Of a DNA stretch of 64,000 bases, positions 1 to 64,000 are shown one piece after another. Origin of the DNA: an uncultured delta proteobacterium (lineage in GTDB: Bacteria > Desulfobacterota > Binatia > JACPRU01). The stretch's first letter is position 1. Every line of letters begins with the position of its first letter. Where the stretch lies: positions 736,001 to 800,000 of the forward strand of contig CAVUWD010000016.1 in assembly GCA_963745025.1 (NCBI GenBank), read 5' to 3'. Position numbers and translations under genes: made by a program. Under the pieces are notes generated by a model that saw only the letters and a program-made list of their open reading frames with translations, was not told where the DNA came from and made no database searches.

Positions 1-1886
1 GATTCCATCTGGAAGATGCCGACGGTGTCGCCGCGGCCGAGCAGCTCGTAGGTCGGCTGTGTCGTCGAGCGGCAGGCGTGTCGACGGTCGATCTCGACGC
101 CGCGCCCCTCGCGGATGCGACGCACGCGCTCGTCGATCAGCGTCAGCGTCTTCAGGCCGAGGAAGTCGAACTTGATGAGGCCGATCGCGTCGATCGTCGG
201 TGTAGGCGTACTGCGTGACGACGCGCCGTCCTTGTCGACGAAGAGCGGCACGTCCTCGACGAGCGGCCGGTCGGAGATGACGATGCCCGGCGGCGTGCTT
301 CGACGCGTGGCGCAGGAGCCCTTCGAGCTGGAGCGCGTAGTCGAAGAGCTCGCTTCTCGCGCTCACCCGAGTCGCGCAGCTCGCGCAGCCGCGGCTCCAT
401 CTCGAGCGCCTTCTCGAGCGGGAAGTCCTTGCCCTGCTTCGGCGCGGGGTAGAGCTTCGCGATGCGGTCGGTCTCGCGCGAAGGTGAAGTCGAGCACGCG
501 GCCGACGTCCTTGATCGCCTGCTTCCCCTTGAGCGTCCCGAACGTGATGATCTGCGCGACCCGGTCCTCGCCGTACTTCTCGCTGCACGTAGCGGATGAC
601 CTCGTCGCGCCGGTCGAAGCAGAAGTCGACGTCGATGTCGGGCATGGACTTGCGCTCGGGATTGAGGAAGCGCTCGAAGAGCAGCCCGTAGCGGGATCGG
701 ATCGAGGTCGGTGATGCGGAGCGCGTACGCCACGAGGCTGCCGGCGGCCGGACCCGCGGCCCGGGCCCACCGGGATGCCCTGCCGCTTCGCCTCAGTTGA
801 TGAAGTCGGCGACGATCAGGAAGTAGCCGGCGAAGCCCATCTTGCGTGATGACGTCGAGCTCGAACGCGAGCGCGCTCGTCGTAGCTCGTCTCCGCTCGG
901 GTGTCCAGTCCGGGCGTCGCGGAGCGTTCAGCGCGAGCGCTCGCCAGGCCCGCGCGCGCCGCGCGCTCGAGCAGCTCCTCGAGCGTCTCGCCGTGCGGCG
1001 TCTCGAAGACCGGGAACTGGTAGCGCCGAAGCGGAGCTCCAGGTTGCAGCGCTCGGCGATCGTCGACGGTGTTGGCGACCGCCTCGGGCACGTCGGCGAA
1101 GGCCGCCGCCATCTCCTCGGGGCTCTTCACGTAGAGCTGGTCGGTCCCGAACTTCCAGCGCCTTTCGTCGGCGAAGCGTCTTCCCGTCTGGATGCAGAGC
1201 AGGACCTCGTGCGCCTCGGCGTCGTCGGCGTGCGAGGTAGTGGCAGTCGTTGGTGCCGACGAGCGGCAGGCCGAGCTCGCTGCGCGAGCGCGATCAGCTC
1301 GACGTTGACCCGCTCCTGCGCGGCGAGCTGGTTGTCCTGGATCTCGACGTAGTAGCGCTCGTCGAAGATCGACGCGCCAGTCTTCCTCGCCGCTGCCGCG
1401 CGCGCTCGAGGCTGTGCTCGGTGATCGAGGCTGTGTGCACCTCGCCTCGGCAGGCAGCCGGAGAGGGCGATGAGCCCGCCGTTCAGCTCGCGCGAGGAGC
1501 TGCCTTGTCGATCGCGCGGCTTGTAGTGGAAGCCCTCGCGTGTAGCCCGCGGTGACGAGCCGGCAGAGGTTCCGGTAGCCCTCGCTGGTTCATGGCGAGC
1601 AGGATCAGGTGGTAGTTGCCGCCCGCCTCGTAGTCGTCGCTGCGGCCCGTCCTTCTCGAACCGGCTCTTCGGGGCGACGTAGATCTCGCAGCCGATGATC
1701 GGCTTCACGCCGGCCTCGACGGCCTTCTGTGTAGAACTCGCACCGCGCCGAACATGTTGCCGTGGTCGGTCATGGCGCACGGCCGGCATGCCGAGCTGCC
1801 TTCACGCGCGGGATGAGCTCGGAGATCTTGTTGGCGCCGTCGAGCAGCGAGTACTGCGTGTGGAGGTGCAGGTGGACGAAGGACAT
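1..1886 (-). CDS. dnaE: DNA polymerase III alpha subunit (5' part; runs off window; multiple indels)
   Basis: ATG at 1886 gives [18 protein letters not shown] (PHP domain). Other frames give [65 protein letters not shown] and GIFQMES. Confidence 0.95.
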
Positions 1887-1893
1887 GGGAGAA

Positions 1894-1980
1894 AACGGCT
1901 ACCGGCTACCGGCTTCCGGCTTCCGCCAAAGACCCAGCTGTGCCGTACCGGTAGCCGGTCTTCGGTAGCCGGCAGCCGTT
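1894..1980. repeat. GCTACCG-heptamer inverted-repeat element, copy 1
   Basis: Left arm aacggctaccggctaccggcttccggcttccg, core aaagacccagctgtgccgt, right arm ccggtagccggtcttcggtagccggcagccgtt; lies between guaA and dnaE. Confidence 0.85.
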
Positions 1981-1984
1981 CTTC

Positions 1985-3516
<1,532 letters not shown>

Positions 3517-3521
3517 GGTGA

Positions 3522-3600
3522 AAATCGGCTACCGGCTACCGACTACCGCTAGAGACACGGTTGAGTCTCTCTCCCGGCAGCCGGAAGCCGGTAACCGTCT
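3522..3600. repeat. GCTACCG-heptamer inverted-repeat element, copy 2
   Basis: cggctaccggctaccgactaccgct ... cggcagccggaagccggtaaccg between guaB and guaA. Confidence 0.8.
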
Positions 3601-3603
3601 TTT

Positions 3604-5190
<1,587 letters not shown>

Positions 5191-5325
5191 CTAGGGATAA
5201 GGCAAGTTGACTCTTCCGACCCCTATATGTTGGGGGTGCTGCCCGCGGTGACGTCGTGCGTGGCGACCATGATCCATGATCGCCGGCTCCGTCCGTTCGG
5301 GTCCCACAATCACCCGTTGCCCGCG

Positions 5326-5350
5326 GCAGGAGCTCCAGCGGAGCTCCTGC
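5326..5350. other. Perfect 11-bp stem-loop upstream of the gamma-CA gene
   Basis: GCAGGAGCTCC-agc-GGAGCTCCTGC. Confidence 0.6.
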
Positions 5351-5381
5351 GATTGAGACGCGTTCGGGGCTGAGCTAGGGA

Positions 5382-5906
5382 ATGCCGAAGATGATTCTTC
5401 GCTATGGCGACAGGGCGCCGAAGCTCGCCGCCGACGTGTACGTGCACGCCTCCGCCCACGTGATCGGCGACGTCGAGATCGGCCCCGCGTCGAGCGTCTG
5501 GTTCCAGGTGGTGATCCGCGCGGACGTGGAGCGGGTACGCGTCGGGCGCGCCACCAACGTCCAGGACCACGCGACGATCCACGTCAGCAACGAGCGCTGG
5601 CCGACGATCCTCGGTGACGGCGTGACGATCGGCCACCGCGCGGTGCTGCACGGCTGCTCGGTCGGGGACTACGCGCTCATCGGCATCGGCGCGATCGTTC
5701 TCGATGGTGCCGAGGTGGGATCGGAAGCGCTCGTCGGCGCAGGCGCGCTGGTTGCGCCGGGGGCCAAGATCCCCCCGCGCACGCTCGTTCTGGGCAGCCC
5801 CGCCAAGCCGGTTCGCAATCTCCGCCCCGAGGAGATCGAGCACCTCCACCGGTCCGCCGAGCGCTACGTCGGCTACGCAAAGAGCTATCGGGATCAGGGG
5901 CTTTGA
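5382..5906 (+). CDS. Gamma-carbonic anhydrase family (YrdA/CaiE-like hexapeptide repeat) protein
   Basis: VIGDVEIG, NVQD...IH, VTIGHRAVLHGC, LVLGSPAK. Confidence 0.92.
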   Translation: MPKMILRYGDRAPKLAADVYVHASAHVIGDVEIGPASSVWFQVVIRADVERVRVGRATNVQDHATIHVSNERWPTILGDGVTIGHRAVLHGCSVGDYALIGIGAIVLDGAEVGSEALVGAGALVAPGAKIPPRTLVLGSPAKPVRNLRPEEIEHLHRSAERYVGYAKSYRDQGL

Positions 5907-6802
5907 CGGGACGAGCTCGCCTGACAGGACACGGTCCCGGCGCGACCGGGTCGCGTTCCCTGAACGACCTCGCATACCGGTAGCGCGCCGACGTCGAGCT
6001 CGCCAGCGACGTCGACCAGTCGGCGGAAGCGAACGCGCCCGCTCAAGCGCTCGAGCAAGCGATCGAAGAATGCGGCGTACGGTCCGCCCTCGACTTCGGC
6101 GTGAACGGTGAGGACGGCGAGACCCGTGTCGCCGAGCGAGCGCTCGTAGATCTCGACGAGCCGCTCGCCCTCGACACCTTGGCCGAGCAGCTCGTCGACC
6201 GTCGGCAGCGTCGTCGGGATCTCCGGCAACCGCGCTTCCACCTCCTCGACCCGGGCACGATACGGCCGTTCGCCGCGAGTGCTCGACTGATAGGTGAAGG
6301 GCCGGCACTCGAGAGCGGCCAGCAAGGCTTTGCCGCATTGCCATCCCGGCGCGGCGAATCCCGCGGGGAAGCCGCCGATGATCTCCTGGAAGGTCCCGAT
6401 CGCGGCATCGATCTCGCGCGCGACCGCCGGCTCGCTGAGCGTCAGCGCGAAATCGTGCCAGTACACGTGGTCGTTCCCGTGGACGCCAAGCTCGTGCCCT
6501 TCGGCGACCGTGCGGCGAAGAACCTCGGGAAACGAGCGCGCGATCTCGGGCGCCGGCAGCAGCGTCCCGTAGAGCGCGGTGCGCAGGCCGTAGAGCCGCA
6601 CCGCGTTGCTCCTCAGCATCTTCGTCGCGAAGCCCTTCCGCGTGAAGAACCGCCGGATCGCCTTTCCGGAGTTGTCCGGACCCATCGACACGTAGAAGCT
6701 CGCCGGCACGCGCCGCCGTGCGAGGCAGTCGAGGAGCCGGGGCACTCCGTGGCCGAGGCCTTGATGCGTATCGACGTCGATCTTGAGCGCGAGGTCGCTC
6801 AT
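5894..6802 (-). CDS. arnD: ArnD-like polysaccharide deacetylase/deformylase
   Basis: LKIDVDT, MGPDNSG, LYGTLLPAP, HELGVHGNDHVYWHD, AAPGW, TVHAEVEG; operon context. Confidence 0.85.
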   Translation of the reverse strand: MSDLALKIDVDTHQGLGHGVPRLLDCLARRRVPASFYVSMGPDNSGKAIRRFFTRKGFATKMLRSNAVRLYGLRTALYGTLLPAPEIARSFPEVLRRTVAEGHELGVHGNDHVYWHDFALTLSEPAVAREIDAAIGTFQEIIGGFPAGFAAPGWQCGKALLAALECRPFTYQSSTRGERPYRARVEEVEARLPEIPTTLPTVDELLGQGVEGERLVEIYERSLGDTGLAVLTVHAEVEGGPYAAFFDRLLERLSGRVRFRRLVDVAGELDVGALPVCEVVQGTRPGRAGTVSCQASSSRQSP

Positions 6803-6805
6803 CCC

Positions 6806-7768
6806 TCAGGAGAACGACGCGTGCCGAAAATAGTCGATCGTGCGGGAGAGCCCGTCGTCGAGCGACGTCTTCGCCGTGACGCCGAGCACCTTTTGCATCT
6901 TCTCGACGTTCGGAATTCGTCGCGGGATGTCCTCGTAGCTCGGGCCGTACACGTCTTGCTGCGGCACGTAGCGAATCGTCGACCGGGAGCCGGCGATGGC
7001 GATCAGGCGCTCCGCGAGCGCGCGGATCGTGTATTCACGATCGTTACCGATGTTGAAGATCTCACCGACCGCTTCTTCGCGGAGCCCCGCTTGCACGGTG
7101 GCTTCGATCGCGTCGGTCACGTAGGTAAAGCAGCGCGTCTGGCTGCCGTCGCCGATCACCGTGACCGGCTCGCCCCGAAGCACCTGCCCGAGAAAGATCG
7201 TGATCACGCGGCCGACGTCGATCGCGTCGAGGCGCGGGCCGTACACGTTGAAGTAGCGGACGATCGTCGTCTTGAGCCCCATCTTCGCGTACGCGAAGCA
7301 GAAGTGCTCCCCGATCGCCTTCGAGGTCGAATAACACCAGCGATCGATGCGCGTCGAGCCGAGCACGCGGTCGTCGTCTTCGCTCCAGGGAATCTTCGGA
7401 TTGCGGCCGTACACCTCCGAGGTGGAGGAGAACACGACCCGCTTGCCGTGCTTGAAGGCGAGCTTCAACACGTTCTGGGTTCCGTTCACGTTGACGTTCA
7501 GCACCTGGTACGGATCGCCGACGTAGTGCTCGACGCCGACCACGGCGGCGAGGTGATAGACGAGATCGGCGCGGGCGATCAGTCCCTCGAGAATGACCTC
7601 GTTGAACACGCTGTCGCGGACGAAATGAAGCCGCGGATCGCCGATGCGGTGCTTCACCTTGAGCGTGAGCCCGGTCTCGAGGATGAAGACCTCGTCGCCG
7701 CGATCCAGAAACGCATCGGTGAGATGGGATCCCAAGAAGCCGCCACCACCGGTGATCAGAACTTTCAT
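6806..7768 (-). CDS. NAD-dependent epimerase/dehydratase (ArnA decarboxylase-like, UDP-GlcA)
   Basis: ITGGGGFLGSHL, FSSTSEVYG, RWCYSTSK (YxxxK), RYFNVYGPR, QTRCFTY, YEDIPRRIP. Confidence 0.88.
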   Translation of the reverse strand: MKVLITGGGGFLGSHLTDAFLDRGDEVFILETGLTLKVKHRIGDPRLHFVRDSVFNEVILEGLIARADLVYHLAAVVGVEHYVGDPYQVLNVNVNGTQNVLKLAFKHGKRVVFSSTSEVYGRNPKIPWSEDDDRVLGSTRIDRWCYSTSKAIGEHFCFAYAKMGLKTTIVRYFNVYGPRLDAIDVGRVITIFLGQVLRGEPVTVIGDGSQTRCFTYVTDAIEATVQAGLREEAVGEIFNIGNDREYTIRALAERLIAIAGSRSTIRYVPQQDVYGPSYEDIPRRIPNVEKMQKVLGVTAKTSLDDGLSRTIDYFRHASFS

Positions 7769-8697
7769 CGCGCTTTCCCCAAGAGCTCTCCGCAGCGGCA
7801 TCCGCCGCTACGGGCCCATTCGGCGGCCGGGCGCTCCGCTTCGCCCTCGACCTGGACGCGCTCCAGACGAAGCGCCCCGACCCCGGCTCCCACGTAAACC
7901 GCCTGCTCGCCGCCAACGTCGACTTCTCCCGCTCGGAGACGCCGCGGCGCCTCCACCGGACACGCCCACCAGACGAACAGGCGCCGCCCGCCCTGCCACG
8001 TGAACGCCCCGGGATAGGGGTGCGTCACGGCGCGCACCAAGTCGTAGACCCGTCGCGCCGGCCGGCTCCAGTCGATCTCGCCATCGTCGGGCGTGCGCCC
8101 GCCGAAATAGCTCGCCTGAGCGTGATCCTGCGGGATCCGTGGCGCGCGCCCCGCGGCAAGCAGCGGATACGTCTCGCGGATCAGCTGTCGGGCCGCCTCG
8201 GTCGCTTTGCGGTGCAGGTCGAGCGCCGTGTCGTCGTCGGCGATCGGAATCCGCCGCTGGGCGACGATGTCGCCCCGGTCCGCCTTCTCCACCATGTAGT
8301 GAAGCGTCACGCCGGTTTCGGTCTCTCCTTCCACGAGCACCCAATTGATCGGCGATCGGCCACGAAACTTCGGCAGCAGCGACGGGTGCAGATTGAGCGC
8401 GCCGTGGCGGGGACAATCGAGGAGCTCACGCTTGAGCATCTGACGGAACATCGCGGAAAACACGAAATCGGGGCCGATCTCGCGCACGCGCGCGACCACT
8501 TGCGGGTCGTTGACGTCTGCAGGCGCGATGACCGGAATCCCGTGACGCTCGGCGAGAGACCGCACCGAGCGAAACCAGATCGCTTCGCCCGGCCGATCGT
8601 CGTGGGTGATCACCAGCGCGAGTTCGTCCCCGCTGGCGATCAGCTCCTCGAGACAGACCGCCCCGATGTCGTGGTAGGCGAGCAGTACGTTACGCAA
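7765..8697 (-). CDS. ArnA-like formyltransferase (stand-alone)
   Basis: TTG start LRNVLLAYHDIG, NLHPSLLPKFRGRSPINW, ASYFGGRTPDDGEIDW, VRAVTHPYPGAF. Confidence 0.88.
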   Translation of the reverse strand: MRNVLLAYHDIGAVCLEELIASGDELALVITHDDRPGEAIWFRSVRSLAERHGIPVIAPADVNDPQVVARVREIGPDFVFSAMFRQMLKRELLDCPRHGALNLHPSLLPKFRGRSPINWVLVEGETETGVTLHYMVEKADRGDIVAQRRIPIADDDTALDLHRKATEAARQLIRETYPLLAAGRAPRIPQDHAQASYFGGRTPDDGEIDWSRPARRVYDLVRAVTHPYPGAFTWQGGRRLFVWWACPVEAPRRLRAGEVDVGGEQAVYVGAGVGALRLERVQVEGEAERPAAEWARSGGCRCGELLGKAR

Positions 8698-8720
8698 GGT
8701 TCGACTTCGAGATCGGGTTC

Positions 8721-9692
8721 CTATTCGGATCGCCGCCGGATCGACTCGATCACGAAGAGCGGCCGACGGCGGACTTCGTTGTAGATGCGGGCGACGTACT
8801 CGCCGACGACTCCGATCGCCACGAACAACGCGCCGACGAACAGGAAGAGGATCGCAAAGAGCGTGAAGACGCCCTCGACCTCCGGTCCGACGAACAGCCG
8901 GCGCAGGAACAGGAAGAGTCCGAAGGACAGTCCCGCGAGCGCCGTGAAGATGCCGAACAGCGTGACGAACTGGACGGGCAACACGGAGAAGCCGGTCAGG
9001 AAGTCGAAGCCGAGCCGCATCAGCCGCAGCATGTTGTAGCGCGAGCGGCCGAACACTCGCTCCTCGTGCGCCACCGGCACCTCGGCCACACGCTTGGTGA
9101 ACCGGGCCGCCAGCGCGGGGATGAACAGCGAGTACTCTCGCCAGCGAAGCACGCGCTGGACGATCTCCCGCCGATAGGCGCGCAGCATACAACCGTAGTC
9201 CATCGCCGCCGGCCCGCCGCGCGCCGACAGCGCGCGGATCATGCGCGAGGCCGCGAGCCGAGACCACGAATCCTTGCGGCGCTGCCGCACGCCGCCCACC
9301 ACGTCGTAGCCTTCGGCGAGCTTGGCGAGCAGCTTGGGAATCTCCTCGGGTGGATTCTGCAGGTCGGCGTCGAGCGTCACCACGGCTTTGCCGCGCGAGA
9401 CCTGGAAGCCCGCGAGGACCGCGCCATGCTGCCCGGCGTTATAAGCGAGCTCGACGAGGATCAAGTCGGGGTCGTCACGGCCGAGATCCTCGAGCACCGC
9501 GCGCGAGGTATCCGTCGAGCCGTCGTCGACGTAGACGATCTCGAAGGGTTGCCCGAGGGGCTCGAGCACCGCACGGAGCCGGCGGTGGAGCTCCCGCAGG
9601 CTCGCTTCTTCGTTATAGACGGGGATGACGACGCTCACCGCTACTTCGCGGCGCAGCGGACGCTTCGACTCTGAGGTCGCGGGTAGTGCCAT
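8721..9692 (-). CDS. arnC: GT2 undecaprenyl-phosphate sugar transferase (ArnC-like)
   Basis: SVVIPVYNEE, VDDGSTD, DADLQNPPEEIP, DYGCMLRAYRR, two C-terminal TM helices, GEYVARIY. Confidence 0.88.
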   Translation of the reverse strand: MALPATSESKRPLRREVAVSVVIPVYNEEASLRELHRRLRAVLEPLGQPFEIVYVDDGSTDTSRAVLEDLGRDDPDLILVELAYNAGQHGAVLAGFQVSRGKAVVTLDADLQNPPEEIPKLLAKLAEGYDVVGGVRQRRKDSWSRLAASRMIRALSARGGPAAMDYGCMLRAYRREIVQRVLRWREYSLFIPALAARFTKRVAEVPVAHEERVFGRSRYNMLRLMRLGFDFLTGFSVLPVQFVTLFGIFTALAGLSFGLFLFLRRLFVGPEVEGVFTLFAILFLFVGALFVAIGVVGEYVARIYNEVRRRPLFVIESIRRRSE

Positions 9693-9800
9693 CGCGGCAG
9701 GAAATCCCCCCCTGATAACCTTTCGCCCGAGGACGGTCAAACCGGGGAGGCTCGCCGGAGGTCGACGGTCTGTCCTCCGCGTGACAGAGGAAGAGCGCGG

Positions 9801-9914
9801 TTCTACGTCTTTACCGACAGCGGCGCCAAGCGCGAGCGCGAGCTCCGCGAGGTCTTCGGCGACGTGCGCTTGATCGCCACGAATTACGTCGCCGCCGTGT
9901 GGATGCGGCGCTGA
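9801..9914 (+). pseudogene. Orphan 3' gene remnant (no start)
   Basis: FYVFTDSGAKRERELREVFGDVRLIATNYVAAVWMRR* with near-uniform G/C third positions; coding bias is lost upstream. Confidence 0.4.
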
Positions 9915-11086
9915 TCGCCGCCGCTCCAGGTGTGCACCCATGGCAGGAGAAGGTACGCGGGGAAGGACAGGAAGAAAGTGAACACGAAGTACGAAGCATA
10001 GCCGAGCCGAACCGCGCCGAAGCCGCTCGCCGCTCCCGCGAGCGATCGCGTCAAGCCGAACAACGCCGAGAGCAGTGCGTACTGCGTGGCGGCCTGCTCC
10101 TTGTCGCAAGCCCGCATCAGGAAGGCCAGGAACGCAGCGGTTCCGAGCCCTCCCGTGAAGCTCTCCAGCGCAGAGGCGGCATAGATGCCGACCCGTCCGG
10201 ATCCACTCGCGGCCACCGCGGCGTACCCGAGATTGGAAAAGGCCTGAGCGAGGCCGAGCATCCACAGGCTCGGAAAGATGCCGACGCGAGAGGTGAAGGC
10301 GCCGCCGCAAAGCGCGCCGGCGACGCTCAGCGCGACGCCGAGGGTAGTGGAGATCAAGCCGATTTCGGCGACGCTCAGGCCGCGATCGACCCAGAATGGC
10401 TTGACCATCGGCCCCATGCTGGCGTCGCCGAGCTTGTAGGTGAGAACGAAGAGAAACACCCACGCCGCTCCGGGACGCGAAAGCCACGCGCGGAAGCTCG
10501 GCAGCCATCGCGGTCGCGGCCCCGCCTCCACGGTGATCGAGGGCGCGCGGGAGGCAACCGCCGCGAGCAGGCCGAAGACTCCTGCGGCGGTTGCGAACAC
10601 GGCGGGCCAGCCGGCGTAGCCGGCGATCGCGACCAGGCCGCCGCCGGCGACGATGAGAGCCGCGCGGTAGGCCGACACGCGGATCCCGTTCGCGACCCCC
10701 TCTTCCCCCGGGTCGACGAGACCGATCGTGTAGGCGTCGATGGCGATGTCCTGCGTCGCTGAAGCGACGGTGAGCGCGAACAGTAGCGCCCAGAGGGCTC
10801 GGCTCGGAGCGCTCGCGTCGAAAACCGGCAAGGCCGCGACGAGCACGCACATCGCCAGCAGCGCGGTGGCGATCCAGCGCCGCGTGTGGCCGAGGCGGTC
10901 GACGAGCGGCGCCCAGAGGACTTTCAGAGTCCACGGCAGGCCGAGCAGGCTCATCAGCCCGATGTCCTCCCGCGACACGCCGTGCAGGCGGAAGTAGACC
11001 GGCAAGTTGTCGATGACGATCCCGAAGGGAAAGCCTTCGGCGAAGTAGAGAATCGCCACCCAGATGAGCTTGCGGCGAAGCGGCAT
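9884..11086 (-). CDS. ampG: AmpG-family MFS muropeptide permease
   Basis: LYFAEGFPFG, PWTLKVLWAPLVD, SATQDIAIDAY, YKLGD, ATQYALLS. Confidence 0.85.
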   Translation of the reverse strand: MPLRRKLIWVAILYFAEGFPFGIVIDNLPVYFRLHGVSREDIGLMSLLGLPWTLKVLWAPLVDRLGHTRRWIATALLAMCVLVAALPVFDASAPSRALWALLFALTVASATQDIAIDAYTIGLVDPGEEGVANGIRVSAYRAALIVAGGGLVAIAGYAGWPAVFATAAGVFGLLAAVASRAPSITVEAGPRPRWLPSFRAWLSRPGAAWVFLFVLTYKLGDASMGPMVKPFWVDRGLSVAEIGLISTTLGVALSVAGALCGGAFTSRVGIFPSLWMLGLAQAFSNLGYAAVAASGSGRVGIYAASALESFTGGLGTAAFLAFLMRACDKEQAATQYALLSALFGLTRSLAGAASGFGAVRLGYASYFVFTFFLSFPAYLLLPWVHTWSGGDQRRIHTAAT

Positions 11087-12508
11087 CAGGACGATCGGCG
11101 AACGGCTTTCCGCCTTCGGCCCTGAGCTCTTGGCGTCGGAGAGCGTTTGCCGAACGGCGCAGGCCGAGACCCGATGCCGGTCCTCGGCCGCGCGCGCAGC
11201 ACGAGCCGCAGGGGCGTCCCCTCGAGTGGAAACGACGCGCGCAAGCGATGCTCGAGGTAACGAAGATAGGCGGTGGTCACGTGATCGGGATGATTGACGA
11301 AGAGCGCGATCGTCGGGGGAGCGTGGCCGAGCGCCGTCGCATAGTAGAAACGCGCCCGCTTCCCCTGATGGATCGGCGGCTCCACGGCCGCTGCGGCTTC
11401 GCCGAGCACCTCGTTCAGCCGATGCGTCGGCAACCGCAGGCGATGCGCCTCGCCGACGCGGCGCGCCGCGGGAAGCAGCTCCTCGAGGTGCTCTCCCCGC
11501 AGCGCCGACACCACCACGGCCGGGACGTGCTCGAGGTGCGGGTACAGCCGCCGCGCTTCGGCGACAAACGTGCGCGGATCACGAGTTCTCGGCGGAGCCG
11601 TGTCCCACTTGTTGGCGACGAGAACGAGCCCCCGCCCCCGCTCCCAGACCAGACGCGCGAGGCGTGCGTCCTGCTCGGTGATACCTTCGCCGGCATCGAC
11701 GACGAGCAGTGCTACGTCGGCGCGGTCGAGGGAGCGGAGCGCCGAGGCGACGGTCGCCTTCTCGAGACGGAGCGCGATGCGGCTCCGCCGCCGAATTCCG
11801 GCCGTATCGACGAGGAGTACCTTCTCGCCGTTCACACGGAGCAGCGTGTCGATGGGATCGCGAGTGGTCCCCGCCGCGCTGTCCACTAGCGCTCGCTCCT
11901 CCCCGACGAGACGGTTCAAGATCGAGGACTTGCCGACGTTTGGCCGGCCGACGAGAGCGATGCGCAGAACCGGGCGCTCCTCCACCGCCGCCACCGCGGG
12001 CAAGTGCTCGGCGATCGTGTCGAGAAGCTCGTCGATGCCTCGTCCGTGCTCGGCCGAGACGGGCTGTGGATCGCCGAGACCGAGGCGAAAGAACTCGAAG
12101 GCGAGCTCCGCCTGCTTCGGCCCGTCGATCTTGTTGACCACGCAGACGACCGGCTTGCCGCTCTCGGCGAGCAGCCGCGCGACCTCCACATCGGCAGGCG
12201 ACACGCCCGCGCGGCCGTCGACGACGAACACGACGACGCGAGCCTCTGCGACGGCGCGCAGGCTCTGCTCGCGTACGCGGCGCTGAAGCTCCGCCTCGCT
12301 TTCGACCTCGAAGCCGCCGGTGTCGATCACGGTGAACTCCCGCCCGGCCCATTCCGCGTTCGCGATCAGCCGGTCGCGGGTCACCCCGGGCTCGTCGTCC
12401 ACGAGCGCCTGCCGGCGTCCGATGATGCGGTTGAAGAGCGTCGACTTGCCGACGTTCGGCCGGCCGACGATGGCGACCGCCGGGAGCGCTGCGCCGGCGC
12501 TCGCTCAC
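11086..12508 (-). CDS. der: Ribosome biogenesis GTPase Der/EngA (start ambiguous)
   Basis: Two GRPNVGKS G-domains, PGVTRDR, DTGG, DTAG, NKID/NKWD, C-terminal GTPLRL. The GTG at 12508 is out of frame with the body. Confidence 0.95.
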
Positions 12509-13425
12509 AGCCCGAGCTCGTCGAGGATCCGCGGGCTCTTGGTCCAGTCGCGACGGACCTTGACGAAGAGCTCGAGGTAGAACCGCTTGCCGAAGAAGCG
12601 CTCGAGCTCCTGGCGCGCGCACGCGCCGATTTCGCGGATCATCGACCCCGCCGAGCCGATCAGGATCCGCTTCTGGGAGTCACGCTCGACGAGGATCGCC
12701 GCCGACACCACGTTCACGCCGGGCTTCTCCTCGAAGCGCTCGACGAGAACGGCGGTCTTGTAAGGAATCTCGCCGGCGGTGGCGGCAAAGATCTGCTCGC
12801 GGACGAACTCCTGGACGAGCGCCCGGCTGCTTTGATCGGTGAGCTCGTCTTCGGGATACAGAGCCGGCCCGAGCGGCAAACGCTCGGCGACCGCGCGCTC
12901 CAGTGCGGCGAGATTCTTTCCCGTCACTGCGCTGACGGGCACCAGATCGACGTCAGGAAGGGCCTTGCCGATGCCATCGAGGAGAGGGATCAGCACCGCG
13001 TCGGCCACGAGATCGAGCTTGTTGACCGCCACGAGCCACGGCCGCCGGCTCTCGACGACGCATTCGATCGCCTCGCGGTCCGGCGGGAGAAAGCCCTGAG
13101 CGGCGTCGATCACCACCACGACGACGTCGGCTTCGGCGATGGAGCGCGCGGCGGCATCCACCATGCGCCGGTTGAGAAGGCTCCGCGCCCGGTGGATGCC
13201 CGGCGTGTCGACCCAGATCATCTGCGCCCCGGGGAGCGTACGGATTCCGAGGATTCGCGAGCGAGTGGTCTGAGGCCGTCGGCTGGTGATCGCCACCTTG
13301 GCCCCGAGCAGACGATTGAGCAACGTCGACTTGCCGACGTTGGAGCGGCCGGCAAGCGCCACGGTCCCGCAACGTGTTTCACTTACCGAGCGCGAATCGT
13401 CTGTAATCGATGGCTCTTCCGTCAT
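12505..13425 (-). CDS. era: GTPase Era
   Basis: GRSNVGKSTLLN, PQTTR, DTPG, NKLD, EIPY, KH domain, LELFVKV..DW. Confidence 0.97.
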   Translation of the reverse strand: MTEEPSITDDSRSVSETRCGTVALAGRSNVGKSTLLNRLLGAKVAITSRRPQTTRSRILGIRTLPGAQMIWVDTPGIHRARSLLNRRMVDAAARSIAEADVVVVVIDAAQGFLPPDREAIECVVESRRPWLVAVNKLDLVADAVLIPLLDGIGKALPDVDLVPVSAVTGKNLAALERAVAERLPLGPALYPEDELTDQSSRALVQEFVREQIFAATAGEIPYKTAVLVERFEEKPGVNVVSAAILVERDSQKRILIGSAGSMIREIGACARQELERFFGKRFYLELFVKVRRDWTKSPRILDELGL

Positions 13426-13662
13426 GCAAAAATTCGCGTCGTTCTCGGTCGCTGACCGCCCTCATCGCCTTGGTGCTTTGGCCATCGCCCGCGGGCGCCG
13501 AGAACATTTTCAACCGAGCTGCCGCGGCCGTCGGCGGCTTCGCCGAGCGGTCTGCTGGCTCTCTCTGCCGAAACTCGCTCGATCCGTACCGCGCCGCCGC
13601 AGCGCAAACATACGCGACGGGTGACCGTTTCACAATCGACCCCGCGCCAAGCGGCGGAGGGC

Positions 13663-13694
13663 AAAAGACGACCGGGACGAGATCCTCCGTCCCG
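13663..13694 (-). terminator. Possible terminator after the ABC exporter operon
   Basis: CGGGACG/CGTCCCG stem directly after the stop, followed by a weak T tract (gtcgtctttt). Confidence 0.4.
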
Positions 13695-13695
13695 C

Positions 13696-14898
13696 TCATT
13701 TCTCGACGCGGACGGCGCGGCCTTCGCGAAGCTCGCCCTCCGGACCGACGACGAGCAGCTCGCCCCCTTCGAGCCCGCGACTGACCGGAATCTCGTCCCC
13801 AACGTCGGTTGCGACCTCGACCGCCTTCCGCACCAGGCGATCGCGTACCACGCTCCAGACGTAGTGGCCATCCGGGCCGCGGCGGACCGCCGCCCGTGGT
13901 ACGACCACCGAGGGTTTGCCTTCGACCGCGCCGCTCGACGGCGCAGCGAGGAACGTCACGCGGACGCTCATGTCGGGCAGTAGCGTGGAATCGGGTTCGG
14001 CGATCCGCACCTCCACTTTCAGCGTCCCCTTTTGCCGATTCACCTGCGGGTAGAGCTTCACGACCTTCGCGCGGAACCGCTCCTGCGGATACGCATCCGG
14101 AACCACCTCGGCCTCCTGACCGAGGCGAACGTTGGCGAGATCCGCCTCGCTGACGTCGACTTCGGCGCGCAGCTCGGAGAGGTCGGCGAGACGCAGGAGA
14201 TCGCCGGAACCTGCGAACCCGCCGGGTACGGCGATCTCGCCGACGCCCCTCAGCTTGGCGAGCACCACGCCCCGCACCGGCGACCGTAGCTTGGTATCGT
14301 CGAGGTTGGTGCGCGCCTGGGTGAGCTCATTCTCCGCCTGCGCCACGCTGGCGGCCGCGACGTCGGCGCGACTTTCCGCTTGATCGAGCTCCTGATGCGA
14401 GACCACCCCTTGCTGGAAGAGCGTGCGCATGCGCGCGCGATCGGCTTCGGCGAGCCGCCGGTTGGCCTGCGCAAGCCGGAGCGTCGCCTCTGCCCGCCCG
14501 ACCTGCGCTCGATAGTCCCGGTCGTCCAGCTGCACGAGCAACTGTCCCGGCTCCACGTGGTCGCCTTCGTCCACCAAAAAACGATCGATGCGGCCCGGCA
14601 CGCGGACGCCGATCGCGATGTACTTTTCGGCCGTGATCAAATAGCCGGCGCCGGAGAGCACCGCTCCGGCGGTCGCCTGCCTCCCTTGCGCCACCCGCGC
14701 GTGGACACCTTGCACCCGCAGCGGAGCACCGAAGGACCAACGGTAGGCCACGTAGGCGACGAGCGCGACGATGATCCCGGCGCTGACGAGCCGCCCGGCC
14801 CGCCACCTCCCCCGCGGCGGTGACGGCGCCGCCGGCTCGACCGCCGCCCGCTCGATGCGGAGCGAGCGCAGCTGCTCCTTCAGGTTCTCGCTCGCCAT
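13696..14898 (-). CDS. Periplasmic adaptor (MacA/HlyD-like) of ABC exporter
   Basis: N-terminal TM, VDEGDHV, coiled hairpin, LRSPVRGVV, PDAYP, LLPDMSVRV. Confidence 0.92.
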   Translation of the reverse strand: MASENLKEQLRSLRIERAAVEPAAPSPPRGRWRAGRLVSAGIIVALVAYVAYRWSFGAPLRVQGVHARVAQGRQATAGAVLSGAGYLITAEKYIAIGVRVPGRIDRFLVDEGDHVEPGQLLVQLDDRDYRAQVGRAEATLRLAQANRRLAEADRARMRTLFQQGVVSHQELDQAESRADVAAASVAQAENELTQARTNLDDTKLRSPVRGVVLAKLRGVGEIAVPGGFAGSGDLLRLADLSELRAEVDVSEADLANVRLGQEAEVVPDAYPQERFRAKVVKLYPQVNRQKGTLKVEVRIAEPDSTLLPDMSVRVTFLAAPSSGAVEGKPSVVVPRAAVRRGPDGHYVWSVVRDRLVRKAVEVATDVGDEIPVSRGLEGGELLVVGPEGELREGRAVRVEK

Positions 14899-14900
14899 CG

Positions 14901-16079
14901 TCAACGCCGGCGTAGCGCCTCGACCGGTGAGAGCCTCGCGGCGTGCCGCGCCGGCAGGAATCCGCCCGCCAGGCCGAGCAGGGTGGCGAGCAGCAACACC
15001 TGGAGCGCGCTCGTCGCGGAGACCCGCAGGTCCACCGTTGCGGTCGTGAACGTCATGAGATTGATCGCCACACCCTTCATGATGGCATTGATGCCGAGCG
15101 TGGTGGCGATCGCCATCAGCACCCCTACGGCGAATCCCGCAAGGGCAATCGCCAGCGCCTCGGTGACGAACGAGATGAGGATCGAGCGGCGCGAAAAGCC
15201 GAGCGCGCGCAGGGTGCCGATCTCCGCCGTACGGCTCTTCACCGCCGCGAACATCGTGTTCATCGCTCCGAAGCTCGCGCCGATGCCCATGATCAAGCCG
15301 AGGGCGAGGGTCAGCCGAAAGAGGAAGTTCGCCGAATCGGCCTGCTCGCGGTAGTAATCGATCTCGGGCTTCGCCTCGAGGGTCCAGCGGGGGTCGGCGG
15401 CGACGCGCCGAACGAGGACCTGCGGATCGCTCCCGGGAGCGACCTTCACGCGCAGGCCGTTGTAGATCGACCGGTTCGCATCGTTCCAGAGATCGTTGAC
15501 GTCGACCCAGACCTCGCTCTCGAACGAAGAGCCGCCCGCCTCCAGGATCCCGACGACCTTCCAGACGCGGCGGCCGAAGTGCACCTCGCCGCCGAGCCGA
15601 ACCGCATAGCGAGCCGCCACGGCGCGGCCGACTGCCGCCTCGCCGGAGCTCGAGCGAGGCGCGCGGCCCTCGACGACGTGCACGTTGCGATGCACCGCAA
15701 ACGCGACCGGCCGGACGCCGCGCACGAGCACGTTCTCCCGGCCTCCATCCGGTCGATAAAAGAAGGGCTGGATCACCATCTCGGGCGAAACCAAGGGCTC
15801 GCCGTCGGCGCCGCTGGCAATGCCGGGGAAATACGCCACCGCTCGGTAGGCCTCGATCGGCAGCATGCTCGAGCCGTCGTTGGTCGCCCCCTTGCGAATG
15901 ATGATCAGGTTATCGGCCTCGCCGGTCGCGACGAGCGTCCGCTGGATCCCCGAGACGAGCGACAGCATCACCGTCACCGCGAGCACGACGAGTGCCATCA
16001 CCACCACCGTGAGTAGCGCGCGGGTGCGGCGCTGGAAGACGCTCCGTAGCGAATAGGAGAGCGGAATCGCACGGCTCAT
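14901..16079 (-). CDS. ABC transporter permease (MacB/FtsX-like)
   Basis: FESEVWVD, AMNTMFAAV..RTAEIGTLRALGF, GGFLPARHAAR. Confidence 0.92.
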   Translation of the reverse strand: MSRAIPLSYSLRSVFQRRTRALLTVVVMALVVLAVTVMLSLVSGIQRTLVATGEADNLIIIRKGATNDGSSMLPIEAYRAVAYFPGIASGADGEPLVSPEMVIQPFFYRPDGGRENVLVRGVRPVAFAVHRNVHVVEGRAPRSSSGEAAVGRAVAARYAVRLGGEVHFGRRVWKVVGILEAGGSSFESEVWVDVNDLWNDANRSIYNGLRVKVAPGSDPQVLVRRVAADPRWTLEAKPEIDYYREQADSANFLFRLTLALGLIMGIGASFGAMNTMFAAVKSRTAEIGTLRALGFSRRSILISFVTEALAIALAGFAVGVLMAIATTLGINAIMKGVAINLMTFTTATVDLRVSATSALQVLLLATLLGLAGGFLPARHAARLSPVEALRRR

Positions 16080-16084
16080 GTTGC

Positions 16085-17257
16085 TCAGAAGACCTCCCGC
16101 AATGCTTCCGCCACCGGCTTCCGCGCCGCTCCCCACGACGGGACGACTCCCGCCACCACGCCGACGAAGAGCGAGAGCAGGATCCCCTCGAGCACGTGCC
16201 ACGGCGTCACCAGGAACATCGAAAGAGGACCGAGACCCGGCTGCGCGCCCGTCGCCCCGAGTGCCGCGAGCAACTTGAGGACTCCATACGCGGCGACTGC
16301 GCCGATTACGCCGCTGCCGAGCGCGAGCGTCAGCGTCTCGGTGAGGAGGAGGCCGAGGATGGCGAAGCGGCGAAAACCGAGCGCCTTCAGAATCGCGATC
16401 TCGGAGGCGCGCTCGCGGATCGCCATCGAGCACGTGTTGGCGGTGATGACCACGACCGCGGCGACGACGAGGAAGCCGACGGCGAGGATGACGTTCGAGA
16501 GGCCGGAGAGCGAGCTCATGAAGCTTTCGAAGAACGACTTCTCGGTCTCGCTCGCTGTCTCGGCGTCGCTGTTGCGGAAGAGGTCGTCGATTCGGCGCAT
16601 GACGGTCCCGACGTTTGCGGGGTCGTCGACCCGAACCCAGATCATGCCCGCAAAGTCCGCGGAGAGCCCTTTGGCGCGCAGCGCCTCCTCCATGTAGGTG
16701 CGTGAGAACAGGAACCACATCGGATTGCCGTGCGGCTCGGGCAACACTCCGACGATCCGGAAATCGAGATCGACCGGCCAGATCGTGCTGCGCAGCGTCA
16801 CGCGATCGCCGACCTTCCAACGGAACTTGCGCATGGTCTGGTAGCCCACCAGCGCGCCGTCACGGTAGCGGCGGAAATCGGCGATCGCCTGCGGATCGAT
16901 CTGGAACTCGGCCCAGATGTCGCCGACGGCGTCCGCGTCGACGGCGAAGTTCGGGAACAGGTTCTTCGGTTCGTCGTAGACGCCTCCGAACCAGTTGAAC
17001 GAGGTCGCAGCCGTCACGCCCGGCACCGCGCGGACCTTCTGCAGGTAGCTGTACGGCATCATGTAGCTGAGCCCCGCCTTGTTGTGCACCAGCACGCGGC
17101 TTCCCGAGGTCACGCGCTCGACGAGCGCGGCGAGGCCGCTCGGCAGCGTCAACACGGCGCAGGCGAGGAAGATCGACAGCATGATCGACGCCGCGGTGAG
17201 CACCGTGCGTAGGCGACCGCGGCGGAAGTTCCGCGACACCAGCGTCCGATAGTTCAC
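16085..17257 (-). CDS. ABC transporter permease (MacB/FtsX-like)
   Basis: GTG start [38 protein letters not shown]. Confidence 0.92.
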
Positions 17258-18001
17258 GGCTTCACCTTCGCGTGCCGACGCGCCGTGCCGAGCGCCTGCT
17301 CGAGTGTCTCGCTCGCCCGCAGCGCCTCGTCGCCCGCGAGCAGGCGTCCCTTGTCGAGGTGATGAACCTCGTCGACCCAGCGCAGCGCCCGCAGGTCGTG
17401 GGTCACCAGCACGATCGCCTTCTGAAACTCTCGATTGAGCTCCGAGAGCAGCGCCAGAACGGCATCGGCACTCTGCGCGTCGAGATCGCCGGTCGGCTCG
17501 TCGGCGACGATCAGGTCGGGGTCGGTGACGATCGCGCGAGCGATCGCCACTCGCTGCTGCTCCCCTCCCGAGAGCGTACCGGGGAGCTGATCGAAGCGCT
17601 CCTGGACGAGCCCGACGACCTCCAGCGCCACCTCCGCGCGCCGACGCCGCTCGGGGCCTCGCGAGGTCGGTCAGGAGCAGCGGCAGCTCCACGTTCTCGC
17701 GCGCCGAAAGCACCGGGATCAGGTTGTAGAACTGGAACACCAGCCCGACGTGCCGCGCGCGCCAGGCGGCGAGCTCGTCCTCCGAGAGGCCCGTCAAGCG
17801 CCGGCCGGCCACCTCTACTTCCCCCTCGTCGGGGCGATCGATGCCCGAGAGGAGGTTCAGCAGCGTGGACTTGCCGGAGCCCGATGGGCCCATGAGCGCC
17901 GCGAACCGGCCGTCGGGGATCGTCAAGGTCACGTGATCGAGCGCCCGTACGACGTCGGGTCCGCGCTGGAAATGCCGAGAGACGTTGAGCAGACGGATCA
18001 T
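17254..18001 (-). CDS. ABC ATP-binding protein (LolD/MacB-type), one indel near 17650
   Basis: [42 protein letters not shown]. Confidence 0.93.
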
Positions 18002-18200
18002 CGCAGAGCGATCATGCCACCACAGGACGAGTAGCGATAGGCGAGGATCTCCACGCTGGGAATGCCTCAGTTTCACTGCGAGCGCTTCGGTCACCGGATA
18101 CCGCGCTCGGTTTCGATCGGCCCGTACTCGGGTCGACCGGAACCAAGCGCAACCGCGCGGAAGCGCGGAAAACAATGACCCACCGAATCGGTTTATTGAG

Positions 18201-18330
18201 CCCCAAAACCTCAGCTGACCGGAAAAGTGCCGAAAGAACCTTCGCTACTGCGGTGGTCTTACGCCCTCGAAACAAACTGCGCCACAGTTGGATTTCATGC
18301 AGACCGGGGTATCGAACTGAGGTTTTTGGG
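18201..18330. other. Intergenic element with terminal inverted repeats and nested stem (ncRNA or MITE candidate)
   Basis: ccccaaaacctcag ... ctgaggtttttggg enclosing a ccgg/ccgg pair and an actgcgg...ccacagt stem. Confidence 0.4.
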
Positions 18331-18459
18331 TTGAGTCAGCGCTTCGCCGCTCTTCGTGTAGCCGAGCATCCTAGCGGCCAAGCCCGACCTACGCCGCCCT
18401 GTTGACCCTGGCGGCTGGCGCGGCATAGAGACTGCTCCGGAACAGAAAGGAGATCGTTC

Positions 18460-18663
18460 ATGGCCGAGGTGCGTATTCGGACACTCAAAGATGGCCCATA
18501 CGAGGTGAAGGGAGCCGTCCAGCTGGTCGACGCCGGCCGAGCCGACTTCAAGCTCACCGAAGACCCGATCTACCTGTGCCGCTGCGGCCACTCTGCGAAC
18601 AAGCCGTTCTGCGACGGGTCGCACAAGAACTCCGGGTTCAAGTCGGAAGAACCGGCCCGCTGA
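18460..18663 (+). CDS. CDGSH iron-sulfur domain protein
   Basis: DGPYEV...LCRCGHSANKPFCDGSH; GGAG RBS. Confidence 0.95.
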   Translation: MAEVRIRTLKDGPYEVKGAVQLVDAGRADFKLTEDPIYLCRCGHSANKPFCDGSHKNSGFKSEEPAR

Positions 18664-18673
18664 AGCGAATCGG

Positions 18674-19831
18674 ATGGACCCAAAGGCCGCCACCCGCGAG
18701 CACATCGATCGAGCACGCTCGACGCTCGTCCCGCTCAGCCACCGCATCCACGCCCATCCGGAGCTCGGCTTCGAGGAAGAACGAGCGGCGACCTGGCTCT
18801 GTGAAACCCTCGTCGATGGCGGCTTCGCGGTCGATCGGGGCGTCTACGAGCTGCCGACCGCGTTCGTGGCGCGAGCGGGCTCGGGCCCGCTCCACGTGGC
18901 GATCTGCGCCGAGTACGATTGCCTACCCGGCATCGGGCACGCGTGCGGCCACAACGTGATCGGCTCCGCCGCTGTCGGCGCGGGGCTTGCGCTCGCCCGC
19001 GTCGCGGACGACGTCGGTCTCACGGTGACCGTGATCGGTACGCCGGCCGAGGAATCCGGCGGCGGCAAGATCCTGCTGCTCGAGCGCGGCGCGTTCGCAG
19101 GTATCCACGCAGCGATGATGGTGCATCCCGCGCCGATCGACATCGCCGACCCCAAGATGCTCGCCTGGTCGCAGTTCGACGTTCACTACCACGGCAAAGA
19201 GGCCCACGCCTCGGCCTTTCCCGAGCTCGGCATCAACGCGCTCGATGCGCTTACGATCGCGCAGACATCGATCGGCCTCCTCCGCCAACACATGCGACCG
19301 ACCGACCGGGTACACGGCATCATCACCAAGGGCGGCGACGCCGCCAACGTGGTGCCCGCGCACACCTCGGCACGCTACATGGTGCGCGCCGAGAGCTCCG
19401 CGGGCCTCGCAGAGATCCAAGGAAAAGTGATGCGCTGCTTCGAGGCAGGCGCGCTCGCGACCGGGACGCGGCTCGACGTCCGACCGGCGGGCCCGCCGTA
19501 CGCGGAGATCGCACACGACTCGCAGATCGCCGCACTCTATCGCAAGAATGCCGAGCAACTCGGACGGGTCTTCCCGCCGCTCGGGTCCCGCGCTCTGGCG
19601 GGCTCGACCGACATGGGCAACATCTCGCAGGCGATGCCTTCGATTCATCCGACGATCGGCCTCGGCTGCTTCCCCATCGTGAACCATCAGCCGGAGTTCG
19701 CCGCCTACTGCGCGACGCCGGTCGCGGATCAGGCCCTCATCGACGGCGCAGTCGCGATGGCTTGGACCGCGATCGACCTGGCGAGCGATGCCTCGCTTCG
19801 GGCGCGGCTCACCGGACCATCACCGCGATGA
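18674..19831 (+). CDS. M20 family amidohydrolase (ACY1L2/AbgB-like)
   Basis: HPELGFEE, AEYDCLPGIGHACGHN, GTPAEE, HAS, GSTDMGN. Confidence 0.92.
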   Translation: MDPKAATREHIDRARSTLVPLSHRIHAHPELGFEEERAATWLCETLVDGGFAVDRGVYELPTAFVARAGSGPLHVAICAEYDCLPGIGHACGHNVIGSAAVGAGLALARVADDVGLTVTVIGTPAEESGGGKILLLERGAFAGIHAAMMVHPAPIDIADPKMLAWSQFDVHYHGKEAHASAFPELGINALDALTIAQTSIGLLRQHMRPTDRVHGIITKGGDAANVVPAHTSARYMVRAESSAGLAEIQGKVMRCFEAGALATGTRLDVRPAGPPYAEIAHDSQIAALYRKNAEQLGRVFPPLGSRALAGSTDMGNISQAMPSIHPTIGLGCFPIVNHQPEFAAYCATPVADQALIDGAVAMAWTAIDLASDASLRARLTGPSPR

Positions 19832-19850
19832 ATGTCTACCCAGGGAGCGG

Positions 19851-19934
19851 CCGAAGACCTCGACGGGCAAGGTGCAGAAGTTCGCCCTGCGCGAGAAGGA
19901 ATGGGCGGGCCAGGACAAGCGGATCCACGACTGA
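19851..19934 (+). pseudogene. C-terminal remnant of an acyl-CoA synthetase (AMP-binding)
   Basis: PKTSTGKVQKFALREKEWAGQDKRIHD*: the A10 Lys motif of adenylate-forming enzymes, with no upstream body. Confidence 0.75.
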
Positions 19935-19937
19935 AGA

Positions 19938-20005
19938 GGCTTCGGGCTTCGGGAAAGGCGCCACGGAGTCCTTTGCGGTAGCCGGTAGCCGGCAGCCCGG
20001 TAGCC
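19938..20005. repeat. GCTACCG-heptamer element, copy 3 (reverse orientation)
   Basis: ggcttcgggcttcgggaaagg-cgccacggagt-cctttgcggtagccggtagccggcagcccggtagcc. Confidence 0.8.
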
Positions 20006-20018
20006 TGGAGTCTTCCTG

Positions 20019-22586
20019 ATGCCGAAAACTCGCCGGCCCTCGCGCTTCCGTCTCGACCCCGCGGTTCGTCCCACCGACTATGAGCTGCTCCTCGAGCCCG
20101 ATCTCCAAGCCGGGACGTTTCGTGGCGAGGTGCGGATCGACGTCGAGATCGCCCGGCCGCGACCCGCCATCACGCTGCATGCCGCCGATCTGACCGTCGA
20201 GAGCGCGACCATCGAGTCGAAAGGCTCCGTGCATCCCGTCCGGCTCAAGCCACGGCGCGCGGATGAAGCCGTGACGCTCGTCCCGGCTCGCCGCGTCGCG
20301 GGCAGCGCAACACTCGTGCTCTCGTTTTCCGGGCGGCTGGGCACACATCTGCGCGGTCTCTACGCGGCCGCATCCGACGGTCGACGGTATGCCTTCACCC
20401 AGCTCGAAGCGGCCGACGCGCGCCGGATGTTTCCCTGCTTCGACGAGCCAAGCTTCAAGGCGCGCCATCGGCTCTCGGTCGCCGCGCGCGAGAGCGACGC
20501 GGTGGTCTCGAACAGCCCGATCGAGAGCGAGGAGCCTCTCCGCGACGGCCGCCGGCTGGTGCGCTTCGCGAAGACGCCCCGACTCTCGACGTACCTGCTC
20601 GCGCTCGCCGTCGGGCCGCTCGAGGCGTCGGCGGTGCGCACGGTCGGAGAGACGCCGATCCGCGTCTGGCACGTTCCGGGCAAGGGCCACCTCGCCGACT
20701 TCGGCCTCGAGGCGGCCGCGGAGTCTCTGCGGCGGCTCGAAGCGTACTTCCGGATCCCCTACCCCTACGGCAAGCTCGACCTCGTCGCCGTGCCCGACTT
20801 CGAGGCCGGCGCCATGGAGAACGCCGGCGCGGTTTTCTTTCGCGAGACGCTCCTGCTTCTCGACCCGGCCACCGCTTCGCTCGCGGAGCGCAAGCGCGCG
20901 GCCGAGGTCATCGCCCACGAGCTCGCGCACATGTGGTACGGCGATCTCGTCACCATGGCGTGGTGGGACGATCTGTGGCTGAACGAGGCGTTCGCCACCT
21001 GGATGGCCTACAAGGTCGTGGACGACTGGAAGCCCGACTGGCGCATGTGGCAGGGCTACGAGCACGACCGTGCGGGCGCGCTGGCCCTCGATGCGCTCGT
21101 CAACACCCACCCCATCTATGCGCGCGTGCAGAGCGTTGCGGAGGCCACGGAGAACTTCGACGCCATCACCTACGAGAAGGGCGCCGCGGTCGTTCGCATG
21201 ATCGAGCACTACCTCGGCGCCGACACGTTCCGCGCCGGCGTCCGTCTCTACATGCAACGGCACCGCGAGCAGAACGCGGTCGCACGCGATCTCTGGCGAG
21301 CGCTCGAGGAGGCATCCGGTCGCGAGGTCGAGCGCGTGGCGCAGGCCTGGATCGAGAAACCGGGCTTTCCGCTCGTGACGATCCGCCGGGATGGCACGCC
21401 GAAGCTGGGCGTTCGGCAGGAGCGCTTCTTTTCGGACCCGCGGATCGCCGCGACACGCCGGCGCTCGGCCTGGCCGTTGCCGCTAGTCGTCAAGCGAGCC
21501 GGCCGAAACGGCGCCAACCTCGACCGCTTCCTCGTCGACGGCGCTTCGAAGACGATCGCGCTGCCGGTGCGCAAGGCCCCGACTTGGATCTACGGCAACG
21601 CCAACGCAGGCGGTTTCTACCGGGTGCTGCACGAACCGCAGGATCACCGCGCGCTCGTCGAGCGCCTGCAGGAGGCGCTCTCGCCCGTCGAGCGGCTCGC
21701 GCTCGCGGGAGACCAGTGGGCGCTCGTCCGCGCCGGTCGCGCGACGATCGAGAGCTTCCTGGACGTCGTCGACGCGCTCGGCGGCGAAACCGACTACGAC
21801 GTTCTCGACGGCGTCGGCGGTCCGCTCGGCCTGATCGACGACCAGGTCGTCGAGGGCGAGCTTCAAGAACGCTTCCGCGCCTGGATCGCTCGGCGCTTCG
21901 GGGCGCAGCTCGAATCGCTCGGCTGGACGGCGTCGCCCAAGGAGGACGACGCGCGGCGGCTTCGCCGTGCCGCGGTCGTTCGCCTCGTCGGTTCGATCGC
22001 CGAGGCGCCGCCCGTAGTCGCCGAAGCCCGCCGCCGCCTCGATGCCTACCTCGCGGATCGCGCTTCGCTGGAGCCGAACCTCGCCGACCCGGTGGTTTCG
22101 CTCGCGGCGCGCAGCGGCGACTCGGAGCTCTACGACCGCTATCGAAACGTGATCGCACGCGCCGCGACGCCTCAGGAGCGCCGACGGTTTTTGCTGAGCC
22201 TCGCCTCGTTTCGCCGGCGCGAGCTCGTCGAGCGCACGCTCACGGCGACCCTCGGAGCCGAGATCCCGACGCAGGACGTCGCCTTTCTCTACATGCGGCT
22301 CTTCTCCAACCCGGAAGGAGGCGAGCCCTCCTGGCGCTTCTTCACCAAGAACTGGAAGACGATCCGTCAGCGCATTCCGCCGCTCATGGTCTCACGTCTC
22401 GTCGAGGCAACTCCTTCGCTGCGCGAGCCACGCTACGCTCGCGAGGTCGCGCGCTTCTTCCGCGCCCACCCCGTGGCCGAAGCCCGGCGCTCGCTGAAGC
22501 AAGCCCTGGAGATCTTCCGCTTGAACGCCGATCTCCGGCGGCGCATCACTCCAGGGATCTCCCGCTGGCTCCGGGAGTCCGCCTGA
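20019..22586 (+). CDS. pepN: M1 family aminopeptidase with ERAP1-like C-terminal domain
   Basis: TQLE..DARRMFPCFDEP, GAMEN, HELAH...LWLNE, YEKG. Confidence 0.95.
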   Translation: MPKTRRPSRFRLDPAVRPTDYELLLEPDLQAGTFRGEVRIDVEIARPRPAITLHAADLTVESATIESKGSVHPVRLKPRRADEAVTLVPARRVAGSATLVLSFSGRLGTHLRGLYAAASDGRRYAFTQLEAADARRMFPCFDEPSFKARHRLSVAARESDAVVSNSPIESEEPLRDGRRLVRFAKTPRLSTYLLALAVGPLEASAVRTVGETPIRVWHVPGKGHLADFGLEAAAESLRRLEAYFRIPYPYGKLDLVAVPDFEAGAMENAGAVFFRETLLLLDPATASLAERKRAAEVIAHELAHMWYGDLVTMAWWDDLWLNEAFATWMAYKVVDDWKPDWRMWQGYEHDRAGALALDALVNTHPIYARVQSVAEATENFDAITYEKGAAVVRMIEHYLGADTFRAGVRLYMQRHREQNAVARDLWRALEEASGREVERVAQAWIEKPGFPLVTIRRDGTPKLGVRQERFFSDPRIAATRRRSAWPLPLVVKRAGRNGANLDRFLVDGASKTIALPVRKAPTWIYGNANAGGFYRVLHEPQDHRALVERLQEALSPVERLALAGDQWALVRAGRATIESFLDVVDALGGETDYDVLDGVGGPLGLIDDQVVEGELQERFRAWIARRFGAQLESLGWTASPKEDDARRLRRAAVVRLVGSIAEAPPVVAEARRRLDAYLADRASLEPNLADPVVSLAARSGDSELYDRYRNVIARAATPQERRRFLLSLASFRRRELVERTLTATLGAEIPTQDVAFLYMRLFSNPEGGEPSWRFFTKNWKTIRQRIPPLMVSRLVEATPSLREPRYAREVARFFRAHPVAEARRSLKQALEIFRLNADLRRRITPGISRWLRESA

Positions 22587-22768
22587 CGCGCTCGAAGACC
22601 CGAAGCCGCACCCAGCGACCCTTGGATCACTCCGAATCTGACCGCCGCCATACCACGCGATTCTCCCTCGAAACCTGCCGGCGGTCGATTTCATACCGAC
22701 TCGAGGGCCCTCCGACCGGGCGCGCTGAATTGCATCGCTGCCGCAAAGCTGCTTGTTTCGAGAACCCG

Positions 22769-23461
22769 ATGCCCGCACGCAAGCGCAACGGCTCCATGAC
22801 GCTTGCCGACGCTCTCGCCGAGGAGATCAAGGCCGAGCGGCTCGATACCCTGAGTGGCCCCGATAGGCCGGAGGGTCGGGCGCTCGGCGCCGCGGTTGGC
22901 GCCAGCGTCGCGCGGCACCGCAGGAAGCGAAAGATCGCGCTCGAGAAGCTCGCCGAACGCAGCGGCATCCGGCTCACCCTGCTACGCGCGCTCGAGAACG
23001 GGCAGGCGGTGCCGAGCCTGCGCGCGATCTGGCACCTGGCCACCGCCCTCCAAGTCCCGTTCGGCGCGCTGCTGGCGAACACGACGCTGTCTCGCACCTC
23101 GGATCCGGATTTTCGCATCCAGCGCGGCGGCCAAGGCCGTGTCATCTCTTCGGCGGACGGCCGTTTCCGCTCGCGTCCGCTCTTCCTGGAGGGCGATCCA
23201 CGCGCTCCCGAAGTCTACGAGCTGACGCTGGCTCCCGGCTGCCTCGAGGAAGCCGCGCCGCGCGCGCCGCGCACCTTCGAGCACCTCAGCGTGGTGCGTG
23301 GTCGCTTGATCGTGCGCTCGGGGAACGCCACGGCGGATCTCGGCCCCGGCGATGCGCTCTTCTTCCGCGCGGACCTGCCGCACAGCTACGAGAACCGGGG
23401 CGCCGAGGACACCGTCGCCCAACTCGTGATGAGCTACGCAGCGAACTCGCGCGCGCGCTGA
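22769..23461 (+). CDS. XRE-family HTH transcriptional regulator with cupin domain
   Basis: LEKLAERSGI..LENGQAVPSL HTH; cupin EHLSVVRG...GDALFFRADLPHSYEN. Confidence 0.88.
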   Translation: MPARKRNGSMTLADALAEEIKAERLDTLSGPDRPEGRALGAAVGASVARHRRKRKIALEKLAERSGIRLTLLRALENGQAVPSLRAIWHLATALQVPFGALLANTTLSRTSDPDFRIQRGGQGRVISSADGRFRSRPLFLEGDPRAPEVYELTLAPGCLEEAAPRAPRTFEHLSVVRGRLIVRSGNATADLGPGDALFFRADLPHSYENRGAEDTVAQLVMSYAANSRAR

Positions 23462-23521
23462 CGGGTAACCCGAGGCCTGCAAAATCGCGACGGCCCTGCG
23501 CGGCGCGCGGCAGCCACTTCC

Positions 23522-23604
23522 CGGCTGCCCGCTACAGCTCACAAGCTACAGAAGAATCCACGAAGTCTTTCGCGGAAGCCCGAAACCGGAAGCGCGTAGC
23601 CCGG
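23522..23604. repeat. GCTACCG-heptamer element, degenerate copy 4
   Basis: cggctgcccgctacag...gctacag-aagaatccacgaagtcttt-cgcggaagcc...gtagcccgg. The core matches copy 5; lies between convergent genes. Confidence 0.65.
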
Positions 23605-23617
23605 ACCCCGTCGCCGG

Positions 23618-24316
23618 CTACTCCCGCGACGCGTTCGCGCGCTTGTCGATCTCGGCGAGCGCCTCGAGCGCCGCTTGCTGCTCGGCTTCCTTCTTGGACT
23701 TACCTTCGCCGCGGCCGCAGAGCTGGCCGGCGATCGAAATCTCGACGACGAAGGCGCGATCGTGGTCAGGACCGCTCGCCTGCACGAGCGCGTAGGTTGG
23801 TGTTTCGCGGAAGAGCCGCTGTGTGATTTCCTGGAGCCGGCTCTTGTGATCGATCGGCGACTCGCCGCCCGCCCGCACGAGATCCCCATGAAAGTGTCGT
23901 CTGACCAGCTCGCGGGCCGCCGCGAAACCGCCATCGAGATAGGCTGCGCCGATCACGGCCTCGTAGGCGGCCGCGAGAATCGACGCCTTCTTCCGTCCAT
24001 CACTCTTCTCCTCGCCCTTGCCGAGGCGGAGCTCCGCACCGAGGTTCATGGCGGCCGCCTTCGCCGCGAGCACGCGAGCATTGACGAGCGACGCGCGCCG
24101 CTTCGAGAGCTCGCCCTCGTCCGCCGTCGGGAAGCGCTCCATCAAAAGATCGGAGATCGCCAAGTCGAGCACCGCGTCGCCGAGAAACTCGAGCTTCTCG
24201 TTGTTCTGGCCCGCGCGCGCGAGCGCGGAACGATGCACGAGCGCCAGCGCGAGGAGCTCCGGCTTGCGAAACGAATAGCCGATCCGCTCTTCGAGTGTCT
24301 CCTCGGCGGATCTCAT
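23618..24316 (-). CDS. rnc: Ribonuclease III
   Basis: NEKLEFLGDAVL, EGELS, EAVIGAAYLDGG, dsRBD GPDH...GKSKKEAEQQAA. Confidence 0.97.
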   Translation of the reverse strand: MRSAEETLEERIGYSFRKPELLALALVHRSALARAGQNNEKLEFLGDAVLDLAISDLLMERFPTADEGELSKRRASLVNARVLAAKAAAMNLGAELRLGKGEEKSDGRKKASILAAAYEAVIGAAYLDGGFAAARELVRRHFHGDLVRAGGESPIDHKSRLQEITQRLFRETPTYALVQASGPDHDRAFVVEISIAGQLCGRGEGKSKKEAEQQAALEALAEIDKRANASRE

Positions 24317-25374
24317 GGGTGCGCATCGGCCGCAAGCGGCCGATCGATCCAGCCGCCGCCGACGACCTCGTCTCCGCGGTAGACGACCACTGCCTGTCCG
24401 GGCGCGACGGCGAACGCCGGCTGATCGAACGTCACGCGCACGCGCCCCTCGCCTTCCGCGCGGACGCGCACGGGAAGCGGGGATTGGCGATAGCGGACCT
24501 GCGCGACGAGCGGCTCGTCTTCTGCCGCGGGCGCATCGATCCAGTTCCAGCCGCTGGCGACGAGCGCCGTGCAATGCGGCGGAGCAGGGCCGACGACCAC
24601 GCGGCCGACCTCCCCCTCGATCGAGCGAACGTAGAGAGGCGTCGCTGCGCGGAGGCCGAGACCGCGCCGCTGGCCGATCGTGAATGCCTCGACGCCATCG
24701 TGGCGTCCGAGGGGCCGCCCGCGCTCGTCGACCACTTCGCCCCTCGCCCCACCCAGTCCCCGAGTGCGCACGAGCGCCGCCGGGTCTCCGAAGCAGAGGT
24801 CCTGGCTGTCGAGCTTCTCGGCAACCGGCAGACCGCGCTCGGCCGCACGGCGCCGAACCTCCGCCTTGGTCCATTCGCCGAGCGGGAATACCGCGTGCGC
24901 GAGCTGGCGCTCGTCGAGCGTGAACAGAAAATAGGACTGGTCGCGGGTGCGATCGGTCGCGCGCCTTAGGATCCGGCGGGTTCCGCGGTGCTCCACCCGC
25001 GCATAGTGGCCCGTCGCCACGACGGACGCACCACGTTCGAGCGCCCAGTCGAGGAGTACTCCGAGCTTGAACTCGCCGTTGCAGGCCACGCAGGGGTTCG
25101 GCGTCCGGCCGCTCGCATAGGCCGCCACGAAGGGCGCGACGACGGCCTGCTCGAAGGCCGCTCGCTGATCGATCCGCGTGTGGGGGATTCCGAGGGCGGC
25201 GGCGACGCGTGCGGCGTCGCGGTGATCGGAGCAGATCCGGTCGTCCCGCCGCGGCGAATCCCACAACCGGAGCGACACGCCCTCGACTCGGTAGCCGGCT
25301 TCGAGCAGCAGCGACGCGGCGACCGAGCTGTCGACGCCGCCGCTCATGGCGACCACGGCGCGCGGAGGGGTCAT
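24313..25374 (-). CDS. mnmA: tRNA 2-thiouridylase
   Basis: AMSGGVDSS, TPNPCVACN, ATGHYA, DQSYFL, DSQDLCF, FTIGQRRGL, APGQ. Confidence 0.96.
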   Translation of the reverse strand: MTPPRAVVAMSGGVDSSVAASLLLEAGYRVEGVSLRLWDSPRRDDRICSDHRDAARVAAALGIPHTRIDQRAAFEQAVVAPFVAAYASGRTPNPCVACNGEFKLGVLLDWALERGASVVATGHYARVEHRGTRRILRRATDRTRDQSYFLFTLDERQLAHAVFPLGEWTKAEVRRRAAERGLPVAEKLDSQDLCFGDPAALVRTRGLGGARGEVVDERGRPLGRHDGVEAFTIGQRRGLGLRAATPLYVRSIEGEVGRVVVGPAPPHCTALVASGWNWIDAPAAEDEPLVAQVRYRQSPLPVRVRAEGEGRVRVTFDQPAFAVAPGQAVVVYRGDEVVGGGWIDRPLAADAHP

Positions 25375-25384
25375 CGGGGAATCT

Positions 25385-26140
25385 CTACTTCTCGTCGCCC
25401 GCGACTTTGCGGAGCTCGGGCCGCTCGGTCTCGCTCCGCCCCTCGGCGCGCGCGGAAAGCTCGTCGACCTTCTTCTCCAGCCGCTCGACCTGCTCGAGCA
25501 CCGCGCCGAGCGCCCGGCTCACCGGATCGGGGAGATCCGCGGAATCGAGATCGATGACCGGCTTGCCGGTCTCGGTGTGCTTTCCACCGGTCTTCACGAC
25601 CTTGCCGGGGATGCCGACGACCGTCGAGTGCGCCGGCACCGACGTCACCAACACCGATCCGGCGCCGATCCGGCTGTGGCGGCCGACGGTGATCGGTCCT
25701 AGAACCTTCGCGCCGGTGAAGATGGTGACGGAATCCTCGATCGTCGGGTGGCGCTTGCCGCGTTGCGTGCTCGTGCCCCCGAGCGTCACTCCCTGATAGA
25801 TCGTGACGTCGTCGCCGATCTCGGTCGTCTCGCCGATCACCGCTGCCATCCCGTGATCGATGAAGAACCGGCGCCCCACCTTCGCTCCCGGGTGGATCTC
25901 GATGCCGGTCAGAAAGCGGCCGAGGTGGCTGACGAACCGACCGGGGGTCCGCAGGCCGTGCGTCCATAGCCAGTTCGCGAAACGGTAGACGAGAAGCGCA
26001 TGAAAGCCCGGGTACGCCAGCGCGATCTCCCAAACCGATCGCGCCGCGGGGTCGCGCTCGAAGATCGTCTGCACGTCTTCGCGCAGACGCGCCCAGGCGC
26101 CGAGCGGCTCGCCGTGGTCGTTTTGTACCGTCCCGGTCAT
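25385..26140 (-). CDS. cysE: Serine O-acetyltransferase
   Basis: [32 protein letters not shown]. Confidence 0.96.
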
Positions 26141-27773
26141 CCGCGCCCACGAGTGCGGCTCGGTTCCTTCTTGGCCTCGTCGCGCCGCTTCTGATCGGAG
26201 TAGAGCTTGTAGTCGATCGAATCCACGAGCGCCTGCCAGCTCGCCTCGATCACGTTGTGGGACACGCCGACCGTGCCCCAGCGCTCGTGCGCGTCGCCCG
26301 ACTCGATCAGCACGCGAACCTTCGCCGCGGTGCCGGCCATGCCGGGGAGCACGCGGACCTTGTAGTCGAGCAGCTGGACCGAGGCGATCTCGGGGATAGA
26401 ACTTGGTGAGAACCTTGCGCAGCGCCTGGTCGAGCGCGTTTACCGGGCCGTTTCCGAAGGCGACGGCCTGCGCCCGCCGGCCGTCGAGGAATTCCACGGC
26501 CACCGACGCCTCCGAGGACGGCAGCTCGCTCCCCTTGTCGCTTCTCGTCGATGACGCGGAAGCCGATCAGCTGGAAGAAGCGGACGATGGCCGTTGAGGG
26601 CCCGGTGCATCAGCAGCTCGAAGGACGCCTCCGCGCCTTCGAACTGGTAGCCGGCGTTCTCGAGCTCCTTCAGCTGCGCGAGCAGCGCCTGCACCTTGGG
26701 GTCCTTGGAATCGACGTCGATGCCGAACTTGCTCGGCCTTGTCCAGGATGTTCGCCCTGCCGGCGAGGTCGGAGACCAGCACGCGCTGGATGTTGCCGAC
26801 CAGCCGACGGATCGATGTGCTCGTAGGTGAGCGGGTTCTTCCGCACCGCCGCGACGTGCAGCCCGCCCTTGTGGGCGAAGGCGCTCTGACCGACGTACGC
26901 CTGGCTCTTCCGCGGCTCGCAGGTTGGCGAGCTCGTAGACGAAGTGCGAGAGCTCCGTCAGCCGCCGGAGCTGCTCCGCGCCGACGCAGTGGCAGCCGAG
27001 CTTCAGCTGCGAGCTCGGCGATGATCGACACGAGGTTGGCGTTGCCGCAGCGCTCGCCGAAGCCGTTGATCGTGCCCTGCACCTGCACGGCGCCGGCTTC
27101 GACGGCCGCCAGCGAGTTCGCGACCGCGAGCTCGCAGTCGTTGTGGCAGTGGATGCCGAGCGGCTCGTCGACCGCCGCCGCCGCGGCCCGCGTCGCATCG
27201 GCGACGACAGCTCGGCAGGGTGCCTCCGCTCGTGTCGCAGAGGACCAGACGTGCGTCGCGCCCGCCGGCGGCCGCCGCCCGCAGGCACGCGATCGCGTAC
27301 TCGGGATCGTCCGCGCAGCCGTCGAAGAAGTGCTCGGCGTCGAAGATGACCTCGTCGGCGTGCCGCCGGAGATAGGCGACCGAGTCGTCGATCACCTCGA
27401 GATTCTCCTCGCGGGAGATGCGCAGGTCCTCGCGCACGTGGAGGTCCCAGGTCTTGCCGACGATCGTGATCACCGGGGTCTCGGCCTCGACGCAGCATGC
27501 GCGAGGTTCCGGTCCTCGGCGGCGATCGCGCCTGCCGCGCCGGGTCGAGCCGAAGGCGGCGATCCTCGCGTGCTGGAGCCGGAGCTTCTTCGCCTCGCGG
27601 AAGAACTCCTCGTCGCGCGGATTCGAGCCCGGCCAGCCGCCCTCGATGTAGTCGAACGCCGAGGTCGTCGAGCCGCTCGGCGATGCGCAGCTTGTCGTCG
27701 AGCGTGAAGCGACGATGTCCTCGCGCCTGGCAGCCGTCGCGCAGCGTCGTGTCGTAGAGCTGATGATCGCGCT

Positions 27774-27777
<4 letters not shown>
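26137..27777 (-). CDS. cimA: Citramalate synthase (many indels)
   Basis: [79 protein letters not shown]. Confidence 0.93.
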
Positions 27778-29028
<1,251 letters not shown>

Positions 29029-29046
29029 GGATGAGATCTCTTCACC

Positions 29047-29535
29047 CTAACGGGGAGACGGGAATCGCTTTCGTACCTCATCGAGAATCTCTTCGGCTCG
29101 CGCGCCTTCCCCCGCGAGGCGAATCGTCCGCAGATCTCCCTCTCCGGCCTCGATGTCGATCTCCAGCGTCCATGCCTCCCTCGGCTTGTCGAGCTTGCGG
29201 TACCACTCAATCGCCGTGACCCCGCTCGGAGCGAGGTATTCCTCGAGGCCGATTTCTCTTTCTTCGTTGGGCTCCACATGCTCGCCGAAACGGAAGAGGT
29301 CGATGTGATTCAGGCGAAGCCGCCCCTCGTGCTCCGCGACGAGGGTGAACGAGGGACTATAGATGACATCGGTCTCGAGATCGAGGCCCCGGGCCACGCC
29401 GCGCACGAGCTGCGTCTTGCCCGCGCCGAGGTCTCCCGCGATTCCCACGACCTCACCGCCCCGTAGCAAGCGCCCGAGCACCGTCCCGATCCTGAGGGTT
29501 TCGGCGGCCGATCGGCTCTCAATCTCGAGGCGCAT
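29047..29535 (-). CDS. tsaE: tRNA threonylcarbamoyladenosine biosynthesis ATPase
   Basis: GDLGAGKT, SPSFTL, HIDLFR, IEW. Confidence 0.95.
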   Translation of the reverse strand: MRLEIESRSAAETLRIGTVLGRLLRGGEVVGIAGDLGAGKTQLVRGVARGLDLETDVIYSPSFTLVAEHEGRLRLNHIDLFRFGEHVEPNEEREIGLEEYLAPSGVTAIEWYRKLDKPREAWTLEIDIEAGEGDLRTIRLAGEGARAEEILDEVRKRFPSPR

Positions 29536-31150
29536 CGGCGAAGAGCTCGTCCTGCAGGCCGCGAAGTGTCGGCGGCAGTTCGTCGATCACGTCCGAGGCC
29601 AAGAGCCCGGCCTCGCCATGACGACTCGCCACCCGATCCGCCGCCGCCCCGTGCCAGAACACGCCGACTTCGGCCGCTTCGGTAGCCTCGAGCCCCTGTG
29701 CGAGGAGTGACCCGATCATGCCTGCCAGGGCGTCTCCCATCCCGCCGCTCGCCATGCCCGGATTGCCGGTCGGATTGATCGCGACCACGCCGCCGGGATC
29801 GGCGACGACGGTGCGCGCGCCCTTGAGGACGACGGTGACACCGTAATCGACGGCCAGCCGACGAGCGGCATCGACTCGATCTGCCTGCACATCGCCAGTC
29901 GAGCAAGCCAATAGCCGCGCCATTTCCCCTGGATGGGGAGTCAGCACGAGCGGGCAGCGGTGCTTTTTCAGCCAACCGATCTGCCCGGCGAGGCAGTTGA
30001 GACCGTCCGCGTCGATGACCAGCGGAAGCGGCGATGAGGCGATCAGCCATTCGCTGAGCGCCCGGGTCGCGGGCGTGACGCCGATTCCCGGGCCGAACAC
30101 CAGCGCATCCTTACCGTCGAACAGACGCAGGAGTCGCGGCGTATCGTTGTTGGCGAACCGCCAGCCGCCCTCGTGATCCGGCAGCGGCTCGGTCATCAGC
30201 TCCGGGGTCTGTGCGAGATGCCCGCCGAGCGCCGGGGTCGGCGAGGCAATCGTCGCCAGGCCGGAGCCCGCCCGCAGCGCTGCCCGTCCGCAAAGCAAAG
30301 CTGCCCCACTTTTGCCGAGCGACCCGGCGAGCACGAGCACGTGGCCGTAGATTCCCTTGTGGCTGTCGGGAGAGCGTCGCGGCAGCGCCGAGCCGACGCG
30401 TGCGGAGGTGAGCACTCGTTGGCGCGGCGCGACCTCGTGGAGCGTCTCGGCCGGGATGCCGATGTCGGCCACGACGACTTCGCCGGCGAACTCGGCTCCC
30501 GGATGCACGATCAAGCCGACCTTCGGATACGCGAACGTGACCGTCACCGTGGCCTGCACGCTCGCACCGAGGGGCAGGCCTCGATCCGCATCGAGGCCGG
30601 ACGGTACGTCGACTGCCAGGATCGGCGCGGGCGCGGCGTTCAGCGCTTCGACGATCGCCTGCGAGCGCTCATCGAGCGTCCCACGGAGGCCCGTGCCGAA
30701 GAGCCCGTCGACGATGACGCCCGCCCGGGACGCTCGTTCGGCCAGCGTGATCAGGCCGCCCTGCGCGATCTCCCGGATCGGACCGCGCATCCGCTTCCAG
30801 CGAAGCAGGTTCGTGCGCGCATCGCCCGCAACCTCCGACTCGCGCGCAACGAGAATGACCTCGACCGGGACGCGGCGGCGGCGGAGGTGGCGCGCGATGA
30901 CGAACGCGTCGCCTCCGTTGTTTCCCTTGCCGGCGACCACCAGCACTCCCCGGCGAAGCTCACGCCGGAAGCGCCGCCGCAGGACGTCTGCGGCGAGCCC
31001 GCCGGCGCGCTCCATCAGCGTCTCGCCCGGCGTGCCCCGCGCGATGGTATCCGCGTCCATGCGCCGCATCTCGTCGCGGGTCACGACGAACACTCGGCCT
31101 CGCTCGTCGAGCGGGGCCGACACCGCGCCGCGGCGATCGGCTCGCTTCAC
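29519..31150 (-). CDS. nnr: Bifunctional NAD(P)H-hydrate epimerase/dehydratase (YjeF)
   Basis: LMERAG, GKGNNGGD, DGLFGTG, DVPSG, HKG.YG, DADGLN, LTPHPGEMARL, GGMGDALAG. Confidence 0.95.
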   Translation of the reverse strand: MKRADRRGAVSAPLDERGRVFVVTRDEMRRMDADTIARGTPGETLMERAGGLAADVLRRRFRRELRRGVLVVAGKGNNGGDAFVIARHLRRRRVPVEVILVARESEVAGDARTNLLRWKRMRGPIREIAQGGLITLAERASRAGVIVDGLFGTGLRGTLDERSQAIVEALNAAPAPILAVDVPSGLDADRGLPLGASVQATVTVTFAYPKVGLIVHPGAEFAGEVVVADIGIPAETLHEVAPRQRVLTSARVGSALPRRSPDSHKGIYGHVLVLAGSLGKSGAALLCGRAALRAGSGLATIASPTPALGGHLAQTPELMTEPLPDHEGGWRFANNDTPRLLRLFDGKDALVFGPGIGVTPATRALSEWLIASSPLPLVIDADGLNCLAGQIGWLKKHRCPLVLTPHPGEMARLLACSTGDVQADRVDAARRLAVDYGVTVVLKGARTVVADPGGVVAINPTGNPGMASGGMGDALAGMIGSLLAQGLEATEAAEVGVFWHGAAADRVASRHGEAGLLASDVIDELPPTLRGLQDELFADAPRD

Positions 31151-31890
31151 GGGCGCCTTCGCGCCTGATCGAGGCTCGCGCGCATCTCGCGAACGGCCGC
31201 TTCCATGCCGATCAGGACGGCCCGGGAGACGATCCAGTGGCCGATGTTGAGCTCGTGCATCTCGGGGATGGCGGCGATCGGCTTCACGTTGTCGAGCCGG
31301 AGACCGTGACCGGCGTTCACCGTCAGGCCGCAGTCGAATGCGTGACGAGCGCCGGCGCTGAGCCGAGCCAACTCTCCTTGTAGTCGATACGGATCGCGCG
31401 CTTCGGCATATGCTCCGGTGTGGAGCTCCACGACATCCGCGCCGGTCTCCCGGGCGGCGTCGATCTGGCGCGGATCGGGATCGATGAACAGGCTCACGCG
31501 AATCTGCGCCGCTCGCAGCATCTGCACGACGTCACGAAGGGCGTCCTTCTGTGCCGAAACGTCGAGGCCGCCCTCCGTGGTCAGCTCCGCACGGCGCTCG
31601 GGGACGATGCACACGTCCTGCGGCCGGAGCTGGAGCGCCTTGCTGCGACATCTCCGCCGTCGCCGCCATTTCTAGATTTAGCTTCGTCGCGACGGCCGCC
31701 CGCAGCCGCTCGACGTCGCGATCGTTGATGTGGCGGCGGTCTTCCCGCAGGTGCGCGGTGATGCCGTCCGCGCCACCTCGCTCCGCGAATCGAGCCGCCT
31801 CGACCGGGTCCGGGTAGGACGCGCGCCGCGCCTGCCGCACCGTCGCCACGTGATCGACATTGACACCGAGCAGAACCCGGAGCTGGCACC
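31147..31890 (-). CDS. pdxJ: Pyridoxine 5'-phosphate synthase (indels; start approximate)
   Basis: [62 protein letters not shown]. Confidence 0.96.
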
Positions 31891-31891
31891 G

Positions 31892-33268
<1,377 letters not shown>

Positions 33269-33272
<4 letters not shown>

Positions 33273-34263
33273 CGTGGCTGCGCTTCCTTCGGCACGCGCC
33301 GCTTGCGCGCGGCGGCGGGCGCGGCCACGACTTCCACGGTCGTCTCCGGCGGCCGCAGCTCGAGCACTTCGAGGCCTTGCGGCACCGTCGCCTCGATTCG
33401 CTTGGCGTGATAGCCCGGCGCCATTCCGTCGAGGTCGACGTAGAAGTTCTGCGACGACAGGCGCAACTCCCGCACCAGCCGCTGCGGACCGCGGATCGTC
33501 ACATCCACTTTCCGTGGCCGCATGTGATAATCGGGCGGGGGGTTCGTGCACCAATCTCCACGTTGCGAAAATCCTGAGTGGTCACCAGCTCCTCGAGGAG
33601 ACCCCGCACGAGGACGCGATCGGGCGACAGCCGGATCAGTTCCGCGGGGCGCTCGAGCGCGACCGTCTCGTCGAAATTGCCGCTTGTCGGGGCAAGATGC
33701 AACGGCCCGGCCGGGATGTTGCGCAGCGCCTCGACCTGGGCGGCGGGGCCGGTGACCGAGACCTCGGCGGGACGGATTTCGCTTTCGACCACGCGGTAGC
33801 CGGCGGGCACCACCGCCGTCAGGTTCGTGACGACAGGCAGCCTGCGCTCGATGATTCGCTCGACTTCGAGCGTGACCTGCACGGGGCTCAGTCGCGTGAC
33901 GGTCACGCCGCGCGGCAGGTTCAGCATGTCGGTATCGATCTTGAATGACGTGTGTCCGGTCGCCACGTTGCCGAGTTCGATCGCAATTTGCTGCCGGTGC
34001 TCGTCGATCGTGCCGAGGATCGTTCGCGGTCCGCGTAGTCGCACGTCCACCGACTCCGGGATCGGGCTGGTGATCATCAGCTTCGGCGGCAGGTTGCGAA
34101 ACTCGAGCGGCACGATGATGGATCGGTCGGCCTCGCGTGCGCCGAGGTTGACGAAGCCCCAAAGGCCGATCGCGAACGCGATCGAGCCGAGCTTCAGCAG
34201 CCAGTTGTGCACGATCTTGCGGGCGACCGTCTGCCCCAAGCCGCGCCAGTCGGGACTTTTCAT
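33269..34263 (-). CDS. cdaR: CdaR/YbbR-like regulator of diadenylate cyclase (indel near 33540)
   Basis: [18 protein letters not shown] segment, repeated YbbR-like V.V.L.GP units; sits between cdaA and glmM. Confidence 0.85.
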
Positions 34264-34283
34264 CGGTTTCGGTCCGCTCCGGC

Positions 34284-35031
34284 TCAGATCGCGGACAACT
34301 GCTGCAGGGTATTGCGCAGCGTGCCGGCGTCGAGATCGCGAATGATCTTTCCCTCGCGCACGAGCGAAATCTTCCCCTCCTCCTCCGACACGACCACGAC
34401 GACGGCGTCGGTTTCCTCGGTGAGGCCGATGGCGGCGCGGTGCCGTGTGCCGAGTGTCCTCGAGACGTTCGGATTCCCGGTGAGCGGCAAGAAGCAGCCG
34501 GCGGCGGTGATTCGGCCGTGCTGAATGATCACCGCACCGTCGTGGATCGGCGACGTCGGCGAAAAGATCCGACTGCAGGAGCTCGCGACTGACCCGCGCG
34601 TCGAGCGGTGTGCCCACCTCGATGTACTCGTTCAGGTTCGACATCGCGCTCGAACACGATGAGCGCCCCGATCCTCTTGCGTCGCCAGGAGCACGGCCGA
34701 GCGCACGATCTCCTCGAGCACCTGCCCCTGGGCGACTCGCTCCCCCGCGGAGAACGAGCGCCGCGCACCGACCTGGGTCAGTGCGCGGCGGATGTCGTTC
34801 TGGAAGATCACGACGACGACGAGGATGATCGAGGCGAGAAAGTTGGACAGCACCCAGTTCAGCGTGTTCAGCTCGAAGTACTGCGAGGCGAGGTAGGTCG
34901 CGAAGACGATCAGGAAGCCGATCAGCATCTGGGCCGCGCGCGTGCCGCGGATCAGGTTGATCACGTGGTACGCGATGAAGGCGATGATCGAGATGTCGAC
35001 GACGTCCGAGATCCGCCAGAGGAAACGTCAT
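34284..35031 (-). CDS. cdaA: Diadenylate cyclase (indels; start approximate)
   Basis: IRGTRAAQML, IFQNDIRRAL, IGALIV, P.HDGA, LGTRHRAAIG, VVSEE. Confidence 0.93.
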
Positions 35032-35037
35032 TGTCGA

Positions 35038-37781
<2,744 letters not shown>

Positions 37782-37798
37782 ATTCTCCTCCACCGAGA

Positions 37799-37827
37799 AC
37801 CGTAACACATAGCATTTTCTGCGGCAA
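37799..37827 (-). promoter_or_regulatory. Possible sigma70 promoter of the ftsH operon
   Basis: TTGCCG-N17-TACGGT with extended TG, in an AT-richer patch. Confidence 0.3.
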
Positions 37828-37865
37828 CGCATGGCATCGCCGCATGGCATCGCCCGGGATGTCAC

Positions 37866-39212
37866 TCAGCGCACGCGGCGGACCTCGACGACGAGAACGC
37901 GACGCGTCGCGGAGGCAACCGACGCGCGTTCGTCGCGTGCCAGACCGGGCACCCAGAGGATCGCGCCGCCGCTTTCCAGAACGAGCCACGAGCAGCGCTC
38001 CACCCGGGGCACCTTGGCATCGACGAAGACGTCCTGGAGCTTCTTCGTTCCGCCGAGACCGAGCGGACGCAGCCGATCGCCCGGGCGCGGATTGCGCATC
38101 CGGATCCGCGCTCCGTCGAGCGCGGTGAGATCGAAGACCGCACGCCACGGTCCGGGACGCACCCGACGCGCCGACGTTCGCGTCTCGACCCGCCAGCCGG
38201 GGACGCTCACCGTACCCTCGCGCGGCAGCGTCTGCGCAAAGCCGCGCGCGTGCGTCGCGGGCAGGTTCCAATGCAACCGTCCCCCGCTGCGCGTCACCGA
38301 TCCACCGGGGAGAGCGACGCTCTTGCCGTCTCCACGCTCCGCCGCCAGATCTCGCAGCCGCTCCACGTGATGGAGCTCGATGGCGCGGAGATTACCGCGC
38401 GAAGACACGAGCCAGCGGCGGAGCATCCGACGCTGGAGCGCGGCCGGCGCGCGACGCAGGAGCGCGCACTCGAGACCAAGCGCCGGGTCACTGCGACTGC
38501 GTCGCCGCGCTGAGCCCTCCAGCACGGCTTCGTCGTCTCGCGAGAGCTCGGCCAGCCGTGCGAGGGCGACCCGGATGGCGGGATTGAAGTCGCGCTCGAG
38601 AAGCGGCAGCAGACGATGGCGGATACGGTTGCGCGTGAAGCGACCGACCGCGTTCGAGCGGTCGACGCGGTAGCGACGCTTCCGCTTCTGCAAGTAGGCC
38701 AGCACCTCGGTGCGGGAGACGTCGAGAAACGGCCGGATCACGCCATCGGCACGCTTCGGCTGGATGCCGCCGAGGCCGCCGATGCCCGCGCCGCGAATGA
38801 GACGATGAAGCACGGTCTCGGCCTGGTCGTCGAGCGTGTGCCCGGTGGCGATACGGCGGAATCGCTCGCGGGCGGCGACTGCGAGCAATGCCTGATACCG
38901 CGCCTCGCGCGCCCGCTCCTCGAGATTCGCCCGTCCCGTGATCCTCGCGTCGACGGCGTGGAACTCGCAGCCGAGACGCGCGGCGAGGCACGCGACGAAG
39001 GCTTGGTCGCGATCGGAATCGCGCCCGCGCAGGTGGTGATTGACGTGAGCGACGCCCACCCGCCGCGACCCGCCATCCAGCTCGGTCAGCGCGGCGAGGA
39101 GCGCGACGGAGTCTGGCCCACCCGATACCGCCACCAGCACCGAGTCATCCGCCTCGAGAAGCGAATGGCGCCGGATCGAGCGTGCGACCTTGCGGAGAAC
39201 CGGGTCGTTCAT
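37866..39212 (-). CDS. tilS: tRNA(Ile)-lysidine synthase
   Basis: VAVSGGPDS, HVNHHLR, EERAREARY, TGHTLDDQAET, RNRIR, KKLQDVFVDAKVPR. Confidence 0.96.
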   Translation of the reverse strand: MNDPVLRKVARSIRRHSLLEADDSVLVAVSGGPDSVALLAALTELDGGSRRVGVAHVNHHLRGRDSDRDQAFVACLAARLGCEFHAVDARITGRANLEERAREARYQALLAVAARERFRRIATGHTLDDQAETVLHRLIRGAGIGGLGGIQPKRADGVIRPFLDVSRTEVLAYLQKRKRRYRVDRSNAVGRFTRNRIRHRLLPLLERDFNPAIRVALARLAELSRDDEAVLEGSARRRSRSDPALGLECALLRRAPAALQRRMLRRWLVSSRGNLRAIELHHVERLRDLAAERGDGKSVALPGGSVTRSGGRLHWNLPATHARGFAQTLPREGTVSVPGWRVETRTSARRVRPGPWRAVFDLTALDGARIRMRNPRPGDRLRPLGLGGTKKLQDVFVDAKVPRVERCSWLVLESGGAILWVPGLARDERASVASATRRVLVVEVRRVR

Positions 39213-39308
39213 GGGCGTCTCCAGAGTCCTCTGGCGCGGCCGAGGAGGCAAGGATGGCAAGGATGGCGGCTTGCGGGATTCGCTGCGGGGCGGTATTTTC
39301 CCTCGATC

Positions 39309-39968
39309 GTGCGCGTGCTTTTGTTGTCGCTGCTGTTGAGCGTTCCGGTCATCGCCGCGGAGAACCCGGAGCTCCCGGCCGGCCTTCCACCGACGCGAAG
39401 CGCCGACGAGCGCCGCGCGGTGCTCGAGCTGATGAAGCAGAACCGTCAGAAGTACGGCGAGGATGCCGCTCTTCTGCAGGGCTTGCTGCTTACCCACGCG
39501 CTACAGGGTGAAGCCGTCCTGACCACGGAATCGACGATCGTCGGGTTCGAAGAGCACGAGGGCCACAAGTACGTCACGTTCCGCCTTGCCAGTGGCATCG
39601 TCCTCAACGACAAGTCGCTCGATCGCGAGCAACGGCTCGAGCGCATCTGGCACCTCATCCTCGAACGAACCCTCCTCCGCTATCCGAAGTTCAGCGCGCC
39701 CGCCGACGGTGTGGCGATCGAGATCGAGTACAGCCATCGCCCGTACCAACAGCTCGACGACCTCTACAACGAGACCGACGATACCGGCACGGTCGAGCGC
39801 GCGAAGTTCTACATGCTTTCCTCCGACCTGACCGAGCTTCTCGCTCACCAGCTCGGAACGCAGGACTTCCTCGAGCGCTCGCGCGTCTTGGTCGACAATC
39901 AACCGGCAAAGCTCCGGCTCATGGAAGTGTCGCTGCCGCCGCGACCGCCGACCGCCGAGCGTCGCTGA
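39309..39968 (+). CDS. Hypothetical exported protein
   Basis: GTG start, hydrophobic signal peptide ending VIA-A, strong coding bias. Confidence 0.75.
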   Translation: MRVLLLSLLLSVPVIAAENPELPAGLPPTRSADERRAVLELMKQNRQKYGEDAALLQGLLLTHALQGEAVLTTESTIVGFEEHEGHKYVTFRLASGIVLNDKSLDREQRLERIWHLILERTLLRYPKFSAPADGVAIEIEYSHRPYQQLDDLYNETDDTGTVERAKFYMLSSDLTELLAHQLGTQDFLERSRVLVDNQPAKLRLMEVSLPPRPPTAERR

Positions 39969-40108
39969 TCGGGCGGCGACCGCCCCAGCGCACGACCCGC
40001 CGCGCCTCGACTCTCGAAGCATCCTCCCGTTCCGCCGCCGAGCGCCAGTCCTTCAAGAGCTACGGAGCGCTGCTCGAGTGCGCCTAGCCACTCGAGCCGG
40101 CAAGCCCC

Positions 40109-40137
40109 TGGACAGACGCACGAGCGTCCGGTAGCCC
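40109..40137 (+). promoter_or_regulatory. Possible original tRNA-Met promoter
   Basis: TGGACA-N17-TAGCCC just upstream of the tRNA 5' fragment. Confidence 0.3.
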
Positions 40138-40152
40138 ACTGATTTCAAGCGC

Positions 40153-40191
40153 GGCGGCGTAGCTCAGGTGGCTAGAGCGAGGGTCTCATAA
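40153..40191 (+). pseudogene. tRNA-Met 5' half (left att site of element 1)
   Basis: GGCGGCGTAGCTCAGGTGGCTAGAGCGAGGGTCTCATAA, identical to 45592-45630; identity stops at the end of the anticodon loop. Confidence 0.95.
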
Positions 40192-40326
40192 GACAACCCG
40201 AGCCGCGCCGCTCGTGTATCACCGAGAGATATTGAGAGCGATAAGCCGCAATCTATCAGGCTTTCCGCTCCGTCGATAAATACCGCGTCACTTCTCATCG
40301 CACTCGATATTCGCGCTTATCAGTGT

Positions 40327-40341
40327 CGAACAACTACCCGA
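40327..40341 (+). repeat. Arm-type site candidate of element 1
   Basis: CGAACAACTACCCGA, identical at 45528-45542. Confidence 0.7.
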
Positions 40342-40398
40342 TCGGGGCGAACTAGAGCCGGGGGGTCGCTGGCTCCAAGGTAGGCAATCGTTGCCTGC

Positions 40399-40698
40399 TT
40401 GACGCAGCGGGCTCCTCTGCGGTTCTATTGCCCGTTGAGCCTTCACTTCCTTCGCGCCGAGCACCATGAAGTTTCTCGGTCAACCGCCGAGCAACGACTC
40501 TGGACTGCGGCCCTCCGCGACGCACTGAAAATCTGCCGCGGCGAAACGCCCGCTTCGAACGACGACAGGCGAAGAGCTATGGCCTGGATCGCTCGCAGGT
40601 CGGACGACGTGGCTAGTTTCGACTGGTGCTGCCGCGCGCTTGGGATCGAGCCTGCCGCTGCGCATGCCTGCCTCGGTGAGCAATGGTCCAAGGCGTAG
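40399..40698 (+). CDS. Hypothetical protein (EQRLW...AMAWI...SFDWCCRALGI family; start uncertain)
   Basis: Motif pattern recalled from small phage-associated/Binatia hypothetical proteins; not verified by search. Confidence 0.6.
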   Translation: MTQRAPLRFYCPLSLHFLRAEHHEVSRSTAEQRLWTAALRDALKICRGETPASNDDRRRAMAWIARRSDDVASFDWCCRALGIEPAAAHACLGEQWSKA

Positions 40699-40770
40699 GC
40701 AAGGACCACCTATACCTGTCCAACCGACCGGTCCTCGCGCCTTCCGAACCTTCCGCCAGGCTGTGCTGTC

Positions 40771-41073
40771 CTAGTTCGGCCCGGAGTGTCCTAGTTTGAC
40801 GGGTGGAGTGTCCTGCTTTGCGAGGCGGGGATCGTCGCTAGCGATACATAACGCCCAGCTCTCTGCACCACGTGCGGCTTTCGTCGGGCACTTGCTGTCC
40901 AGGTATTTACGCATCTGCGTCTGATCGGCCATGCACTTTTCCGCCGAATCGTAACTGCTCCTGATATCCCACTTCGATAACGGTACGCTGAGAACGACTT
41001 TCGCCTTGTGGATAGGAGGCGTCGTTAAGTACCACCCGAGAAGGGCGAGCGCGGCGACGTGGCGACGGATCAT
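40771..41073 (-). CDS. Small secreted Cys-containing protein
   Basis: ALALLGWYL..PP...PLSKW...SYDSAEKC...CIASDDPRL; pattern recalled from a Binatia-expanded family, not verified. Confidence 0.75.
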   Translation of the reverse strand: MIRRHVAALALLGWYLTTPPIHKAKVVLSVPLSKWDIRSSYDSAEKCMADQTQMRKYLDSKCPTKAARGAESWALCIASDDPRLAKQDTPPVKLGHSGPN

Positions 41074-41645
41074 GCCGACAAGCCTAGCACTCGAGCTGGG
41101 TTTCGTCTCCTCAGAACAAACCCCTATCCGGTAGGTTCACGGGCGCGGTATCCCAATTTGCCCAGCGGGTGTCCTACTTAGGACAGCCCCAGGCTGAGCG
41201 CGTCGCTCCGTGGGCGATTGAAGCCGGAGCGGCACGCCGAAGGTGCTGCCGCCGATCACGGTCAACGGAGTAGGTTTTCGCCGCCTCAACATTGCTCGAG
41301 ACGGCGGAGGGCGGGTTGCTGGTGCGCGGGTAGCGTCGCAGATTTTCGACCGCATGAGGGGTTTCCCTTATTGGCGGAACGCACCACCTGCGGTAAAGCG
41401 ACGCCACTTCTGCCCTGGCGGGGGGCAGGATGACAGAGCGATCCGCTCATCATGCCCCCCGCCACCCCGCCCGCGTAGTTGAAGAGGCGGGCAACCCTTA
41501 CCTTTTATCACCGAGGCACGACAGCATGATCCTCGTCATCTCCATCGGCCTGGGCCTTCGCGATTGCTTCCGAACCTTGCGTCCGCGAACCCGCCGCGCG
41601 AGCGACGCTCCGCGAACGAGTGAAACCGGGGCGGCGCCATGAAGA

Positions 41646-42038
41646 ATGCTACCGCCTCACGTCGTAGAGGTCGCCTACGGGCTCTACTCGTGCGAGCGCG
41701 GCTACTTCATCCGGCAAGGCCAGTGCATCCCGTTCGAAGAGATCCCGCACGGACCCGTCGTCGAGGTCTCGAGCCTGCCCTCGGCCGGCGACGGGGCGCC
41801 AGGAACTTGTCCGAGCGGCGGCTGCGGCTCTTTCGCGGCGCCCTCCTTTGACCTTGGCGGCCATCGGAGATTCTATCTCGCGAGCCAACGCGACGAGTGC
41901 GCCCGCGATCACCGAGAGCAGCAGCCACCCGAGCCACGTCGAGCACCCGCCGCAGGCGAGGGTCTTCCGGTAATAGAGCCCACCGCGGCCCGCGGCGACG
42001 TAAGGCCCGCCATCGGCCCGCTACTGTGTCCCACCTAG
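41646..42038 (+). CDS. Hypothetical Cys-containing ORF (possibly a remnant)
   Basis: First ~65 codons look coding (YSCERGYFIRQGQCIP); the tail is low quality. Confidence 0.35.
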   Translation: MLPPHVVEVAYGLYSCERGYFIRQGQCIPFEEIPHGPVVEVSSLPSAGDGAPGTCPSGGCGSFAAPSFDLGGHRRFYLASQRDECARDHREQQPPEPRRAPAAGEGLPVIEPTAARGDVRPAIGPLLCPT

Positions 42039-42311
42039 GCCGGGCGGTAGTGATTTTGGCACCGGTGTCCCGCTGGCGCGTGCTCTGGCCTTGTCCATCT
42101 CGTCTATCGTGTCACGAGCGGCGTTAGGCGTGGGCTTAGGCGTGCCCGGTCTTTGCCGACGTCCGGAGCCCGCAGGGGATTGCCCAATTCCGCTTGAATT
42201 AGTGAAGGTTCCGGGCGCCTCCGGAATCTGAGCGAGGGCGACGCCCCGTGAAGGCGTGTTGGCAGCCGCCAGCGTGAGCACCATTGCCAGTGGGACACTT
42301 TTGAATCTCAT
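42021..42311 (-). CDS. Small secreted protein, tandem paralog A
   Basis: AAGGAGG RBS; signal peptide; AQIPEAPGTF...ARDTIDEMDKARARASGTP. Confidence 0.75.
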   Translation of the reverse strand: MRFKSVPLAMVLTLAAANTPSRGVALAQIPEAPGTFTNSSGIGQSPAGSGRRQRPGTPKPTPNAARDTIDEMDKARARASGTPVPKSLPPGLGGTQ

Positions 42312-42380
42312 GGTTGCCTCCTTCTCCCACGCGCGAGGCGTGGCTTGCTCGAAGCCGTCGCCGAACATCGCGTTGCTCAG

Positions 42381-42701
42381 TCAAAACTTTGGTGTCGGCT
42401 CTGGCTCCGGTGTACCGCTGGCCCGTTCCCTGGCCCTTTCAAATTCGTCGATCGTGTCACGAGCGGGGTCGGGCGCGGGTTCGTTGGATTTAGGCGTCGC
42501 CCATTTTTTTGGAGGGCGCTTTGTCTTGAAATCGCCGCCGCCCTCGCCGTCGTCACTCAACCCGCCCCCGGCTGAATCTGAGAAGCTTCCGGGCGCCTCC
42601 GGAATCTGAGCGACGGCGATGCGCTGTGAAAGCGGGTTGAGCGCCGCAAGGGCGACCATCGTTGCCAGTAGATAGAAACGCCCCACACTCCTGAATCTCA
42701 T
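42381..42701 (-). CDS. Small secreted protein, tandem paralog B
   Basis: GGAGG RBS; signal peptide; AQIPEAPGSF...ARDTIDEFERARERASGTP. Confidence 0.75.
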   Translation of the reverse strand: MRFRSVGRFYLLATMVALAALNPLSQRIAVAQIPEAPGSFSDSAGGGLSDDGEGGGDFKTKRPPKKWATPKSNEPAPDPARDTIDEFERARERASGTPEPEPTPKF

Positions 42702-42797
42702 CGTAAGATACCTCCCCCCCACGTGCCAGGCGTCGCCTGCTCGAAGCCGTCGCCGAACATCATGGCACCTATCACTTCCCCCGGTTCTTCTCGCGGA

Positions 42798-43335
42798 TCA
42801 CTGCTCCGCTACGGGGACCACGTCCCACGTGATCCGATAGTCCGGCGCGTCCCAGCCGAGCACCTCGAAGGAGAACGTGCCCTGCGCGCCAGGGACCAAG
42901 GTCGACGGCGCCACAGCCTGACACCGGCGCCCATACTCGATACAGATCTGCACGCCGTAGACGGGGAACTCGGCGCCGTTCGCCACTGTGCCCTCGAACA
43001 ACCGGCCGTTTCGGTACTGCTTCACCACCCATGCTCTGGATAGCGACCGCGGTGATCTCCCTGCGGCGCTCAAGTTCCTTTTCCCTCGCCGCGTCTGCCG
43101 CTGCCCTGGCCGCCTCCTCTGCCGGCGGCGCTGGCGTAGGCGTCGCCAAGAACTCGCCCGGTTTCCACGATGAGCCAGCCTCGCCGCCGGTACTCGGCCG
43201 CACGCTCCCGACCGGAACACAATCCTCCGGCGGCGTCGGCCCGACGTACAGGCTGCCGTCGCGCTTCTTGCACTTCGCCATCTCGGCGTTGGCGATCGTG
43301 GCCGCCGCGAGCACTATCGTCACGAGCCCCTTCAT
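42798..43335 (-). CDS. Exported protein, DUF4124-like N-terminus plus Ig-like (FxLYD-like) C-terminus; indel near 43035
   Basis: MKGLVTIVLAAATIANA-EMAKCKKRDGSLYVGPTPP; after the shift, FEGTVANG...PSTLVPGAQGTFSF. Confidence 0.6.
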
Positions 43336-43693
43336 GGTGGAGTGCCTCATCGAAGGGTTCGGTGGCCTCCTTCTCGCGCAGCCTCGCTCCAAGAAAGGTA
43401 AGAGCATGGCGACCACCAAAAGCTAGTCCCGACGAGGTTCCCAGAGCCCTTGCTTGCCGCGCTCCCAATCGAGTACCCAGCCGGCGACGCTACCGGGCTT
43501 TGTCTCGGGCGCCAGTATTTCGCTCTGGATCTCGCTCAAGCTCCTGCCTGCCTTCCACAGCGCGAATGCCGGCTCCTTGCTCTATCTCCCTTGGGCATGA
43601 CCGACCTCCAGTCCTCTCGGATCTACGGGGTGCCGAGACGGAGTCGGTTTAGCTCATCCGGCACGACAAGCTCAAAGACTTGCCCGGCCACGT

Positions 43694-44900
43694 TTAGACG
43701 TTCAACTGCACGCCCGCAGACCGCACGCGCCTCTGCGGCGGGAGATTCTGCTCGCTAGGCCGGATCGTGCCGACCTTCATCCCATTGGCAAGCGACGCCA
43801 GACGCTCGGACTCGCGAGACAGCGATAGACCCATCGACAGCAAGCCCGCGAGCGCGGCGACGTTCAGAACCTTGCAGTCGAGCGCCTCGTTCCGCGCCCG
43901 CGTCTTCACCCAGATCCGCCGCGGATGCCCGTGGTGGTATTTCGTGATGACCTTCTCGCTCGTCAGTTGCTCGAAGTACTCGACGTCGTAGTGATCGGGG
44001 AAGTGAAAGCTCGCCGGCTGCCCGATCGGCAACCGCAGGCGCGCGAAGATCAGCTCCTTCGCGGAGTCCACGCCGATCAGGAAGAGCGGCACCTTGCCGA
44101 CGTTGTTTCGCGTCGGCTTCCGCGGCCAGACCGGCCTCGATCCGCCCACACCTTTCGTCGCCCACACGCGCCGGCCGAAGCGCTCGCGAGCGAAGCTGTA
44201 CACGGCCTGGGTGAAGTCGCCCATCGCGTCGCAGCACGCCGCCGCGACCGGGAGCACGCCGCCGTCCGCGCGCCTTCTCTGTTCAAGCAGTAGCGCGTCG
44301 AGATCCCGCCACGATGTGTTCGTCGACGGATCGCCGCGGATCGTTCTGAAGTCGAGCGACCAGCATTGCTCGGACGAATCCCACCCGCAGAACTCGACCT
44401 CGAGCCTGTCGTCCTGCGTGTCGATTCCGGCCGTGATGACCACCACACCAGCAGGAACTTCTGGGCCATAGAGTGCTCGCGCCGGGAAAGCAGGCTCGTC
44501 TCGTCGAATTGCTCGCCCTTCTCCTCGTAGGTCTCCCCGAGACTCAACGTCACAAACGTTTTCAACTGTTCCGGGTAGTCCTTCGCCTGCAAGAACATCG
44601 TCGCGAGCTCGGCGAGCTTCACCCACGGCGAGTACAGCGCCGAGAGATGAAAACCGGCCGTGCCGTTGAAAGGCCGCCGCACGCCACGTCCCGAGGTGCA
44701 CCGCGGCGAGCCGCTGGTCGTCGTTCCACTTCGCGCCGCAGGACTCGCAGCGGTAGGTGGCCGTCTCGGGCAGGTGGTTGCCGCTCTCGCTCTTGTCCCA
44801 CTTGATCTGAGCCCATCGAAGCGCCTGCTCGTGCACGCAGGCGCCGCACGGCACGTGATAGCGTCTCTGGTCGCTTGTCTCGAAGGCCGCCTCGATCCGG
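43694..44900 (-). pseudogene. Phage terminase large subunit (lambda GpA family), C-terminal part, frameshifted
   Basis: RIEAAFETSDQRRYHVPC..C, GFHLSALYSPW, LGETYE, TAGIDTQDDRLE, LFLIGVDSAKE, YFEQLTSE, RNEALDC. Confidence 0.92.
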
Positions 44901-45038
44901 GCGGATGAGGTGGACCACTTCAGGCCGAGCGCGGGCAGCGAGGGCGATCCGATCGAGTTAGCCAAGCGGCGCACGTCGAATTTCTGGAACAGAATGCACA
45001 TTCTGACGAGCACGCCGACGATCAAAGGCGAGAGCCGG
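44901..45038 (+). pseudogene. Inverted GpA terminase fragment (Walker B region)
   Basis: ADEVDHFRPSAGSEGDPIELAKRRTSNFWNRMHILTSTPTIKGESR on the opposite strand to the rest of the gene. Confidence 0.88.
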
Positions 45039-45142
45039 TCGGGACAGCGGGCGAAAAGAGACCTTCGGAGGGTGCGGAAGAGATCCTCGCGCAGGATCTC
45101 GACGTAGATGATCACGGTGCCGCTCCCGACGACCGCTCGCTC

Positions 45143-45545
45143 ATGGAACACGCCGTCATCGTCGACACAAAAAAGGCCGGGATATCTACCTGCCCGCGGA
45201 AGTACGCGCCGTGCTCGAGGTGCAATGGACCGAACGCCAGGCGAATTACCCGGCCTGCTCGCTCGTCTTCCACCATGGCGGCGAACGGATCTTGTCGTTC
45301 TACAAGGCCTGGTATAAGGCCTGCGATTCGGCAGGGGTCGGGAAGAAAGTACCGCACGACTTCCGACCGGAGCGCGGTCCGGAACATGGTCCGGGCGGGA
45401 ATCGCGGAGCGGGCTGCGATGGAGATGGCAGGACACAAGACGAGGGCGATCTTCGACCGCTACCACATCGTCAGCAACGGCGATCTAACGGGAGGCGGCG
45501 AAGCGCCTGGATGCGGCTTTGAGCTCGCGAACAACTACCCGAGGC
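45143..45545 (+). pseudogene. Tyrosine integrase C-terminal remnant (element 1)
   Basis: KAWYKAC..AG...PHDFR/RSAVRNMVRAG...AGHKTRAIFDRYHIV; frameshifted, N-terminus absent. Confidence 0.9.
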
Positions 45546-45578
45546 ACCGAAACGACAGGCGAGCCCGAAATTATCCAC

Positions 45579-45584
45579 TAAAAT
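45579..45584 (+). promoter_or_regulatory. -10-like box supplied by element 1 for the intact tRNA
   Basis: TAAAAT 7 nt upstream of tRNA G1; the left copy has TGATTT at the equivalent position. No good -35. Confidence 0.4.
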
Positions 45585-45591
45585 CAAGCGC

Positions 45592-45665
45592 GGCGGCGTA
45601 GCTCAGGTGGCTAGAGCGAGGGTCTCATAATCCCTAGGTCCGTGGTTCGAGTCCACGCGCCGCCA
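45592..45665 (+). tRNA. tRNA-Met (CAT), probably elongator; CCA not encoded
   Basis: Acceptor GGCGGCG/CGCCGCC+A, D arm GCTC/GAGC, anticodon loop CTCATAA, T arm CGTGG-TTCGAGT-CCACG. Confidence 0.95.
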
Positions 45666-46454
45666 TGATTTTTCCACCGTCTTTGCTGCATCTTTTTCCG
45701 TAGCGTCGCCGCCCGAAAGATGACTGAGTTGGTTAGGTTGCGCGGGGGTTGCGGACGGTTGCGGCCCCTCGGCCGCCTTCGGAGGGGCGATCGAGTCGAG
45801 CCGGTCCGCGCCGCTGCGGTCGCTCGTCGGGATCCACCGGCCGTAGATGTCGACCGTAATTTGGATCGAGGAGTGCCCGAGCTGGTCCTTCACCCACGCG
45901 AGGCTTCGGCCGTCCTGAATGTGCAGGACGGCGAACGTGTGCCGCAGGTCGTGAATCCGCCGATGCCGGAGCCCTAGCTTTCGGAGAAGCGGCGCCCACA
46001 CGTTTCGCCGGAAGGCATCGCCGTCGAGGCGGCCGCCGTCCCGGTCGATGAACACCCACGCGGAAGGATCGAGCGCGCGGGCGCACTCCGCGGCGGCTGC
46101 CTCCCGGGCTCTTGCGGCCTCGGCCTTGAGCACCTCGGCGAGCCCCGCGGACATCTCGACCGAGCGGGCCTTCCCGCTCTTCGGGGTTGTCATCCGCCCT
46201 CCGGTGAAATTCCGCTCCACGCGAAGCGTCCGGTTGTGGAAGTCGAGATCGCCCCATTGGAGCGCAATCGCCTCCCCGAGGCGGAGCCCCGTCCGCGCGA
46301 GCGTGAGGATGAACGGGAAGAAGTGCCGGCGCGAGTCAGGCTTCCCGAGCTTCGTCGGCCAGTCGCGCGAGAGAGCGAGCGCGGCCGAAAGCTCCTCGGC
46401 CGAAAGCGGGTCGGCCTGCTTCTTGATGTCGTCGCGAGCCCGCAGCGCCGCACT
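45603..46454 (-). pseudogene. Tyrosine integrase, catalytic domain only (element 2)
   Basis: LARTGLRLGE, TPKSG, HDLRHT, LGHSSIQITVDIY: full R-K-H-R-H-Y set. No N-terminal arm/core-binding domain; reads antisense into the tRNA. Confidence 0.92.
45736..45755 (+). repeat. Arm-type site candidate of element 2
   Basis: GGTTGCGCGGGGGTTGCGGA, identical at 47158-47177; built of GGTTGCG units. Confidence 0.8.
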
Positions 46455-46518
46455 TCATGCAGAAGTTGGCGCTCGTCGGTATTGGAGCACCACATTTGTC
46501 ACAAGGGTTGAAAGCCAC
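46336..46518 (-). CDS. Zinc-ribbon N-terminal fragment overlapping the integrase frame
   Basis: CDKCGAPIPTSANFCMKCGA is a classic zinc-ribbon motif. Confidence 0.6.
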   Translation of the reverse strand: MAFNPCDKCGAPIPTSANFCMKCGAAGSRRHQEAGRPAFGRGAFGRARSLARLADEAREA

Positions 46519-46544
46519 CGATTGGAGCCTCGTCGCCTCGCGGG

Positions 46545-46742
46545 TCAGCTCGGGGCCGCGGGGCGCTTACGCATCGAAGTCTCGACGCGGACTACGTCCG
46601 ACAGGCGCGTCCCGCTTTGCATACCGGAACGTAACGCACCACAAGCCGGACAAAATTGATCGCGATCCATCATACCCCGATGGATGCAAGAGGGCTTTCG
46701 CTGTAGTTCCAGCCAGCGTGAAATGAATGTTCGGAGCTTCAT
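46545..46742 (-). CDS. Small hypothetical protein with CxxC
   Basis: Strong SD AAAGGAGGTG; CIH...FCPACG. Confidence 0.6.
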   Translation of the reverse strand: MKLRTFISRWLELQRKPSCIHRGMMDRDQFCPACGALRSGMQSGTRLSDVVRVETSMRKRPAAPS

Positions 46743-46838
46743 GCTGTCACACCTCCTTTGCTAACGGCTCAGGCCACTCTGGCCGTTCCAGCGAATTCAG
46801 CATATTGCGCTTTTGGCTGCCGGGCCTTGTTGCGAATT

Positions 46839-46852
46839 GACAATCCATTGTC
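46839..46852. promoter_or_regulatory. Palindromic operator candidate overlapping TTGACA
   Basis: GACAAT-CC-ATTGTC between divergent small ORFs. Confidence 0.45.
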
Positions 46853-46887
46853 TAAACGCGCCAAGGTAGCACGCGTTGAAGCACGCA

Positions 46888-47076
46888 ATGTCGAAACAAA
46901 TCGTTTTCACCGCGCCCCCTCGGTGCTCTTGCGGAGCGCCTGCGGATCGGTCGAAGCTCACGATCTGTGATGCCTGCGCTCGAAATCTACTCGATCAAGC
47001 CCGGTCCCGACGGGCTCGCGCGCATCACAACACGCCGACTCGGCGAGACCGTTCAGGCGAAAATCTGATGACTTAG
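46888..47076 (+). CDS. Small hypothetical Cys-rich protein
   Basis: MSKQIVF...CSCG...ICDAC. Confidence 0.45.
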   Translation: MSKQIVFTAPPRCSCGAPADRSKLTICDACARNLLDQARSRRARAHHNTPTRRDRSGENLMT

Positions 47077-47249
47077 GCTGGTTCTTCGACGGTGGGCAAA
47101 CTTTTTAGCAATCCTGCGCCTTAGACCTTTCTCGGCGCCTCTCAACGCGTGGCTCCTGGTTGCGCGGGGGTTGCGGATTTGTGGCTCTCGGGGCCCCTCG
47201 ACGGCGAAAAAAGCCTAGAAAACTCCGCGATGGCGGGCAGTTTTTCGCC

Positions 47250-47293
47250 TCTCATAATCCCTAGGTCCGTGGTTCGAGTCCACGCGCCGCCAT
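47250..47293 (+). pseudogene. tRNA-Met 3' half (right att site of element 2)
   Basis: TCTCATAATCCCTAGGTCCGTGGTTCGAGTCCACGCGCCGCCAT, identical to 45623-45666. Confidence 0.95.
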
Positions 47294-47435
47294 TTACTCT
47301 TCTCCGGCAGCTCGACTGTGCTTCCGCATCGGCGCCAGCTGCCACGCCGCCGATGCGCGCGATCAGTTCGCCCCTCTTGAAGCCGTCCCCGTGCGCGGCA
47401 CCCTCCGGGCGGATCTCCGATGGACGAACTATCGA

Positions 47436-48137
47436 TCAGCGCCGCCCGCCCCAGCGGTTCCAGTACGTCACGTCGGTGGCGGGGAACCGCCGTGCCGGCC
47501 GGACATCCCCGCCCTTCAGCCACGCGACCGGTAGCAGCGCCGCCTGCGTATAGCTCTCCGGAATGCCGAGCACGTCGGCCGTCTCCTGCTCGTGAAGGAG
47601 TGTGAACGTCGTCCACGCCGAAGCAATCCCCCGCGCGCGCAGCGCGAGCATCAGCGACCAGGTCGCCGGAAGGATCGAGCCCCACATCGATGCCTGTGTG
47701 AACACGTCCTCGTGCGCGAATCGCCCCGCGATGCACGGAATCAGGTGGACCGGGACGCGATGGAGGTTCTCGATCAGGTGCACCGCCGACTTCACGATCG
47801 CGGGCAGTCGTCGCTGACGAGGATCGTCGGCCGCGTACTGCCGCGCGACGCTCATGCCGGTTCGCGAGAGCCCCGTCTTTCCCTGGAGGTAGAGCTCGGA
47901 GCCCTTGCGGTAGATGTCCGCGAGCTTCGCGCGAAGACCGGCGTCCGTGACGACGAGGAATCGCCAATCCTGCGAGTTCGCTCCCGTCGGCGCCTGCAAC
48001 GCGACGTCGATCGCCTCCTCGATCAGCGCCTCGGGCACCGGCCGCGCGAGGTCCAGCCGGAGCCGAACGCTGCGCGTCGTCTTCATCACGTGATCGACGC
48101 TCGCGACGTCGATCCGACCGACAGTTTCGTTCGTCAT
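47436..48137 (-). CDS. Nitroreductase family protein
   Basis: TTRSVR.RLD, QAPTGANSQDWRFLVV, WSLMLALRARG..SAWTT. Confidence 0.92.
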   Translation of the reverse strand: MTNETVGRIDVASVDHVMKTTRSVRLRLDLARPVPEALIEEAIDVALQAPTGANSQDWRFLVVTDAGLRAKLADIYRKGSELYLQGKTGLSRTGMSVARQYAADDPRQRRLPAIVKSAVHLIENLHRVPVHLIPCIAGRFAHEDVFTQASMWGSILPATWSLMLALRARGIASAWTTFTLLHEQETADVLGIPESYTQAALLPVAWLKGGDVRPARRFPATDVTYWNRWGGRR

Positions 48138-48331
48138 CTCTGCTCCTTCCTCGGCGGCGCCGCTGCGCGAGAATCAGTCGTCGCCCCAGATCCCTCTGAT
48201 GGACGCATTCCGTGGTGTGAGACCGGTTTCATCGCCTTGCCACCGCGACGTCGTTGACCGCGAGGCGAAAAAAGCCTTCGTGGAAGCAGATGGGTTCGAA
48301 GTCCCCGGGCACTCCGCGCCGTCACGCCGGG

Positions 48332-49537
48332 TCAGATCGCCTGCCGCGCGCGGAGCCCGGCGATCTCGTCCCAGCCGTAGCCGAGCTCGAGGAGGATCTC
48401 CTCGGTGTGCTGGCCGTGCTCGGGCGGCGTCCCGGTGGGCTCGAGCGGCGTGTCCTCCATGGTGATCGGGTTCCCGGCGAGCGTCACCTCGCCCGCCTCC
48501 GGGTGGTGGATGGTCGTGAGATAGCCGTTGAGCCGCGCCTGCTCGCTCGCCAGAATGTCGAGGTAACCTTCGACGCGCGTGGCCAGGATGTCCGCGCCGT
48601 TCAAGAGCTCGAGCCACTCCGCCGTGGTGCGGGTCGGGAAGATCCCGTCCAGGACCTTCTCGATCTTGTCACCGTAAAAGTTCCGGGTCACGTTGTCGCA
48701 CTGCGGATCGTCCCGCAGATGCTCGATACCGAGGAGCTTGCAGAAGGTGGGCCAGCGCTTGTCGTCGCATCCGGCAAGGCAGAGCCAGCCGTCCTTGGTG
48801 CGGAACGCACCCCAGACGCCGTGGAGAAGCTGGTGGCCGCGGCCGGCGCGCGGCGTCTCCCTGCCGGCGAACGACGCGTAGGCGAGCTCGAAGGCCTGCA
48901 TGGCAATCACCGTCCCATAGATGCTCGCGCCGACCTTCTGGCCCTTCCCTGCGCGTTCGCGCGCGTAAAGCGCCGCCAGGACGCTGGCGGCGAGGGCCAG
49001 GGCGGCGTTCGTGTCGGCGACCGTGGCGCCGGCCGGTAGAGGCGGATTTTCCGCAAGGCCGGTCTTCCCCATCAGGCCGCCCGCCGCCTGCGCGAGCGTG
49101 TCGCGGCTCGGGCGGAGCTTCCACGGGCCCGTCGGTCCCCACGACGAGCCCTGCGCGTAGACGAGGCGCGGGTGGCGGACGGAGAGCTCTTCGTACGAAA
49201 AGCCCAGTCGATCGAGGACCCCCGGCCGGTAGTTCGTGAGGAGCACGTCGGCGCGCGCGAGGAGCCGCCGGAGGATCTCCTTCCCCTCTTCCATCTTGAG
49301 GTCGAGCGTGATGCTCCGCTTGCCGCGATTCATAGCGAGAAAGTACGGGCTCACGTGCCCGGCGCGCACGCCCGGGAAGAACGTATCGGCGCGCAGGAAG
49401 CGCGAGAGGTCGCCGGTCTCGCGGTTCTCGACCTTCACGACGTCGGCGCCCATGTCAGCGAGGTACAGCGCGGCGTACGGTCCCTGTATCTCCTGACCGA
49501 TCTCGACGACTTGGATGCCCGCAAGCGGTCCCGCCAT
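48332..49537 (-). CDS. CaiB/BaiF family III CoA-transferase
   Basis: GPYAALYLADMGADVVKVE, NRGKRSITLDLK, NYRPG, VAD, PEHGQHT. Confidence 0.94.
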   Translation of the reverse strand: MAGPLAGIQVVEIGQEIQGPYAALYLADMGADVVKVENRETGDLSRFLRADTFFPGVRAGHVSPYFLAMNRGKRSITLDLKMEEGKEILRRLLARADVLLTNYRPGVLDRLGFSYEELSVRHPRLVYAQGSSWGPTGPWKLRPSRDTLAQAAGGLMGKTGLAENPPLPAGATVADTNAALALAASVLAALYARERAGKGQKVGASIYGTVIAMQAFELAYASFAGRETPRAGRGHQLLHGVWGAFRTKDGWLCLAGCDDKRWPTFCKLLGIEHLRDDPQCDNVTRNFYGDKIEKVLDGIFPTRTTAEWLELLNGADILATRVEGYLDILASEQARLNGYLTTIHHPEAGEVTLAGNPITMEDTPLEPTGTPPEHGQHTEEILLELGYGWDEIAGLRARQAI

Positions 49538-49695
49538 GGAGAGCTCCTTTCGCAGAACGCGCGCGACCGCGCGCGGTCGAAATCTATGAGAATCTTCGCC
49601 TCGCGATCAACTATTCGACTGTTGTATTTGGTACTCGTATCAGCATCGGACCGCGGGGCGAAACGGCCGAAGCAAACGCCGCAGGGGGAGAACTC

Positions 49696-50808
49696 ATGAG
49701 GATCGGCATCCAGATGCTCTTTCAGAATCCCGGCACGATGACGGACGCCGAGCTCTACGTCCGCGAGCTGAAGGTCGCCGAGCTCGCCGAACCGCTCGGC
49801 TTCGATACGCTATGGAGCGTCGAGCACCACTTCGACGACTACTCGATGTGCCCCGACAACATGCAGTTCCTCTCTTGGCTTGCCGGGCGCACTTCGCGAG
49901 TCGGTCTCGGCACGGCCGCCGTGATCCTTCCTTGGAACAACCCCCTTCGCGTGGTCGAAAAGATGATCCTGCTCGACCACCTCTCCCACGGTCGCGCGGT
50001 CTTCGGCATGGGCCGCGGGCTCGCCAAGATGGAATACCGCGGCATGATGGTCGACATGAACGAAGCCCGAGAGCGATTCGACGAGTCCGCGAAGATGATT
50101 CTCGCGGGTCTGGAGTCCGGGTACGTCGAGGGGAACGGCCGCTTCTACAAACAGACACGGACGGAGGTCCGACCGCGACCGCTACGGAGCTTCGCGGGCA
50201 GAACCTACTGCGTCGCCATGTCCCCCGATTCGGTGCTCGTGGCCGCCGAGCTGAAATCGGTGATGATGGTATTCTCGCAGTTCAGCGCCGAGACCGTGAA
50301 GCCGACGTTCGACAACTATCGACAGCACTTCGAGAAGTGTCACGGTGTGACGGCGCCGCCTCCGCTCTTCGTGGACTTCATGTACTGCGACGAGGACGCC
50401 GCGCGGGCCGCAGAGAAGAGCCGGAAGAACATCGCCGCGTACCTGAAGACGGTCTTCCAGCACTACGAGATGTTCGCCGAGCATTTCGGCAAGGCTCGTG
50501 GCTATGAGGCGTATGCCAAGAGCACCGAGATGATGAAGGCGGCAGGTCTCGAGAAAACGCTCGAAACCTACGTCGAGGCGCAGGCATGGGGAACTCCTCA
50601 GCAGATTCTCGATCGCTTGGAGAGGCGCCGCGCGATCCTCGGTGATTTCGAGATGAACATCTGCCCGAGCTTCTCGGCCCTGACGTTCGAAGAGATCGAG
50701 CGGAGCCTTGGTCTGTTCGCGCGGAAAGTCATGCCCGAGCTGCGGGACTGGGACGTAAGGAGCACGGCGCGACGCGACGAATCCACGGCCGCAGCAGCGG
50801 CCAAGTAG
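49696..50808 (+). CDS. Luciferase-like (LLM) flavin-dependent oxidoreductase
   Basis: AEPLGFDTLWSVEHHF, ILPWNNPLRV, LDHLSHGR, FGMGRG. Confidence 0.93.
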   Translation: MRIGIQMLFQNPGTMTDAELYVRELKVAELAEPLGFDTLWSVEHHFDDYSMCPDNMQFLSWLAGRTSRVGLGTAAVILPWNNPLRVVEKMILLDHLSHGRAVFGMGRGLAKMEYRGMMVDMNEARERFDESAKMILAGLESGYVEGNGRFYKQTRTEVRPRPLRSFAGRTYCVAMSPDSVLVAAELKSVMMVFSQFSAETVKPTFDNYRQHFEKCHGVTAPPPLFVDFMYCDEDAARAAEKSRKNIAAYLKTVFQHYEMFAEHFGKARGYEAYAKSTEMMKAAGLEKTLETYVEAQAWGTPQQILDRLERRRAILGDFEMNICPSFSALTFEEIERSLGLFARKVMPELRDWDVRSTARRDESTAAAAAK

Positions 50809-50842
50809 CAGGCCCGGCCCGTGATCGACCGAGCCCGATTCC

Positions 50843-51823
50843 TCAGCGGGCCGCGAGCGCGCAGCGGAGGCGCGCCTCCGCCCCGAGGCCGTGCTCGGCG
50901 CGCACCTCGACGCGCACGTCGACGATCTCCTCGGCACCCTCGCGGCGACGCGCCTCGACCCGGGAGCGCGTGCGGATCGTATCGCCGATCGAGATCGGCG
51001 CGAGCATGCGCAGGCGCCGCTCGCGGATCATCCCCGCCGGCCCGGTCCAATCGGTCACCACACGGTCGACGAAGCCGTGAAAGAACATCGTGTTCAGAAA
51101 CGCGTCCCCCACCCCCTGGGCGCGCGCGTAGTCGCGGTCGTGGTGGCCCGGAAAGTAGTCGCGCGTGGCCGCGGCGCCGTGTACGCAGAGACGGAGCGTC
51201 ACGGGCAGGACGACCTCCGGCAGGAGCTCGGCGCCCGAGCCGTGCTTCTCCTCTTCGGGCACTCGAGCAGCGGGGCTCGGCACGCCATCGCTGGCGACCG
51301 TGTAACGGAAGAGCACGTTCGCGTGGCGGGCGACCATTTCGCCGCGCTGGTTTCGGTAGAGAACGTCTGTCGAGATGAAGTGACCGTGTCCGAGAACGGT
51401 CCGCTTCTCGGGGCTCACGTCGCTCACGGCCTCCTCGACCGAGAGGCGGTCGCCGACCAGGATCGGTGCCAGGAACTCACTCTTGGTGGAGACGTTGATG
51501 ATCGTGTTCCCGGGAAGCGGCACCTGCGTCGCCAGCGTCGGTGGATAGTCGATTCCGTCCGGGCGCCAGAGGGGCGGCATCGACCAGACGAACAGCATTC
51601 CCGGAGGAGCCGGAATCGCACCAAACCGCGCGCGCGCCAGGGCTTCGTCCCAGTAGAGCGGATTCCGGTCGCGCACGAGCGCGCAGAAATGCTTGATCGC
51701 CGGCCAGTTGACCTCGTCTTCGCAGGCACGCGGCTCGATCCGCCGGCCGATCCACGACTGCGCCTCCTCGCCGCTTCCGTAGACGAGCGCGAGTCCCGTT
51801 TCGGTCTCGTCGAGCTCGCTCAT
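50843..51823 (-). CDS. Double hot-dog MaoC-like enoyl-CoA hydratase
   Basis: D.NPLYWD..A...APPGM (MaoC N-terminal unit); ATRDYFPGHHDRDYA (hydratase D..H motif). Confidence 0.88.
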   Translation of the reverse strand: MSELDETETGLALVYGSGEEAQSWIGRRIEPRACEDEVNWPAIKHFCALVRDRNPLYWDEALARARFGAIPAPPGMLFVWSMPPLWRPDGIDYPPTLATQVPLPGNTIINVSTKSEFLAPILVGDRLSVEEAVSDVSPEKRTVLGHGHFISTDVLYRNQRGEMVARHANVLFRYTVASDGVPSPAARVPEEEKHGSGAELLPEVVLPVTLRLCVHGAAATRDYFPGHHDRDYARAQGVGDAFLNTMFFHGFVDRVVTDWTGPAGMIRERRLRMLAPISIGDTIRTRSRVEARRREGAEEIVDVRVEVRAEHGLGAEARLRCALAAR

Positions 51824-52248
51824 CGGCTCTCCTCGTCGCTCGCGGCGATCGGCCGGAACTGCGGGACGCGGAAGCCGCCCGCTCGCTCCTCGAAGACGAC
51901 CGCGACCCGCAGGTCGACCCGCACTCGCGCGGGCTCGATTCCGACGATGTTCGTCATCATCTGCGGGCCCTCGTCGAGGCGCACCACGGCGAGAACGTAC
52001 GGCACATCGCCAGCGTAGGATTCGAATGGCGCCTGGTGGACGATCGTGAAGGTGACGACCCGGCCCTTCCCTTGCGACTCGACCCACTCGAGATCGGTCT
52101 TCCAGCAGCGCGGGCACCAGGCGCGCGGATAATGAATGAAGCTCGTGCAGGCCCGGCACCGTTGCAGAAGCAAGCGCCCCGCTCGCGCCCCGTCCCAGTA
52201 CGGGCGGGTCGTCTCGTTCACCCGCGGAAGCGGCTTTGCGGCGCTCAT
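51820..52248 (-). CDS. DUF35 Zn-ribbon/OB-fold protein
   Basis: PYWDGA..LLLQRC..C...YPR..CP.C, LDEGPQMMTNI. Confidence 0.93.
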   Translation of the reverse strand: MSAAKPLPRVNETTRPYWDGARAGRLLLQRCRACTSFIHYPRAWCPRCWKTDLEWVESQGKGRVVTFTIVHQAPFESYAGDVPYVLAVVRLDEGPQMMTNIVGIEPARVRVDLRVAVVFEERAGGFRVPQFRPIAASDEESR

Positions 52249-53417
52249 GGCCTCCGCCCGAAAATCAGCGTGCAGTGCTCCGCCATCATGCCTCCGTAGG
52301 TATGGACGAGGACGACGTCGGCGTCGGCGACTTGGCGGTCGCCGGCGAGACCCATCGTTTGCAGTGCGCCCTCGATGATCATCGACATGCCGGAGGCGTC
52401 TCCCGTGTGGCCGAACGAGAGCAGTCCGCCATAGGTGTTGATCGGCAGAGCGCCCCCGGGTGCGCCCCGGCCGTCGAGAAAGAAGCGGCCGCCCGCACCC
52501 GCAGCGGCGAGGCCCGTTTCCTCGAGGAACATGATCGGGTTGATCGTGAACGCATCGTAAATCTCGGCGACGCGAACGTCGCTCGGCTCGAGCCCCGCGG
52601 AGGCATACGCCTGCCGGGCCGCCTCTCCCGCGCTCATCGTCGCAAAGTCGCGCGATTGGCTGATCGGCCCGTGGTCGTGATACTCGCCGAAGCCGAGGAC
52701 GTACGCCGGTTGCGAGACGATCGAGCGCGCGATGTCGCCGCGCGAAACGAGGAACGCCGCTCCTCCTTCGCACGGGACCGAGCAGTCGAGCATGTGAAAC
52801 GGCTCGGCGATCGCCCGCGAGCCGAGAACGTCGCCGATCGTCAGGCGACCCTTCGAGCGCATGATGGCGTCGGGGTGGCGAAGCGCCCATTCGCGGCTCG
52901 AGACGGCCACCGCAGCGAGCGCCTCACGAGTGGTGCCGCGATCGTGCATGTGGCGCCGTGCCGCGAGCGCGTAAAGCGCCGGGATGAACGTGCCGTAGAT
53001 GAACTCGAAATCGGGATGGCTCACCATTCGCGCCATCGCCTCGGCGCCCCCCGCGCCGACTTTCGGAAACTTGCCGGCGGCCGCGCACAGCACGGCGTTC
53101 GCCCGCCCGCTCGCGACGGCGAGGGCGGCGCGAGCGGCCATCAGGGCGTAGGTCGCGCCGCCGGCGTTCAGTGTCTCGGAGAAGATCGGGTGGAGGCCGA
53201 GCGAATCGCCGAGGTTCTCGTGAACGAAGAGGTCGGCGCCGGTGCCCGTCGCCATGCCCGCCGGCGCGACGAGGAGGCCGTCGACCAGCGACGGGTCGAT
53301 TCGCCACTCGTCGAGGAACGCTCGAACTACGCGCTCATAAAGGTCCAGAACGTCGAGCTCGGGAAACCGCCCCGGGCGGATCTCGGTCGCCGCAGCAATG
53401 GCAGGCTCGCGATGCAC
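52245..53417 (-). CDS. Thiolase-like protein (Ltp2/SCP-x type, no nucleophilic Cys)
   Basis: LNAGGAT at the usual Cys position, LDCS..CEGG, EIYDAFT, INTYGGLLSFGH. Confidence 0.9.
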   Translation of the reverse strand: MHREPAIAAATEIRPGRFPELDVLDLYERVVRAFLDEWRIDPSLVDGLLVAPAGMATGTGADLFVHENLGDSLGLHPIFSETLNAGGATYALMAARAALAVASGRANAVLCAAAGKFPKVGAGGAEAMARMVSHPDFEFIYGTFIPALYALAARRHMHDRGTTREALAAVAVSSREWALRHPDAIMRSKGRLTIGDVLGSRAIAEPFHMLDCSVPCEGGAAFLVSRGDIARSIVSQPAYVLGFGEYHDHGPISQSRDFATMSAGEAARQAYASAGLEPSDVRVAEIYDAFTINPIMFLEETGLAAAGAGGRFFLDGRGAPGGALPINTYGGLLSFGHTGDASGMSMIIEGALQTMGLAGDRQVADADVVLVHTYGGMMAEHCTLIFGRRP

Positions 53418-53507
53418 TGGACGCTGTTCTTACATAGCTTCGCGATTCAGCACGAGCCCGGTGGCCGATTCAGTGCCGACTCGTCGATCGAGTCGAGTCC
53501 TGCCCGG

Positions 53508-53891
53508 CTATGGGCAGGTCGCGGCGACGTGTCGCATCGAGCTCACGCGGATGTGCTCGTGCCCGGCTTCGCTCTCCCCCTTCTCCGCCGCCCCTGAAGC
53601 TTTCTCCACCTTTTCGGCCTGCTTGGAGGAGACCTTCTCCCCCTTCACTTCCACCTTGTGACCGACATGATCCTTCAGATCCTTGCCACCGACGAGCTCG
53701 TACTCTTCGCTGCCGCCGTTGACGTTCGTCAGCTTGAACTCATTCGGCGCGTCTCCCTTCGCGAGACATCCGATGTAGGTTTCCGCCGACGACTTCTGAC
53801 CCGTCGAAGGGCCCGCCGTTTCCGCCGCCCACGCCCCGGTGGCGAGCATCAATCCCATCGTGATACCTATCGCGAGCATCGTGTTCTTCAC
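53508..53891 (-). CDS. Small exported hypothetical protein
   Basis: AGGAGG RBS, signal peptide AWA, GCL...YEL...LKDHVGHKVEVKG. Confidence 0.8.
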   Translation of the reverse strand: MKNTMLAIGITMGLMLATGAWAAETAGPSTGQKSSAETYIGCLAKGDAPNEFKLTNVNGGSEEYELVGGKDLKDHVGHKVEVKGEKVSSKQAEKVEKASGAAEKGESEAGHEHIRVSSMRHVAATCP

Positions 53892-54165
53892 TGGTTGTCC
53901 TCCTATTGGTGAGAATCACTACGCGCCGCTCGAGCATCGCGACGCTATCACCGGCTATGGGCGCTGGTTCCGCGCCTGTCAATCGGCGATTTCGGGACCG
54001 TAGAGAGCACGTTAGAGGAGGCAACTAGCGGCTACCCGGCCGACGTGTCTTGAGCCTGACTCGAAGGTCAACAGCCCCACGGCGCGGGAAACCATTGCGT
54101 TGTCGGCGCTGTTGATATCGTCTAAGGAAGCGCGGCCCGAGCCGGGCCCCGTTTCCGCTACTCGC

Positions 54166-54992
54166 ATGACTACGACCCCCCATAGCCGAGACTTGCATGT
54201 GCGCTTCGAAACCGTGCGCATGGCGTTCGGTGAGCGAATCGTGTTCGAATCGCTCTCCTGCGGCTTCGCACGCGGCAAGATCTCGGTGATTCTGGGGGGA
54301 GCGGTTCGGGCAAGAGCACGATCCTCAAGCTGATCGGCGGCCTCGTCCGGCCCCAGGCCGGGGCGATCTTCGTCGACGGGGACGACGTGGTCGGTCTCTC
54401 CGAGCGGCGGATGTACGAGGTCCGCCGCAAGCTCGGCATGATGTTCCAGGCGGGAGCGTTGCTCGACTCGCTCAGCGTGTTCGACAATCTGGCGTTTCCG
54501 TTGCGCGAGCACACCAAACTCTCCGAGGCAGAGATCGCCGCCGAGGTGCACGAGTGTTTGACCGCGGTCGGCATGTCGAACGTCGGGGACCTCCTGCCCG
54601 GTCAGCTGTCGGGAGGAATGCTCAAGCGCGCGGCCCTCGCTCGCGCGATCATCCGCAAGCCCGCCGTCCTGCTCTGCGACGAACCGTTCTCGGGATTGGA
54701 TCCCGCGTCCACCAAACGGATCGAGCTGCTGCTCGTGCGTATGAACCGGGATTTCGGTGTCACCATGCTGGTCGTCTCGCACCACATCCCCTCGACGATG
54801 CGCATGGCGAATCGCATCCTTCTCCTGCTTCCGCACGCCCCGATCGAGGGATCGCCGAACGAGCTTCGTGCCAGCGCCGATCCACGGGTCACGAGCTTCC
54901 TCACGGAGGAGGCCGGGCCCGCCGACGCGGCCGACGAGCCGGACGAGCTCCCGGCGGGACGGGCACTGCACGCCAAGGGTGGTCGATGGTAA
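54166..54992 (+). CDS. mlaF: MlaF ABC ATP-binding protein (indel at G6 run near 54295)
   Basis: G.SGSGKS split by the frameshift, MMFQAGALLDSL, LSGGM.KR..LARA, DEPFSGLDP. Confidence 0.92.
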
Positions 54993-55771
54993 CCCGCGTC
55001 CAGCCCGTCGGAGACTTGGGCTTTCTGGCGATTCGCTTCGTCGACGACCTCGGCAAGCTCGCCGTCTTCACGCTGCAGATCCTCTTCGCGCTCGTCACGC
55101 CTCCGCTCCGCGTGCGCGCTTTCGTGACGGAGATCTTCAAGCTCGGCGTGCTCTCGCTGGTCATCATCTGCGTGAGCGGACTGGCGGTCGGCATGGTGCT
55201 CGGCCTGCAGGGCTACAACACGCTCGTTCGCTTCGGCGCCGAGAACTCGCTCGGCGCGGTCGTCGGCCTGAGCCTGATTCGCGAGCTCGGGCCGGTCCTG
55301 ACGGCGCTCCTCGCTACCGGCCGCGCCGGCTCCGCGACCGCGGCCGAGATCGGCACGATGGTCGCGACCGAGCAGCTCGACGGCCTGCGCATGATGTCGA
55401 TCGATCCCGTCCATCTCGTCGTGACGCCGAAGGCGACGGCGATGCTCGCGGTCATGCCGCTTCTCTCCGCGCTGTTCATCGTCTGCGGGCTCTTCGGCGG
55501 CTACGTCGTCGGCGTCGGGTTGATGGGGCTCGACGGCGGCACCTACATGTCGAGTCTCCAGTCCGCCGTCGACTTTCACGACGACGTACTCGGGAGCCTC
55601 TTGAAGGCGATCTGTTTCGGCGTCCTCGTCGGGCTCATCGCCACCTATCGCGGCTACACCAGCGCGCCGACCTCGGCGGGCGTCAGCGCCGCGACGACCT
55701 CGACGGTCGTCGTGGCCTCGGTCAGCATCCTGATCTTCGACTACTTCATCACGGCTCTCTGGGGGGTGTGA
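54986..55771 (+). CDS. mlaE: MlaE permease
   Basis: LGLQG, RELGPVLTALL..GRAGSA..AEIGTM..TEQLD. Confidence 0.95.
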   Translation: MVTRVQPVGDLGFLAIRFVDDLGKLAVFTLQILFALVTPPLRVRAFVTEIFKLGVLSLVIICVSGLAVGMVLGLQGYNTLVRFGAENSLGAVVGLSLIRELGPVLTALLATGRAGSATAAEIGTMVATEQLDGLRMMSIDPVHLVVTPKATAMLAVMPLLSALFIVCGLFGGYVVGVGLMGLDGGTYMSSLQSAVDFHDDVLGSLLKAICFGVLVGLIATYRGYTSAPTSAGVSAATTSTVVVASVSILIFDYFITALWGV

Positions 55772-55775
55772 ACGA

Positions 55776-56282
55776 ATGACCCGGTCGCCCATGCGTGATC
55801 TCCTCGTCGGACTCTTCGTGCTCGCCGGTCTCGGCGCGCTCGCCTATCTGTCGTTCAGCGTCGGCGGACTCTCGTACGGCGGGCCTGGAGGCCTCACGCT
55901 TTACGCGGCCTTCGACCAGACCGGCGGCCTCAAGTCGCGGGCTCCGGTAGTCATCTCCGGTGTGAAGGTCGGACAGGTCAAGTCGATCACTCTCGACAAG
56001 AGCTATCGCGCCCGCGTCGAGCTCGACCTCGACTCGCGATTGAAGATTCCCACCGACACGACCGCGTCGATCGTCACCGCGGGAATGCTCGGCGATCGCT
56101 ACGTCTCGCTGCAGCTCGGGGGCGAGGAGCAGTTCCTCAAGCCCGGCGAATCGCTCACCTTCACCGAATCGGCGGTGATCCTCGAGCGTCTGATCGGCAA
56201 GTTCATGTATGGGCGCACCGGCGGTGGCGCTGGCAGTGGCACCGACAACGGCGGGGGCAGTGCGGAAAAGAAGGGATCGTGA
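55776..56282 (+). CDS. mlaD: MlaD MCE-domain protein
   Basis: VGLFVLAG, F...GGLKSRAPV.ISGVKVG.V, T.GMLGDRYV, LERLIGKF. Confidence 0.95.
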   Translation: MTRSPMRDLLVGLFVLAGLGALAYLSFSVGGLSYGGPGGLTLYAAFDQTGGLKSRAPVVISGVKVGQVKSITLDKSYRARVELDLDSRLKIPTDTTASIVTAGMLGDRYVSLQLGGEEQFLKPGESLTFTESAVILERLIGKFMYGRTGGGAGSGTDNGGGSAEKKGS

Positions 56283-56286
56283 ACAG

Positions 56287-57099
56287 ATGAAGGGGGTGGC
56301 GAAGTGGGTTGGAAACGGCTCGTACCTGTCGGTCTTCCTTGCGTTGACTCTCGCATCCACGGTTCTGGCAGAGACGCCGGAGCCCCACCCCGGAACGCGG
56401 CCCATGCCGCTCCCACCGTTGACAGCGGCGGAGGCGCCTGTTGCCGCTGAGAGCGATCCCCTGGAATCGCTCAACCGGAAGATCTTCTGGTTCAACGACA
56501 AGCTCGACGTCTACGTCCTGGAACCGGTGGCGAAGGGCTGGGACTTCGTCATGCCGAATCGGGTTCAGACATGTGTGTCGAACTTCTTCTACAATCTGCG
56601 CTTTCCCATCGAGACGCTGAACGACCTCCTCCAAGGTAAGGTCCAGTATGCGGTCTCAGACGTCGGTCGCTTCTTTGTGAACACCACCGTCGGCATCGCC
56701 GGCTTCTTCGACCCCGCCACGTCGCTCGGGATGGAGCTTCACTGGGAGGACTTCGGGCAGACGCTCGGCTGGTGGGGCGTCGGTACCGGGCCCTATCTCG
56801 TGCTCCCCATTCTCGGGCCCTCGGACATTCGTGACGGTGGCGGACTGATCGTCGATACCGCCTCGAGCATCACGCCGTTCTTCGTGAGCAGCTACTATCT
56901 CCTGGCCGCCCGGACGGTGGACATCGTCAACACCCGGGCCGTCTATGCCGACACCATCCGCCGGGCGAAGGAAGCGTCGTTCGACTACTACACCTTCGTG
57001 CGCAACGCCTACCTGCAGCGCCGGGCTGGCCTGGTCAACGATGAGGCGCCAGCCACGGAGAAGGGCCAGGAGGAACTGTACCACCCCGAAGGCGATTAA
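56287..57099 (+). CDS. mlaA: MlaA/VacJ family protein
   Basis: DPLESLNR, NFFYNL, RFFVNTTVG, EDFGQTLG.WG, GPYLVLP.LGPS, Y...RNAYLQRR. Confidence 0.94.
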   Translation: MKGVAKWVGNGSYLSVFLALTLASTVLAETPEPHPGTRPMPLPPLTAAEAPVAAESDPLESLNRKIFWFNDKLDVYVLEPVAKGWDFVMPNRVQTCVSNFFYNLRFPIETLNDLLQGKVQYAVSDVGRFFVNTTVGIAGFFDPATSLGMELHWEDFGQTLGWWGVGTGPYLVLPILGPSDIRDGGGLIVDTASSITPFFVSSYYLLAARTVDIVNTRAVYADTIRRAKEASFDYYTFVRNAYLQRRAGLVNDEAPATEKGQEELYHPEGD

Positions 57100-57123
57100 G
57101 TGTTCAAAGGACTGCGGAGGAAG

Positions 57124-57750
57124 ATGGCCGTGAAATCACGTCGATTCTGGTCGATGTCGGGGCTCTTGGTCGCGTTGTTCGTGATGCTCGCGCGAACGGC
57201 GCCCGCCGCGGACTCGCCGCGCGACGTGGTGCGCCGGATGAGCGATGCGGTCATCGCGGTGCTGCAGGAGAAGAATCTCTCAGCCGACGCGAAGCGCGAC
57301 AAGATACGCGGCATCGTTGAGGGCTACGTCGACTTCGAGACGATGGCGCGCCTGGTGCTGGCGCGCAACTGGAACGGCCTCGACGACTCCAAGCAGGGGG
57401 AGTTCACCGAGGAGTTCAAGCGGCATTTGTCGGTGACGTACGGAAAGAACGTCGAGACGTACAACAACGAGAAGGTGCAGATCACGGGCGACCGTGACGA
57501 GGGTCGCGGCGATTGGACCGTGCAGACGAAGATCCTTCATCCGCAGGGCGGCGGCGACGACATCCTGGTCGATTACCGCCTGCGTCAGTTGAGCGGCGAG
57601 TGGAAGGTCATCGACGTCGTCATCGAGCGAGTGAGCTTGGTGTCGAACTTCCGCTCGCAGTTCCAGGAAGTGATGGCGAACGGCGGCATCGACCGGCTGC
57701 TCAAGTTGCTGCGCGAGAAGAACGCTGCCGGGCAGCCGTTGAAATCGTAG
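57124..57750 (+). CDS. mlaC: MlaC/Ttg2D periplasmic lipid-binding protein
   Basis: DFETMARLVL, VDYRL, WKVIDV.IE.VSLVSNFRSQF. Confidence 0.94.
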   Translation: MAVKSRRFWSMSGLLVALFVMLARTAPAADSPRDVVRRMSDAVIAVLQEKNLSADAKRDKIRGIVEGYVDFETMARLVLARNWNGLDDSKQGEFTEEFKRHLSVTYGKNVETYNNEKVQITGDRDEGRGDWTVQTKILHPQGGGDDILVDYRLRQLSGEWKVIDVVIERVSLVSNFRSQFQEVMANGGIDRLLKLLREKNAAGQPLKS

Positions 57751-57758
57751 GACCCCTT

Positions 57759-57812
57759 CGGCTACCGGCTACCGGACAGAATCCGCGAAGTCCTTGTCTG
57801 TAGCCCGTAGCC
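57759..57812. repeat. GCTACCG-heptamer element, copy 5
   Basis: cggctaccggctaccggac-agaatccgcgaagtcctt-gtctgtagcccgtagcc between convergent genes. Confidence 0.85.
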
Positions 57813-58241
57813 CTACTTCTTTTCAGCGTTCCACGGGCCGACGCCCGAGATCCGTTCGGGAACGATGCGGGTGATGTAACCGGCGCGGCTGCGAATCGCC
57901 TCGGGCGGGAAGACCGCATCGGGGCTCATGTAGATTTTCGCCAGCCGCTGAAGAAGATCGGCCGCACCCCCTTCGGTGATGCGCGCGTTGCCGTAAACCA
58001 CGAGGTACTCGCGAAGCCCCATGGGATTGCGGCCGTGGCCGAGGAGCGAGAGCGCCACCCGCGCATCGCGGCGGACGTTCTTCACCTTGTGCCACACCCC
58101 CATGTGACCGATGACGAATTCCTCGCCATCGATCCCTAGCCACACGACAGTGACCTGCGGGCTGCCATCGGCATTGAGCGTCGTCAGATGTGCGAGCGGG
58201 CCGGTCGCAACCAGATCGCGGACCGAAGAGGGGATCTTCAT
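57813..58241 (-). CDS. PPOX-class (probably F420-dependent) oxidoreductase
   Basis: LAHLTTLNADGSPQVTVVW, KVKNVRRDARVALS. Confidence 0.9.
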   Translation of the reverse strand: MKIPSSVRDLVATGPLAHLTTLNADGSPQVTVVWLGIDGEEFVIGHMGVWHKVKNVRRDARVALSLLGHGRNPMGLREYLVVYGNARITEGGAADLLQRLAKIYMSPDAVFPPEAIRSRAGYITRIVPERISGVGPWNAEKK

Positions 58242-58636
58242 GGCATCGGTTTCTCCTTCTCCGCTTCGGCGGTCACGACGCGCACGCGATACGGGAGCAG
58301 CATCGCATAGACATCGTAGCCCTCTCGCGCGCGAAGGTTGAGCTCGCGCTCGAAAGACGGCTCGAGCGCCTTCGCGAGGGCCCCGCCGAGCATCGATCCG
58401 AGCGCGTTACCGAGCACCTCGAACGGGTGATCCGAGTTGGCCTTTTCCGGCGAAGCCCGTAGCGGCACCGTGACCACGTTGGTAACCGGGTTCACCGTGA
58501 TCGCGTCGCCGGGATTGCCGACCAAGCGCTTACTCCGCAGGTCCCCGGCTTGCCGGCGCGCATCGGCGACACCGTACAGGTGCCAACCGAAGACGAGGCA
58601 GACGACGATGCCGAGAACGACGAGCATCCGTGACAT
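58238..58636 (-). CDS. Hypothetical membrane-anchored protein
   Basis: N-terminal TM; stop overlaps the next start. Confidence 0.7.
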   Translation of the reverse strand: MSRMLVVLGIVVCLVFGWHLYGVADARRQAGDLRSKRLVGNPGDAITVNPVTNVVTVPLRASPEKANSDHPFEVLGNALGSMLGGALAKALEPSFERELNLRAREGYDVYAMLLPYRVRVVTAEAEKEKPMP

Positions 58637-58825
58637 GGAGAGAAGTCTATTGGCGGAAACGCGCCTTGCATAGCCCGCCGGTGCCTGACCCCGCGTCCGT
58701 GGCCACGAGAAAACCCCCTTGAGATCGCGGTCGATGCCCTCTCCGACTGGCTCGACGAGCGCTTCCCCTGCTGAACCGGCGCGACTATTCTCGGCCCAAG
58801 GACTTTAAGGACCCGGGGGAGATCC

Positions 58826-59473
58826 ATGGAGCCACTGCAACAGCTCGGTCTGGCGATGGGCACGGCGTGGACGTCAGGAATCAACCTCTACGCCACGGTT
58901 GCCGCCCTCGGTATCGCTCAAGCGTCCGGTCTCGTTCAGCTTCCGCCCGGCCTGGAGGTTCTCGCCAACCCGGCGGTCATCACCATCGCGGTCGTCATGT
59001 ATTTCATCGAGTTCTTCGCCGACAAGGTGCCGTTCGTCGACAGCGGCTGGGACGCCGTGCACACGTTCATCCGTGTTCCCGCGGGCGCGCTGCTCGCGGC
59101 GCGTGCGCTCGGGCCGACCAATCCCGCGCTCGAGGTCGTCGCGGCGCTCGCCGGCGGAAGCGTCGCGCTCGCGGCGCACGGAACCAAAGCCACCGCACGG
59201 CTGGCGATCAATGCCAGCCCCGAGCCCTTCACGAACTGGGCGGCGAGCATCGCCGAGGACATCGTCGCATTCGTGGGTGTCTGGGCCGCCTTCCAGCATC
59301 CCTACGTGATGCTCGTGCTGGTGATCGCGTTCCTCGCGCTGGCGATCTACTTGCTGCCGAAGACCTTCCGCGGATTGCGTACGCTCTTCCGAAAGATCAC
59401 CGGGCGGGACAAGACGGCTACCGGTGACCGGCTACCGGCTACCGGGAAAGACTCTGCTATGCCGTTCGGGTAG
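58826..59473 (+). CDS. DUF4126 family membrane protein
   Basis: SGINLYAT, EFFADKVP..DS.WD..HTFIR, SPEPFTNW..SIAED. Confidence 0.9.
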   Translation: MEPLQQLGLAMGTAWTSGINLYATVAALGIAQASGLVQLPPGLEVLANPAVITIAVVMYFIEFFADKVPFVDSGWDAVHTFIRVPAGALLAARALGPTNPALEVVAALAGGSVALAAHGTKATARLAINASPEPFTNWAASIAEDIVAFVGVWAAFQHPYVMLVLVIAFLALAIYLLPKTFRGLRTLFRKITGRDKTATGDRLPATGKDSAMPFG

Positions 59474-59496
59474 CCGGTAGTCGGTCACCGGTAGCC
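59416..59496. repeat. GCTACCG-heptamer element, copy 6 (overlaps DUF4126 3' end)
   Basis: 30-nt arms ggctaccggtgaccggctaccggctaccgg / cgggtagccggtagtcggtcaccggtagcc; core aaagactctgctatgccgtt. Confidence 0.9.
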
Positions 59497-59698
59497 ATTC
59501 AGGGCCGCATCTTCGGCCCAAGCGAGCCAATCTGCGCATCGTAACGGATCAGCGTGCAGGGTGCTGTCAAGGAGTCCCGTCCGCGGGTGGGGTTTGTGCA
59601 GGGTGCCGGAGCGATCGGCTGGCACGGCGATCCGCCGCGAATGTGACGCCGCGACACGCCGTCTTGCAGCGTGCGCTCCGTACTCGCACAATCGTCGC

Positions 59699-60538
59699 AT
59701 GCTCGTCGAGCCGGTTCCCGCCGCGACCGTCGTCCTGCTGCGCGATTCGTCTCGCGGACCGGTGGTCTTGATGGTCCGTCGGCACGCTCGCGCCGGCGAT
59801 TTCGCCGGCGCGAGCGTGTTTCCCGGAGGGCTCGTCGATCCCGGCGATGCGGATCCCGAGCTGGCACCTGCCGAGAGTAGCTTCTCGGTCGAGAAGGCAC
59901 TCGCCTGCCTCGGAGAAGCGCTGCCCGCAGCCGAGGCACGCGCGCTCTACGTCGCAGCCTGCCGCGAGCTCTTCGAGGAAGCGGGGCTTCTGCTCTCGAG
60001 CCAGGTCACGGACGCCGCCTTCGTTCGGCTCTGCGCGCTGCGATCGGGGCTACAGGCGGGAACCGAGAGCCTGCGGGCGGCGCTCGTGGGTGAAGGATTG
60101 GTGCTCGCGCTCGATCGCCTCCTGCCGTTCGCGCGCTGGATCACGCCGGAGCTCCAGCCGCGTCGCTGGGACACGCGCTTCTTCGTAGCCGAGGCTCCAC
60201 AGGGTCAGGTCGCGCAGTGCGACGGCACCGAGACCAGCGAGGCGGCGTGGCTCCGTCCCGCCGACGCCCTCGAGGCATATCGCGCCGGAAAACACTTGCT
60301 CGCCCCGCCGACGTTTCGAGTGCTCGAGGAGCTCTGCGAGTTCCGAACCCTCGCCGACGCCCTCGAGTCGTTGCGCGCGGCGGGACCACCGCGGCCAATC
60401 CTCCCGGTGACGCTGCATGGCGCTCCCACCCTGACCATGGTCTACCCGGGAGACCGCGACTACCCTCCCGGTAGCGGGGGCAGCGGTTTGAATCGGCTCA
60501 TCCTCGACGGCGGGCGTTGGAGGAGCGAGCGGAGCTGA
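59699..60538 (+). CDS. NUDIX hydrolase (NUDT19-like)
   Basis: AATVVLLR, VFPGG.VD, AACRELFEEAG, RWITP, R.DTRFF, PPT. Confidence 0.9.
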   Translation: MLVEPVPAATVVLLRDSSRGPVVLMVRRHARAGDFAGASVFPGGLVDPGDADPELAPAESSFSVEKALACLGEALPAAEARALYVAACRELFEEAGLLLSSQVTDAAFVRLCALRSGLQAGTESLRAALVGEGLVLALDRLLPFARWITPELQPRRWDTRFFVAEAPQGQVAQCDGTETSEAAWLRPADALEAYRAGKHLLAPPTFRVLEELCEFRTLADALESLRAAGPPRPILPVTLHGAPTLTMVYPGDRDYPPGSGGSGLNRLILDGGRWRSERS

Positions 60539-61169
60539 AGAGCTCGAGCTGCACGGCATGGATTGGCGCCGCGGGAGCTTTCCGCGGGACCTTGGGCGGC
60601 TCACGACGGATCGAGCGGCCGCCGGGAATGTCGGCGCCACTGCGCTCGAGGGAGTGGAGCAGTGACGATTCGCGGGCGTGGAAGCCGAGGGTGTGCAGCG
60701 AATGCGGCAGGTCGAGAAGCGTCATGTCGACGTGGTGGCAAACCTCGTGAAGCAGCGTGCGCAGGAACGTCCGCGGCTTGACCACGCGTCCGTGCGCGGC
60801 CGTGAACATCCACACCTTGATCTGCGATTCGCCGCCGTCGAGGCGAGTATACAGTCCGTGGAATTCGCTTTTCGCCACGCGCGGCCGTATGCGGAGCACC
60901 TTGACTCGCGGAGCGCGGGGCACACGGCGCGGGCTTTGCGCCGAAAGCCGCGCGCAGATCTCGTCGACCAAACGCTGCGCTGCCCTGCGGGTCCTCGCCG
61001 GCGACTCGCTGGCGATTGCCGCCACAAGCTCTTCGGCCGCCGCGCCGAGCACCGGCGCCGGCAGGAGCGGCAGGCCCCGGCGCTCATCCGAGCGATCGTA
61101 CTCGCGCTTTTGCTCCGCGCTCAGTCGGCGGTAGAAGTGCAAACGGCGCTGCGGCTCTTGCGGCTTCAC
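60498..61169 (-). CDS. Hypothetical HExxH (SprT-like) protein
   Basis: EFHGLY, FLRTLLHEVCHHVD...S.HT.GF. Confidence 0.75.
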   Translation of the reverse strand: MKPQEPQRRLHFYRRLSAEQKREYDRSDERRGLPLLPAPVLGAAAEELVAAIASESPARTRRAAQRLVDEICARLSAQSPRRVPRAPRVKVLRIRPRVAKSEFHGLYTRLDGGESQIKVWMFTAAHGRVVKPRTFLRTLLHEVCHHVDMTLLDLPHSLHTLGFHARESSLLHSLERSGADIPGGRSIRREPPKVPRKAPAAPIHAVQLELFSSARSSNARRRG

Positions 61170-61924
61170 GACTCGTCCGCCGCGCAGGGTCCCGCGTAGG
61201 TCACGCGCATCAGGCAAAGCCCTTGGGGGGGCGCGGTCGGTCCCGCCCGGGTACGGTCTCGTTCCACGAGCAAGGCCTGAAAATCCTCGACCGAGCGCTC
61301 GTGACGACCCACTTCGACGAGCGTGCCAACGATCGTCCGCACCATGTGGCGAAGAAACGCGGTCGCAGTCACGCGGTAGACGATCTCACCGTCGTCGTCT
61401 CCGAGGTCGCTCTCGAGCACCCGCCGGATGGGGTTCTCCGCGTCACAGTCGGATGCCTGAAACGAGGAGAAATCGTGCTCGCCGACGAGCATCCTGGCTG
61501 TATGGCACATCGCCGCGACGTCGAGCGGCGTGTGTACGTGCCACGCATAGCGGGCGCTGAACGGAGACGGCCACGGAGCGTTGTGAATGCGATACTCGTA
61601 GCTCCGGCTCCGCGCGTCACGCCGCGGATCGAAATCGTCGGCGGCGCGGCGAAGATCGCGCACCACGATTCCACGCCCGCAGAGCGCGTTGACACCGCGG
61701 TGAAGCGAGGATAGCTCGATCGAGCGCTCCGTCGAAAAAGCGGCGACCTGCCCCCGGGCATGCACACCTGCATCCGTACGTCCTGCGGCTTCGAGCCGTA
61801 CGGCTTCGCCGAGGATCGTCGACAGCGCCTTCTCGAGCGCCCCCTGAACCGTCGGCCGGTCGGGCTGGATTTGCCAGCCGAAGTAGTCCGTGCCGTCGTA
61901 CTCCACGACCATCGCCAGGCGCAT
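61166..61924 (-). CDS. truA: tRNA pseudouridine(38-40) synthase
   Basis: YDGT...GWQ.Q, AGRTDAGVHA.GQ, HDFSSF, FLRHMVR, APPQGL.L. Confidence 0.97.
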   Translation of the reverse strand: MRLAMVVEYDGTDYFGWQIQPDRPTVQGALEKALSTILGEAVRLEAAGRTDAGVHARGQVAAFSTERSIELSSLHRGVNALCGRGIVVRDLRRAADDFDPRRDARSRSYEYRIHNAPWPSPFSARYAWHVHTPLDVAAMCHTARMLVGEHDFSSFQASDCDAENPIRRVLESDLGDDDGEIVYRVTATAFLRHMVRTIVGTLVEVGRHERSVEDFQALLVERDRTRAGPTAPPQGLCLMRVTYAGPCAADES

Positions 61925-61938
61925 GTCGATCGGCGGCG

Positions 61939-62969
61939 TCAGCCACCGGGCGCTTTTGCCGGTGCCGGACCCCTACTCCTCAGCAAGAGACCCTCGACGA
62001 GTGCCACTGCTGCGAGCGCCCCTCCTTGCCGTACGTTGTCGCCCAGGAGCCAGAGATGGAGCCACTTCGGATCGCAGGCTTCCTGCCGCAAGCCAACGAC
62101 GAGAATTCCGTCCGTGTCCAGCGCATCCAAGGTGGTGAGTCGCTCGCTGCCACCGTCCGCAACCACTAAGGATGGCGTCTCGCGAAGGATCGAGCGCGCC
62201 TGATCGCCGAGCGCCGGCGACTGGAACTCGACCGACAGCGAAGCCGCCTGTCCGAAGAACATCGGCACCTCGACGACGTTGGCCGCGACCGGCGCGACGG
62301 CGCCGATCAACTGCGAGATCTCGGCACCGACCCGGCGAGACGTGCTTGCCGAATCGGAAGAGACGTCTGGCGCGCAGCGAAACGCCAGCTCCGGGAGAGA
62401 TGCGTCGCTCTCCGGCTCGCGCAGATTCAGCAGGGCGAGCGTCTCCTCGCTCAGACGCTCGACGCGCTTTCGTCCGAAGGCCGACGCGGAAACCAGAAAC
62501 GTGGCGATGGCACGCTCGATCCTTCCGAGCGGCGCGAGCGCACGCAGGGGCACGGCCACGAGCCGCGACAGGGGATCCGGCACGCGCACGCGAAGACCGC
62601 CGCTCGCTTGCCAAGCCGTCGGCGCGAGGTCGCCCACACCCAGCACGACCGGCACCCCGGCGTCACCTGTCGATTCCGGCGCCAGATCGATCGCCACCGC
62701 ACCCTCGGCTGCCAGCCGAGAGCCGACCTTCCGGCTGATCTCGGGCGTGGCGCAGAGAAACACGACGTCCACCTTCGGCGGCGCCTCGGGAAACCGCTCG
62801 ACTCGCCTGACTTCGCCGCGAAAGTCGACCTCTGAGCCCTCGGAATCCTCCGCGGCGTACAGCAGAAGATCGGCTACCGGGAAGCCGCGTTCGTCGAGCA
62901 GCGCTACGATCTCGCTGCCGACGAGTCCCGTGGCGCCGACCACCGCGACCCGGAATGCTCGCCCGTCGC

Positions 62970-62973
<4 letters not shown>
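61939..62973 (-). CDS. Asd/Usg-like protein lacking catalytic residues
   Basis: [31 protein letters not shown]; NPNC replaced by VPDP. Confidence 0.85.

Positions 62974-64000
<1,027 letters not shown>

Follow-up and report, generated by a model that had tools for sequence, protein, structure and literature searches.

A tRNA-Met gene flanked by remnants of two tyrosine-integrase elements of opposite polarity

How can one tRNA gene be present as an intact copy between two displaced halves of itself, with an integrase remnant pointing at it from either side? The question is raised by a locus in a 64,000-nt stretch of DNA, analysed as a whole and called the window here, which belongs to a 1.14-Mb contig of a metagenome bin (92.65% complete, 7.6% contamination). 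The sole tRNA that ARAGORN called in the window is a tRNA(CAT) on the + strand (45592-45665), and two direct repeats connect it with the halves. Repeat 1 pairs 40136-40191 with 45575-45630 (56 nt at 95%); its last 47 nt (40145-40191, + strand) are exact and comprise 8 nt of flank and the displaced host 5' half (40153-40191, tRNA nt 1-39). Repeat 2 pairs 45623-45666 with 47250-47293 (44 nt at 100%), and its distal copy (+ strand) is the host 3' half in its displaced position, extending from tRNA nt 32 to 1 nt beyond the end of the gene. Both halves were also recovered in a search of the genome against itself, in which the tRNA(CAT) sequence matched at these three places only across the 5.65-Mb assembly, three additional weak matches being other tRNAs. 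Exact repeats this long (47 and 44 nt) far exceed what chance would give, and the three copies described in an earlier reading of this DNA, made without database searches (the sequence-only reading), are thus present as claimed.

The same reading placed the overlap of the two duplications in the anticodon loop, and the blocks indeed share TCTCATAA only (8 nt), which consists of the 7-nt loop preceded by the final base of the anticodon stem's 5' strand. Block 1 runs up to and includes the final base of the loop, block 2 begins at the stem base just ahead of it, and the site thus falls in the anticodon-loop class; in Williams' sublocation scheme this class is said to hold sites whose attP/attB identity block begins or ends at the loop flanked by the dyad symmetry of the stem. 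Displaced tRNA fragments in relatives terminate at nt 38-43. We refer to 40145-40191 as attL of element 1 and to 47250-47293 as attR of element 2. The 5' part of the intact tRNA lies in the element 1 block (45584-45630) and the 3' part in the element 2 block (45623-45666). Two features of the Islander signature are found on both sides: the 5' fragment lies upstream and the 3' fragment downstream, both on the + strand in the orientation of the intact tDNA, and each interval holds a tyrosine integrase, in both cases as a remnant.

Three of the 52 tRNAs in the assembly (ARAGORN) have a CAT anticodon. One of the other two has an initiator-type C1/A72 end and the second has a GGGCCC acceptor, which we take to be of the tRNA-Ile2 kind, so by exclusion the tRNA(CAT) at 45592-45665 is the sole elongator tRNA-Met in the assembly, a point that the sequence-only reading had asked to have checked. 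Its sequence is 100% identical to that of the tRNA in the relatives G001, G002 and G006 and in five more genomes.

Element 1 (40192-45583) is a 5.4-kb prophage remnant of 5'-restoring polarity. Its tailed-phage origin is indicated by a packaging gene inside the interval, a remnant of a gpA-type terminase large subunit (43694-44905, - strand; Pfam GpA_nuclease 1.4e-65; PHROG phrog_15 2.6e-101) which lacks its N-terminal part, carries at least one frameshift with a second nuclease piece in another frame, and matches GpA_ATPase (Pfam, 4.7e-19) over profile positions 178-247 only. None of the nine remaining ORFs of the element had a PHROG match. Two tandem paralogous small ORFs (42021-42368 and 42381-42722, - strand; internal repeats 79-91%) are cargo that matched neither Pfam nor PHROG and has DNA homologs (blastn) within the 3'-side islands of G006 and G002. 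The integrase 1 remnant (45169-45581, + strand) consists of the last ~130 codons distributed over three frames (translations of 45169-45369, 45365-45487 and 45489-45578; stop at 45579-45581) and ends 11 nt ahead of the tRNA. Its pieces align with residues 230-335 of the 369-aa integrase P0001, a PF00589 protein, at 48% and 80% identity, while the fragments alone gave no significant Pfam match.

Short repeats near the ends of this element are candidates for arm-type sites of the integrase. The exact 14-mer GAACAACTACCCGA occurs only at 40328-40341 (+ strand, P' side, 137 nt inside the left end) and at 45529-45542 (+ strand, P side, inside the 3' end of the integrase gene and 50 nt upstream of the tRNA), against a chance expectation of 0.17 matches with up to two mismatches. 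Two tandem copies of the motif lie at about the same distance from the corresponding junction of G007, a 29-kb element of G319 carries ACAACTACC close to both ends, and the position relative to the tRNA seen at 45529-45542 recurs in G250 and G319. On the other hand, four GTGTCCTRNTT repeats at 40766-41179 (+ strand; starts 40766, 40786, 40808 and 41169), which account for four of five window matches versus 1.98 expected, are too distant from the core for typical arm sites, and a motif search of the element end of G007 did not find them.

Element 2 (45667-47249), bounded by the 44-nt repeat, is a 1.6-kb island remnant of the usual 3'-restoring polarity. Its integrase remnant (45700-46454, - strand; Pfam Phage_integrase, PF00589, 8.7e-13; PHROG phrog_1 3.6e-42) reads towards the tRNA and has lost the N-terminal domains still present in its G006 homolog, with which it shares 54% identity. 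The catalytic domain is open in one frame, with the motifs ARTGLR, KSGK, HDLRH, GH and IYGRW. Candidate arm-type sites were found here also: three GGTTGCGS copies spaced ~10-11 nt at 45736-45764, 70 nt after the tRNA, and two at 47158-47176, 73 nt before the displaced 3' half (all + strand), so that of 11 matches in the window, five are concentrated at the element's ends. As the sequence-only reading noted, each element has arm-like repeats of its own. At the same tRNA, G006 has a related island of 3.4 kb that is 78% identical in DNA over the integrase and carries GGGTGCGCGGGGGGTGCGGA 69 nt after the tRNA. Element 2 also holds unrelated zinc-ribbon-like ORFs.

The two integrases converge on the tRNA from opposite sides and are rightly called dissimilar, because integrase 2 shares at best 24% identity with P0001, the full-length relative of integrase 1. 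The catalytic residues of tyrosine recombinases are R-K-H-R-H/W-Y; only the HxxR, H and Y region is left in integrase 1, spread over three frames, and the locus does not provide all of these residues in one open frame for each of its integrases. Against 48 records of isolated-phage integrases, the best identity was 27% and all were below 60%.

Comparison with relatives shows what the locus looked like without element 1. The left host flank carries the gene for TilS, the tRNA-Ile lysidine synthetase (37866-39497, - strand; Pfam ATP_bind_3 6.9e-47, TilS_C, TilS), in a region syntenic with G001, G007 and G006 (blastn); the right flank carries a nitroreductase family gene (47436-48137, - strand; Pfam Nitroreductase 3.2e-17), partly syntenic with G001. 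In G001, which is of the same genus (flanks 84-89% identical), the outer-left flank runs straight into an intact, 100% identical tRNA, and 40192-45583 is for this reason an insertion. Global alignment of the G001 flank upstream of the tRNA gave z=12.9 versus the outer-left flank and z=1.2 versus the inner-left flank; the ancestral upstream flank is thus that now attached to the displaced 5' half (40105-40152, + strand). The ...TCTCATAA|GAC junction is shared by G007, a member of a different genus, and the next 150 nt there show 71% identity to the element end in the window. G006 and G002 each carry an element-2-like island and a displaced 3' fragment at the same tRNA. The empty site predicted by the sequence-only reading was accordingly seen on the left side only: to the right of its tRNA, 3.2 kb of unrelated DNA in G001 contains the remnant of another integrase, and none of the relatives compared had a clean right side. 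The 3' side of this tRNA-Met is a hot spot. Taken together, G001, G007, G006 and G002 bear out the central claim that two integrase elements of opposite polarity flank one tRNA, with the displaced host halves 7 kb apart.

We are highly confident that two unrelated tyrosine-integrase elements, opposite in polarity, each inserted into the anticodon-loop region of a single-copy elongator tRNA-Met. Element 1 would have been a phage whose attP lay directly after the integrase gene and contained the 5' part of the tRNA gene together with at least 8-17 nt of upstream flank; entering upstream, it would have moved the host 5' half, with the promoter region, leftwards by 5.4 kb. Element 2 would have been an island whose attP carried the 3' part of the gene and which, entering downstream in the usual way, moved the host 3' half 1.6 kb to the right. 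As each insertion restores an intact target usable by the other element, the order of events is irrelevant. The working gene now lies between the 3' ends of two integrase genes, and both elements would have lost most of their DNA by deletion. Since neither integrase is functional, the arrangement is frozen.

The earlier reading described the working gene as a chimera of the two elements. Element blocks do cover both of its halves, and most likely both were supplied by the elements; the repeats do not differ between host and element copies, however, so the source of the individual nucleotides is not readable from the sequence and depends on where the crossovers are placed, presumably within the loop. 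Expression of the tRNA from element 1 DNA would follow from the same geometry, but a promoter derived from element 1 is unproven because no sigma-70-like promoter was found in 39900-47500. Two further proposals of that reading are superfluous. Opposite polarity is not needed for coexistence, as elements of the same polarity stack in tandem in relatives (5' fragments in G319, 3' fragments in G089), and nothing in the recombination geometry locks in the inner ends, the immobility of the elements being explained by their broken integrases.

Could the whole interval instead be one element? A single composite element (40192-47249) bearing its own complete tRNA-Met, inserted once through an 8-bp crossover, would have split the host gene for good, its internal tRNA copy compensating for the loss much as in phages that supply a tRNA copy of their own after disrupting that of the host. 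Such tRNA-dependent lysogeny is the subject of a published paper, and the outer halves share TCTCATAA only, as expected for one insertion with an 8-bp core. We nevertheless consider this very improbable. Two unrelated integrases abut the internal tRNA, and the interval of each has its own set of repeated sites at either end; identity blocks of 47 and 44 nt match the content expected of a pair of ordinary attP sites; and relatives have one half of the region without the other, G007 having only the element-1-type junction and G006 and G002 only element-2-type islands, with G001 lacking element 1. A right side assembled from successive elements is unlikely too, if slightly less so: here element 1 would be as described, whereas the 3' fragment would stem from an older island and the 1.6 kb would be a mosaic of successive 3'-side elements. 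That the site is a hot spot (G001 with its different integrase remnant, G089 and G273 with two 3' fragments each), that element 2 combines an integrase without N-terminus with unrelated ORFs, and that the G001 3' flank matches the outer-right flank of the window weakly (z=1.9) would all fit. The GGTTGCG clusters near its two ends, however, look like the two arms of one attP, G006 shares the integrase type and the proximal motif and has one distal fragment, and the 3' fragment is still 44/44 identical; furthermore, neither a repeat search nor an own-genome search revealed a third, degenerate 3' fragment inside 45667-47249.

That the short tRNA repeats caused DNA from more than one strain or organism to be joined in the contig, an assembly or binning artefact, is the least probable explanation and one we hardly credit, in spite of the contamination of the bin and of public reads and contigs (pieces of 151-325 nt, depth 2-3) among which none crosses any of the four junctions or represents an excision product. 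The repeats, at 44-56 nt, are shorter than any read, and the host DNA on either side of the region remains syntenic with G001 in the 1.14-Mb contig. Independent assemblies moreover contain the junctions themselves: the 5' half joined to the element end (G007), an integrase followed by the tRNA (G250, G201 and G322), the tRNA facing integrase 2 (G006) and the 3' fragment (G002 and G006). Two insertions of opposite polarity at one gene thus remain the preferred reading.

Integrase 1 belongs to a large family of ~368-aa proteins. Among 31 genes of its class examined, 12 lie upstream of and co-directional with a tRNA, nine face one convergently, as is usual, and 10 lack a neighbouring tRNA. The sequence-only reading held 5'-restoring integration to be uncommon, which is correct overall (~4%), but in this lineage such integration is common. 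The integrase 1 family shows the 5' polarity in 12 of the 21 tRNA-adjacent genes examined in the class, far above the overall share. In G250, G133, G322 (twice) and G201, a close homolog directly precedes tRNA-Met or its 5' half and is read in the same direction. Displaced 5' fragments were verified beside two intact family members: at a tRNA-Arg of G319 (fragments 1-43 and 2-41, 34 and 29 kb upstream) and in G074 (fragment 1-39, 5.6 kb upstream). At four other co-directional loci none was found within the DNA searched (G226, 60 kb; G133:C24, 31.8 kb; G002:C245, 9.4 kb; G021:C195, 6 kb). Double-sided arrangements, for which a genome survey had been suggested earlier, recur in four other genomes.

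The double-sided arrangement is real and neat, yet it follows from known integrase behaviour. The locus does not belong to the tRNA-dependent lysogeny type: it has two integrases, two sets of end motifs and an intact gene exactly at both inner att sites. In lambda-type heterobivalent integrases, which use arm-type and core-type sites, the integrase gene likewise reads towards attP, short repeated motifs lie ~70-140 nt either side of the core (the arm sites here being candidates), and the core may be likened to the 7-nt loop flanked by an inverted repeat, an analogy stated in a review that also covers pTN3-like integrases of Thermococcales (PMC8371274). According to that review, the latter use the 5' half of a tRNA gene as attB and restore an uninterrupted gene on integration; they resemble element 1 by this description, and are archaeal plasmid or virus integrases. 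Klebsiella arg2 tDNA islands (10.1101/2020.11.02.365908) are described as having an integrase clade that inserts upstream of the tRNA gene, unlike all other islands in that description, which is the position of integrase 1; as described, they recombine at the D-loop region, whereas the identity block here ends at the anticodon loop, and their integrase family is apparently a different one. Islands with a 5' fragment are already known, Islander (PMC4383910) giving 159 of them against 3760 with a 3' fragment (3919 in total), together with 2083 islands with an anticodon-centred attP and 125 tandems of two or more. Its 5'-fragment islands share with element 1 the intact tDNA, an upstream displaced 5' fragment of like orientation and a tyrosine integrase between the two, but here the same tDNA also bears a 3'-fragment island on its other side. 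Likewise, in tandem arrays at one tDNA each integration regenerates an intact target, so that elements accumulate, but they do so on a single side and leave half of the gene host-derived; with elements on both sides, as here, neither half of the working gene need be the host's original.

ARAGORN predicted a single tRNA gene in the window, a tRNA(CAT) at 45592-45665 on the + strand, and a repeat search revealed two direct repeats involving it. The first (40136-40191 versus 45575-45630; 56 nt, 95% identity) ends in 47 exactly matching nucleotides, consisting of 8 nt of upstream flank and tRNA nt 1-39, and the second (45623-45666 versus 47250-47293) extends over 44 nt with 100% identity. The sole overlap of the two blocks is TCTCATAA, made up of the final base of the anticodon stem's 5' strand and the seven loop bases. 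Across the 5.65-Mb assembly (20 contigs, the window being C16:736001-800000), the tRNA sequence was located in these three places only, three further weak matches corresponding to other tRNAs. ARAGORN, the repeat search and the whole-assembly search agree with the coordinates and lengths that a sequence-only reading had assigned to the intact gene and to the displaced 5' (40153-40191) and 3' (47250-47293) halves.

The anticodon CAT is present in 3 of the 52 tRNA genes of the assembly. One of the other two starts with C, ends in ...CAA and has a mismatched first pair, the mark of the bacterial initiator, and the other carries an acceptor stem, GGGCCC, in which positions 4 and 5 are C, typical of the lysidine-modified tRNA-Ile2. 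The acceptor stem of the window gene (GGCGGCG/CGCCGCC) is fully paired. By exclusion, and on the identity rules assumed here, the window gene is the elongator tRNA-Met, present as a single copy in a bin 92.65% complete, a point that the sequence-only reading had proposed to check; a blastn search for its isotype against annotated E. coli genomes gave no match. The identical 74 nt (100%) were found in G001, a genome of the same genus, in G002 and G006, and in five further genomes of the class, so the rebuilt gene encodes the native tRNA, including the U-U pair at the bottom of the anticodon stem.

Element 1, the prophage remnant between the 5' half and the intact gene (40192-45583), carries on the - strand what is left of a gpA-type terminase large subunit (Pfam GpA_nuclease, 1.4e-65; PHROG phrog_15, 2.6e-101), in which the GpA_ATPase match is confined to profile positions 178-247 and an extra nuclease piece lies in another frame. 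At its right end, translations revealed the last ~130 codons of an integrase (integrase 1) on the + strand, split over three frames (45169-45369, 45365-45487, and 45489-45578), with its stop codon 11 nt upstream of the tRNA. These fragments, too short to give a Pfam match on their own, share 48% and 80% identity with residues 230-335 of P0001, a PF00589 protein of 369 aa. The missing first ~230 codons represent a structural loss; the two frame changes, at ~45365-45369 and ~45484-45489, are single-base differences from the homologs in two-base runs (CC, AA), and could be sequencing errors rather than mutations if the bin derives from error-prone long reads. Two tandem paralogous small ORFs of the element (42021-42368 and 42381-42722, - strand; DNA repeats of 79-91%) had no Pfam or PHROG match, and their DNA homologs lie in 3'-side islands of G006 (L040, about 9647-10041) and G002 (L041, 161-486), so in relatives the same cargo lies across the tRNA, on its other side. 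At 41416-41464, in non-coding-looking DNA of the element, an inverted repeat of 18 nt (94% complementary, spacer of 13 nt) was also noticed. GC content gave no useful signal, with overlapping values for the elements (0.59-0.69) and the flanks (0.61-0.72).

The left side of the arrangement was compared with that of relatives, all genomes compared being bins or drafts. G001 is 84-89% identical to the window across 30405-39983, the alignment resuming at 48314, and its homolog of 40105-40152 leads straight into an intact tRNA; in global alignments, the 60 nt upstream of this tRNA scored z = 12.9 against the outer-left flank of the window versus z = 1.2 against the inner-left flank. G007, from another genus of the same family, has the same synteny on the left, followed by a 5' half (nt 1-39, 100%) with the identical junction ...TCTCATAA|GAC and by 150 nt with 71% identity to the start of the window element, after which the contig ends. 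These alignments indicate that element 1 is an insertion and that the outer-left half is ancestral. The empty site that the sequence-only reading had proposed to look for in relatives was seen on this side, where the G001 counterpart of the outer-left flank of the window joins the intact tRNA, and no clean example was seen for element 2 on the right. A scan for the junction between 5' half and element in one genome per species matched the G007 contig only, an exact-pattern scan of viral contigs gave no match, and none of 18 pattern matches obtained in viral contigs with the C-terminus of the G250 integrase was confirmed.

Element 2 (45667-47249), an island remnant, contains the catalytic domain of a second integrase (integrase 2) in one open frame on the - strand, reading towards the tRNA (Pfam, 8.7e-13; PHROG phrog_1, 3.6e-42) and lacking the N-terminal domains; its identity to P0001 is 24%, bearing out the claim that the intact gene is approached from both sides by remnants of two dissimilar integrases. 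At the place expected for its N-terminal half, short ORFs with zinc-ribbon-like CxxC...CxxC motifs (46339-46742, - strand) had no family match in Pfam or PHROG. The layout recurs in G006, where an integrase of this type (54% identical in protein and 78% in DNA, and likewise frameshifted) converges on the tRNA and a displaced 3' fragment is found at a distance of 3.4 kb, and in G002 a matching 3' fragment lies beside the same neighbor gene. Together with end motifs fitting a single attP, these two genomes support, less securely than on the left side, the view of element 2 as an ordinary 3'-restoring island. In G001, a different convergent integrase remnant (PF00589, 2.6e-27; 26% identity to integrase 2) lies 3' of the tRNA, inside 3.2 kb absent from the window (L037, 9826-13100) in which no 3' fragment was detected, and the 3' flank matches weakly (z = 1.9 against the outer-right flank of the window, -0.8 against the inner one). 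Elements have landed repeatedly on the 3' side of this tRNA. The 3'-side integrase frames at 45603-46454 (- strand) and in L037 at 9826-10431 stay open through attL and across the tRNA, on its opposite strand, and both end in the same residues, read from the tRNA complement, probably as an effect of high G+C and not as a real extension.

For element 1, the candidate arm-type site is the 14-mer GAACAACTACCCGA, found in exactly two copies in the window, both inside the element (40328-40341 and 45529-45542), with 0.17 matches expected by chance at up to 2 mismatches. One follows the left core copy at a distance of 137 nt, the other precedes the right core copy by 81 nt, and the two would flank the core in a circular form of the element; the right-hand one falls within the 3' end of integrase 1, encoding a Thr-Thr-Thr stretch. 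G007 has two tandem copies of this type 139-159 nt inside the junction, and in a 29-kb element of G319 ACAACTACC is present both 108 nt in from the left end and 66 nt ahead of the tRNA. In element 2, candidate arm sites GGTTGCGS form two clusters (three at 45736-45764 and two at 47158-47176, 5 of the 11 matches in the window), 70 nt beyond the tRNA and 73 nt short of the 3' fragment, and in G006 a comparable GGGTGCG pair lies 69 nt past the tRNA. The repeat GTGTCCTRNTT, present in four same-strand copies (40766-40818 and 41169-41179, three of them spaced 20-22 nt), is genuine but was rejected as an arm site of element 1, the copies being 575-990 nt from the end, a distance too great for typical arm sites, and absent from G007; they are possibly operator-like sites of the decayed phage. 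Five element-borne copies have a TGATTTCAC-like motif 8-16 nt ahead of the tRNA, and the motif is also present in the host flank of the window.

The mechanism proposed for the locus is as follows. Recombination between attB (L-X-R) and attP (P-X-P') generates L-X-P' and P-X-R, whatever the exact cleavage points. For element 1, X corresponds to the 47-nt block, P to the 3' end of the integrase gene, and R to the rest of the tRNA; the element therefore lies upstream of the gene, the host upstream flank having moved away together with a 5' copy, and element 2 follows the mirror image of this scheme. According to PMC8371274, the 7-bp overlap of characterized anticodon-loop integrases is the loop, flanked by the inverted repeat of the stem. 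Because both blocks stop at the anticodon loop, as do the fragments in relatives at nt 38-43, we infer, in line with this known overlap, that both crossovers took place in the loop. If this is right, element 1 would have supplied the present gene with its 5' half and upstream region, and element 2 with the 3' half and the region downstream; if a crossover took place elsewhere in X, the foreign part would be the flanks only. The same source states that recombinant bacterial tRNA genes keep their original promoter "with very few exceptions", of which the window locus would be one; a simple scan of 39900-47500 for sigma-70 promoters gave 0 sites.

As this is the only elongator tRNA-Met, the inner 74 nt must be maintained by selection, along with whatever ensures that they are transcribed. 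In principle, each element could be excised without the other, since each excision would leave an intact gene again. It had been proposed that the opposite polarity of the elements lets them coexist and locks in their inner ends. Neither idea holds: same-side tandem arrays exist in G319 and G089, and polarity locks nothing, the arrangement being fixed by the loss of both integrases. Among 20 public runs listed, all with a word share <=0.19 and none of them an RNA run, 4 were compared, yielding matches to short unitigs only and no read bridging any junction; one apparent joint, of 42990 to 46078, was rejected as evidence, being too weak (side of 21 nt, depth 2).

The tRNA-Met was surveyed coarsely in 401 genomes of the class (two best candidates scored per genome) and in depth in 41, and 19 two-match genomes were re-examined, all fragment counts being lower bounds. 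5' fragments ending at nt 38-43 were found in at least seven genomes (G000, G007, G021, G133, G250, G322, and G289, the latter an ambiguous case at a contig end), and 3' fragments in at least 14 (G000, G002, G006, G063, G089, G146, G162, at a contig start, G215, G221, G229, G241, G250, G273, and G297). Genes or remnants similar to integrase 1 lie directly upstream of the tRNA-Met or its 5' half, and co-directional with it, in G250, G133, G322 (twice), and G201. At L059 (G133:C5, 9940-10363) and L062 (G322:C591, 393-727), such remnants are followed by a 5' half without a 3' half, a layout like that expected of attP or where elements of a tandem array meet internally; an ORF beside the L059 remnant (10912-11394) looked transposase-like by eye. 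A single contig of G250 carries a 5' fragment, a remnant similar to integrase 1 within an interval of 2.5 kb, the tRNA-Met, a 2.1-kb interval, and a 3' fragment (86%). The 2.5-kb remnant (L058, G250:C50, 8372-10126) also has a 473-aa ORF and a short ORF that by eye look like a radical-SAM enzyme and an antitoxin.

A search with the corresponding C-terminus from G250 retrieved 4418 relatives of integrase 1 at E<=1e-10, mostly of ~368 aa and named in the sources, where a name was given, as tyrosine recombinases of Deltaproteobacteria and Candidatus Binatia bins. P0001 had a match in 98 of 401 genomes of the class at E<=1e-60 (a tally including five genomes flagged as unpublished), and isolated phages harbored distant relatives only (48 records, best identity 27%). 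Polarity, the part of the tRNA that the element restores, was counted for 31 family genes in the 30 best loci of one class. Twelve of them lie 15-118 nt upstream of a same-strand tRNA gene (Arg-CCT in five cases, Leu-TAA in two, and Met, Thr, SeC, Leu-CAG, and Ser-TGA in one each), 9 are convergent with the tRNA in the usual way, and 10 have no tRNA within 150 nt. The co-directional position corresponds to 5' restoration. Displaced 5' fragments were sought beside seven co-directional integrases outside the tRNA-Met loci, one of which (G289:C181) stops at a contig end, and were found in two: at a tRNA-Arg of G319, adjoined by an intact integrase, fragments of nt 1-43 and 2-41 (100%) lie 34 and 29 kb upstream, and in G074 a fragment of nt 1-39 lies 5.6 kb upstream of a tRNA-Arg also preceded by an intact integrase. 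None was found in the DNA examined at G226 (60 kb upstream), G133:C24, G002:C245, and G021:C195. Just downstream of an intact family integrase, G226 has two complete tRNA-Arg(CCT) genes, 100% identical and 2.6 kb apart (L101/L102; G226:C24, 140723-140797 and 143351-143425), which may reflect an attP with the whole gene or a duplication. For the 12 co-directional loci, 51 of 122 ORFs on the far side of the tRNA were scanned, and a second integrase converging from the other side was detected in three of the loci, G319 (Arg, same family, both intact), G133 (Leu-TAA), and G211 (Thr); along with G250 at tRNA-Met, these make the double-sided arrangement, for which the sequence-only reading had proposed a survey, a recurrent one. 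In a quick maximum-likelihood tree of the 31 proteins, polarity required 5 changes, at least 3 of them being forced by well-supported branches; shuffled polarity labels required a mean of 7.0 changes, with 42 of 500 shuffles needing as few as observed, so polarity is only weakly bound to clades.

A general picture, to which we give an even chance, would be the following. Integrase 1 would represent a large, uncharacterized family of integrases (~368 aa) that readily flips the polarity of the tRNA piece in attP during evolution, the 5'-restoring form being at least as common as the usual one in this class. For essential tRNA genes present in single copy, an exchange of the promoter side by such elements would be routine and, with ordinary 3'-side elements, would give rise to genes wholly supplied by elements. 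The inner ends of the elements could then not be lost by deletion, because those ends are the gene. In addition, the conserved motif ACAACTACC in the integrase 3' end would be an arm site tying the C-terminal TTT residues to a DNA site.

The locus would provide a clean natural case of an essential single-copy tRNA gene with both halves and the upstream region exchanged for mobile-element DNA and the tRNA sequence unchanged, so that seemingly "conserved" tRNA genes can be mosaics. The family appears to use either side of the anticodon loop, with 12/31 genes of 5' polarity, 9/31 of 3' polarity, and at least 3-5 switches on the tree. Its intact members offer a possible test of how attP polarity and target choice evolve, and might serve as integration tools, placing cargo upstream of a tRNA gene.

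Figures quoted in PMC4383910 for Islander, a database of tDNA-integrated islands, are 159 of 3919 islands with a 5' tDNA fragment versus 3760 with a 3' fragment, and 125 tandems of two or more; in the lineages studied here, annotation pipelines should not treat 5'-side tRNA islands as rare exceptions. Upstream islands of Klebsiella at tRNA-Arg use the D-loop, according to 10.1101/2020.11.02.365908, and pTN3-like archaeal integrases use a tRNA's 5' half, according to PMC8371274. No published account of one tDNA between 5'- and 3'-fragment islands was found in the literature searched, and the Islander tables might already list such cases. As far as we have checked, the double-sided outcome and the polarity-labile family are undescribed, and the parts from which the locus is built, together with their logic, are those of established systems.
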